A stretch of 64,000 bases of DNA from Callorhinchus milii. Its lineage: Eukaryota. A program made the position numbers and the translations under genes. Below, one piece after another: positions 1-64,000 of this stretch (positions are counted from its first letter, which is position 1; every line of letters begins with the position of its first letter). The notes below the pieces were generated by a model. That model saw only the letters and a program-made list of their open reading frames with translations. It made no database searches and was not told the origin of the DNA. The stretch lies in NCBI RefSeq assembly GCF_018977255.1, contig NW_024704742.1:108440001-108504000 (forward strand), written 5' to 3'.

Positions 1-244
1 TTCAGCACACAAAACTAAAGATTTATAAGTAAATCACAAACTGTGAATGGGCCACTGTTTCAACTCTATCCTGCATGAAGGCCACGATATAAATGCAAGT
101 TGTTTTTGCTTGTTGGTGTTTAATGGAAAGATCCTCCGACAACCATATTCTGATGCTCCTACAAATGTGGATTAGGCTTAAGATGAACCATAGGCGTGAC
201 ATGAGATCATGCCATTGTTGATATGTACAGGAATGTACATTCCC

Positions 245-645
245 CGAGGATAGAGTTCAAAATCCTCCTCCTTGGCTTCAAGGCCCTCCACGGTCTTGCT
301 CCTTCCTATCTCTGTGACATGCTGACCCCATATCAACCTGTCCTCTCCCTCCGCTCAGCAGGCTCCGGGCTGCCACGTCCACCATCGACAGTCGGGTCTT
401 CGGCCCCTCTGCCCCCACCCTTTGGAACTCCATCCTACATTCCCTTCGCCTTGCTGCCCCCCTTGCCTCCTTCAGGGCACGTCTCAAGACCCTACTCTTC
501 AACCGTGCCTTGGGCCACCTTCCTGCCCTCCACCCTCTCTGATCCCACCACCCCCCCAGCTCGGGTCCAAATCCCTATCTGTCAAGCAACTTAGGATGGC
601 CTCCTGATGTGAAAGACACGTTACAAATGTAATTTTGTATTGTAT
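245..645 (+). mobile_element. L2 3' fragment (duplicated at 5407-5807)
   Basis: RIEFKILLLGFKALHGLAPSYLCDML and L2-type tail. Confidence 0.82.
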
Positions 646-1253
646 AAGATGGGCAGTTTATGACATTACTACTCCCAAATTCAAATTAAACAAAACAAAA
701 ACATTTCCCTGAAAGCCAGTGCGTAGAGACACTGGCCAGGTCCCAGGTATGAATCCCAGGCTGTGCTGAGTTAGCTGAAATTATAATTGGACTCTGGTGA
801 AGCCTGGGTTAACCAATGCTCTCTGTGACTCAGTATCCGACACTTAATGACTAAGCTCACACCCGAACGCTTGATTAGCTGCTGAGAGTGACCCACAGCA
901 AAGAGTCAGTCCCTTCAGGAGAAAAGGCCTTCCAACCAAAATAAAAAGAGCATTATTGGATTCATTTTACCACTTTGTAAAAATCATTCATCCAATTGAA
1001 CCTTTGCCAAATGCATTGCACACACACACCACAAAGACTTATGTGGTCACACTAGTACAGGACAGTGTTTTAAATCTTCCCAATTACAGCAGAGACTAGA
1101 ATTCAGTTTGAAGTGAAACTGCATTGCAGTCTAACACTTCAATAAATGTCATTCATACAGCGGAGATTTAGGCGATACAGTATTTTGAGTCTCAGTTGCA
1201 CACAGTAGCAAAGAGCACTGGCAGACCTCAGTGAGGATTGTCTTTAAACTTAC

Positions 1254-1374
1254 CCAGTTTCTTTAAGGGGTAGGAGATATTGAAGTAGCTCTCATAAAAA
1301 TCAAGCAGCTTCACTGCTGCTTCCAGGGCGTAATGGATTTGCTCCATCTTGTGAGGAACAGCGTGTACTGATAC
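1254..1374 (-). other. LNPEP: Second, identical direct copy of LNPEP exon 5 with intact splice sites
   Basis: Same sequence as 6416-6536 at offset 5162, inside the duplicated block. Confidence 0.9.
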
Positions 1375-1982
1375 CTATTAGAAAGGTAAGGAAATCATGT
1401 CACCAGAGGTCATCAGCATTCTCTAGCCACTTTGTGAAATTGGAAAACTTTTCAAGTTTGTCAAAGGTCAGGGTTTATTAGCCCAGGGCTTCAGACTGCT
1501 CCATCCCAACACTTCTCAGTTTTCCTTTTTCACCTGCAAAATCCAGTCACTACACATTTCAATAAATTTGGTGAAGATGACGGTTCCATGTGAAAAGTGC
1601 TATATCAAATGCAAAGATTATTCTTTATTCATACTGTACTATATTCAACCCGGCACAGGCCAACCCTCAACATTGCCAGCTCAGAGCAGAGGGTGAGACC
1701 AGATCATCTGCATACTGTCAGAAATTAATACAGTAAACCTTGCATTTAATATAGCACTTTTCACATGGAACCGTCATCTTCACCAAATTTATTGAAATGT
1801 GTAGTGACTGGATTTTGCAGGTGAAAAAGGGAAAACTGAGAAGTGTTGGGATGGAGCAGTCTGAAGCCCTGGGCTAATAAACCCCTGACCTTTGACAAAC
1901 TTGAAAAGTTTTCCAATTTCACCAAAGTGGCTAGAGAATGCTGATGACCTCTGGTGACATGATTTCCTTACCTTTCTAATAG

Positions 1983-2103
1983 GTATCAGTACACGCTGTT
2001 CCTCACAAGATGGAGCAAATCCATTACGCCCTGGAAGCAGCAGTGAAGCTGCTTGATTTTTATGAGAGCTACTTCAATATCTCCTACCCCTTAAAGAAAC
2101 TGG
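1983..2103 (+). other. LNPEP: Third, inverted copy of LNPEP exon 5 (antisense to the gene)
   Basis: + strand reads taatag|GTATCAGTACACGCT...AAGAAACTGG|gtaagt. Confidence 0.92.
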
Positions 2104-2207
2104 GTAAGTTTAAAGACAATCCTCACTGAGGTCTGCCAGTGCTCTTTGCTACTGTGTGCAACTGAGACTCAAAATACTGTATCGCCTAAATCTCCGCTGT
2201 ATGAATG

Positions 2208-2640
2208 GGTTTTGAAGGTGGTGAGGGAGGGGGTGAGACGGAGGGACTGCGGGATGGAGTTCCAGTGGGTGGGTGCAGAGTGCCGGTAGGCCAGCCCGCT
2301 GATAGTGGGGTGAGCAAGGCAGGGGAACATGAAGTAGGCCGGATTCTGCTGAGCAGAGGGAGCGAACAGGGGTTAGGAGGTCGGAGAGGTAAGGGGGAGC
2401 AAGACTGTGGAGGGCTTTGAAGGTGAGGACCAGGATCTTGAAATGTATCCTCTGTGTGATGGGAAGCCAGCGGAGTTGGGCAAAGATGGGGGTGATAGGG
2501 TCGCAGAGCCTAGTGCGGGAGAGAACACGGGCTGCAGAGTTCTGGATGATCCACAGTCTGTGGAGGGAGGAGTTGGGGAAGCCGACAAGCAGTGAATTTG
2601 CATAGTCGAGCCTCGATATAATGAAGGTATAACAGGTATA
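2208..2640 (-). mobile_element. L2 fragment truncated at the inversion junction
   Basis: SRLDYANSLLVG..IQNSAARVL..ITPIFAQLRWLPITQRIHFKILVLTFKALHSLAPPYLSDLL. Confidence 0.88.
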
Positions 2641-5162
2641 AAGCAATAATAGTCAGAGGGAGGCACATTGTCATGGACTCCTTATTTGGATACTACTATA
2701 ATTTGTAGCCCAGTGGCACAGCAGCCTTCTGCTGAATGAGTTTCTTATACAGGGAAAGTGAACAGCAGGGATTTTGAGGGTCTAATGTTGTTGCTGCAGC
2801 AAGCCGACCCAGCTCAAACTGCTCAGCAGAGCAGCACATTCCTGCATTCCACACAGCCTCTGAAGCAGTCAGTTTTACTGATGACACACACAGAACCATA
2901 ACTAAACTGCACTCAAATTCATAAAATGCAGATCTTATACAAGTACAAAATCTAGATGTTTGCAAATTATTTGCAGTATTCCTTGTTCAAAAATTCCACT
3001 GGTGATGCTGCCAGTGTCTGAGGTGTGGAGGCACTGACGAAAGCCAATCAGGAGAGCCTCGGTCTTGCTGATGTTCAACTGTAGAAAGTTGGCTCTCAAT
3101 CAGAACTTGATGTCAGGGCATCAGTGGTCCTGGGGTTGAGGGTGGAGGCCGAGAGATAGAGTTGGGTGTCATTTGCGTACATGTAGAAGTTGACCCCATG
3201 TCTGCAAATGTGGGTTAGCCCGGTGTTATGCAATACATCTTGATGACACAGCTATGTTTCAGTGTCTATCAAAGACATGGAGGTTAAAGACTGGTCTTCT
3301 TATTGTGTATGACTCGTCAGTGGACAAGGAAATGGATTGACTCTGGTTCAGCAACCAGGAATGATGCTAGTGAGGCCATCAGGTTTATTCAGACAGTTCA
3401 CACAGAGGCTCCATAACTCACACAGAGGCTTCACTGTTGCCCAGTAAACTATCAGAAAGAAAATAAATAGCACAACGTTAACTACGTCACAGAACTAGTG
3501 AAAACAGAGAGGCTGGTTGTTTTCTCTTATTTCCTTAGAATCTTTACCAAGTTCACTTCACTCATCATTGCATTCTGCCTTAAATCCTCAAGCGTAGGTT
3601 TCAACTTTATATCCTTCAACCTCTTCCGAGTAAACATTTGCATCGGAAACAACTCTGTCTGCCCCAAGCAGGGGGCAAAAAGAAGGTTTCTTTCCCAAGC
3701 TGTAACCTCTCCCCTCCCCCAGCTCGTTCTCTCACTAACACGCATGTTCTGAGCACCATAAGTCTGGTGATAAATGGACAGTATTTGAAAGAGACAAGGA
3801 GTCCCTTAGAATGCTGAGGATATTGTTCATTACTCGTGACATCAATAAATTGCTCATTCTGTTTCTTTCCAGGACTGACAAAAACAAAGTTAGATTATTG
3901 GAAGCATCCTGTAATGACTTAGAAAACTACATCCTTAGAGAAGATCTGGGAACGAGCGAGGGAAGTCGTTGCGAACCCTAATTCCATTAACAGTATTAAG
4001 GTCCATTAGCATTGCCCCAGCAGCTGCCTGGTGTACTCGGGTGCATAAACAACAGGATGTGGTATAATATTTGGAAATAATATTTAAAATCACAATTTAA
4101 ACCACTGTTCCAAAGATTTTCTTCGGCATTGATATTGAGGCTTTAGAGGAACAGCATAAAAGGATAACCATATGAATATCTCCTCTCTGTCAGCTGTGCA
4201 GGTGCTGGTAGATGCAGAAAAAAAGTTTGAGTCATTGCTAAGGCTTGTTTTGGTCAGCCAGGTGTCTGACACATGTGGCAACCCATCACCATGCTTAACA
4301 GTATCCAAACCAAACTGAGATTTCCATGCATTCCACCTACACATGGAAATTCCCATGTCTGGAATGGAATGTTCATTGGTAGCTAATCGCAGAGAGTATT
4401 GGGGTGCAGATTGGCAAGTATTTTTGAATGAAAAGTATTCCGAGACACCGTCCGGCGTGAAGGGAGCTATATAAAAGCAAGTTATTATTGCTGAATGAGG
4501 TAAAATAACTTGTGTGCTGTAAGTGAGGATAGTCAGTCCTAGAACAACCCATAGTCAAATAATGCCTAAATTAACTCAGAAAAAGCCTCCAACATCTTTG
4601 CCACAAAATAGACCTCAACCCAACCCTCTCAAAGCACCACTTCCTCCACCAGATGCCCAAAGGCTGCTCAGAGCAACGCTGTCACTTGGAAATTATTTGC
4701 CTGAATTATGACTTGTTTGTGTGTATGGGGAGGAGAAGGATGTTGTTGCTTTTCCACAGGAAATTAGATCAAGAGCGCCCACATTAATGTCTTTTAGAAT
4801 TTCTACAGTTCACAGAGAGGAGTGTTTCATCTCATCTGTCTGGCCTGGATTCAGGTCCTGGTCTGACATATAAAAGGCCAATGCTCTAACTCACTGCACC
4901 ACTCACTTCCTTGCTCATAACTCTATTCAATCTCAGTACAAATTGAACAGATCTCAGCTAAGTCTGTGTGACGGCTGGTGACAATTGTAATCTGGAATTG
5001 CGGAATCTACAATTCCTCTTTTTGTGGGTTGCATTTAGTCTTGAAATAGTCCGTTCATGGGAAACGTGTTCAAGGCTCTCTTAGGTTTTAGGTTGTTTGC
5101 TGCATGCAAGAAAAAGAATATCATTGGAAAGATGGTTTAAAATGCTGAGACTTCAGTATGCA

Positions 5163-6915
5163 TTCAGCACACAAAACTAAAGATTTATAAGTAAATCACA
5201 AACTGTGAATGGGCCACTGTTTCAACTCTATCCTGCATGAAGGCCACGATATAAATGCAAGTTGTTTTTGCTTGTTGGTGTTTAATGGAAAGATCCTCCG
5301 ACAACCATATTCTGATGCTCCTACAAATGTGGATTAGGCTTAAGATGAACCATAGGCGTGACATGAGATCATGCCATTGTTGATATGTACAGGAATGTAC
5401 ATTCCCCGAGGATAGAGTTCAAAATCCTCCTCCTTGGCTTCAAGGCCCTCCACGGTCTTGCTCCTTCCTATCTCTGTGACATGCTGACCCCATATCAACC
5501 TGTCCTCTCCCTCCGCTCAGCAGGCTCCGGGCTGCCACGTCCACCATCGACAGTCGGGTCTTCGGCCCCTCTGCCCCCACCCTTTGGAACTCCATCCTAC
5601 ATTCCCTTCGCCTTGCTGCCCCCCTTGCCTCCTTCAGGGCACGTCTCAAGACCCTACTCTTCAACCGTGCCTTGGGCCACCTTCCTGCCCTCCACCCTCT
5701 CTGATCCCACCACCCCCCCAGCTCGGGTCCAAATCCCTATCTGTCAAGCAACTTAGGATGGCCTCCTGATGTGAAAGACACGTTACAAATGTAATTTTGT
5801 ATTGTATAAGATGGGCAGTTTATGACATTACTACTCCCAAATTCAAATTAAACAAAACAAAAACATTTCCCTGAAAGCCAGTGCGTAGAGACACTGGCCA
5901 GGTCCCAGGTATGAATCCCAGGCTGTGCTGAGTTAGCTGAAATTATAATTGGACTCTGGTGAAGCCTGGGTTAACCAATGCTCTCTGTGACTCAGTATCC
6001 GACACTTAATGACTAAGCTCACACCCGAACGCTTGATTAGCTGCTGAGAGTGACCCACAGCAAAGAGTCAGTCCCTTCAGGAGAAAAGGCCTTCCAACCA
6101 AAATAAAAAGAGCATTATTGGATTCATTTTACCACTTTGTAAAAATCATTCATCCAATTGAACCTTTGCCAAATGCATTGCACACACACACCACAAAGAC
6201 TTATGTGGTCACACTAGTACAGGACAGTGTTTTAAATCTTCCCAATTACAGCAGAGACTAGAATTCAGTTTGAAGTGAAACTGCATTGCAGTCTAACACT
6301 TCAATAAATGTCATTCATACAGCGGAGATTTAGGCGATACAGTATTTTGAGTCTCAGTTGCACACAGTAGCAAAGAGCACTGGCAGACCTCAGTGAGGAT
6401 TGTCTTTAAACTTACCCAGTTTCTTTAAGGGGTAGGAGATATTGAAGTAGCTCTCATAAAAATCAAGCAGCTTCACTGCTGCTTCCAGGGCGTAATGGAT
6501 TTGCTCCATCTTGTGAGGAACAGCGTGTACTGATACCTATTAGAAAGGTAAGGAAATCATGTCACCAGAGGTCATCAGCATTCTCTAGCCACTTTGTGAA
6601 ATTGGAAAACTTTTCAAGTTTGTCAAAGGTCAGGGTTTATTAGCCCAGGGCTTCAGACTGCTCCATCCCAACACTTCTCAGTTTTCCTTTTTCACCTGCA
6701 AAATCCAGTCACTACACATTTCAATAAATTTGGTGAAGATGACGGTTCCATGTGAAAAGTGCTATATCAAATGCAAAGATTATTCTTTATTCATACTGTA
6801 CTATATTCAACCCGGCACAGGCCAACCCTCAACATTGCCAGCTCAGAGCAGAGGGTGAGACCAGATCATCTGCATACTGTCAGAAATTAATACAGTAAAC
6901 CTTGCATTTAATATA
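5163..6915. repeat. Direct duplication, copy 2 (matches 1-1753)
   Basis: As above. Confidence 0.95.
6416..6536 (-). CDS. LNPEP: LNPEP exon 5
   Basis: taatag|GTA..CTG G|gtaagt, 121 nt; [40 protein letters not shown](D). Not in the ORF track; read manually. Exon 6 (GAMEN/HEXXH) was not found in the window. Confidence 0.95.
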
Positions 6916-7561
6916 ATACCTTATCACAATGTCGAGACGTTTCACAGGATATACCGTAAGGTGGTGTGACTGTGTATATTTTGATGGCGAACTCGGCAGC
7001 CAATTTGCAAGCAGCAGTATCCCACAAACAGTGTCCAGACACAAGAACAAAAACACAGAAGTTAAAATGAGGGCTGCCATCTCCACCCACTGTACTCTGT
7101 GCTGTAGCAGAGCCTCCGTTGAAGGATGTGCAATGGACGGACTCCAGCCAGGTTGAATAGGGAGAGGTTTTCCACATTGTTGGTTTTGACCATGACCCAG
7201 AACTCTAGCTCTCTGCTTCGTTAAACTTGACAAATGTACACTATAGTATCCACATTAGTCACATGACCTACAGTTACATCACAAGAAAACAAATCAAATA
7301 ATTTTCCTCTAAATTATTAAACAAAATGCCTTTCAATAACAATAATCTTTCTCCCCCTTGAAATACAGGGGAATCCTGAGATTGTACTCAGATTGCATCG
7401 TGAGGGTTGTGTTGTTTTATATATATGTATATATAATATATTGTATTACATATTATAGATAATCTTGAATTGATGGAGCTGCCGGTATGTCTGTTCTATG
7501 AGGATTTAGACAGCAGATGTTTGATCTTCAGCGATGGATACAAGGTGAGTAGAGGACTTAC

Positions 7562-7696
7562 TACAGTTCCGGATTTAGATGAACTGGTGACGTGTGTCAA
7601 TTCAGCGACAATAAAAGCCACCAGGTAAGTGCTCATCTTAACACTCTCACAAAATTCGTCTTCAAAGAGTCCGCCATTCTTCTCTACCGTCGCGTT
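7562..7696 (-). CDS. LNPEP: LNPEP exon 4
   Basis: ttccag|AAC..GTA|gtaagt, 135 nt, phase 0; NATVEKNGGLFEDEFCESVKMSTYLVAFIVAELTHVTSSSKSGTV (KMSTYLVAF motif). Confidence 0.97.
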
Positions 7697-8759
7697 CTGG
7701 AACAGAGTGTACAGTGATATCAGCCTCCATGAGAAACATCTGCATGGCTTCAAAACACATTTTAATATGCCCTTCTTGGTTTTATTGCACCTCCGTGTCA
7801 AAAACAGGCCGCAAGCTACAATACTGACCCTTGGTGGGGTGGAGGGGCGGGGAGAGAACAGTTATGTGTACAACAGAAACCCATTTGTACCTCACACCCG
7901 CACCAGCACTTACAGGTGAAGCAACAATGCAATTTACAATTAGAAAACACTGCGTATATTAACAGGGTAGATTTTATAGCATTGGAAGAAGCTACCCAAA
8001 CTGCAGAAATACTTCCTGAGGCATTACATGATGCAAGTGCAGCACTGTTTTAGCCTCACCCCTGCTTGATGCATTTAATGATGCAGCAATCGTTCTGTGG
8101 ACTTTTAAGTTCCAACCCTAAAAAAATCCACTCACCACAGAATACTTAAAAAATAAGGTATATTACTTAAAGGAGACTACCATTGCTCCTATTTGCAAGG
8201 ATTATTATTACTATTATTATTTATTTCACCAGAAGCTAGTTTTAAGGTACATTATGATAGTTGTAACTTTAACTCGTACCACACTCAAGATATGAGCATG
8301 GATTCGGTTCCCATTTTTGCAATTACTGCATTGCTGAATATGTTGTTCTGATGATGAATTAATATGAAGTAACCTATGGAATATGTGCTTGGCAAGTCTC
8401 TGTGATTCCATAAGAATTCCATATGGGATAAAAATTCCACTAGTGGGAGCTATTACTAGGCTGTTAAGAGAGGTAACTGGATACCAAATGCTGAAAATTT
8501 TAACACGGACACATTTAGACGATTACTCATGAACTCATGGTGGAATCTGGTCAATCTAAACATCTTCATATAGTCTTACATAGTCCCTAACCTTATTCTT
8601 TCCTGTGCTAATAAGTGCTCTGAGACTCTGACCCACATGAAGGGTACTATATAAATGCAAGTTGTTGTTGTAATTTCACTACAATTCACAGTCTCACTTT
8701 AAAGTGAATCCTGTGAAGCTCTTTGAGACGTTCTCCCAGTGTGAAGGGATTATTATTTT

Positions 8760-9100
8760 AATTTCCTCCCTTCTCCTCCTCTTGAAGCCATTTGATTCTC
8801 TTTTTACTGTCGGAGTATTGTTCAATGCATGCTGAATGGCCATTATTCCCACGTGAGTCTAGACAGGAATGGCGCCAGGCTATTTCTTTACAGCCTGAAC
8901 TGATCTAGTCCTAACCCACATAACACACACTGACATCCCCATCAGGAATTGCGGGATAAAGATCAGGAACTGACTTTTGCGTCCCTAAAACTGAGGTCAA
9001 TTATAGTGGCCCTAGTACTGCCTCAGCTGAGATCAGCTAACTCAACATGGTGTGTGCGTGGCGGGGGGGGAATTAAATCTGGGTCCTTTCTGGTCTGTAG
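8760..9100 (-). mobile_element. Ancient, diverged SINE-like element
   Basis: Core CTGAGATCAGCTAACTCA(G/A)CA recurs at about 760-780 (opposite strand) and 39180-39205; related pieces near 15000-15100 and 38200-38400. Confidence 0.55.
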
Positions 9101-9708
9101 ATTTGTTCAACTCCATACTATTGCAGAGATCCATCATTTCGGGCTATTTCAGCTGTAGATTACTCTGGAGAGATCACTGATGGGATGGGGGGTGTGGGGC
9201 GATGCATGTGTTCATGACTTCAATGTACACTGACAATTGGACCAGCCTTTGAGCCAATTCTGAGCTGTGTGATCCTGAATATAATACCTGCCAATGCTAT
9301 GCAGTAATATCCAGCTGCTGTTAGCTTTGTCCAATGTACAGAGTCAAGCATCTCCACACGGGCTCGCGGGCTGCTACATAGTATTCCCCCCACTGACGTA
9401 AATAGAACTGCCTGTCAATCAAGCTCCTGCTTGTCAGTGACATAAACGGGAGAGGGGGAGGGGGAGCAAGAACAGGTAGATTTCTCTGTAAAGTTGAAGA
9501 AATTAAGGATATGTAAAATGTAGTTTGTAATTATATTTACTGATAGAAAGAACTTTGAACAAAAACTCCTCCTACCAGACTTTCTTTTCCTTGTAAGCAT
9601 ATTAAGCCATTGACTTCAAGTAAAACATCACACATTTTCCATTAGAAAATCACATGTCTGCATCTGGTTGTAAAATTTTAATTTTAAAAAAAGTTTATGT
9701 TCAGGTAC

Positions 9709-9847
9709 CTTTTGCATATTGGATAACGCGACCTGGGATTGTTCCCTGATAATCTTGATCCGAAATGTAGCCTTAAACGCTGGTTCATCAAAGCATGGGA
9801 AGGCAGTCCGTGCAGCGAAGGGTTCAAACTGGGTGGCTGCCAACAAT
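9709..9847 (-). CDS. LNPEP: LNPEP exon 3
   Basis: tttacag|A..AAG|gtacct, 139 nt; [46 protein letters not shown] (M1 aminopeptidase TQFEP/FPCFDEP motif). Confidence 0.97.
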
Positions 9848-12077
9848 CTGTAAAGGACAGAGAATTACTGCAGGTTTCTTGTGTACTTGGCAAAAATAAA
9901 ACATAAAACAAACTTATTCTGTGTCTTTCCAACAGAGATCTGGCACAGTAACTGAATCTGGAACTCAAGTTTCTTTGACTGATCTGCACAGTTTGTCAAG
10001 GGAAGTCAAAGAGGATACCACTGTGTGGAGCAGTTTTTTTAACTCTGTTTTGAGGTGTGGGTGAAGTGGCATTTTGCCTTCATTTGTTGCTCATTCCTGG
10101 TTGGCCTAATTAGATGGTGATGAATATTCTCTTTAAACCAATGCAACTTTTACAACTGAGTGGTTTACTAGGAGCACGATTAGGGCCTAGTCAGTCAGGC
10201 AAGGCACAAAGAGGTTTGAACAGATCGATTTCAAGATCCTCATTCACACCTAGAAATCACTTCACACCCTAATGCCTCCCTACCTCTCCAACCTGTTACA
10301 ACTCACGTCTCCACCTGCCACCTTTGATCGGCCAGCTTGGACCTTCTGCACATCCCCAACCCCTCTGCTCCACCATCGCCAGCTGTACTTTCAGACACTG
10401 CACCCTGAACCTCTGTAACTCCCTGCCTCAATCCCTTTACTTTGCCCCCTCTTTACCTATCTTCAGATTGCACATGAAAACTTTCCTCTTTGACTGTGTC
10501 TATGGTCACCTCCCCTGTCTTCCCGCTCGGGGTCAAGTTATGCCACTGTTCTGCATTCTAAAACTCTACCCTGTGTGAAAAGCACTTTATCAATGCAAGT
10601 TGTTGTTAGGCTATTTCAGAAGCTATTTGAAACATGTTATGCAGGTCTAATAATAATAATCATTCACATATTTGGTATAATACCTTTTGTATCAGGATGA
10701 TTTTAATGCAAAGTGTAATGACTATGTATTCTACAGGCAAACGGCAGCCAATTTGCCAATAAAATCCCACAACCAGCTTTGAAGTGAATGACCAATTTTA
10801 TCTGGGGGGACTGTTGGCCAGGACAGCGGGAGAAACTCTCTTCGAGATGTGCAGTGGGATCTTTAATGTCCACCAGAACAGGGGACTGGGGTCACATGTG
10901 GGACAAACAGAAAGATTTCCTTTCCCAGAAGGACTTTACTGAAGCAGTTAGGTTTCTGTCTATTTTTTGTTTTTTTTATGAATGTGCATTCTATTCCATT
11001 ACAGAGGAATTTCCATGATAGGTGGGATGCATGGAACTCCTAGTTTGGTTTGGATATTCTTAAACATGGTGATGGGTTTCCACATGTGTCAGACACCATC
11101 TGACCAAAAGCAACCATAAGGAATCTATAGGATTAGGAACAGTCAGTGCAGTCCACCTAACTGATCTCATAGCCAGTTCTTTAAGCTCAAAGCTGCAAGT
11201 GTATCAAGCTCGATATCTATGATGCAAAGTAAGGCAGCAGAGGCTGGATGCTAGCTGATTGCTATAGTGGAAGAACAAGTGATTATTTTAATAAATGAAC
11301 ACAATAACATCACTACGCAGCAATTACTTGGGAAAAACTCTGAGCAGACTTGAAACGATAAGGAGCTGTAAAAATAATTTTTGTTTTAAAAAAAATGACA
11401 TTGATGTGTTGCTTAATAACTAAGCACTTCACAAACTGGTTACAGTTTCATTTCCATTGTCATGCAAGACTATGAGGAAGTATAAATCATCTAGAATTGG
11501 GCAAAAAATAACCCAGAAATGACACCCACTCCTCTCTTGCCCCCTTTCAGCAGCCAGCACAAATGCAGCAAGGGCCAATGGTTGGGAATAAGTCTGCTCT
11601 TTCCCTTTAACACCTTTTTGAGGCTTTAAAAAGATATAGCCATATATCCAAGAAAAACAGTGGCAATACAGAGCAATCCTTCTACAACACTGCCGCCTGG
11701 GGCCAATATCTCAGAGGACGTGTTATAAGGGAAGAGCAAATTGAAAAGCTGACTTCCTGGTCATCACGTTGCCGCTGACATCACTTCAATCATGTTGCAC
11801 GCAACAGGCACGGCTGACCTCACACAAGAAGTGATGTCAGTGCTGTTCCTGCATAAAGCATATATGTAGAGCCCTCAAATAGTGACGCTGGAGGCATTTC
11901 TTGCACAGAAAACAGCGTGCAGGAAGTGACATCTGCAAAACTTTGTGCACAACACATAATGTCAGACTTAGCTGCTCAGAAGCTGGTTATTTTTATAGCG
12001 CTGGAAGTGAACTGGTCAACACGGGAAGCTAGATGTCATGGACCTAAGTGAATCTGCGCACAATCAAGGGACAAAGT

Positions 12078-12460
12078 GGAGTCCTGTAGCTTAGTGGTTA
12101 GAGCACTTGCCTCGCAAGCAAGAGGACCTGGGGTCGATTTCCGGTCAGGGCGAAACAAAACGTTGGGCAAGTTTCCTTACTCCAACACCTCTGTTTACCC
12201 AGCAGTATATAGGAACCTGATTGTTAATTGATTGGCGGATCAGTTTTCCGGGGGTAATAATTCCTTTAAAATAAATTTTAAAAATTATTTGGTCAATTAA
12301 TCCACGACTGTTTGTGGGACACTGCTGTGTGCAATTGGCTGCCACGTTTCGCCTACAAAATATACAGTCAATTCATTTTACAGTATATTCTTTGAAGTAC
12401 TTTGAGATGTCTTGAAGACATGATAAGGTGCTATATCAAATGCAAGGATTATTATTATTA
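12078..12460 (+). mobile_element. tRNA-Ala-derived SINE, long form
   Basis: A/B boxes, internal CTCTGTTTACCCAGCAGTA segment, Deu-type 3' body, tail GCTATATCAAATGCAAGG(ATT)n. Confidence 0.88.
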
Positions 12461-12790
12461 TATTCTAACAGGGTTGTCCAATAACAATTCGATATAGTGC
12501 CTTTTCACATTGTTGTGACATCTCAAAGCGCTTTACAGAATTCTTACTATGAGGTAGTGTAGTATATTATGAAATGGTAGATTGTAGGAGAATACTGCAC
12601 TTCTGATTGGATCAAACAGTAAAAAGTCAATAATAGGACATACCATATTTATATATTCAAACATCATAACCTCAAAATATGTCCTGGGCTTTCAGTTAAA
12701 AGGTTTATTTCCTTCTCGTGACTTTTCAAAACGAGCAGATATATCACAAAGTAGTTTTAATTGAATTCAATAAACATAATAAATCATTAC

Positions 12791-13634
12791 CTCTTGTTCT
12801 GGTCTTTGTCTTTATAACTACTATTATAGAATCCATAATAGGTGTTAGACAGGTTTGCTGCATAGTTCAGGTTCAGATTGTACTTTTGTCCTTTTAATAA
12901 GTTGGGAGTGACCTTGATTGCAATTTGCGCCCTTGGTATATACTCCAAAACCTTGACAGCCATCGGCTGGCCTCCCACTTCTGGAGCCAAAGTTGCTTCA
13001 GTGTAGTGGAGACCCGAGCTATGGAGAATGATGCTGTCTGTGTTTTCCTTGACTTCGAGATGTATCTCCACTGAGCCCGTGAACGTCAAGGTAGTGAGAT
13101 TGGGATGCAAAACAAGAACATAACGGACTGGTACAACAGCATTAGGCAGTCTCATCTTTGCCCAAGGAAATACCTTGCCATCGGCTGTCATGGGAAATAT
13201 GGGGGTCAAAGTTGTGTTCTTTTTATGACAGCCTTCTTTGGTGAAGGTACATTTTGGCAGAAAGTAGGCGACCATTGCTACAGAGAGTATGATCACAAAA
13301 ACAAACGCTCCCACTATTATGGTCCGAGCAGATGTTGAGCAAGATCCCCCCGATGTTTCCCTGTTATAGCCCCCTGCTAAGTTATTGCGGTGGTTGGAAC
13401 TCCTGTTCATGAAGGACATGCCCAATAATCTTGCAGAGGATTCGTAATCTTCTTCATCATCTTCAAGATCGTGTTCTCCCAGACCCCGCACGAGCAAGCG
13501 TGAGCTGTGTGGCTCGTACTCAACCTCATCTGGCTCCAGGGGATGAAGACGCGGTTCCTTGGCCAAATCGACCACGTCTGGCTCTTCCTCAAACATGCTG
13601 TTTTCAATCATGTTTCTGGGCAATTGAGCTCGCT
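12791..13634 (-). CDS. LNPEP: LNPEP exon 2: cytosolic tail, transmembrane helix, start of M1 domain I
   Basis: Acceptor ttgcag|AG, donor AG|gtaatg, 844 nt. Translation PRNMIENSMFEEEPDVVDLAKEP..SRLLVRGLGEH..ESSARLLGMSFMNRSS..TM..LPKCTFTKEGCHKKN..FPWAKMRLP..HPNLT is unmistakably IRAP. Confidence 0.98.
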
Positions 13635-13680
13635 CTGCAAGACAAAATGGATTTGAATGGATAAGGCATCATATGCAAAC

Positions 13681-13792
13681 TCTGGTCAGGTTGGTTCCTT
13701 TGCACATCTGCACAAATTGACCCACACTTAGATCTCCATCAGGCTGTAAGTGGACTCTATTCTGGGTGTGAATCATCATCATTTCCATCCAG
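13681..13792 (-). ncRNA. Candidate intronic C/D-box snoRNA-like sequence
   Basis: Sense strand: ctgg..ATGATGA (box C)..CTGA (D')..CAAAGGAACCAAC-CTGA (D)-ccag. Unverified. Confidence 0.25.
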
Positions 13793-15195
13793 TTCCAACG
13801 GGAAAATGCCCTTGATTAATCCTTGCACTTTGCGTTTGATTTTTTTGTGATTCTGTATATACAAATTCATACAATTGCAAGAACAACTTGCATTGACATA
13901 ACATTTTCATGTAGGGAAATGTCTCAGAGCACTTTACACCAATGCACCCCATCCCCTCATCAATCGAAACACCAAATTCGTGAGCCAGATCTGAACCTGT
14001 ACTAGGAGTTCACTTCAGGTCAGCCCAAAAGATGACTGTTACAAACCAGTTACTTGATATCTTACAAATAATAAAACCCATTCAGCCACTTATATTTATT
14101 GATTATGACTAGAAATTGCCAAACAGCAACTCATTCTTACTATTTCTATGCTGAAAAGGAGACCTTGTTCATTAATTACCATTTCAGTACTTTGGAAATA
14201 GTGTGTTACAGTACTATATTTCAGACAGGAGGAGCATTAACTAGCAGAGCAAATCAAACTAAAGGCAATTCTAAGTATCCACAAGCAGTGAACTGGGATT
14301 CTAGTGGGAATTCTGCCCTTTTCTATATACTGTGCAATAAAGGAAAAGAGCATCATCATCTGCCAGAGTGAATTACCGTCCGCTTGGAATTACTGTACCA
14401 ACAGGAACACAATCTGCTTCTGCTCTGATAAACTTTTTTGAATTCAACCAATAAGTTCTGAAAATGTTTCAGTAATGGTGACGCATAAAACAAATAGCTA
14501 AATTATGCATCTAGCAATCTGGAGCACAATACAGAAAGTTCCATTCCAACAGAGGCCACGATTATACTGTACTGTATATTTTTAATACTTGGACAGAATA
14601 AGAGGTGCTAATTTCAGTCCAATTTGAAACTTTTCCAAGTTTATAAGAGCAGCCCATTGTTGGGAGTTAAGTAGAGAATTCAATTGACTTGGTCACTGAT
14701 GCAATTCATGTCATGCTCTAAGTGTCTTAGCAAAGGAGTACTTCTTTGATTGCTTGGCTGGATTGCATTTAGATTTGTTGAGGGTAAGCAACAATCCATA
14801 CCTAAAAACATTACTTTTTTAAACCAGCAATTAAAAATATAAGCCGTTCCTTTTCCTCAGTCACCACCTAGCCTTCATTGAATGCTTTGACTTGAGTTAA
14901 AATGTGAGCATATGCGGGAACCGGCTATCTGCTACCTGAACAAAGAACAATTAGAAAGGGCATTATTACTGAGCTCCCATTCGTTCCTCACCAGAGGTGC
15001 ACGAGAATGGCCACTCTTCAACAGAACACACAGGAGCAAGACATCAGGCTGATTCTCCCCTTACTAGCTAAAGAGACAATTGTAGCACCAATTCAATTCA
15101 CTTGACAATATATTCTGTGAAGCGCTTTGAGACCTCTCAATGACATGATAAGGCTCAATATCAAATTAAAGGATTATTATTATTATTATAATAAT

Positions 15196-15517
15196 GGAGT
15201 CCTGTAGCTCAGTGGTTAGAGCACTCGCTTTGCAAGCGAGAGACCTGAGTTCAATTCCAGGCAGGTCAGGGCGAAACCTTGGGCAAGTTTCCTTACTCCA
15301 CACGCCTAATAATAATCCCTCCAAAAACCAAAAACAATAATAAAATTGGTCATTTTCAATCTACGACTGTTTGTGGGACATTGCTGTGCGCAATTGGCTG
15401 CCGCGTTCGCCCACAAATATACAGTCAATTCACTTTACGGTGTGTTCTGTGCAGTGCTTCGGGACGTCCTCCCGACATGAAAAGCGCTATATCAAATGCA
15501 AGGATTATTATTATTAT
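15196..15517 (+). mobile_element. tRNA-Ala-derived SINE, short form, full length
   Basis: GGAGTCCTGTAGCTCAGTGGTTAGAGC..GTTCAATTCC head; (ATT)n tail; near-identical to other copies. Confidence 0.92.
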
Positions 15518-16729
15518 CTTAAATGTTAAGACTAAATGGTCTTACAGGCTCCGCACCCGCATCACACCAGTTCCAGTTGAATTGCAGAGGGATTAACTAG
15601 TTAGCTTGGTGGATCGATTGGTTAAGTCTGTTAGTGAATTCTTCAGCGGTTGATGAGGATTCTCCAGAAGCAAAGGGGAGGATCTCACACAGATGTTCCG
15701 AGACATTAAGATGAAAAACAATGGTGCTTTAATGGTGAAGCATTTTTTGAAACTATAAACACAGTATGATTCAGTGCTCCTGGAAACTAAACAGTAAGCA
15801 ACAGCATCGGCCCATCTTGACAATCGCCCAACATGACCAGATGCCACTCAGCCTCTGTCAAAACTAACCCGGAAAAAAGATCCGCCAATCGACTAATCGA
15901 CGGGTTCCGACTTACTGCTAGGTAAACAGAGGCGTGCGGGGTATGGAAACTAATGACACAATTGCCAAAATGTCCTGTTCTATCTTCTGAAATGTTTGTC
16001 ATTCAAACGGAACATAAATCATGTGAGTGAGCCACGGAGTGGGGGAAAAAAGAGGAATCATCACATATGTACACTCCATATTTGTCTCCATGTAAAACAA
16101 GCTGCAGCAGGAGTACGCCTGTTCCAGACATTTAACTCTTGCTGGGAGCATGCAAATATTCCCCCAAATTCTAATTTATTGGCTACTTCGCTCATTGCTG
16201 TTTACATTACAGGTGCATCACTACACCTATACCATGTTTAATAGTTGGCTAATCTGATACTTTCATATCTAATATGAAAGAAGCATCATTGAAATAGAGA
16301 AGGAAAAGACACTGGACAGAAAAAAGCCATGAGAATCTTTTACTCCAAAAAACAAATACATTCCTCATATCATGAAAAGCGATTTATCAAATGAAAGGAT
16401 AAGTAATCATTTTAAATAATAATAATAGTCCTTGCATTTGATACAGCGCCTCATCACGTCTCCAAGATGTCTCAAAGCGCTTCACAGAATATATTGTCAA
16501 GTGAACTGACTATATTTTTGTGGGCGAAACTCTGCAGCCAATTGCGCACAGCAGTGTCCTACAAGCAATTGAGGATTGAGTGATTTATTTATTTATTTAT
16601 TTTTGAAGGGAATATTATGACTGGAAAAGAGATCCACTTTTATGAACTAAATTAAAAGCTAAGAAAATTTTATCAGTACATAACTTTTATCCTAAAACCT
16701 CATATTAAACAAGAACAAATGACATTTGT

Positions 16730-17045
16730 ATAATAATAATAATCCTTGCATTTGATATAGCGCTTTTCACGTCGGGAGGACGTCCCAAAGCGCTTCACAG
16801 AACACACTGTAAAGTGAATTGATTGTATATTTGTGGGCGAATGCGGCAGCCAATTGCGCACAGCAATGTCCCATAAACAGTCGTAGATTGAAAATGACAA
16901 ATTTATTATTGTTTTTGGTTTTGGAGGGATTATTATTAGGCGTGTGGAGTAAGGAAACTTGCCCAAGGTTTCGCCCTGACCTGGAATTGAACTCAGGTCT
17001 CTCGCTTGCAAAGCGAGTGCTCTAACCACTGAGCTACAGGACTCC
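16730..17045 (-). mobile_element. tRNA-Ala-derived SINE, short form, full length
   Basis: Reverse complement of the 15196 copy; abuts an L2 tail. Confidence 0.92.
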
Positions 17046-17500
17046 ACCTTTCACATAGTGCCTTTCACATCGGGACGACGTCCGAAGGCGCTGGACAGTC
17101 AGGGATTTGGACACCAGCTGGGGGTTGGGATCAGGAGGGTTGGAAGGCAGGGAGGGTAGGAAGGTGATCGAAGGCGCGATCGAAGAGGAGGGTCTTGAGA
17201 CGTGCCTTGAAGGAGGCAATGGAGGGAGCAAGGCGAAGGGACTGTGGGATGGGCGTTCCAAAGGGTGGGGACAGAGAGGCAGAAGGTCCGACAATGGTGG
17301 GGTGGGCCGGGCGGGGTCATGGAGCAGCCTGGTGAATGGAGGAAGCGGACAGGCCAATACAGTGTTAAGTCACAGAGATAGGGAGGAGCAAGGCAATGGG
17401 AGGGCCTTGAAGGCAAGGATGAAAATTTTGAACTCTATCCTCTGGGAGATGGGAGTGGTGCTGGGGTTGCTGAGGTCAGCGAGCCTGGTGCGGGAGAGGG
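17046..17500 (-). mobile_element. L2 3' fragment
   Basis: Homologous to the 3' end of 45466-46795. Confidence 0.8.
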
Positions 17501-17564
17501 AAATCAGAGGGAGGCACAGAAGTTAAATTGTATTGTAAATTATATTGAATAGATGAGTGATACA

Positions 17565-18567
17565 ATACAAAATTACATTGGTAAAGCGCCTCTCACATCG
17601 GGAGGACGGCCTAAAGCACTGAACAGTTGGGGATTAGGACCCGAGGGTGGCACGAGGGGGATCAGAAAGGGTGGAGGGCGGGAAAGGTGGTGATAGGTAG
17701 TTAGCTGAACAGAAGGGTCTTGAAGCATGCCTTGAAGGAGGGAGCAAGACAAAAGGAATGGGGGATGGAGTTCCAGAGGTTGGGGGCAGAGAGGCTGAAG
17801 GCCCGATCGCCGATGGTGGGGCGGGCCAGGTGAGCCTGCTGAGCGGAGAGAGTGGACAGGTTGATAAGGGGTCAGCAGATTGGAGAGGTAGAATGGGGCA
17901 AGGCACTGGAGGGCCTTGAAGGTGAGGACGAGAATTTTGAACTCTATCCTCTGAGTGATGGGGAGCCAGTGGAGCCGGGCGAGGGTGGGTGTGATGGGGT
18001 CACGGAGCCTGGTGAAGGAGCTTCAGAGTTATGGATGATCTGCAGCCTGTGGAGGGAAGAGTTGGGAAGGCCAACAAGCAGGGAGTTTGCATAGTCAAGG
18101 CCAGATGTAACAAATGCATGAATGAGGATCTCGGGAGGCCTGAGGGGATAGACAGTGGCAGTCGGACGATGTTTGCGAAGGTTGGGGAAGGCAGAGTGGG
18201 TCATGGCACAGATGTGGGGTAGAAAGGACAGTTGAGGGTTAAACAAGATGCCAAGGTTCCAGACTGGCCTAGTGAGGTGGATGCTGTCAGTGCCTGACGT
18301 GAGGAGTCGCTGACAGGAGCCAATCAGGAGAGCCTCGGTCTTGTTGACTTCAACTGTAGAAAGTTAGCTCTCATCCAGGACTTGATGTCTGACAGACATT
18401 CTGTCAGCACAGCAGTGGTCCTGGAGTCAAGGCTGGAGGCAGTGAGATAGTGTTGGGTGTCATCCCCATACATGTGGCAGTTGACCCCATGTCTATAGAT
18501 GATGCCACCAAGATGTACATGCTCCCTCTTGGTGGTGGGAGGAGAGGACCAAGGACAGAGTACTGAG
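17565..18567 (-). mobile_element. L2-clade LINE fragment
   Basis: HMYGDDTQHYL, LIHAFVTSGLDYANSLLVGLP; frameshifted. Confidence 0.9.
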
Positions 18568-19809
18568 GAATGTATATTAAAATCCAACAGATCTTGCACG
18601 GAGTAACTACAATACTTTAAAAATGCTTAGTTGGTGCAATATTCACATTTGTAAATAATAATAATCCTTGCAGTTGATATAGCACTCAAAGCGTTTTACA
18701 GGATATACTGTAAAGTGGACTGACTGTGTATTTTGTGAGCACATCATGTTAGCCAGTTGTCACTGATCCACAAACAGCCATGATCAGTGCATGATCTATT
18801 TTATTTGGGAGATTGATTGTTGGCCAAGGCATCGGGAAAAACTCACTTCTCTTTTCATATAGTGTCATGGATCTTTAACATCGACCTAAACAGGCAACTG
18901 AACTGAACTTATGTGGGAGTGGGTGGAAACTCATGTGGAATATAAACACTGGCACAGACTAGTTGGGCTGTACAATCTATACAAATCTATGTGAAGCACA
19001 ATCTTTTTTTTGTTGCAATGACTTGCCATCCAATGAAGTAGCCCTGAATGGCTACCCAGAAAAGCATGTAAGCTTGAAGTAATTCAATGAACCATTTCAT
19101 CAGAACTTTAAGCGCAGTGTCGGAAAATGTGTGGGCTGCACGCCACTCCTCGTCTCAATACCGTTTTTCCACTGTTTATCATCTCTTCAGAATGGAAAAA
19201 ATGCATCTGCAAAAGGTTAAGTGGCTGATTCCTAGTAGTTACACTGATACTGTTTAATCAGTAATCTGACTGGTTCCATTGGAATGGAAAACACTGAGTA
19301 GTTTTTAAATCCCCCCACCCTCCCCCCAGACCGTGTTCAAACAATGAGAGGATAAAATGCAACATGATGGGGAAAAAAAGCCAAATCTGTTGGAATCTTT
19401 TGTATTCCTAAAGGATAAAAGGCTTGTGGAATAAGTTACGAGTTTAGATCATTCAAATGTAGACATGTAGAGTTGATTGATATGGTAAGAAGGCAGGTGA
19501 TAGATGGAGTTCAAGACAAACTGAAAATCGACAGACTCGTAGGACCTAGTGGCTTTCTCAGTTTCTGGATATTATTTTCTCACATTAAAGTTTTAGAAAA
19601 CACCATTCTGATTTGATCCCTCCAGTTCCTCTCGTATCTACTAATCAATCTCTTCCTGGTTGTCATCCAAGTGAACCTCTTCCGTATCCTCTCTATAGCC
19701 TTGATCCTTCCTAAAATGGAGAGCCCAGAACTGGACACAATACTCAACTATGGCTCTAACCAATAATTAGCATGAAATCTTTGCTTTTATACTCTATCCA
19801 CCCATTTGT

Positions 19810-20119
19810 GGAGTCCTGTAGCTCGGTGGTTAGAGCACTCGTCTTGCAAGTGAGACACCTGGGTTCAATTCCCGGCAGGGCTAAAACCTTGGGCAAGTTT
19901 CCTTACTCCACACGTCTAATAATAATCCCTCCAAAACAACAGTAATAAATTGGTCATTTTCAATCTACGACTGTTTGTGGGACACTGCTGTGTGCAATTG
20001 GCTGCCCCGTTTCGTCCACAAATATACAGTCAATTCACTTTACAGCATATTCTGTGAAGCGCTTTGAGACGTCTAGAAGATGTGAAAAGCGCTATATCAA
20101 ATGCAAGGATTATTATTAT
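19810..20119 (+). mobile_element. tRNA-Ala-derived SINE, short form, inserted in a CR1 remnant
   Basis: Full head and tail; flanks resemble minus-strand CR1 sequence (~19610-20190). Confidence 0.9.
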
Positions 20120-23100
20120 AAACCTAAGATTTCATTAACTTTCATGACAACTTTATGAGCTTGCCATCCATTTTCAATGATTTGCCAATCAATTCTGAAC
20201 TGCTCTGTCTTCTGGCAAATGGGTTAATAAATTAAATATCAGTGTTTTGGGCCCACATTATTTTGGCCGTGACTAGTCGTTAGTGGGAGAAAGTCCTGGA
20301 CCGTGAAGAACAAACCAGCAAAATGGCTGTCAGTAACCAGATTATTTTAATTTCATTTACTTCCTATCAGGAGAAAATTAATTGGGATGAGATGATTACA
20401 AGTCAAGCTACAGACATTGAACTTTAACTACATAGTCAAAGGATAGAGATAAATCTTTAGGCATCGTAACCCAAACAGTTTAAGAAAAAATAGGTTGAGG
20501 ATTGCGACTAAGACCAAACCTTAAAGATCTAAGGTTAGGCCAGTTTGGAGAAATGAAAAGAAGAGGTTTATGGCAAAATCTCACTAATTTCCAACACAAA
20601 CGTTGGCATGTACAAAAACTTACATTCATATAGCGCCCTCCATGCAAGGTAACATCTCGGAGTGCTAAACAGTGGCAGAGCTTGACGTCAATCCAGGGAG
20701 AAAGGGGAGATGACCATGTGCATGGTCAAAGAGGAAGGTTTTCACGTATGGCCTGAAGACGGGCAAGCAGAGGGCAAGGCGGAGGGATTGAGGCAGAGAA
20801 TTCCAGAGTTTTGAGGTGTAGTGGCTGTAAACAGGCTGCTGATAGTGAAGGGGATGAGGGAATGCATGTGGCCAGAGCCAGTTGAGCAAAGTGGCTGGGT
20901 AGAGGAGTGAGGTGTAAGCAGGTCAGAGAGATAGCCCGTTACGAGGGCATGAAGTGATTTGTTTGTGAGTGTGAGGTTGTTGAAATCAATCTGTTCTGTA
21001 ATAGGAAACCAGTGGAGCCTGGCAAAGACTGGGGTGTTGGGGTATGGAATTTGGTGCAGGTGAGAATACAGGTGGCGGAGTTTTGAATGAATTTGATTTA
21101 TGAATAGTGGCACTTACCAAACATTAGCACATACAACAACTTTCATGCAGGATAGTATCTCAAAGCACACATAGGAACAACATGCAGGACTGGAAAAGGC
21201 CAATCAATCCATCTGGTCACACCCAAACATTCGAATGGCATCAAAGGGATATGATTATATAAGTAATCTTCAACCTCTGCCGGAAAGTACTAAGCAGTCT
21301 GGATCACACCACAAACATTATGAAGCCAATTTATATTCATACAATACCTTTCAAAGCAGGATGACATCTCAAAGTGCTTCACACGACTGACTGGTAGTCC
21401 GAACTTTGAGGGGAAGGAAGCTGAAGGAAGGTGGCCGAAAGCATAGTCAAAGTTAAGGCAGGTTTTGAAGACAGGGGAAAGGCAGAGAGACTTCACACCC
21501 CTGTAGGAAACAGGCCCGATTACGCCACAGTAGAAAAAGCAACAATAACAATATTAGTTGTTTTTTCTATGGGGGTGTGAGCGTGTTTGTTTCCACCAAC
21601 TATGTGAAGGATGCAGATTGTACACCCTACCATCCAGACATTAGGGTAGCTGTGTAAGTGATATGTATATGTTTTTGTGATATTTACTACAATATACAAT
21701 GTAATATGCATTTACATAGTACCTTTCACATCAGGAGGACATCCTAAGGCACATTTAGAGTGCAACATTGTCACACAAGCTGCTGACATGGTTAGGGTGG
21801 GGTGGGCAGACAGATGATTGAAAGCACTGTCAAAGAGAGCTATTTTGAGACATGCCTTGAAAGATAGGAAGATAGGAAGGAGGGAGTCAGAGGGACTTTG
21901 TGATGGTATTCTCCAGAGAACTGGGCAGGATGGCTGAAAGCCTGTTTGGCGATGGTTGGGTGGGTAGGTCGGAGGACGTGAAGTAGGATGTCTCAGCGGT
22001 AGGTTGGGGTGAGACCATGGAGGGATTTAAAAATGAGAATGAGGATTTTGAACTCAATCCTTTGGGGGATGAGGAGCCAAATGCGGCCAAGTGAGGATGG
22101 GGGTGTTGGGCTTTCTAAATCAATATGAAATTCCAGGGGAACATAAAAATCTATTCAACAGAAGCTGAATGAATGTACTAAATAAAGATGGCACACACAC
22201 CAAAAAGACACTAAACACACAATGAAAATTCAGCTGTTGACAGCCATTCAAAGTAGCAGAAATTAAAATGGTGTCAGTTTGTATACCGGCCTTCTATGCA
22301 ATAGGTTTAAACTAATCTTATGCTTGTATATATTATGTATGGTCTTAGTGCCTTCCAAGTCTTCCCTGACTGATATGTATATGCACTGTGGTATTTACTA
22401 CAACAGTATAAAAGGCAATTTACATTTACATAGTGCCTTTCACATCAGGAAGACATCTTGCTATATTGGAATACACACATATCCAATAAATTCGAGTAGA
22501 TAGAGGAGTTGTCCACAATTAAGTGAATTTCATTACGATATGATGACAGTTGACAGTAATGCAAGAAATGCATGGTCTAAGACTGCCTGCGGCCAGCCTT
22601 TGTAAAGCATATACGAGTTGAACAACAGGTGATTGAGAAAGACCAATAAATCTCCCAATATATAACATTTTAAACTGGAGGACCATTCAGTACAACTAAA
22701 TAAAGATGGCGCACACACCAAATAGACACTAAACACACGATGACAAATTCAGCTGTTGACAGCCATTCAAGTAGCATTTACTGTTCCTTTAGGACCTGGG
22801 TGTCAGGTTAATTTTCGGCTTTGAAAGTTATCATGGCATAAAAGCAAACCACAAGCACTCTTTGTGCAAAATCTGCCGTATTCTAATAGTACATTTCACA
22901 CTCTCCCTGTATCTGCAGCAGTTGCTTATGAAGCTGCCCACAAAAAACACTTCCTGAAAGTGAAGAAACCTTATCAGTAATTAGTGCAAACAGATATCCT
23001 CTACCATACACCTGAATTAAATAAATGAAAAAGAGCCATCAGGTTTTGTATGGGCTGTACAGTATAGTGTAGTGCTTATCAGCAGTCTCTAAACTTTCCC

Positions 23101-23840
23101 ATTGCAACACCACTGGGATAATAATAATAAACCTAGCATTTGATCTAGCGCCTTTCACTTCAGGAGAACACCTAAAGTGCTTCACAGGATAGACTCTAAA
23201 GTGTAGTGACTTTAGTGTATTTTGTGGATGAATGGGAGGAAAATGTCTTTAAAGATCCTTACATAAAGCATCAAAAAGCATGTCCTGGCTTTTTCCTCCC
23301 ATGTTCCTCAATTTTATTCTCTCTTAACCACATGTCCAGTCTTTTTTTGAAAGTACATATGGTTGCCACCTCAACAATTGATTGCGGTAGAGAAAAACAG
23401 CATCCTGAAACCTGACTCAAACATTTTATTATGTGATGTCTTACTAAGTGCTTTTTAAACAGGAATCAGATCCTGAAACTAGGACCTTGGACGGGTCTGT
23501 TTTATTTTGATAAGCATCCCTAGTAATCATTTCACATTGTGCTTGCTTGAGCCTGACTGCACCATCTGTCACAGGCAGGAGTCATACACTGCATTTGACC
23601 AATCTCCTCAGAAAGCAAACAAACCTTGTATTACACTCCATAACTAACATTTGTTTTTGGTGAGTGAGGTCGTCCCCAATCACCCCCCACTAAGCCAAAT
23701 TAAACTGAATCACTCTCCGCAAAGTGGAACTTGCGTTGCCCCCAAGGGAACCCGTATGCTCACCCAAATCTGGGTCCCTGATTGTCAAAGTACAACGCGG
23801 ATTCAATTTCATGCATCATGACCACTCGGGCAAATCAAGT

Positions 23841-24228
23841 AATAATAATAAATAATAATCCCTGCAGTTGATATAGAGCCTTATCATGTCTTCAAGACGT
23901 CTCAAAGTGCTTTACAGAGTATACTGTAAAGTGAATTGACTGTATATTTTGTGGGTGAAACACGGCAGCCAATTGCGCACATCGACGTCCCACAAACAGT
24001 CATGGATTGAGTGAACAAATTATTTTTTTAATTTTTTTTTTAAAAACGGATTATTACCCCCAGAAAAACGATCCGCCAATTGACTTACAACCGGGTTCAT
24101 AATTACTGCAAGTTAAACAGAGGAACATGGAGTAAGGAAACTTCCTCAAAGTTTCAGCCTGCTCGGGAATGGAACCCAGGTCCTCTCTCTTGCGAATCGA
24201 GTGCTCTAACCGCTGAGTTGGAGGACTC
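23841..24228 (-). mobile_element. tRNA-derived SINE, long form
   Basis: Reverse-complement homologue of 12078-12460. Confidence 0.85.
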
Positions 24229-27200
24229 AAGGGCTCAAGGTTGATCTGTATTCCGGTTTCTCCACTCTTTTTTTGAGTGTGAATCAAACTCCTCCAATCA
24301 GAACCCTCTGACATCCCGATCACAGACGGCCAAAGGCATATCTTTCCTGGAATTAGCTTTGCCCCACAGGAGTAAATCATGGGGAGTTTTGGATCATGGC
24401 ATCCCTAAACAATGCAAACCTCCAAGAGAGAGAACTGACAGGTGCACAGCCCAAGGAGTAACTGATAAGAACAGATACCAGACTTGATCTTAGCCAGAAG
24501 GCTGAGAAGCAATCCATTACTAACGTTATTAGTACAGTATGTTACAGAAGAGAAAGGGAGGAGAAAGGGAAGGGCGAAGGATATGAGCTTGTCCACACAC
24601 GTAGACACACCATCTGCATGATGCATTATTTAAATCGTCTTTCACACATGAGAAAACAGAAGCAGTGACTAGCACAAGAGTGATTTACTATTGCACATGC
24701 CAGTCTTTCTTAGCCTTTCTAGTCCTTACCCTCTCTTCCCTATTTTGGGAGCACATTGAATCAGCACAGTTAGCACATTGAGACATATTTTAGTCAGCTG
24801 GATGTCTGACACGAAAATCCATCACTAAGAGTCTCCAAACCAGACCAAGAGTCTCACATATGTATGCCATCTATGCATGGAAATTTCTGTGTATCTGGGA
24901 AGGAATGAGCACTCTCTCTCTCCCTAGAGGGACACACTAAACTTACCAAGGGAAGTAACCTCTAAATGTAATACAGGACATTCTTAACAGCAGTGCACAC
25001 ACCACTTTTAGCATTCTTAAACTTACTTCTTCCCCTGAGATGGGTGGAGATAAAAAGAAGTGAGAATAAGTGTCACAATTTCCCCTTGCTTGTTATTTCT
25101 TATAATAATAAGATTTAGATTGTATACAATCTTTAGATACAATCTTTAGATACAAGTGGAGGTCCGAAAAGCATACAACAACAAATTGCATTTATATAAC
25201 TCCTTTCACATAATATTTGAAGAAACAAAACAAGAGAAGTCTTGATTTATTCATTCACAAATTCAAAGTTTTTAAAATCAGTGCCTTTGTCTTTTCTAGA
25301 GATCAGAAGCAGTAGCTCTACAATGCAATCTCGCCGAGCCGGGGTGGGGGGGTGAGGGGTGGTGACCGTAGACATAGTCAAAGAGGAAGGTCTTCAAGCG
25401 CCACCTGAAGATGGGGAAGGAAGGGGCAAGGTGGAGTGTTCCAGAGTTTCAGGGCATAGTGGTTGAAAGCGCAACACCAATGGTGGAACGGAGGGCACGG
25501 GGGACATACAGAAGCCAGTCGAGCAGAGGCAGAGAGTTGTGGGTTGATGAGCTCCACCTACAAACTGCTGATAGCATAAGGTAAATAAGCCAATAACATC
25601 TGGACAGCATGTTAAGGCAGATTGCATTTATATAACACCTTTCACATAATATTTGAAGAAACAAAACCAGTAAGTTTCTTCTTGTGACAAACAAGTAAGT
25701 TTCTTCATGAAAGTACATGGGGATAGAGGAAGGAAGAATGTAAATTTTAACTCCTTAGAAATCTACTCTACGACTAGATGAGTTTCTACTCCTTTACAAG
25801 ATGCGATAGTTTAAAAATAGATAAAAAACCTTGGACCTCGGACTATCAGGCATTCTACAGACATATTTATCTAGGGCATGTTAAAGTCCTATAATTAGGG
25901 ATCTAATTTGCCTTATTTCTTAATAGGATTTGTGATTATCTTATTTCTAAACCACTGAATATGCTGAAGTTGTGCTGTTCTTCAACACATTTGATGTTTT
26001 AGAAATTCAATATTTACACAATTCTTATTAAAATATAACCCGAATGATATTGATGGTAATCTGAATAAACCAGCCATAACAATAATGATCTGTCTGAGCA
26101 GGCATCAGGCAGACCTGTGTAAAAATACACGCATTAGAGACATTTGGCATTGACAGTCCGTAAAATGATACTTCATATAGATGTTTTAGTAGCTTGCTCT
26201 GCCCATTAAACAAAGCATAAATGCTTACTAGTGTGAAGGGAGAAAAGATGAAAACAGTAGCAACTATAACGACCAACTCACAGCTCCATTCATTCTGTAC
26301 TTTATAGAAACTCAGCCTTTTCATAAAATGGGAAGTCCACAAAAGTGTTGTTTTTGACAAGTCAGGTTGACAAGAGCTTGGGGACCCCAGAGTATACATT
26401 GGGGTACTGCTGGAGTCTAACCAGCTAAACCCACATTGCTTGCCATTCTCTGGCAAACTTTCCTGCTGCTTGTCCAGGTAGGACTACCCTACCCATTAGG
26501 GCTTTGGCTTGCAGAGTTGAATGGGATGATTCCCTGCCCCAGGTGACGTGTCTGCCCTTCCACGTTCTGCAGCCATTTTGCACACACAATATCCCACAAA
26601 CAGTCATGATGTTAATGACCAATTTTATCTGGGGGATTGTTGGCCAGAAGAAAGTCCCTTCTCTTTTTGAGTAACACCTTGGGATTCTTAGTGTCTACCT
26701 GAATAGGCAGACGGGGCCTCTATTTAACATCTCATTTGACGGACAGCACCTCTAACAATGTAGGCTCCCCCAACACTGTATTGGACTGCTGAGACTGTCT
26801 GATTTTAAAGTTCCTGACATAGGACATCTATATACATATATGTATATATATATATAAACCCTGACGTGTCCATTTAACGAGTAGTTATACCCTATTGCAG
26901 ACTGACCAGAAGTAGACAGTTGTAAGTTTTAATGCGTTAGAGCGTTTGCTTATGAATTTCATAAGTTATTTGGGGGCTTCAACCCACAAGCTTAGCAGGC
27001 CAATATATGCCCTGCCATCTCATGGTTAAGATTTAGAGAACATTTTGCAAAAAAAATTTAAATGTTCTCTTTAGGGTTAAGGCTATACTGTCAGGTGAAC
27101 ATTGAAAGGCAAAGGCATTCTAGGTTTTTATGCCAAAATATTGCATTCATAATCCAGCTGACACATCTGTTGTTTGCTATAAACTTAAAACAATTATTTA

Positions 27201-28442
27201 CACCCGCTGCAGTTGGCTGTAAAGAGCTGGGTGAACATGAAGATCAAGCAAAAGTAGAACAAAGCCAATTGAAAGGAGAATCAGTAAACATTTATTTACC
27301 TAAAGTGAAAGAATGTGGAGTGTACCTTTCAACAAGACCACAGATGCAGAATTCATTACAATATTCAAAAGCGAGTTAAAGAGTGGGTAAACCTGAGAAG
27401 TAAAGGTATTAAGGGATATGGAGAAAAGGCAGAGAAATAAGATTAAACAATTTGCTGTGATCTAATATGATGGTACAATGAGATGAATGGTTTTCTCCTG
27501 TCACTATGTTCCTCTAATCCAACACAGTACATGTGGAACTACATGGCACAAAGAGAAGCTGGAATATTGAATACCTGAGCCATGGAATCACTGCACATTT
27601 AGCAGTCAAGAGGCTGCAATAGTAGTAAGACACCACAATCCATTCACATACATACAGCAAGTTAATGATATGTGTTCAAGCAGGTTTTATTCTGAACACA
27701 ATTTACCATGAAATTGTGCTGAGATCTACGCTATTTCACTGAAACGTTGTATCTTTACCAAGATTTTGAAGTAATCATTAAAACAGCATTTTCGAGCACA
27801 GAGAATATCAGAGTAAATCTTAAACATGCTGAAAATGTAATTAGGCCACGAATACAGATTGCATGTAAATTAGCAGCTCCTGCAGATTACCAAAAATGGA
27901 TTTTGCTCTGTCACGAGAGGCTTTTGAAACTCAGACAACACGCTTCTGCTTTGGATTTTTAAACTCAGGGTCAATCAAAGCTAAAGAGTTGAAGCAGTAA
28001 GAGTTGTGATGTGATAATTGTCACCAAAGATAATTATAATTACCACATCACACGTTGCACATTTCACCTCATAAAGAGCCAAAGAGCACGGAGAATGGAA
28101 GGGAAGAAAAGGTCATGGCCATTACCGCAACATCAAAGGACAAGCCTGTAGACCAGTTTTCATGCATCATTCAAGCCTCTCCTTAGTTGAACAGACAGGA
28201 ATTTCACTAATCATAATAAATCATCCTTGCATTTGATACACAGTACACTCCAGATAACTCATCACTCCAAGGGAAAAGAGTTCAACGAGTGGCGAGTAAG
28301 GTCCTCCTGGGCCACAAGGAGGCACTGTGACTCATCCTGGCACTCGGCAAATGTTAGGCACACATGCTCAGATGCGTCGCTGAGACTTCTGGTGTATTGG
28401 AGGGCCGGTGGCCTCCCTCCCTATCCTGCTACACAGTAGGTG

Positions 28443-28720
28443 TATCTCAAAGCACTTCACAGAATTCACTGTAAAGTGCAGTTACTGTGTATCTTGCAGG
28501 TGAATGTAGCAGCCAATTTGCAAACAGCTATGTCCCACAAACAGCCATGAATTGAGTAACCAATTTTATCTGTATTTTTGTTGGCCAGAAACTCACTTTG
28601 AATAATGCCATGGGATCTGGACAGGCAGATGGGCCCTCGGTTTAACACGCCGAAGGACGGCACTTCTAACAATGCAGCTCACCCCAGCACTGCACTGATG
28701 TGCCAGCCCAGACCATGCGG
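28443..28720 (-). mobile_element. Deu-domain SINE copy
   Basis: GGGCCCTCGGTTTAACAC..GACGGCACTTCTAACAATGCAGC..CTGCACTG. Confidence 0.72.
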
Positions 28721-30287
28721 TCCTGATGGGTACAATGGAGCAGCACAGTGCAGGAAGAACACTCGCAACCATGCATGGAACTTCTGTTACTACAGGAAAG
28801 TGCCTACAATTACAGGAAAAATATCTATAATTCAAAAGACCACAAGCAAATTGGGATGCAGATAAATTAGCTCCAGGCTCCAGAACACCTGCTCCGGCAG
28901 CAAGGAGGGAGGTTCCATCAACCACAAACCCTTGAGCAGATGCCTTTCACGGATACCCAGACCTTCAGGGAATTACATCAACTAAAGTGCTTTGTTGCTT
29001 CAATGACCTGGGACAAACCCCTCTCCAACAACTCCTGATGCCCATCTACACCAATAATATATCATTCAGAAGGGAGATTCAAATTGACCTGCACAGCAGA
29101 TGTTGTCAAACAGAGCACATGTTGCTTTTGAAGACTGACGATAATGCTTGAGTGAATTTTTCTCACAGTATGATTTTTACGAAGTGTTCTCTGCTGTATG
29201 AACTTTGTTGGTATGACACACTGCAGTTCAAACCAACAATTACAGTACTTGCAATACGAAATCACACAATGCACAACTGAGCAGCATAATTTACATCAGA
29301 TCCAGCTTTGAATGCCTTCATAAACCACAAGAGACTCAAGTAAAGAAATTTATAGTCAACTCAGAGCCTGAGCATACTTTGAACCATCTCTGATATAATC
29401 GTTTATGTTAGCATTGCGATCTGCTTCACTCTCCCCAGGAGTTTCTTTCAGTTGAATCACCACCAGCATGGCCAATTTTGCCTTCAGCTCTACATCACAT
29501 GACAGGAAAAGGTTTTTTTTTTAACGTGACATTAGATCAAGAGTTGTGAACAACATCAGCACCCAGTAAAACGATTTTGACAAATAAAACACTATCCGAC
29601 AGCAAAAGAAACCAGTGAAACACAGTAGATGTATGCAGGAAAATTACATCTCCGCAACATTCCCATTGTGGTCATTAGTGCTCAGTACAACATTGCTAAT
29701 GTTGCAAAAATACATTTTTATGAGAGAGGAGCTCTGAAATGGTAAACAGTATTAAAATCGAGATTGCGGCGAGATTGAATTAGAAATTAAACCCTTGGAT
29801 TGTGTTCAGGGATGCAAACTAAAGAACATCACAACGCAGCTCAGAAATAGGGATGTGAGAACATTACACCATTACACCGACTCACAGCAGATCAGACGAC
29901 ATTTAAGGAAGTTAAGTGAGAAGCGAAACTTAACACATATTATTCCATCCGTTTTAAAAAAACAGATGAAAGGGCATTTTTTTTAAGAAAATGCTGGCAC
30001 AACACTAAGAAACAAAATCAAAAGGGACCAATCATGGGCCAGAGTGTTAGATAAGATCCTTTGCATCTAAAAACTAAAATATAATGAAGGGCTGTGTTGC
30101 CCAGATTGGGGTCAGTTTAAAAATTACGCAGTGAGTCATTTGGGAATGAAACTGTGTGTGAGGAGGAGGAGGAGGAGGAGATGTTGGCATTCAGCCTTTC
30201 TCAGACCTTTCCTCCTGAGATTATTACTGGGAAACTTTGTAACGTTTTGCACACATCAGATCCCTTGTTATTGTCACAAACCCTCTC

Positions 30288-30940
30288 CAGGACGGGACAG
30301 CGCAGGACAGGGCAGGACAGGGCAGGGCAGGACAGGGCAGGACAGGGCAGGACAGCGCAGGACAGGACAGGTCAGGACAGCGCAGGACAGGGCAGGACAG
30401 GACAGGGCAAGGCAAGGCAGGGCAGGACAGGGCAGGACAGGACAGGGCAGGGCAGGACAGGGCAGGGCAGGACAGGGCAGGGCAGGACAGGGCAGGACAG
30501 CGCAGGACAGGGCAGGACAGGGCAGGGCAGGGCAGGGCAGCGCAGGACAGGGCAGGACAGGGCAGCGCAGGACAGGGCAGGACAGGACGGGACAGCGCAG
30601 GACAGGGCAGGACAGGACAGGACGGGGCAGCGCAGGGCAGGGCAGGGCAAGGCAGAGCAGGACAGCGCAGGACAGGGCAGGACAGGGCAAGGCTGGGCAG
30701 GGCAGGGCAAGGCAGGGCAGGACGGGGCAAGGCAGGGCAGGACGGGGCAAGGCAGGGCAGGACGGGGCAAGGCAGGACAGCGCAGGACAGGGCAGGGCAA
30801 GGCAGGGCAGGACAGCGCAGGGCAGGGCAGGGCAAGGCAGGACAGCGCAGGACAAGGCAGGGCAGGACAGGACAGGACAAGGCAGGGCAGGACAGGGCAA
30901 GACAGCGCGGGGCAGGACAGGACAGGGCAGGACAGGGCAG
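30288..30940 (+). repeat. Pentamer tandem array (GGGCA/GGACA, with GCGCA and AGGCA variants) at the start of LNPEP intron 1
   Basis: ~130 units of 5 nt, almost T-free on the + strand. Confidence 0.97.
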
Positions 30941-30970
30941 TATCCCCAGCGCCCTCTGCTCTGCACTCAC

Positions 30971-30992
30971 CGCTCTGTGGATGCGGATCCAT
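30971..30992 (-). CDS. LNPEP: LNPEP (IRAP/cystinyl aminopeptidase) coding exon 1 (MDPHPQS + G)
   Basis: GGAGCC-ATG-G (good Kozak) inside a CpG island; 22 coding nt, then donor GTGAGT. The phase-1 join to exon 2 gives MDPHPQSERAQLPRNMIENS, paralleling human MEPFTNDRLQLPRNMIENS, which also has a tiny first coding exon. Confidence 0.88.
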
Positions 30993-31204
30993 GGCTCCTC
31001 CTCACTCCCTCTCCTCTCCTCTCCGCTCCCTTTTGCGGTGGTGTTTATTTACCGGTCACAGCTACAGAGAGGGGGGACAGGGGGTCCGTCTGACTGCGAG
31101 CAAAGCAAATCCCTCCCTCCGGGGCCAGAGGATCGCCGGGCAACTAAACCATAGTCCCTCCCCCACCCCCGGCACCGGGGGAGCGGAGCGGAGTCACCCT
31201 CTCA

Positions 31205-31268
31205 GCCGCCGCCGCCGCCGCCGCCGCCGCTCTCGGGCCGCACTGCCTTCCCGCCGCCGCCGCCGCCG
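31205..31268. repeat. Two (CCG/CGG)n tracts (8 and 6 units)
   Basis: gccgccgcc.. at 31205-31230 and ccgccg.. at 31251-31268. Confidence 0.95.
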
Positions 31269-31406
31269 CGCTGTTCAAAGCGAAGTCCAGACGACCATCT
31301 TAACTCTCGTCCGTTTCCGTCCGCCTCCGCTTCACCGAGAGCGGCTTTCACAGACGCGACGGGTCGATCGACGATCCGAGTGCTGCGGCTTCTCCTTCGC
31401 GTTTGA

Positions 31407-34400
31407 CTCACCAACAACTCACCCTCAGCCCCAACTCACCCCCAACCCCCAACCCCGAGCCCCACCCCCACCCCACCCCCAACCCCGAGCCCCACCCCCA
31501 CCCCCACCCCCACCCCCGAGCCCCACCCTCACCCCCAACCCCGAGCCCCACCCCACCCCCCACCCCAGCCCCAACCCCGAGCCCCACCCCCACCCTCACC
31601 CCCACCCCAACCCCACCCCCCCCCCCCACCCTCACCCCACCCCAACCCCACCCCCCCACCCCCACCCTCACCCCCAACCCCAGCCCCACCCTCACCCACC
31701 CCCAACCCCACCCCACCCCACCCCCCCCCACCCCCCCAACCCCACCCCACCCCACCCCCACCCCCAACCCCACCCCCACCCACCCTCACCCCAACCCCGA
31801 GCCCCACCCTCACCCCCAACCCGACCCCCACCCCCACCCCCCACCCCACCCCACCCCCCACCCCACCCCACCCCACCCTCACCCCCACCCCACCCCACCC
31901 CACCCCACCCCCCCCAGCCCCACCCCCACCCTCACCCCCACCCCACCCCAACCCCGAGCCCCACCCTCACCCCACCCACCCCACCCCTCACCCCCAACCC
32001 CGAGCCCCACCCCCACCCTCACCCCCACCCCCACCCCCCACCCCACCCCCACCCCACCCCACCCTCACCCCCAACCCCGAGCCCCACCCCCACCCCACCC
32101 CCAACCCCGAGCCCACCCCACCCTCACCCCAACCCCGAGCCCCACCCTCACCCCCACCCCCAACCCCGAGCCCCACCCCACCCCACCCCAACCCCGAGCC
32201 CCACCCCCACCCTCACCCCCAACCCCGAGCCCCACCCTCACCCCCAACCCCCACCCCCACCCCGAGCCCCACCCCCACCCCACCCCCAACCCCGAGCCCC
32301 ACCCCACCCCCAACCCCGAGCCCCACCCCCACCCTCACCCCAACCCCCCCCACCCCACCCCCAACCCCGAGCCCCACCCCACCCCACCCCCACCCCCCAC
32401 CCCACCCCCACCCTCACCCCCAACCCCGAGCCCCACCCCACCCTCACCCCCAACCCCGAGCCCCACCCCCAACCCCCAACCCCGAGCCCCACCCTCACCC
32501 TCACCCCCAACCCCCAACCCCGAGCCCCACCCCCACCCCACCCCCAACCCCGAGCCCCACCCCACCCTCACCCCCAACCCGAGCCCCACCCTCACCCCAA
32601 CCCCCAACCCCGAGCCCCACCCCCACCCTCACCCCCAACCCCGAGCCCCACCCTCACCCCAACCCCGAGCCCCACCCCCACCCTCACCCCCAACCCCGAG
32701 CCCCACCCCAACCCCCAACCCCGAGCCCCACCCCACCCTCACCCCAACCCCCAACCCCGAGCCCCACCCCCACCCCACCCCCAACCCCGAGCCCCACCCC
32801 CACCCTCACCCCCAACCCCGAGCCCCACCCTCACCCCCAACCCCAACCCCGAGCCCCACCCCCACCCTCACCCCCAACCCCGAGCCCCACCCTCACCCCA
32901 ACCCCAACCCCGAGCCCCACCTCACCCTCACCCCACCCACACCCTCACCCCCAACCAACCCACCCCACCCAACTCACCCCCAACCCCACCCTCACCCCAA
33001 CCCCACCCACACTCACCCCCACCCACCCTCACCCCAACCAACTCACCCCAGCCCCAACTCACCCCAACCCCACCCTCACCCCCAACCCCACCCTCACACT
33101 CACCCAACCCACAGCCCTCACCCTCACACTCAGCCCCACACCCCAACCAACTCACCCACAGCCCCAACTCACCCCCAACCCCGAGCCCCACCCCCACCCG
33201 AGCCCCAAACAACTCACCCACAGCCCCAACTCACCCCAACCCCGAGCCCCACCCCCACCCGAGCCCCAAACAACTCACCCACAGCCCACTCACCCCCACC
33301 CCACCCCCAACCCGAGCCTCACCCCCCCAACCCCGAGCCCCACCCCACCCCAACCCGAGCCTCACCCTCACCCCAACCCGAGCCACACCCTCACCCCCAA
33401 CCCCCTCACCCCCAACCCCGAGCCTCACCCTCACCCCCAACCCCGAGCCACACCCTCACCCCCAACCCCGAGCCTCACCCTCACCCCCAACCCCGAGCCT
33501 CACCCTCACCCCCAACCAACTCACCCACAGCCCCAACTCACCCCCACACTCACTCACACACTCACCCCCACCCCCACCCCCAACCAACTCACCCCAACCC
33601 CACCCCCAACCAACTCACCCCCAACCCCGAGCCCCACCCCTCACCCCCAACCCCACCCTCACACTCACCCCACCCACACCCTCACCCCCAAACAACTCAC
33701 CCACACCCTCACCCCCAAACAACTCACCCACAGCCCCAACTCACCCACAGCCCCAACTCACCCCCACCCCACCCACCACAGCCCCACCCCACCCCCAACC
33801 CCGAGCCCCACACTCACCGCCACCCACAGCCCCAACTCACCCCCACCCCCAACCCCGAGCCCCACACTCACCCCCACCCTCAGCCCCACCCCCACCCTCA
33901 CCCCCAACCAACTCACCCCCAACCCCACCCACACCCCCAACTCACCCCCAACCCCCAGCCCTCACCCACAGCCCCGAGCCCAGCCCCACCCTCACCCCCA
34001 ACCCTCACCAACCAACTCACCCCCAACCCTCACCCCCGAGCCCCAACCCCACCCATAGCCCCACCCACAGCCCACCCATAGCCCCCAACCCCCACCCCCA
34101 GTCCCACCCTCACCCCCAACCCAGAGCCCCAACTCACCCTCACCCCAACCCCGAGCCCAGCCCCCACCCACAGCCCACCCATAGCCCCCAACCCTCACCC
34201 ATAGCCCCCACCCACAGCCCCACCCCCAGCCCCACCCTCACCCCACCCATAGCCCCCACCCTCACCCCCAACTCTCACCCACCCCAACCCACCCCCAAAT
34301 CACCCACTCAACCCCACCCCAACCCCACCCTCACCCCAGCCCCACCCCCAACCCACCCACTCAACCCCACCCCCAACCCACCCACTCAACACCACCCCAA

Positions 34401-35012
34401 CCCCCAGCCCCACCCCAACTCACCCACTCAACCCCACCCCAACCCACCCACTCAACCCCACCCTCACCCCCAGCCCCACCCCAACTCACCCACTCAACCC
34501 CACCCCAACCCACCCACTCAACCCCACCCCCAACCCACCCACTCAACCCCACCCCCCAGCCCCACCCCCAACTCACCCACTCAACCCCACCCCCAACCCA
34601 CCCACTCAACCCCACCCCACCCTCACCCCCAGCCCCACCCCCAACTCACCCACTCAACCCCACCCCCAACCCCCAGCCCCACCCCCAACTCACCCACTCA
34701 ACCCAACCCCACCCCCAACTCACCCACTCAACCCAACCCCCAGCCCAGCCCCCAACCCACACCCAACTCCAAACCCCACCCCCAGCCCACCCCCCCAGCC
34801 AACCCCCCACCCACAGCCCCACCCCATCCCCACCACCAGCCCCACCCCCAACTCACCCACTCAACCCCACCCCCAAACCCACCCTCACCCCCAGCCCAAC
34901 CCCAGCCCCACCCCAGCCCAGCCCCCAACCCCCAGCCCACCCCCAACCCCCAGCTCACCCCCCACCACACCCCACCCCCAGCCGCAGCCCACCCCCCAGC
35001 CGCAACCCACCC
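31407..35012 (+). repeat. 3.6-kb C-rich degenerate minisatellite (CCCCAA/CCCCGA/CCCTCA/CCCCA units)
   Basis: Recurring CCCCAACCCCGAGCCCCACCCCCACCCTCA-type units; extreme C/A skew. Confidence 0.97.
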
Positions 35013-35285
35013 GCTGTAACCAGCCCCACAGTGCAGCTGCCAAGTTTTTGCAGGAGAGAAAGAGAGAGGGAGAGGAATGTTTCTGCTGGTGCCACGCCTT
35101 GGGGAGTGACAGATCCTGGTTCATAAATGTTGCTTTGGTTTTGGATCAGTTTTTGTTCTCAGAAAAATAACCAAGACTGCCCAGGGTTGGAAAGAGTTTC
35201 GAATCAACAACACTTTAACTCTTATATTTACTACTACAACAACAAGAAGTGTGTTTATTATAAGCACCTTTCACATTGGGAGGAA

Positions 35286-36381
35286 ATCGTAGAATTATAG
35301 AATATTGCAGCACAGAAGGAGGCCATTCGGCCTTTGGAAGAGCTACCCAATCAGTCACCTCCCCGTTCTTTCCACATATCCTTGTAATTTTTTTCCCTTC
35401 AAGTACCTATCCAAAGTTGTTATTGTATCCATTTCCAGGCAGGGCGAAACCTTGGGCAAGTTTCCTTACTCCACACAGAGCCTAATAATAATCCCTAAAA
35501 AAAACATTTTTAATCTACGACTGTTTGTGGGACATTGCTGTGCGCAATTGGCTGCCGCGTTCGCCCACAAATATGCAGTCAATTCACTTTACAGTGTGTT
35601 CTGTGAAGCGCTTTGGGACGTCCTCCCGACGTGAAAAGCGCTATATCAAATGCAAGGATTATTATTATTTCCACCATTCAAGCAGTGCATTCCAGACCAT
35701 AACAACTCTGGAGGGGAAAAACTTCTCCCCTCTGGTTCTTTTGCCAATTATCTTGAATCTATGTCCCCTGGTCATTGACTCAGCTGCCAGTGGAAACCGT
35801 TTCTCCCCATCTACTCTATCAAAATCCCTCATAATTTTGAACACCTCTATTAAATCTCCCTTTAAGTACAACAATCCCAGCCTCTCTAGTCTCCACATAA
35901 CTAAACTCCCCCATCCTGGTACCATTCTGGTAAATCTCTGCACCCTCTCCAAAGCCTTGATATCCTTCCTACAGTGTGATGCCCAGAATTGAACACAATT
36001 CTCCAGCTGAGGCCTAACCAGTACCTTATAAATGTTTAGCAGAACTTCCTCGCTTTTATCCTCTATGCCTCTATTTATAAAGCCAAGGATCCCATATGCT
36101 TTTTTTTAAACAGCTCTTAGCAACCTGCCACCTTCTAACACGTGTGTTTGTGAAACCCCAGGTCTCTCTGCTTGGTACCCTCTTTAAAACTGTACCAGTT
36201 AGTGTATATTGCCTCTTCTCATTCTTCATTCCAAAATGCAGCACCTCACACTTCTCTGCATTAAACTTCATCTGCCATGTGTCTGCCCATTTCACCAGTC
36301 TGTCTATATCCTCCTGCAGTCTTCTACCATCCTCCTCACTGTTTACCACACTCCCAAGGTTTGTGTCATCTTCAAATTTAA
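35286..36381 (-). mobile_element. CR1-clade LINE 3' part, interrupted by a SINE
   Basis: KFEDDTNLG..LQEDIDRLVKWADTWQMKFNAEKCEVLHFG; ERVQRFTRMVPG..GDLIEVFKIM..TRGHRFKI. Confidence 0.92.
35433..35668 (+). mobile_element. 5'-truncated short-form SINE nested in CR1
   Basis: Starts at TTCCAGGCAGGGCGAAAC; ATTTCCA on both sides. Confidence 0.88.
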
Positions 36382-37593
36382 ACATACAATTACTCAAAAT
36401 CTTGTAAGTGATTTTAATAACAGTAATCCTTGCAGTTCATGTAATGCCTTTGACATCAGGGTATCTCAATTCACTTCACAGGATTTCTGGTGGTTGAAGG
36501 TATGTAATGCATGGTAATATACGCTCGGACACAATCAGCTTGAAGGGCAGAGTTCCTATGGGTCTGCATGATGTGTATCTGGTTGGCAGAGGGGGAATAC
36601 TCCATTTACAGCTTGGAGTCTTTATTGAAAGTTCCATCTTTAAATGGCTGGATTTGTAGATCCCCGGATAGTTTATAGTGTGCACCACCTTTGTTGCTCA
36701 TTACTCTGACTTATTTTAATAATTAATGTTTCAAATAATGCTCTCAACTGGCCAAGAAATGGAAATATCTCCCAAACACATCTAAGGATACAGAGGTTAG
36801 TAAATCTCTGGTGATCCAGAATTCGTACCTACCTGGATCAGGACTGAAACGGAAAATTAAAAAAAATTCCGCTGGCTTGTAGATTGCCGCTGGCCCACAT
36901 CTCCTAGCCCCCGCCTCACTATCCTTGTTGGTATTCAGTGGTCAGGAATATCAACTTTGACTCAGTTTTAATCCCGTGAGCAGAAGATACCTTATTTGCT
37001 ATCTTCTGCTGAAAAGCGCTATCTCAAATGCAAGGATTACCTTATTTGCTATCTTCTGCTCATTCAATTACAATGGAAACAAGCTATTAGGCCCAACAAG
37101 TCCATGCCGGTGTTTATATTCCACACAACAACAAGATTACATTTACATTTTACATTTACACAAGTCTCCACCACTCCTATTTCCCTCTTCTACACTTTCT
37201 ATTTCTTTCTCTCTCATGTATATAACAATTTTTTTGCAGCTTCCAGCAGTGAATTCTACTTCACTCCAGTTTACCTCAATTAGTTTATTCCTCATTCCAA
37301 CGCCTTGGGAAGTCTTTCAAAGGAAAGGCACTAAGATAAATGTAAGTTTGTATTGGGTGGTATTCCATTCTAGTTCGTTTTTATCCAGTCCAGCGTCTTG
37401 ACGACGTGATAAGGCATTATTTCAAAATGCAAGGATTATTAAGATTATAGTGGTGAAAAATGAGTTGTTCAATATGATATCACTGGTAATAATTATCACA
37501 TCACAGGTTGCATATTGAAGCCCATGATTACAAAATCAGGGATAGATTGTTAAATAAAGTGAGTCAGAAAAAAGCAGGCATAATAATTTTTCA

Positions 37594-37903
37594 GGAGTCC
37601 TGTAGCTCAGTGGTTAGAGCACTCGCTTTGCAAGCAAGCGACCTGAGTTCAATTCCAGGCAGGGTGAAACCTTGGGCAAATTTCCTTACTACACACGCCT
37701 AATAATAATCCCTCCAAAAACAATAATAAATTGGTCATTTTCAATCTAAGACTGTTTGTGGAACATTGCTGTGCGCAATTGGCTGCCGCATTCGCCCACA
37801 AATGTACAGTCAATTCACTTTACAGTGTGTTCTGTGAAGCAATTTGGGACATCCTCCCGACGTGAAAAGCACTATATCAAATGCAAGAATTATTATAATT
37901 ATT
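37594..37903 (+). mobile_element. tRNA-Ala-derived SINE, short form, full length
   Basis: Same head, body and tail. Confidence 0.92.
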
Positions 37904-38457
37904 AGGACTGAATGTGTTGTCGCAGTGTGGGGCAAGAGTTGCATGAGCAAATAAAATATCAGGTTCCTTCAGAAGAATATAACTCAAAGAAAGTGACGCT
38001 AATCCTCCACAAGGCATTAGTGAGAATGGATATTCTCAATCAAAATGGAAGAAGGTGCAGACAAAGTGAAATAAAGCAACTGGATAACTCCCAGCTATAA
38101 ATAAAAGCGAAATACTTTCTTATTGTTAAATAGATTACTGAATAAATTATCTAAGTCCAAATGGAATTGATTACATGCAACCTAAGTGTTTTTTTTATCC
38201 TCTCCATCTCTTCAGAAAGTGCTGAGTCTTTTTCTGGGCTCTAGTTCCAGCAGTTTACTAATATCTCATCTAAAAGGTCATTCTAGACAGTGAGTGTCGG
38301 CAGGCTATTCAGCTATGGGGACCTAAGTGACTATCTTCCTTGGAAGGGAGACACATAGAATTTCCTTGGAGCTAATCTGGTTCAGTCCAATTCCTCAGCC
38401 AGGTGTGTTTGCAGTACTTAGTGCACTGCTGATGATAGACCAGATGGCCTGGCTCAT

Positions 38458-38862
38458 TTGCAGGAATTGAAGGGGCATATGGGTCACTGTGTTCAGCAAT
38501 TCTTTCCACTTGGCTGCTATTAACCCTGCAAGACAAAGGTCTACTGGTTAGGGTGCCCTTAGTTGCACAAGTAGTGGGATGCCTGCCAGACAATGGTACG
38601 TTATATGGTTTTAGCTGTTAAGATGAAGCAGTACCCTAACATACTCTTAGGGGACCCCAAGCCGTGTCTTTCACCAACTTGCACCTAATATTTCCCAGAA
38701 TTAGGTAATCAGTGTGTATCCCTCCAGGGAGAAGGTACATATCCATTCAGGCACACATATTTCCATATGTAAGTGGCAAGCAAATGTGGAACTTTCAGTT
38801 TGATTTGGATACTGTTAAGCATGGTGATGGGTTTCAACATGTTTCAGACATCCAGCTGACGA
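38458..38862 (+). repeat. Unclassified interspersed repeat (longest copy)
   Basis: Homologous segments at about 4250-4375, 10980-11110, 24790-24945, 26360-26570, 45260-45462, 55780-55846, 59390-59596. Confidence 0.75.
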
Positions 38863-40924
38863 AGAGAAATGGGACTTAACAACCCAGTCTGATCCTTTCT
38901 TCACTCATTGTCTACAAACAGCATTCTCCAATAAAGGTGGCAGTGCAGAACGGGAATCTTGATTAATTTACGACTGTTTGTGGAACACTGCTGTGCACAA
39001 GTGGCTCCCGCGTTTTGCCCACAAAATATACGGTCAATTCACTTTACAGTATATTATGTGAAGTGCTTTGAGATGTCTCAATGACGTGATTAGGCGCTAT
39101 TTCAAATGCAGGGATTATTATTATCCCTTTGTCACACAAGGGTGCTGAGACTAATTGTAGTGGCCCAATTTCTGTCCTGGCTGAGATCAGCTCACTCAGC
39201 ACAGAGCAAGTTGAGACTCTGTGACTTTCTGATCTGTGAATGCAGCACTGGAGAAAGCGAGAGAATTAAATAAGACTTACTAAAAGACTTACGTTATGTC
39301 TATGTAGAGTATTTAGTAAAGGGCTATTCACCTTACCTACTGAGGTTCTCTGTTACAGTATCGAATATTTTGAAGTACCATTGAATTATATATCAGTTTT
39401 CTTCAACTTAACCAGTTAAAACCATATAACTTGCTATTGTCTCGCGAGCATCCCAGTACTTGTGCAGCCTTCGTCCATTACATTATGCAAAGTTGTACCC
39501 TTTCTGTTCTCTGTCCTTGAAGAGTTGCGTACCAGAAGGTTAATAATTTCCTCATTGGTAGTAATCCGTTTATCAGACTATCCAACTGCCCATTATTGGG
39601 GCACTCTGCATTGCTGGAGGTACATCTTTCAGATTAGATGTTAAACCAAGGTATCATCTGCCTATTGTTCAGGTGGATATTAAATATCCCATGCTGCTTT
39701 TCAAAAAGGAATTATCAGAGACAACTAGAGACTAATATAATTAACAACTTTAATTAAAAATAGCAACTTGAAGCATAATAATGAATATATACTAAAACGC
39801 AATATTGTTTATACAATAAAGCCAGATGAAAGCTACATGAGCCAATTAGCCATAGCAATCAGTTTAAGCACCCGTCATTCATGATCAAATTACTTTTCTA
39901 CTGAGTGGTGAATTCCCCTTTTCCCATCCTCCTCTGTCTTGTTCAAGTAATAGCTTCTGGATGTACTCTCATGTTGTGTCACAGCCCCCGCGTAACCCTT
40001 TACGTGCCAAGTGACATTCTCAGAAAGTTTTGGAATGGAAGTTTCCCCACATATGAAAGCTGCTTTATGTAACTTGCCCATTAACAGAGGAAATAGGTGT
40101 AATCATTCACAGACAATTCAATAATACTTCCTCCATAATCCAATTGAAGACAGGAGATAGAAACTACACACTGCAAAGGAAAATGTATAAGTCAGTCTAC
40201 AGGGAGCAAACCGAGTTTCTCTGTCAAATTGACAAGCCAGACGATTGCACATAATTGGTTCAGGAACTTTGAAATCTAAGAGATAAAATCTTCTCTAAAT
40301 TAAGTGACAGAATCTCTCATAATATCAGATTGCCCATTGAAAATTATGCATCTCATTCAATTATTTTATTTCTTCACCGCAAGTAGACATACAGAAACAT
40401 TAGAGAAAAAAGGAACATTTTATAAAAATATGTTTGCACTTAAGTTTAACAAACTTAAGAAATATTAATACAAGATGTTATGGAATCTATTAAAGCGAAA
40501 TGGCCACTTGATTTATTCAGATAATTCTCACTGTAATCTCTGTATTTTTGCATTTGCATAGCACCTTTCACTTAAAAGTACAATTTAAAGTACTATTATA
40601 GATGTTTTGTTCCTTATATAGCGTTATCAAGCACTCCAAGACTCTACCCCACATTATATAACAGCAAGTTTTTGTTGTTAACTTTCAAGACTCTTTTGCA
40701 CAATGGGAAATAGTCTAGCTCCCTCTTGAATTAATCAGTTCTGCATTCATTGGATGCAATATATTTCACAATATTATAATTCTTATGTGTCAAAATATTC
40801 TGTTTCAATTCCTATTCTATCACAACATCTTAACTTTATAACCCTCTCTTCATTCTTTATGAAGAGCTTCCAAAAAAATAATAATCCTTGCACTTGAAAT
40901 AGTGCCTTTCACACAGGAGGGCAC

Positions 40925-41380
40925 GTCAACAGCAACCATAGCTTGCATTTATATAGTGCCCCTCACGCAGGGTAGTGTCCCAGAGCGCTTGATAGTGGCG
41001 GAGCACGACTCCAAGCAGGGGGGAGAGGGAGGTGACCATAGGCAAGATCGAATAGAAAGGTCTTCAGGCACGACCTGAAAATGGGGAAGCAACGGGCAAG
41101 GCGGATGTTTAGAGGAAGAGTATTCGAGAGTTTCGGGGCGTAGTGGTTGAAAGTGCAGGCAACAATGGTGAAACAGAAGGCACTAGGGACATGCAAAAGG
41201 CCGGAGCCAGTTGAGCAGAGGCAGCGGGTTGTGGGTTGGAGGGTAGCCTGGTTGGAGAGGGAGAGAGGTGCCAGGACATGAAGGGATTTGAAAACGAGTG
41301 TGAGGATCTTGAAATTGACCCGTTCGGTGATGGGGATCCAGTGAAGCTTGGCTAGAACTGGTGTAATGGGAGTACGGAGT
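40925..41380 (-). mobile_element. L2 3' fragment
   Basis: ITPVLAKLHWIPITERVNFKILTLVFKSLH..FRSCLKTFLF. Similar remnants at about 10225-10610(+), 20610-21100(-), 21700-22110(-), 25340-25560(-), 41990-42437(+), 46880-47323(+), 48990-49260(-), 49320-49700(+), 58428-58790(-). Confidence 0.85.
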
Positions 41381-42569
41381 TTAGTAAGGATGAGTATGCA
41401 TCTCAAAGATTTTGCAAGATTTACTGTAAAATGTAGTAACTGGATATTTTGCAATCAAACAATATGAAGTAAGTGACCAATATTATAATAATATAAATAA
41501 TAATGTTCCTTGCATTTGATATAGCGCCTTATCACATCTTCGACAAGTCTCAAAGCGCTTCACAGGATATACTGTAAAGTAAAGTGGACTGAATGTGTAT
41601 TTTTTGGGTGAAACTATTATTATTTGTGGGGTTGTTGGCCAGGACACCAGGTGAACTTCCTGCGCTGCTTTGAACTAGTACCATAGGATTTTTTTATCAT
41701 TCAACTGAATTACCTCAATTGAATCTCTCCCACGAAGCACATGAGTTCCAACAATGCGGCACTGACTCAGTATTACCCTAGAATATTAGCTTCAATTATA
41801 AGTTCAAGGGCTGGGGTGAGGATCAAACAACACATCAGATTAATAATCAAACAGGTTCTGGCTGGCTCTTAGTCCTCTATTGTATAGGAACAAGGGACAG
41901 CATCAACCTTTCACTCCACCCTTCTTTAACTAGATAATGCCTCTTTCTTCGCTTATACTGTTGGCTTGTAGGAGGTCACATACTTACCCGTACTGAACTC
42001 TGTACCCCCATCACACCAGTTTTAGCCAGGCTCCAGTGGCTCCCTATTGCCGAACGGATCGATTTCAAGATCCTCACATTCATTTTCAAATCCCTTCATG
42101 CCCGGCACCTCCCTACTTCTCCGACCTGCTTAACCCCCAACCCACAATCTGCTGCCTCTGCCTGACTGGCTCCAGCCTCCTGCCTGACCCTCAGGCCCTC
42201 TATTCCACCATCTGTCACTGCACTTTCAGCCACTACTCCCGAAACTTGGAACACTCTTCCTCTATTCCTCTGCTTTGCCACTTCCTTCCCCATCTTCAGA
42301 TCATGCCTGAAGAGCTTCCTCTTCGACAGTCACATCCCCCCTCCCCCCAGCTCAGTGTCATGCTCCACCACTGTTAAGCGCTCTGGGACGCTACCCTGAG
42401 TGAGGGGTGCTATATAAATTCAAGTTGTTGTTGTTGTCTTTCTATACAGCTCTTGGTCTGGTCATTCTTGAATTTTCACAGTATCCTTTTGTATTTGTCT
42501 ACTTCACTATTTCAGTTCTTAGTGTGGTAGTCTGGCTTCTTGTACTTTAAGCATATCATGAACCCATAT

Positions 42570-42915
42570 AGTCTATGCTGACACACCAGTGCAGTGTTGG
42601 GAGGGCTTCTGCATTGTTCTAGGTGCTGTCCGTTGGATGAGACTTTAACCCGAGGTCTGTCTACCTGTTCGGGTGGATATTAAACATCCCATGGCACTAT
42701 TCAAAAAGAGAAGGGAGTTTACCCTGGTGTCCTTGCCGAGAATCCCTCAAATAAAATTGACCACTCACTCCATGGCTATTTGTGGGACATTGCTGTGGCT
42801 GCTGCGTTCTCCCACAAAATATCCACAGTAACATTACTTTACAATATATCCTATGAAATATTTTGAAACATCTCGATGACGTGATAAGGCACTGTATAAA
42901 TGTAAGGATTATTTA
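42570..42915 (+). mobile_element. Deu-domain SINE copy
   Basis: GGATGAGACTTTAACCCGAGGTCTG..GGGTGGATATTAAACATCCCATGGCACTATTC..shared tail. Confidence 0.75.
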
Positions 42916-44054
42916 TATTATTTAACTAATCAAGTAGGAAAGGGTTTTTTTCCGCAAATTTGTTTACTGGCAACTTCTTACTGGCAATGATCTTACATGG
43001 GTAATTAGAAAAAAGAGATGGTCATTCAGCACATCAAACCCACTCTGCAATCTGTTTGTGATTATATCTTCCAGCATTTGTCTTTTGTGACTTTATCTGT
43101 CTAATTTATCTTGTGTTGACTTTTGTTGTTGAAAGTGTCAAATACCTTCTCTGTAAACTTTACCACTGGCCTGCATTAGTGCATATAAACAGGGTACATC
43201 GTGAGTTGATTTTATAATCTGATCTTTGTTTAGTATTTCTCCTGACAAATACTACAAAAAGGTACTAACTGCTCAGTCATCCCTATCTATCTTCCAATAT
43301 TAGTTTTGATGTCTATTATATTCCCAAGCACGTTAAGTAGTTTACATACTGTGTCCCTCTTGTCTTAGCTTGTTGTTAAATTTGGTTTCATCTATTTCAA
43401 TTGTCATCATTTTTATTTTCCCTCAAAGATCTTTAAACCAAAATGCCAATTGATGTTTGCTTTTCTTCGTATTCTTTCCTTTTCTTCTACCAACGGTGAC
43501 GTATCATTCATAAACTCTTGATCTCTAAGTGCTTGCTTTGCACAAACAAATAAAATCAATTGCTGATACATTCGAAATGTGTAAATTAGAGGTGGAGAAA
43601 AGAGAGTATCAAGCTAAGCCAATTGTACGGTTTTACTTTTTATTCTGTAGACTCAAGGTGAGCTAAATACACTGCTTCCTTCATCCCTCCTCACTGAGAA
43701 CCATTGCAATGTGGATTTATTCATGTTTATATTTTGAATACACAAAGCAAATATTTTATGAGAATTTCTCACTGGGAAGACTGATTTTAACACAACTGAA
43801 AACACCTAGGTACATAGGTAGTTTGGGACATATGTGCATACGACTGCAAGGAAAGTGGATGGATCTTGCTCTTTTCTCATCTAGCATTTTTTATGTTCTT
43901 ATGTTCTTACCTCTGTGCAAGTTACAGGGAAATATGTTTGCCTTATTGTAAGTTGTTAACACCTATAACTAACCAAATGTTATTTAAATAAACAAAACCA
44001 GGTAAATAAAGGGGCTGGAGAGAAGACAGGGAATTACTTGATAAAATTACTTGA

Positions 44055-44390
44055 TAATAATATATTAAGACATCTCAAAGCTCTTCACAGGATATACTGT
44101 AAAGTAGATTGACTGTGAATTTTGTGGGCAAAATGAGACAGCTAATTGCACACAGTAGTGTCCCACAAACAGTCATGTTTGAATGACCAAATTTTTTTAA
44201 CTTTTTATTTTTTGAGGGATTATTATCCCCGGAAGTGATCCACCAATTAACTAACAGTTGGGTTCTTACTTATTGCTAGGTAAACAGAGGCGTGTGGAGC
44301 AAGGAAACTTGCCTAAGGTTTTGCCACTTCTGGGAATCGAACCCGGGTTCTCTCCCTTTCGAGACGAGTGTCAGTACGCCACAGGACTTC
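44055..44390 (-). mobile_element. tRNA-derived SINE, long form (diverged)
   Basis: Contains TGCTAGGTAAACAGAGGCGTGTGGAG..GGAAACTTGCC..GGAATCGAACCC. Confidence 0.82.
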
Positions 44391-45465
44391 TATAATTATT
44401 ATTGTTGTTATAATGCATAAAACACAATAGCATCATCTAGTGGTGGAAAAACTATATTAAAACTTATGTCAGTGCTTTTATGTCTGGCATTATTTTTTCT
44501 CTGTGCGCTTTCACTTACATATGTGTTTCTATATTTAAATATGCTGTGTCTATATATTTAAATATCACTCTCCTTTAGCTATGAGAATGTAATTTGATAA
44601 AGGACGGGATCAATATAAATTAAAAATTAGATTTGAATCCCAGAGTAATCTAATATTGGAAACCATACACAACAACAACAACAATTTGCGTTAAATGTTA
44701 ATGTGAGTCAAAGAAAATGCAACCAAGTGGATTCTCAGAGCATGTCCTTGTTACATTATGGGTGGAGCTACAAAAGAGGCTTATTATGCAATTATTTCAG
44801 GCAAAAGTGTGTCCAGACTTCTTACTGTCGTTAAAACACGGGATGTGCTGTGGAAGAGAAGGGATTAGGTACAGGAGAGGGCAATAGAGAGATATGGGAA
44901 AGGGATTAAGAGGGAGGGAGGTTCATCCGGAGCATGGAGTAGTGCAGCTGAATGGCTTTTTTCCATTATGTATAGTGTATGTAATTATAATAATAACAAT
45001 CCTTGCATTTGAAATATCACGTCATCGAGATGTCTCAAAGTACTTCACAGAATTCACTCCAAAGTGTAGTGACTGTGTATTTGTAGGCAAAGTCTATGGG
45101 AGGATACCTATTCACAATGGAGAATTTTCCCTGTGCCTCTGTGTACTCAGGATAACAACAACAACAACAACAACAACAACAAAATTACATTTGTAAAGCT
45201 CCTTTCATGTCGGGAAGACATCCCAAGGCGCTGGACAGACAGAGTTACGGACCCGAGCTGGAATGTGCACTCTCACCCTGGACGGACGCATCCTGCTTAC
45301 CTAATTACGTATAGTATTAGGCGTAGGATGACATGAGCCAAGGCTTGGGGACCCCAGAGTGTGCATTGGGATACTGCTGGAGTCTAACCAGGTAAAACCG
45401 CATCGCTTGCCATTGATATTGCTGTTTGGCAAGCTTTCTCATTGCTTGCCAGCTAGGACCACCTT

Positions 45466-46795
45466 ACAATAACAACAACAAAATTACATTTGTATAGCGC
45501 CTTTCAAGTCGGGGGGATGTCCCAAGTGCTGGACAGACAGAGTTTCGGACCTGAGCTGGAAGTTGGGGTCAGGAATGTGGAGGGCAAAGGGGGAAGCAGG
45601 GAGATCGAAAGCACGGTCGAAGAGGAGAGGCTTGAAATGGGTGTTGAAGGAGACAAGGGAGGGGCAGTGGCGGAGGGTCTGTGGGATGGAGTTCCAGAGT
45701 GTGGGGGCAGAATGGCAGAAGGCCCATCTACCAATAGTGGGGCTAGTGAGGCGGGGGACGTAAAGCAGGCCAGAGACTGCTGAGTGGAAGGAGCGAGCAG
45801 GATGCTAGGAGGTTAGGAGGTCGCAAAGGTAGGGGGAAGCAAGACCATGGAGGGCTTTGAAGGTGAGGACCAGGATCTTGAACTGTATCCTCTGTGTAAT
45901 CGGAAGCCACTGGAGATGGGCAAGAATGGGGGTGATAAGAGTCATGGAGCCTAGTGCGGGAGAGGACACGGACTGCAGAGTTCTGGATGGCCTGTAGCCT
46001 ATGGAGGGAAGAGTTGGGGAGACTGACAAGTATAGTCGAGCCTCAATGTAATAAAAGCATGTATGAGGGTTTTGGCGGCCTGCAGTGTGAGACAGCGTCA
46101 GAGCCGGGCGATGTTGCGGAGGTGGGGAAAGGCAGAGCGGGTCATGGAGCAGATGTGGGATAGAAAGGATAGTTGAAGGTCAAACAAGACCCCAAGATTC
46201 CGGACTGGCTTAGTGAGGTGGAGTGTGCAACCATGGATGGTGAGACTGTCAGAGCCTGAGGTGAGGAGGCGCTGACGGGAGCCAATCAGGAGAGCCTCGG
46301 TCTTGTTGTTATTCAACTGAAGAAAGTTAGCTCTCATCCAGAAATTGATGTCTGACAGACATTTTGTCAGCACAGCAGTGGTCCTGGAGTCAAGGGTGGA
46401 GGCAGAGAGATAGAGTTGGGTGTCATCAGCATACATGTGAAAATTGACCCCATGTCTGTGGATGATGTCACCAAGAGGGAGCATATAGATATTGAAGAGG
46501 AGGGGACCAAGGACAGAGCCCTAAGGAACGCCGCACGAAACGGTCCAGGGGCTAGAGCAGAAACCATTTGAGGAGATGACGTGCAGGCGGTGTGAGAGGT
46601 ACGATCTGAACCAGTCAAGGACAGCTCTGTGGAGGTTGAGGTGAAAGGAGAGACGGTGGATGAGGGTGTCGAAAGCAGCAGAGAGGTCGAGTAGGAGGAG
46701 GAGGCAAAGGGAGCCCTGGTCGCAGATGGACAGAATGTCATTCGTAACTCAGGGCTGTTTCTGTGATGTGGGCGGCACGGAAACCCGATTGGATG
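45466..46795 (-). mobile_element. L2-clade LINE, 3' part (RT C-terminus, disrupted)
   Basis: ORF 46098-46484 with [11 protein letters not shown] and [15 protein letters not shown], plus VRNLGVLFD; (GTT)n tail. Confidence 0.92.
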
Positions 46796-49700
46796 GATTA
46801 GATAAGCAACCATTCAAGTTTCAAACTGAATCTACAACAACAGCAACAACAACTTGGATTTATAACAGCAACAACTGCCGCCCGCATTCCTACCCGCACA
46901 AAACTCCATTCCCCGATTTCCCCAGTTCTGTCGCAGAGAGGATCGACTTCAAGATCCTCACCCTTGTCTTCAAATCCCTCCACTCCTCTGCACCCCCTTA
47001 CCCCTCTGACCTCCTCTCTCCTCACAACAGTGCCCGTTGCCTTCGTTACACCAGGACTGGCCTCCTCCTTGTCTCCCGAGTCCTCCGCTCTACCCTCAGT
47101 GGCCGTGCCTTCAGCCACTACGTCCCGAGGCTCTGGAACTCCCTTCCTCACTCCCTCTCTTTCTATTTTCAGGTCTCGGCTGAAGACCTTTCTTTTCGAC
47201 CGTACCTTTGGTCACCTTCCTCCCCCTCCCCCTGGCTCGGTTCCAGGATCCATTACTGTGAAGTACTCTGAGACGCCGTCCGGTGTGGAGGGCGCTATAT
47301 AAATCCAAGTTGTTGTTGTTATTGTTAAACTGAATCTAAGGCTGGTATTGGAAATAGCTGCCTTTGCTAATACTATAGTGTGAAAGGGAATCAATTAGGA
47401 TAGTAAGGACTGTCATAAATGCAATATAGTGGGGATTTTGCATGAACAGAGGTGATCAATAACTATAGTAGCTTATTCCAAGTTTTTGGTTTAGTAAGCC
47501 AGTGAATGTGTGACCCGGTTTCACAGACGGCATTGATAATTCTATGGAGAGAGGGAAAGCTTGTATCTCTAGGTAAATTTGTAATTGATACATTACAAAT
47601 GATTACATTTAAACCACGTAATGCATGTAGTGATAACTGATGTGATAAAAGAAATTTTATGTAACTCCTACTATACTTTTATTACAGAATTACTCTTACA
47701 ATCATTTCATTACAGTGACCTTAGGTTATTAACCATACAGATCTTGGTATAAATTGGCATTGGACCAGCTAGTGTCAAAGGGCAATAACATTTGTCCCAG
47801 GTTTTGCTTAGGTTTTACAAGGTCTTTATGGTGTCTTATGTAAAGAATGAAACAAAAAGGGAACATAAAACCATAGAAATTTACAGCACAGAAAGCTATT
47901 TGGCCTGTGATGTCTATGCTGGCTCCTTGAAAGAGCAATCCATTCAGCTCTATTTAATGCTTATTCCCCATTCTTTGTGAATTATTCTTGTTTAGATAGC
48001 TATCTATATCTCTTGAAAGCTAACATGATTCCTAGCATGCCCATTGTACCCAGCAGGAAATTCTTCAACCTATGAACGTGCCTGAATNAAAAAATATATC
48101 TATTACTGGACTTGAACGTTCTATACTTGCTAGCACAAACCAATTAAAATGATAATGACTTTATATAGCATCACATATGTTAATCAAATTCTGTTGAGAG
48201 AAATTCTGGATAGTTCGATGGAGCTGACTTGGACCATTAAGTATCAGGCTATCTAAGTGTTCACATGACTCAATTCATATTAATAACATTTGTATTAACA
48301 TAAATATTATAACAAACACTTGATTTGGGCAATCTGCATATGAGTCAGTATGTGTGTATGTCAACATCAAATTGTACTATTTTTTCAGTCCTGATTTGCA
48401 ACAATGTGTAGCGGGCAGAGTCAATTGGACTTCTCCCTGCAAATCGATGTAGCCCACAACTTACACGTATAATTTACATATATTCTGCTGATCTTTCCTC
48501 ATTGCTTGCTTTCTTCTACGCTTAATTATTCTAATTGATTCCCTTTCTTACTTTTGACAAAACAATAATGCACATGCTAGTCTGAGAGAGAAAATCCTTA
48601 ATTAGTGAAGTATTGTAGCTGAGTGTAGAGAGCAGTTTATAGGAAAGCTACTGTTTCTAAACAGCCACGTTCACATTTGAATATCCAATACACATATGTT
48701 CTCCAAATCTGGCTGGTGGGGTACATTCTTATTCTAGATCAGACAATTTGCAGTATACGGCAGTGAATATGTTTTCAATGTAGGCTTTTCTTACTTTGCA
48801 GTCAAAGTGGGAAAGGGAGTGAGGTGACGAGCGAGTTGCTGTGTTACACAGTGTTGCCTCACACTATTTATCCCAACTTTGGATGCGTCTCCACGGGAGA
48901 TACCAAGGGAATGCTGCTGCACTTTCTTATTGGAAATAAAACAGCATGACGCATGGTACAGTAGATGACAATTGACACTGACATCTTGTGAACTAAATCA
49001 CAATGGATTTTATGGATAGTAGTGGATGGGAGACCGGCGAGGAGGGCGTTGGAGTAGTCCAGCCGAGAGGTGACAAAGGCATGGACCAGAGTTTCAGCAG
49101 CTTTTGGGGAGAGGTATTGGCGGACGGGCGACGCGACGGAGATGGAAAAAGGTGGTGCTGGTAAGGGACCGGATGTGGGGGAGGAAGGATAATTGGGGGT
49201 TGAACCTGACGCCTAGGTTGCATACAGGTTCAGAGAGTTTTAGGGGGAGGTCAGGTAGGTGGAGGAGGTGAGAGCCATGAGATTTTAGACGTTGACAAGA
49301 CAAATCTTCTCTCCACAAGGTGCAGATTATTCAGAACTCAGCACCTCATGTTCTCTCATGACTATGCTCCATAAACTAGTTACCCCTATCCTCGTCCGGC
49401 TTCATTGTCTCCCCATCCCCCAGAGGATCAAGTTCAAGATCCTTGTCCTCACCTTTAAAACCCTTTAAAGGTCCTGATCCTCCCTACCTACTAAACATTT
49501 ACCAACTTGTCCACTCCTGCACTCGGCGGGCACTGGCCTGCTCCATATCCCCCATTGATAGTCGGGCCTTCAGCTTTTCTGCCCCATCCTCTGGAACTCA
49601 AGCCCCTGTGCCTCGCCTACTCCCTTGACTCCATCAAAGCCCATCTCAAGATCTCCCGCTTCAACTGTGCCTTTGATTATCTACCTACCCCCACCACCCT

Positions 49701-50769
49701 TGACAGATTTTGCATTGCTAGAGCATTAAGGTATATGGAAAATTCACAGGGAAATGGTATTAAGAGTCTGCCATTATTTAGCTAAATGCAGGGATGAGCT
49801 GAATGGCCTACCTGTGATCCTGTATGTGCTGCTGAACAGATGAAACATCTACTCCCTTGCTCAGCATTGCAAACATTATTTAACTCCTACATTAGCAGTC
49901 AGGTTGATGCAGGATATATCTGTATATCGGTCTCTCATGAGGTCAGAAAAATATCTTGAAGGTTTACGAGCAGATCTGAACTTGTCTATAACTGAGGCCA
50001 CAATACTGTGGTTGTACGTGTTTAAGCAAACGATTCCACTGAGTTGTTACTTTTGTTTCCCTAACTGTGGTTAAAAAGAGAAGCAAAACTGACTTTGCCT
50101 TTTATAAGACTGACATACATTAGTGAGAAATTACCATTTCACAGAATTACCCAGGCGTATTATTCAGAAAGATTCTTATACTGTCTGGATTGAAATAAAA
50201 ATGATCCTTTGAATTGTTTTGAAGAAGGTTCCTTCAGACTTTGTCAACAATGTAAATGCCCCTGTTGCTCTTTCAACATGGTCAGAATGAAAGACCAGTA
50301 AACCAGTCGTCCAGTGGCATCAACCTCCACCATTTTTAAGTGCTCCGAGACATTACCACACATGAAGGGCTATACAACTGCAAGCTGTTGTTGTAGAAAC
50401 TGAATACTGTGTGAGGCTGGTGCTGTTTTTGAGACTTTACTGCGCACGGAGAAGTGGATGCCTGTATTGTCACCCAAACACCCCTATAATCAGGTCTTTT
50501 ATTCTCTGCATTCTCCATGTCACTGAACACTGATTGGTCCCTTTTACAGCAACAACAACAACAAGATTGAATTTATAGAATGCCTTTCATGTCGGGAGGA
50601 CGACCCGAGCAGGGAGGAAATGGTCAGGGTGAGGGGGGGGAAGGGAGGGAGTGAGGAGGGTATAGAGTCGAGAAGGGAGCTGAAGGCACGGTTGAAGAGA
50701 AACCATCAAAGGCTTTTTCAAATTGATCCAAAATAAGTTCACAAGAAGTTCAAGTCTTTGATCAATATC

Positions 50770-51480
50770 CACCCTACCTTTTTCCCATTAAGGCATCAAG
50801 ATCACAAGATTGGTTCGTATAAAGAGGTTGTTTTGTACTGGTGTCTTGTTGCTTCTGTTCTGAGTTTATTTTCTCAATCCCTTTTAAAATCTTGTATATC
50901 TCTATAAGGACTACACTGAGACATCTTCTCTCAAGACTGAAGAGCTCTAGCTTGTCTAACCATTGCTCATAGACCATCCTTGTTGCTCTTTCTACACTGC
51001 CTCTAGGGTTTAGGCAGCTCCATTATGTTACAGTGACCAGAAATGTAAGCAGTGCTATACGTTTGGTCTGACCAGACCACTACACAGCTTGAGTGTGACA
51101 TCTGGGCATCTGAACTCAACTGATTTAGCAATGTAGTCCAGGTGTCTTGTTAGCCTTGTTTATTGCTGTCTCACGTTGTTTTGATATTGTGAGCAATGAG
51201 TCAGCTTCCCCTTTAGAAAGTACTATCCCATCCACAGAGTACATGTATTTTCTATTCTTATTTCCTGTATGCAGTACTTTGCATTTATCTGTATTGAACT
51301 TAATTTGACAGTCATCAGCCCATGTACAGTAGCTAACAAGCTTTCTTTGTAAGATCTTGTTGCCTCCGCCAACTTTGTGTCATCTGCAAATGTAATTATC
51401 TTACTGCTGGGTCTGCAAATCCAGGTCATTAATGCATACATGCGACAGGAGTGGTCCCAGTACAGATGCTGAGGCACCCC
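50770..51480 (-). mobile_element. Old CR1 fragment
   Basis: TFADDTKL; LELFSLERR..LIEIYKILKG. Confidence 0.78.
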
Positions 51481-54400
51481 ATTGCATTGAAAGTGCTAAT
51501 TATTGAAAGAACCAGTGGTGAGTGTGAGCCGTGAGACAATGTTCTGTTTTCCACATCTAGGATGTTGTTTGTTAATACGTTGAGTGTTGTTTGTGGTCAC
51601 GTTTCACAGGCAACAGCTGCTGGAGGCAGTTTTAAATATAGCCGCACCAAATGATTGAGGCTGGTGGTATTTCAACACTCTGCCATGCATGTGATTGTTG
51701 GTATTTGATTTCAATTTGACATTGGTGCCATCATGGTCATCTTAAGTCAGTTGAATTCAAGATGCTCATTTCTATAGTGATCATACTTCATAGCCTTCAA
51801 CTCCCAGCAGGTAAACAGCCAAAACAGCCCGGCTCTGCTGCTTGCATTTTCAAAATTAAGGCACCCAGACAGCGGCGATTCCATTTCAGTACTTTATTAC
51901 AACAGTGTAAATTGGCAGACGCATGACCCTGCACAGCAGACTCTTCATCGATTGGGTAAGATAGAGATACTAAACAGTTACTTTATCAGCACAAGAGACT
52001 GAAATTTCCCCAGCGCTTATACCCAGAGTTACTGGTAACACGTCTTTTATCAAACCTACATTTCAAATGCAGCCACACATCAACACAGTCAGAAAGACCC
52101 TTTTTGCTGGTGATAAACATTTCAATAGATCTGAGATATCAGGAAACACTTATCAAAAATATTTACTAAATCCCATTTCTGCATTACACTTTAATTTATG
52201 GGCGATGAAGTTTATCTTCCAAACCTCTTGCGTTTCCACTTGACTAAAGCATGGTCCAAAATATTTTTTTAATTAAATTGAATGACAGAAGATCCTTGAT
52301 TAAATCACTATGTGCAAATAAACAGTACCATTTACCAATATTTCCTCCATTTTATCCTCAATAGCTGCTCATATCTACACATCTCCCTCGCAGTTGTGAG
52401 AGTGGCTGAGTCCTCTGCAGACATGGCTAAAGCTTCCATTAATTGATTAAATTGGTTCAAGCAGTAGATGGCCGGTCTTGGCAGAGACATTTGTGTTTAG
52501 CTATATTTAAAACTGGAGCATTCCATCTAGTGGGCCAACCTGGAAATAAAATGAATTTGTACGTAAAGGATCCCAATATTGGTTTGGATGTAAAAGGCTC
52601 TTCGGTCCAAATGATCGCATTCCTCCAGAATACCCACCCTACCATCCTGCCATCACAGCATCAAGCTGCTTTTTAAAGAAATCCAGTGTTCTGGCCTCAA
52701 CTACCCTTTCTAGTGAACTGTTCCAGTAATTAATTACCCTTTGAATAAGGAAAAACTTCCTGGTGTCCGTCCTGAAATTGCCTTTCCCTCTACAACTCTT
52801 AACCCATGTCCTCTTGTTCTACTATCTTGATCCAGAGATTATGCACAACATATGATTTTACATTGGACAAAATTATAAGGAAAAGATCACTATTTTTATT
52901 GCTAGTCCCTGGAATTCCATTCAGCAGGTGTTTTAGTTGTGAGGCCACTTTGAGGAGGTAATGTTACACAACATGGCTTCATGCAATCTGTACTGCTGCA
53001 CAACCTTAACTGCAGGATCAGAGAGAAGTATAGATGAAGAATACCCTACTTACTTGATCTCATTTTGCCTGGGTACCCACTCTACAATATCCCCGTTAGA
53101 ACATCCAGCTATTCCTTAGAGGAGTTCAGGGCCCTGATCTCAACCACTCTTCCTGGTAGGGTGTTACTCTGTGTAAAGAAATACTTCTAGGTGTCCTTGC
53201 CAACATGGTAGCACTATTAAAACTTGAATTTCAAAAATATAAAACTCAGCTGATAGCGTTAATGGTAATAACATTACAGTAGACTCTTTAACAATAATAA
53301 AAATATCACTGAGAATCAAACATGGACCCCAAGACCTCTGTGGCTGTGTTTAAGAATTAAGAAACAGAACAGAATATTGGTAACATCAATTACATGTAAT
53401 TTCTTGTCTAAAATATCTCTCTTTCCTTTCATGTGACACAGGACCTGGTAAACATCTCAATGGTCACAGCAATATTTAGGGATTAGCATTAACATCATCC
53501 ATTGTAATTGTAATTATTACATCTTTGAAAAATTATGCTTAGTCACCTCCAGGCCAACAGTGCCCAAGATAAAATAGGTCACTCACTTCTTGATTGTTTG
53601 CAGGACATGGCTGTGTATAAATAGACTGCCAGGTTTGCCTACAAATATACAGCCATTCCATTTCACAGTAAACTGCAAAGCCTTTTGAGATGTATCAACA
53701 ATATGATAAGGTACTATATCAGATAGAAGGATTCTTATTCTTTCAGAGATCAGGAAGTGGTGAAGCATTTCACGATAGACAAAATATACAGGATCTGCTG
53801 AAAGAAGTGGACGATGGAACCAATGGCCTTTGTCTTCTCATTCCAGGTTTACCCACACTCAGGCAACGCACTCAGTATTTGGACAATTTGATCTCTGGCT
53901 TATGGTATGATGTGTATTTCTCAAGTATGTTAATGGCTCATTCTCAACCATTCAGAAACCTGAAGCACTTAAGCAAACAAAATACAATAACAATAATTTG
54001 CATTTATATAGCGGCTTTCACGCTGGGCAGCATCCTGGAGCACTTAAAATAGTAAGTTGGCTCTTCAGAATTAAGTCACACACTCTTTAGTTGAATCACA
54101 GTTGAAGTGTTTTTCTGCCCATGGGAACAAGCTGCGGGCATGATGCTCTTTGTACAAATTTAGTTCATTGTACATCCAAGTAAATCTGAGTCATTCAGGG
54201 CAGCCCCTGACAAGTAGCATAGCACACGACAAAAAGCAACAACTAAAACTGCAAACTCACAGCTTGTTCTAACTCATTCGAGCTTCACTTCAAAATCACA
54301 TAGAAAGCATGACTTAGCACACCAGTGTACATTTACAAGTTATCAGAATAACAGCGGGATCTAATTTGCAGTTTGCTTTCACAGGATTCCTTAACAATTG

Positions 54401-55294
54401 GAGTCATACAAATGGGATGTTATTATGGTAAATGGAAGTACGTCACACTGACCCATGGGAATTCTGCTCTGGTGCAATTTACTTCTGGGATGGAGTTCTC
54501 ACTGGGCAACAAGAACTAATTCTATAAAGAAATACTGCAAGTTAGACCCGGGTATTTATAACCTTGATATGGGGCATTGCACCACTTCAATTTTTGAAAC
54601 ACTAATCTTACCATTTGTGGGGCTGATTTTAAACAAGTTTGCAACTTTATCCACCATGAGTGGATAAAGTCCATTCAGGCTCATTCACAGAAACAGAAGG
54701 CATGTAATATTTCTGAACAGAATTCTTTATACTGTAAGAAATATACTTGGTGCAATTGGCTGCAGCGTTTTGTCCACAAAAATACAGCCAATTAACCTTA
54801 CAGTATATTCTGTGAAGCACTTTGAGATGTCTTGAAGGCGTGTTAACGAACTATATCAAATTAAATTATTATTATTGAATAAGATGAAGAATTATTGAAT
54901 TTCAGATGATTGAATGCATTCTTCAGCATGTTTGATAGCTTGGAGATTCAATTGAAACTTTTTAAATTAAGAAATCTGTTAAGAAAACCTGTTTGAAATG
55001 AAAGTTAATTGATAAAGTTTTTAAAATAACAAATGCTAACATTAGCATACACACGTGAGCCTGAACAGGGTGTGGATGTGACGTTTATAGCTCTGTTGCC
55101 CCACATCTAATAAATTACTGCATTATCCAATGCTTAATTTCTTTCCCTTGTTATTGTGCCTGATGACTTGTGGCCTCTGCATACTTTCATAATAATAAGT
55201 TAGTTTTGCCAACTCCATTATATTTACCAGTGTTGCAGCCTATACTGCGGGACTCCTGAAATGAAGGGAAATAAGATGTTACTGAGCAGTGGTA

Positions 55295-55447
55295 TTACTG
55301 TGGGATAGTAATATCCAATAGCCACGATCTGAGGACATCCAGATTCCGCTCCAGCCACCTAATGTTTTTCTGAATGGTTTCCAGGGCAAGCTGGGTACAC
55401 CTCAGCTGGGAGCTCTGCTCCTTGATAGATTCAAAGAACATTTTCAC
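55295..55447 (-). CDS. ERAP2: ERAP2-like final coding exon with stop
   Basis: tttcag|GTG..CAG TAA; VKMFFESIKEQSSQLRCTQLALETIQKNIRWLERNLDVLRSWLLDITIPQ*. ERAP2 rather than ERAP1 is called from diagnostic residues plus same-strand position upstream of LNPEP. Confidence 0.9.
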   Translation of the reverse strand: MKMFFESIKEQSSQLRCTQLALETIQKNIRWLERNLDVLRSWLLDITIPQ

Positions 55448-57006
55448 CTGAAACAGATGTATGCAGGTAAGGGTTTGGTTTACAGGATATACTTTACAAA
55501 TATAGCCTGGATATAATTAAACAATGTGCTTTGTAATGTGCTTTGCAGTCATAGGCTCTGGGTGTCTACCTTTTTGGTCATAGGTCTAACTCAGGCTAGA
55601 AAAGAGGAAATACAAGTTAAGTGGATGACTTTGTGTTTGCCCCTAATGCTTGTTGGTTTGATGAACCCTTTGTTGCTTTCACTGTGGGCTGGGATGTACT
55701 ATGGAAATGAAAGAGGTGCCAGCTTGTATCTACAACCCTGTGTTATGAATTACTAAGTTAATAAGTCCAGGATTACTGTGTGGAGTTCATACACCTAAAC
55801 ACAGTAATAGATTTTCCTGTGTGTCAGACACTTGTCTGGCCAAAAATGAACAGAGTAAATGCTTACAAGAAAGTTCTTAAAGGTTAAATGTTTCATTTTA
55901 CTCAGATAGTCTTCCCTCCTTAGAAGGCGCTGTAATGACAGGTTCAAAAAGAGGCTTTTCGGCCCATTGTGTCTGTGCTAGATCTCTGAACAAGCTATCC
56001 AGTAGGTCCCACTGCCCGGCCCTCTCCCCATACTCTTTTATATTTTTATATTTCAAATGTTTAGGGTGACGCTGAAAATTCCATGACACTATTTGAATAG
56101 ATTAGGGAATTTACTTTGGTGTCCTGGCCAACAATGATAAAAAATTGGTCATTCACACATGGCTATTTATAGGGCATTGCTATTTAAATGCAAATTGTTG
56201 TACTAATAGTGGGACTGAATGAGCAACAACAACCAGAGAAGGAATCAGCAGCATTGCTATGGTGCTTAATGGAATGCAACACTTAACATCTGAGGAACAG
56301 CTGAATAAGAAGTGCTGGCAAAGCTCTTCACTTCAGTAATTATCCTGTTATAGAGATCAGTTCTGATTCTGCCACTACAATTATATCTGTGATCACCACT
56401 CTAGGTAAACATAATACAATTGACTGACAGCTGAGAGGTAAGTGAGATGATTGTCGCAATCATTTTCAATCAACAGTCAAATATTCAGGCAGTTATGATG
56501 TGATTGTTGCACTCATAATAACTGAAGGCTCTATGGTTTAAATGTGTTGTACCTACAAGTAGTGGATGTCAGTGCTGGCAAATAGAACATTGTTTTTAGA
56601 TTGATTTGGATGAAGAAGGTCTATCAGCTCATTCAAACTCATCCCTCCAGTGACTTCATTGACCTGAGGCAAAACCGCTCTGAAGATGAGAGACAAGTGT
56701 GCTAACCCACAGTCATACTCAATCTCCTCACCCCAGTGTCAAAAGTCTGTGGTATATATAATACAATCACTTTAAGATATTAACCTCAATTTTGCAGTAT
56801 TTTTTGATTTAGAGGTACGAGTGAGCAACTGTTTCTGGTGGCAGGTCCGTCTCAGTGACCTGAGGGAAACCCCACTCTGAAAATAATCGGAGTCAACAAC
56901 TACCGGATTTCTTCATTAAAAATTCCCATCAAGAGATACCAGAAAATTATTATGGAGAGTGTTGTTTGTCTTTCATCATGTTTAAACAATAACTAAAGCC
57001 ACTAAC

Positions 57007-57088
57007 CTCCTCCAATTCTTCCTTAGATGAAAAGTGAGATGTCGTTCCAACGATAAGCCATCTGATAGTGAAGGAGCCAAGCTCAAAT
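57007..57088 (-). CDS. ERAP2: ERAP2-like penultimate exon
   Basis: ccacag|A..GAG|gttagt, 82 nt; FELGSFTIRWLIVGTTSHFSSKEELEE. Confidence 0.9.
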
Positions 57089-57402
57089 CTGTGGTGAGTA
57101 AGGACACTGTTAAACACCCTTCATACTGGAGATCACACTAGAGATCTATTATGGGAAACAATGAAGGATTCTGTCCAACGCACAAGATCATGAAAAGCCA
57201 CTCAGCTCAACAGATCATATCACAAGAGTATTTCAGTCTAGTTTCACTATGTGGAGATGAACACAGGTAGGTCAACCAATGCTCCTTCACTGAGCTGTAA
57301 CTGCTCCCATTGCAATTGTTCTCCACCTGACATTGAAACATTCAGTGTTGGTGTGTATAGAACCATAGAATTATAGCACAGAAGGAGGCCATTCGACCTA
57401 TT

Positions 57403-57672
57403 TGTGTGTGTGTCTGTAGGGGCTGTCTATGTGTGTGTGTAGGGGCTGTCTGTGTGGGTGGTAGGGGCTGTCTATGTGTGTGTGTGTGTAGGGTCTATCA
57501 ATGTGTGTGTCTGTGTGTGTGTGTAGTGGATGCCAATTCATGTGTGTATGGGCTGTTTATGTTTGTTTGTGTGTGTCTATATGTGCTTGTCTAGGTGTGT
57601 GTGTCTATGTGTGTGTGTATGTCTATGTATGTGTGGAGGGGCTGTCTATGTGTGTGTGTGTCTATGTGTGTG
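57403..57672. repeat. Imperfect (TG)n/GTGTAGGGGCTGTCTAT low-complexity repeat
   Basis: Directly visible; explains three spurious Cys/Val ORFs. Confidence 0.93.
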
Positions 57673-57862
57673 TTCTTTTCACACTTACATAAGTGTGATG
57701 AAAAAGAACTGAACACAGTACTCTAGCTGAGGTCTAACCAGTGTTTTATAAATTAAAATGTATTTCCACATTGTATTGCAATACATGTCATAAATGTCAC
57801 TGCCTGTGCTGCTCGAATACTACTGAAGGACACAAGGTCTGAATGATTAAAAAGGTACTGAC

Positions 57863-58003
57863 TTCTCAATCAGTTTGTTCCAATTCCTCTTCACAAAATT
57901 CCAGGCAAGGAGATGTCCGACTGGGTTTCTGCTCACTGCAGCAACAACATGGTCTAGATCCTGCAACTTGATGACATTCCCTTCCATACCAATCTCCAAC
58001 AAT
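57863..58003 (-). CDS. ERAP2: ERAP2-like exon
   Basis: ccccag|A..AA|gtcagt, 141 nt; LLEIGMEGNVIKLQDLDHVVAAVSRNPVGHLLAWNFVKRNWNKLIEK. Confidence 0.92.
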
Positions 58004-58811
58004 CTGGGGATATCAGAACAGAGAAGAACTGAGCATTAAGCACAAAATAAGCCTACGCCAGCCACAGGATGTGCTTCACACACAAGTTTGAACAGAAGGC
58101 CACGCAAGTCACACATTCCTTTGCTGGTACAGCTTCCCTGTTGTTCTGCTATTATATTTTTTTCTGAAGGAGAATACATTACTTTGTCCTATGTACAGAG
58201 TAATTAGCTTGTTCAGAAACCTAGTTATAAAATTCTACTTGATCGAAGGAAATCTGTAGCTTTTTGAAAGAACTGTTTTACAAACTTGGAACACATTCCG
58301 AAACAATGGAGAAATCTATGAAAATAAAAACAAGCTGTTAATTGCCTTTTAATCACATTCCAACACAATGAAATGAAACCTAACTGACATGAATAGCATC
58401 TAGTACCTTTTGGCTCCTCAATTTTTACAACAACAAAATTACATTTATAGAGCGCCTTTCACGTCGAGAGGACGTCCCAGGGCGCTCGACAGTCAGGGGT
58501 CAGGACCCGAGCATGGGGGAGGGGTGGTATAGGGGTGAGGGAAGGCAGAAAGGTGGGAGGGTGACCAAAGGCATGATCAAAGAGGAGGGACTGGCCTTGA
58601 AGGAGGCAAGGGAGGAAGTGAGGCGAAGGCACTGTGGGATGGAGTTCCAGAGTGTGGGGGGCAGAGAGGCTGAAAGCCCGGCCACCGATGATAGGGCGGG
58701 TCGGGCGGAAGACATGGAGCAGGCCGGAGCCCGCTGAACAGAAGGTGCGGGCAGGTTCGTAGGGAGTCAGCAGGTCAGAGAGATAGGTTTAATGTAAAAT
58801 AAACTCCTTAC

Positions 58812-58973
58812 CCTGACAGTTTCTCTGGATCCCTGGTGGCCGCCAAAGCATTAAGAATCTTAATCTTTTCAGCACCTGACAAGGACTGGATGTACTTCTT
58901 CAGGAGGTATTCCCATCCATCAGCACTCTGGGCTCCCACAGAATGCACAATCTCGAGAACATCTGTCGGCAAA
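58812..58973 (-). CDS. ERAP2: ERAP2-like exon
   Basis: tcacag|T..GG|gtaagg, 162 nt; LPTDVLEIVHSVGAQSADGWEYLLKKYIQSLSGAEKIKILNALAATRDPEKLS. Confidence 0.92.
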
Positions 58974-59596
58974 CTGTGATACCAAACAACAGCAAGTTGA
59001 ATAAATCGGGGTGTTAGTTTTCCACGTTAATAGTTTTCACTGCATACGGTGCTGTATGTATTTATATACTTATGGATGGATGTATATACGCTTGGGTGGA
59101 TGTATATAGGTACTTATGTAAGTACATATTTGAAGGTGAGTGAATAAGTGAACAGGCACGTTTGTGTTCATTAGTAAGATGTTCAGACTGGTAAATAAGC
59201 CATTACTTGGTGACATATTAATCAATAAAAGTACAACAGGCATGCATAAGTGGTTTTATTACCAAAACGTGCACTGCATGTAAGCTTTTGTACAAAGCAG
59301 AATTTCTTCTATAACAACTTGAACTTTGTACAGCCTTACACTCAGGATGAATACTTTTTTTTGGCAGCCGGAAACTTGCTTTTTGGTTTTGTGGAAATGC
59401 ATCACCATGCTTAAGAGTATCCAAACCAAACTGAGAATTGCATGCATCCCAACTACACATGGAAATTCCAGGAATAGATTGTTGGAATGGAATGTGCACT
59501 CTCACCCTGGATGGACGCATCCTGCTTACCTAATTACATATAGTATTAGGTACAGGTTGACATGAGCCAACGGCTTGGGGACCCCAGAGTGTGCAT

Positions 59597-59832
59597 TATA
59601 ATATAATAATAATTCTTGCATTTGATATAGCACTTTTCACGTCTTCTAGACGTCCCAAAGTGCTTCACAGAATATACTGTAAAGTGAATTGACTGTATAT
59701 TTGTGGGCGAACGCGGCAGCCAATTGCGCACAGCAGTGTCCCACAAACAGTCATGGATTGAAAATGACCAATTTATTATTGTTTTGTTTTTTGGAGGGAT
59801 TATTATTGGGCGTGTGGAGTAAGGAAACTTGC
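59597..59832 (-). mobile_element. 5'-truncated short-form SINE
   Basis: Body and tail only. Confidence 0.88.
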
Positions 59833-60161
59833 TGAATGATACAATGATGCAGCTAGAAGCTGATAGTATAGTACAATACTATAATGTTGGATAAGAATCA
59901 TCTCAAAACCTTGCAGTATGTATGTCAGAGCTGTGTCTGATATACTTCTGGGGGTTTAAGAAATTGGCCACCAGGTGTCTCAGTGGTTCAGTATAGAGAC
60001 TACTGCACACTGACACCCAGTGGTAGGAAATGGAATCACACCCACAACTGACACTGCAGTCTCCCATCTCAATCAAATGGAAGTCAGGACTTCCTCACAG
60101 GAAGGAATAGTAATGTAGTAACAGTGAGAAGCTGCTGCTGCTGCCCACTCCTCACATTTGT

Positions 60162-60490
60162 GGAGTCCTGTAGCTCAGTGGTTAGAGCATTCGCTTTGCA
60201 AGTGAGAGACCTGAGTTCAATTCCAGGCAGAGGGCGAAACCTTGGGCAAGTTTCCTTACTCCACACACCTAATAATAATCCCTCCAAAACCAAAAACAAT
60301 AATAAATTGGTCATTTTCAATCTACAACTGTTTGTGGGACATTGCTGTGCGCAATTGGCTGCCGCGTTCGCCCACAAATATACAGTCAATTCACTTTACA
60401 GTATATTCTGTGAAGCACTTTGGGACGTCCTCCCGACGTGAAAAGCGCTATATCAAATGCAAGGATTATTATTATTATTATCATTATTAT
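60162..60490 (+). mobile_element. tRNA-Ala-derived SINE, short form, full length
   Basis: Same head, body and tail. Confidence 0.92.
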
Positions 60491-60909
60491 CTGGTTCAGA
60501 GCAGCACTAGTGATGGGCTATTCCCAGGCTTCCCTTCCCAACTCTCAGCTTTTGACAAGTGTTGACAGGAGGATGGTCAAAGGAGATGTGAGAAAATAAC
60601 TTACAAAGAAAACTAAATTGGCCTCCATCCACTTGCAGTATTATGGTATCAGCACTAAATGTATAATTGACATAATTTTATACACCCACTAAAAAGACAA
60701 AATTAATCCAGAAAATTTGATAAAAAGTACCTATGAATGATTTTAAGATCACTATCAGGTTGATATATCAGCAATATGTTTTCAAACCTTGTTCTCATTG
60801 TATGTGACAATCTGAATCCATCAATAATAATAAACACTCAGGTATCCATTATTCTGGATCTAAATAACAGGAACCCCTCAATAAAACTGGCTGCTAATAA
60901 TTTCTAGGT

Positions 60910-61580
60910 ATTATAGAATCTTACAACACAGAAGGAGGCCATTCGGCGCATTGCGCCTGTGCTGGTTCTTTGAAAGAGGCATCAACCAGTCCCACTCCCC
61001 CGCTCTTACCCCATAGCCCTGCACATTTTTCCTTTTTGAGTAACTATCCAATTTCTTTTTGAAAGTTAATATTGAATCTGCTTCCACTGCCTTTCAGGCA
61101 GTGTATTCCAGACCATAGCAACTCTCTGGGTAAAAAAATTCTCCTGGTCTCCCCTCTGGTTCTTTTGCCAATTATCTTAAATCTGTGACTTCTGCCAGAG
61201 GAATCAATTTCCCTCAATCTCCTCTATCATAACTCCTGATAATTTTGAATACCTTATTAAACGTTTCGCCCACAAATATACAGTCAATTCACTTTACAGC
61301 ATTTTCTGTGAAGCGCTTTGAGACGTCTGGAAGATGTGAAAAGCATTATATCAAATGCAAGAATTATTATTATTATTATTATAAATCTCCCCTCGACCTT
61401 CACTGCTCTAAGGAGAATAATCCCAGCCTCTCTAGTCTCTCCACATAACTGAAGTCTCTCATTCCTGGTACCATTCTGGTAAATCTCTTTTGTACCCTAT
61501 CCAAGGCCCTGACTTGCTTTGTAAAGTGTGGTGCCAGAATTGGACACAATACTCAATCTGAGTCTTAACAATTTCTCTAT
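60910..61580 (-). mobile_element. CR1 3' fragment with nested SINE tail (61263-61382)
   Basis: Colinear with 35286-36030. Confidence 0.85.
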
Positions 61581-61744
61581 ATAAGACATCTCAGCCCCTC
61601 ATGAGATTATTGGCTTGTGATCACTCTCAAACAGCCTTTGTTGTCTATATAATATATCATCGATTACAAACTGAAGCCCAACCTGGTGATAGGGTGATAC
61701 TGGCAGCTGTCTGCATTTCACCACAAAGGAGAAGCTGAACTAAC

Positions 61745-61929
61745 CTGATGGTGCCATTGGAATTCTTCCACTTATTGAATAAATCTAAAGCCTTTTGGAG
61801 GCAGGGAGGGTACTGCAGGTCACAGGCCATCTCCAGGAGGTTGGTGCGCAGCAGACGCTCTGACAGGGAGCCATCGTCACTCCAGGACTGCTTGTCAATC
61901 AGGTGTTTGAAAAACTCCAGGATATATCT
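61745..61929 (-). CDS. ERAP2: ERAP2-like exon
   Basis: ttgcag|AGA..AG|gttaag, 185 nt; RYILEFFKHLIDKQSWSDDGSLSERLLRTNLLEMACDLQYPPCLQKALDLFNKWKNSNGTI. Confidence 0.92.
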
Positions 61930-62124
61930 CTGCAATATGATGGACATCACACAAAGAGTCAGCCTGGGATTGTCTTACTTTCAATCAAATGGTCAGGGTA
62001 CACAGTACAACTTGAATACAACCTTATCTGAAGGAAAAACACAAAGATTCCTTCTGTTAAAGATTCACACCTGAAAACAGCCCATTGTAGCCCCTTTGAC
62101 AGACATAATTGATTAATTTTGTGA

Positions 62125-62490
62125 ATTGTGAATCGCCTCTGAGTCAGAAATTGTGGGTTCAAGCCCCACAATGGGGCTTAGAATTCATATAATCTATGCT
62201 GACCTTCCAATGCAGTGTTGGGAAGGTACTGCATTGTTCAAGATGTTTGCCTGTTCAGGTGGATGTTAAAGATTTCTTTAATATCAAAATGAAAAGGAAG
62301 TTTCTCCATCAATAATCCCTCAAATAAAATTGGTCATTCACTTCATGCTTGTTTGCCAGACATTGCTGTGCACAAAATTGGCTGCTGCATTTGTCCAAAA
62401 AATACACAGTCGCTACTCTCTACGGTATATACTGTAAAGCACTTTGCGATGTCCTCGCAATGTGAAAGGCAAATGTAAGGATATTATTAT
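62125..62490 (+). mobile_element. Older Deu-domain SINE (SacSINE1/AmnSINE1-like)
   Basis: CCTCTGAGTCAGAA..GGGTTCAAGCCCCAC head, TGCAGTGTTGGGAAGGTACTGCATTG, TGTTCAGGTGGATGTTAAAGAT. Related copies at about 10735-10900(-), 18660-18900(-), 26570-26810(-), 28443-28720(-), 39595-39710(+), 41500-41830(-), 42570-42915(+). Confidence 0.7.
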
Positions 62491-62941
62491 CCTTAAATTA
62501 GTAAGTTATCATTTTATTATTACTTTTCTTGTGTTTGGCTTGGAATTCATTTGAACGGTTTGCTTTCAGCATGCTGGGCTGTATTTGGACAATTTGTCAC
62601 TATGGTGAATTGTCCATTGAATGTAAACGACTCAGTCTGCTTAACAAGGATCTTTTTGCTTTTATTTATACCACAACTATTGTGCCTTACCAAAAAATAT
62701 TTAAGGAGCTATTCTTTATCATGATTTTAAATAGCCAATCCTGCATCTCCCTATTCAAAAATACTTTACTTCTAAAATCGATTACCAGAACTCTCCTCAG
62801 CCCCAACAGGTGTGACTGGCAGCAGGAAATCCAATTCCTGCCAGCAGCAATATCACAGCAATGTCCAGCACTACACAACCAGGTAGAAGATTACAACCTC
62901 AGTCAACAAATGCAAGGTCGAGGTAAAGTGGAGATTGTTAC

Positions 62942-63098
62942 CTTCAGATTTGTTGCAACATCAGGGATATTCCTTTTCTCAACCAATTTGTAAAATACCT
63001 CCAGATAAGCCAGACCCTGTAACACTGGCATAGTTTTGTTCTCATGTCTCAGGTAACGGGTCAGGTCAAGAGCTCGATCAAGTGATAACTTTCCTGCA
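62942..63098 (-). CDS. ERAP2: ERAP2-like exon
   Basis: tttag|T..AAG|gtaaca, 157 nt; AGKLSLDRALDLTRYLRHENKTMPVLQGLAYLEVFYKLVEKRNIPDVATNLK. Confidence 0.92.
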
Positions 63099-63734
63099 CT
63101 AAAGAAAGCAAAAATAACACACAAATCAAGCTTTTCCACCTTCCCCCAATTCACTTTTATTTTATTTCCCCCCTATCTTTGTACCATCTTATCCAATGAA
63201 CCAGTCGCTGTTTGAAAAAAGGGATAGGTGAGCGATACCCACCCAAAATGATACCAATACTAGTGAGCATCTCCACTGCTATGTGCAGATCTCCTAAGAT
63301 AACCTAGCAACTGTGAGCAGATGTGAAAACATGTCTCTTTGACCAATTATCTTTCCCCTCTCCCCACACCCTTTGGCTCCCACCTGCATCTTGGGTGCCC
63401 ATCCAGCACTGTTAAGGGTTTTGAGACATCCTCCTAACAAAAATGTAGACTATATAGTAATTGTAATGTACCATCCTGAGTTACAGAGGTATTTAAGGTG
63501 CTATTGGCTAGGATAAACATTTGAAAAGGAATAATATCAAACCTATAAGAAAACAGCAAAGAATTGGAATAAAGAATTAATAGCTCTCAGTAGAATTGGA
63601 TTAAAGAAACTCAATGATCTCCCAGGTAGTCACTTCTATGAATCTAACACTTTGATTGGGAATGTATATTCACAGAATAAGGTGATATTGACTATCAGGT
63701 CAATAATGCTATTTATCTTGGCAATTCACAATAC

Positions 63735-63918
63735 CTGACGAGTTGGAAAGCATTATGAATGAGGTGTGTTCGGTCCTTCATGCTCAGGAGGGTGTGATCC
63801 TGATCCAGTAGATTAACCAGTGCATCCCATCCACTGTGCTCATAGTGTACAATGTAATAGCCATTCATGTCCACGTTAAACTTCACCCAGTCAGCTTCTT
63901 TGTCCAGTTTAATAGTAT
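63735..63918 (-). CDS. ERAP2: ERAP2-like aminopeptidase exon (7th from last)
   Basis: aatcag|AT..AG|gtattg, 184 nt; [61 protein letters not shown] (ERAP-type C-terminal region). Confidence 0.9.
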
Positions 63919-64000
63919 CTGATTAACACAAGATCAGTGGGTTTAGTGACGTTCACCAACAAATGAAAACCTAAGAGTTTGGCTTCATCGGTTAGATTGG

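Follow-up and report, generated by a model that had tools for sequence, protein, structure and literature searches.

Rearrangements of the DUP-TRP/INV-DUP class, as they are described at MECP2 and PLP1, place an inverted third copy between two direct copies, with a first junction in inverted repeats and a second with little or no homology (PMC11293582, PMC10766186, PMC6902434). In the cohort reported in PMC11293582 the repeats are 0.9-140 kb long and lie 21-318 kb apart, and junction 2 carries 1-9 bp of microhomology in 14 of 24 human cases; other reports involve pairs of Alu elements about 85% identical (PMC11293582, PMC10766186, PMC6902434). A human allele with an inverted duplication of CHM exon 12, confirmed by Sanger sequencing, has an 8-bp fold-back followed by a switch at 4-bp microhomology, and exon skipping was seen in the patients. 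According to the same account synthesis at CHM returns to its start, and there is therefore no direct duplication and the sole sense exon is masked (PMC8756506).

The locus considered here lies in a 64-kb stretch of the genome of the elephant shark Callorhinchus milii (the window), in which exon 5 of the aminopeptidase gene LNPEP occurs three times. It resembles the MECP2 and PLP1 cases in that 1749-2207 is assembled in inverted orientation between 1-1753 and 5163-6915, and in that junction 1 falls inside tail-to-tail SINE remnants identical at 19 of 24 bases; junction 2 may resemble theirs in having little or no homology. It is unlike them in scale, since it covers about 9 kb at most, its triplicated part is 456 bp and its repeats of 24 nt are 125 nt apart. 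A first-pass annotation of the DNA had called the structure DUP-TRP/INV-DUP-like. The inverted third copy and the placement of junction 1 in inverted repeats stand, but of the assignment itself only a "works like" can be kept: membership is unproven, as the defining 1-2-3-2-1 profile with only two junctions requires a left flank that repeats 2208-5162, and if that repeat were shorter the event would be a three-junction templated insertion.

Another parallel is the CHM exon 12 allele, which shares with this locus a short-microhomology fold-back between sites a few hundred bases apart, a second switch with 4 bp (putative here) and an antisense exon copy beside the exon, with a predicted pre-mRNA hairpin (PMC8756506). 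Unlike at CHM, synthesis here returns to a point 4.1 kb back, so that the exon is left with two copies in sense and one in antisense orientation. SINEs in opposite orientation at the junction of an inversion are also a feature of transposable-element-mediated rearrangements, among which small inversions mediated by Alu elements frequently show complex breakpoints (PMC9675761); here, in contrast, a single junction joins two SINEs, both of them short decayed remnants. ODIRA involves close short inverted repeats at both junctions, and only junction 1 has such a pair (loop 125 nt). Because the two ends joined at junction 2, 6312 and 2208, are separated by 4.1 kb, ODIRA as described in PMC10766186 would need a secondary rearrangement; the model also calls for a replication origin inside the amplified segment. 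Finally, the false duplications and false exon gains described for genome assemblies (PMC9516828) likewise consist of identical adjacent copies, around an error-bearing stretch unsupported by other reads that the inverted arm may resemble. In contrast to these, no assembly gap separates the copies (there is no N over 1-48087) and the fold lies at a natural inverted repeat, not at a read end or adapter.

Structure of the assembled locus

When the window was compared with itself, 1-1753 and 5163-6915 showed 0 mismatches and divergence began at 1754; a perfect copy of 1753 bp is well beyond chance. The inverted arm (1749-2207) reads as 1150-1605 (= 6312-6767) in reverse complement, with 0 substitutions and three 1-nt insertions. 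Both relationships had been read from the letters by the first-pass annotation and match exactly. Apart from a satellite at 30-35 kb, self-BLAST of the window gave no further near-identical long repeat, the next-best repeats being SINE copies of at most 323 bp and up to 96% identity. The window contains a single N, at 48088, hence neither junction has one, and duplicated flanks looked for at this N were not found. The rearrangement is confirmed as assembled sequence only; its presence in an animal is a separate matter.

Table 1. Coordinates of the repeated segments, junctions, repeat remnants and LNPEP exons within the window.
Feature	Position	Strand	Remarks
First direct copy	1-1753		a 1-1149, b 1150-1605, c 1606-1753; left end outside window
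Inverted copy of b	1749-2207	+	reverse complement of 6312-6767
Segment U	2208-5162		single-copy within window; two-junction model predicts repeat left of window
Second direct copy	5163-6915		native position of a-b-c, continuous with 6916 onward
Junction 1	1730-1753		SINE tail B end joined to reverse of tail A; one mismatch in 14 bp
Junction 2	2207/2208 (feature 2204-2211)		no N gap; 2204-2207 equal to the 4 bases upstream in closest paralog (45636-45639)
Tail A, decayed SINE 3' remnant, first copy	1529-1625	+	b/c border; only 1588-1625 BLAST-significant
Tail A, decayed SINE 3' remnant, native copy	6691-6787	+	14-mer at 6763-6776
Tail B, decayed SINE 3' remnant	6896-7032	-	faces A tail to tail; contains 14-mer 6902-6915
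L2-like repeat remnant, truncated at 2208	2208-2625	-	closest paralog from 45640 onward, 78% identical
LNPEP exon 5, extra sense copy	1254-1374	-	121 nt, AG/GT intact
LNPEP exon 5, antisense (inverted) copy	1983-2103	+	identical to other copies
LNPEP exon 5, native position	6416-6536	-
LNPEP exon 4	7565-7696	-	132 nt
LNPEP exon 3	9709-9847	-	139 nt
LNPEP exon 2	12791-13634	-	5' end approximate

The gene is the C. milii LNPEP, as had been recognised from the letters. Its 121-nt exon 5 is identical, with AG/GT intact, in all three copies. The number 5 is provisional and follows the human exon sizes (139/132/121), because exon 1 was not located. Motifs of exon 6 were not found within the 64-kb window, and 2208-6415 is therefore placed in intron 5. 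Exon 5 occurs once in all 12 protein models, a count of limited meaning as annotation would hide a frameshifting exon copy anyway. LNPEP went unmentioned in the mainly open-access literature searched on LNPEP, exon duplication and Callorhinchus. The start annotated for P0121 lies at 30992 on the minus strand.

Tails A (about 95 bp) and B (about 140 bp) are both decayed remnants of the 3' part of one SINE family of about 315 bp, which was called tRNA-headed by eye. The inverted pair at junction 1 consists of the 14-mers 6763-6776 and 6902-6915, with one mismatch and a loop of 125 nt. The proposal that the switch lies in a 14-bp, one-mismatch homology between tail-to-tail SINE ends is thus borne out, and the homology widens to the 24 bases given above. 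Since the base of the distal tail is retained at 1748, the switch is confined to 1749-1753. With native 6755-6915 taken as a single strand, the minimum-free-energy fold is the exact stem used at junction 1. That the native strand folds into this stem, and that the primer-side mismatch is retained, argues for junction 1 having arisen on a molecule; an imperfect overlap of 14 bp would probably be too short for an assembler to join.

Junction 2 was said to cut into a repeat remnant, and in support of this all six aligned paralogs continue further left past the cut; the family name L2 is presumptive. The junction may carry 4 nt of microhomology, although this match is post hoc and found in one of six paralogs (78% identical), being absent in the other five. 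An arbitrary cut gives a 4-base paralog match at 0.8% of positions, and the same gapped score as at junction 2 is reached at 2.0% of 1588 positions.

Comparison with other sequencing runs

The comparison used assembled contigs, from which presence but not absence can be read, of runs that may come from other animals. In both deep runs, X5 and X6, one unbroken contig of 996 nt spans 5784-6311 and then b, in the single-copy arrangement and without the insertions. Over c, the contigs of X5, X6 and X1 continue into unlike sequence and not into the inverted arm. Neither junction was seen in the contigs of the runs compared, and there is no read-level support for either. The rearrangement is seen in the contigs of neither deep run (two of two), which makes it a rare allele at most and not a fixed feature of the species. 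The caution urged by the first-pass annotation was right. Its use of the perfect identity of the direct copies as a sign of artefact was overstated: 5784-6311 has 0 differences from the window in both X5 and X6, and copy identity is weaker evidence of artefact because this stretch is also near-invariant between animals.

The contig over a and b in X6 has a depth of 11.8 against 4.2-8.2 in six listed neighbours, an excess of little weight, since the contig is unbranched and contig depth cannot be read as copy number. The stretch 1920-2076 is uncovered in X1 and X2, both too shallow for this to have meaning. Word shares of 0.73-0.80 in X5-X8 are too coarse to resolve the approximately 150 words of the junctions and insertions. 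Additional contigs without deletion at 1829 (X5 and X6) and 1922 (X5), with depths of about 9 and 12, are regarded as putative short paralog hits, given that the main contig runs through without a break. What looked like a private extra base at 5245, present in both direct copies, was considered as a shared consensus error and rejected, as the X5 and X6 contigs cross it without a gap and the signal derives from a high-depth repeat paralog.

Origin of the rearrangement

Whether this is a real allele or an assembly artefact is close to an even choice. We lean slightly towards a rare or private template-switch allele of the sequenced animal, produced by two switches during DNA synthesis. A nascent plus strand ending in tail B (about 6915) would have folded onto tail A, 125 nt upstream, and its folded end would have primed backward synthesis through b; the substrate for this step is shown, and the event itself is presumed. 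After about 455 nt a second switch, on up to 4 nt of microhomology, probably carried the end 4.1 kb further back, to 2208 in the L2-like remnant, from where U-a-b-c would have been copied again. Exon 5 would then be present in a direct duplication and in an inverted third copy. A single molecule that switched twice accounts for everything, while a fold-back in the library accounts for junction 1 only. On this reading the structure would be a mutational scar without a functional role.

An assembly artefact of the false exon gain kind has, in our estimate, a little less than an even chance of being the explanation. A library fragment would have self-primed at the inverted SINE tails to give a fold-back read, whose tail, as a poorly supported contig end, would have been abutted to an overlapping contig starting at 2208, the gap between them being lost in gap filling or polishing. 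Intramolecular fold-back synthesis at long microhomology is known as an artefact of libraries (PMC10167630), and both chimeric palindromic PacBio sequence and false duplications, including false exon gains, with copies joined by unsupported gap fills are documented (PMC9516828). Surveys of PacBio data differ, one listing fold-back inversions among the artefacts (PMC13345201) and another finding virtually no fold-back reads in HiFi data (PMC12338684). Long reads are suggested as the source by the window itself, since a 3.6-kb, 73% GC satellite is gap-free within it. The absence of rearrangement and insertions from the contigs of X5 and X6 favours an artefact, as does the single exon 5 of the protein models, within the limit noted above. 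On the other side, false duplications are most often separated by a gap (PMC9516828) and there is no N at either junction, three independent accidents would be required (a spur kept, a 4.7-kb overlap kept and a gap lost), the 4-nt match at junction 2 would have to be chance, and the depth in X6 points weakly the other way.

The three insertions, at 1831 (GG to GGG), 1885 (CCC to CCCC) and 1923 (C to CC), bear on both explanations. They are absent from the X5 and X6 contigs, as private variants would also be. Of four indels relative to X5, three fall inside the inverted arm, and the arm makes up 11.5% of the length compared (P = 0.006); when the two direct copies serve as the reference, the confinement of errors to the arm has P = 0.0015. 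All three insertions extend G/C runs of 1-3, with no substitution, while eight A/T runs of 4-5 are unchanged. This pattern is unlike ordinary slippage and, like the confinement to the arm, counts against a real allele; raw PacBio errors are mostly insertions (8.0 of 12.9%; PMC7671305). If the allele is real, the insertions would be consensus errors in an arm supported only by reads of its own haplotype, or slips of a low-fidelity polymerase after the fold. In favour of a real allele, hairpins are reported to disturb long-read sequencing (10.64898/2026.07.13.738322). Lying next to the fold, the insertions could be a footprint of Pol theta-like synthesis, in which additions (3.3e-3) exceed substitutions; against this, processivity is only about 75 nt (PMC2441791) and three additions without other error have a probability of 0.01-0.02 under Pol theta rates.

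That the arrangement is fixed or common in the species and functional, for example as an RNA-structure switch for exon 5, is very improbable. Paired with the adjacent copy, the arm would give a 456-bp RNA duplex (-935.7 kcal/mol) over exon 5 and both splice sites, but the arrangement is unseen in the contigs of two of two deep runs, the copies are without divergence and every protein model has a single exon 5. This explanation is already largely refuted.

Possible consequences for LNPEP

Real or artefact, the structure is not representative of the species. As an artefact, it marks an error in the LNPEP intron of the assembly and illustrates that self-primed fold-backs can mimic such rearrangements. 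The mutation class itself is already known; a real allele would add a very small, base-resolved case, with decayed SINE tails as primers, to a class that has been described chiefly at loci of human disease. It would also allow one to ask, in a natural setting, if the duplication of an exon can be rescued by a copy in antisense. Two sense copies of the 121-nt exon would shift the reading frame, with a stop after 24 codons, before the GAMEN and HEXXH motifs. It is conceivable, though we think it unlikely, that the allele is real and also self-neutralising, the antisense arm masking one copy of exon 5 so that the mRNA is normal. In such an inverted triplication in miniature, for which 24-nt SINE tails served as primers, the inverted piece would cancel the damage done by its own duplication. 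The single antisense arm could pair with one sense copy at a time, most easily with the downstream copy about 150 nt away, and would leave exactly one exon 5 free.

Copies of the LNPEP exon

Self-comparison of the window showed that 1-1753 recurs at 5163-6915 with 0 mismatches, and that an inverted arm (1749-2207) is the reverse complement of 1150-1605 (equivalent to 6312-6767), with 0 substitutions and three one-base insertions (1831, 1885, 1923). If 2208-5162 is called U, 5163-6311 a, 6312-6767 b, 6768-6915 c and what follows Y, the order is a b c b' U a b c Y. The triplicate arrangement proposed in the first-pass annotation, with its copy coordinates, is therefore correct as assembled sequence. 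The same comparison found no further long near-identical repeat in the window outside the 30-35 kb satellite. The single N in the whole window is at 48088, so both junctions are gap-free; it sits in unique sequence whose flanks carry no duplication.

A minus-strand frame (12790-13668) has 100% identity over 97% of its length to Callorhinchus milii leucyl/cystinyl aminopeptidase. The recurring 121-nt exon, presumably exon 5 by the human exon sizes, is present once in all 12 of 12 protein-cluster members, which is weak evidence as annotation would skip a frameshifting copy. In one protein model (P0123) the end of exon 4 is swapped for a short peptide that is also found in an intron 4 frame (about 6950-6970, minus strand), probably an annotation artefact.

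Features of the window
Feature	Position	Strand	Remark
LNPEP exon	about 12791-13634	-	mapped exon
LNPEP exon	9709-9847	-	mapped exon
LNPEP exon	7565-7696	-	mapped exon
LNPEP exon 5, native	6416-6536	-	121 nt, AG/GT intact
LNPEP exon 5, extra copy	1254-1374	sense	recurrence of 121-nt exon
LNPEP exon 5, extra copy	1983-2103	antisense	recurrence of 121-nt exon
Decayed SINE 3' remnants	about 6691-6787 and 6896-7032		tail to tail
Degenerate GC-rich array	30288-30940		5-bp unit
Degenerate CCCCAA-like array	31421-35012		3.6 kb, 73% GC, no gap
Second M1 aminopeptidase gene, 3' exons	55319-63922	-	upstream of LNPEP, same orientation

Exon 5 read twice would cause a frameshift and a stop after 24 codons, upstream of the catalytic motifs. 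In silico, the antisense arm pairs with the copy next to it over a 456-bp duplex. One arm can mask only one exon 5 copy, so that the allele, if real, may yield normal mRNA, by analogy solely with the CHM exon 12 inverted duplication (PMC8756506), the nearest real case by junction anatomy. The arrangement also works like the DUP-TRP/INV-DUP rearrangements outlined in PMC11293582 and PMC10766186, at far smaller scale. Its membership of that class is putative: the two-junction copy profile would require U to be repeated left of the window, and molecules with both junctions in cis were not seen among the contigs listed. If the left-flank repeat is shorter than U, the event would be a three-junction templated insertion.

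The two junctions

A SINE family with a tRNA head, about 315 bp long, occurs in the window, with six heads and, within 2208-64000, 17 tail 14-mers. At junction 1 (switch within 1749-1753) the facing tails of two remnants are identical at 13 of 14 bases, or 19 of 24 in all, and lie 125 nt apart, which bears out the earlier claim of a 14-bp, one-mismatch homology between SINE ends 125 bp apart. They are the closest of six oppositely oriented tail pairs less than 2 kb apart in the window. The other five lie at 15488-16760, 18668-20107 and 59616-61361, and three have perfect 14-mers; substrates for such a switch are common here. The predicted minimum-free-energy fold of the native single strand 6755-6915 is exactly the junction-1 stem, and at the mismatch the junction carries the base of the distal tail. 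It would follow that synthesis was primed backwards through b by a 3' end (6911-6915) that had folded onto the upstream tail, after which the arm would have joined 2208. Junction 1 arose chemically, in the cell or in the library; an assembler join seems disfavoured because the overlap is short and imperfect.

At junction 2 the arm ends at the equivalent of 6312 and is joined to 2208, inside a repeat. The truncation noted in the first-pass annotation stands, as six aligned paralogs extend further left; the repeat is putatively L2. The arm ends in the same four bases that precede this point in the closest paralog, which is 78% identical. An arbitrary cut would give such a match at 0.8% of positions, and an equal gapped score at 2.0% of the 1588 positions; this was a post hoc test, and the match is absent from the other five of the six paralogs. 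ODIRA does not account for this junction.

Real allele or artefact

Eight sequencing runs contain part of the window sequence, four of them holding 0.73-0.80 of its words. Contigs of four (X5, X6, X1 and X2, leaving out X3, X4, X7 and X8) were compared with 1606-6311, chosen as containing both junctions and each segment once; these runs may be from animals other than the window's source. In X5 and X6 one 996-nt contig covers 5784-6311 and passes from there into the reverse strand of the arm, 2207 to about 1740, lacking all three insertions; a and b are thus joined in the normal way. The contigs that cover c (X5, X6, X1) go on into dissimilar sequence rather than into the arm. No contig crossed junction 1 or 2 among the 32 pieces listed (73,951 more lay outside the listing), although a junction contig would be short and assembled contigs lose rare variants. 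Further contigs covering 1829 and 1922 without deletion were read as paralog hits. The 996-nt contig had a depth of 11.8 in X6, against 4.2-8.2 in its neighbours. On balance, the rearrangement is not a fixed feature of the species, and reads have so far given it no support.

By our judgement, not by computation, the chance that the rearrangement is a real allele is a shade better than even. This reading takes two template switches on one molecule and would explain why neither junction has a gap; the insertions and the missing read support tell against it. An assembly artefact, to which we give somewhat less than an even chance, accounts for the insertions and for the absence from other animals. 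Library fold-back (PMC10167630; PMC13345201) and false exon gains (PMC9516828) have precedents, as outlined there, but for an artefact a spur and a 4.7-kb overlap must both have been retained, a gap must have been lost, and the junction-2 match must be due to chance. Fold-backs were almost absent from a PacBio HiFi survey, as summarized in PMC12338684, and the gap-free satellite at 31.4-35.0 kb suggests long reads. A fixed, functional arrangement is very improbable.

The arm, at 11.5% of the length compared, holds three of the four indels relative to X5 (P = 0.006), an excess also seen against the direct copies (P = 0.0015). All three insertions lengthen G/C runs of 1-3 bases and lie within 170 nt of junction 1, and eight A/T runs of 4-5 are intact. 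This pattern resembles sequencing error (raw PacBio error is put at 12.9%, insertions being 8.0 of that; PMC7671305). It is no proof of artefact, because a real arm on one haplotype would get fewer reads, hairpins hamper long reads (outlined in 10.64898/2026.07.13.738322) and short reads would favour the two perfect copies. Low-fidelity synthesis is another option: with Pol theta base additions given as 3.3e-3 (PMC2441791), we computed a probability of 0.01-0.02 for three additions without other error, and replicative repair is described as leaving de novo indels near junctions (PMC6902434). Biologically, the arrangement would be no more than a rare scar left by a known class of mutation; an assembly error is about as likely.

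Elsewhere in the window

Several substitutions and one indel relative to the window are common to X5 and X6 at 3175-4273, a divergent-haplotype patch inside intron 5; 4348-5467 and 5784-6767 are almost invariant in both. A 332-nt contig of X2 (record 13, depth 3.6) matches 4846-5152 and ends in 25 unaligned letters, where X5 and X6 are continuous. The second M1 aminopeptidase, putatively ERAP2-like by position, has 38-50% identity to LNPEP and more closely resembles two fused fish models in their first half. Between the two GC-rich arrays, a CpG-rich GCC-repeat stretch (about 30950-31420) is a candidate for the LNPEP promoter and exon 1.
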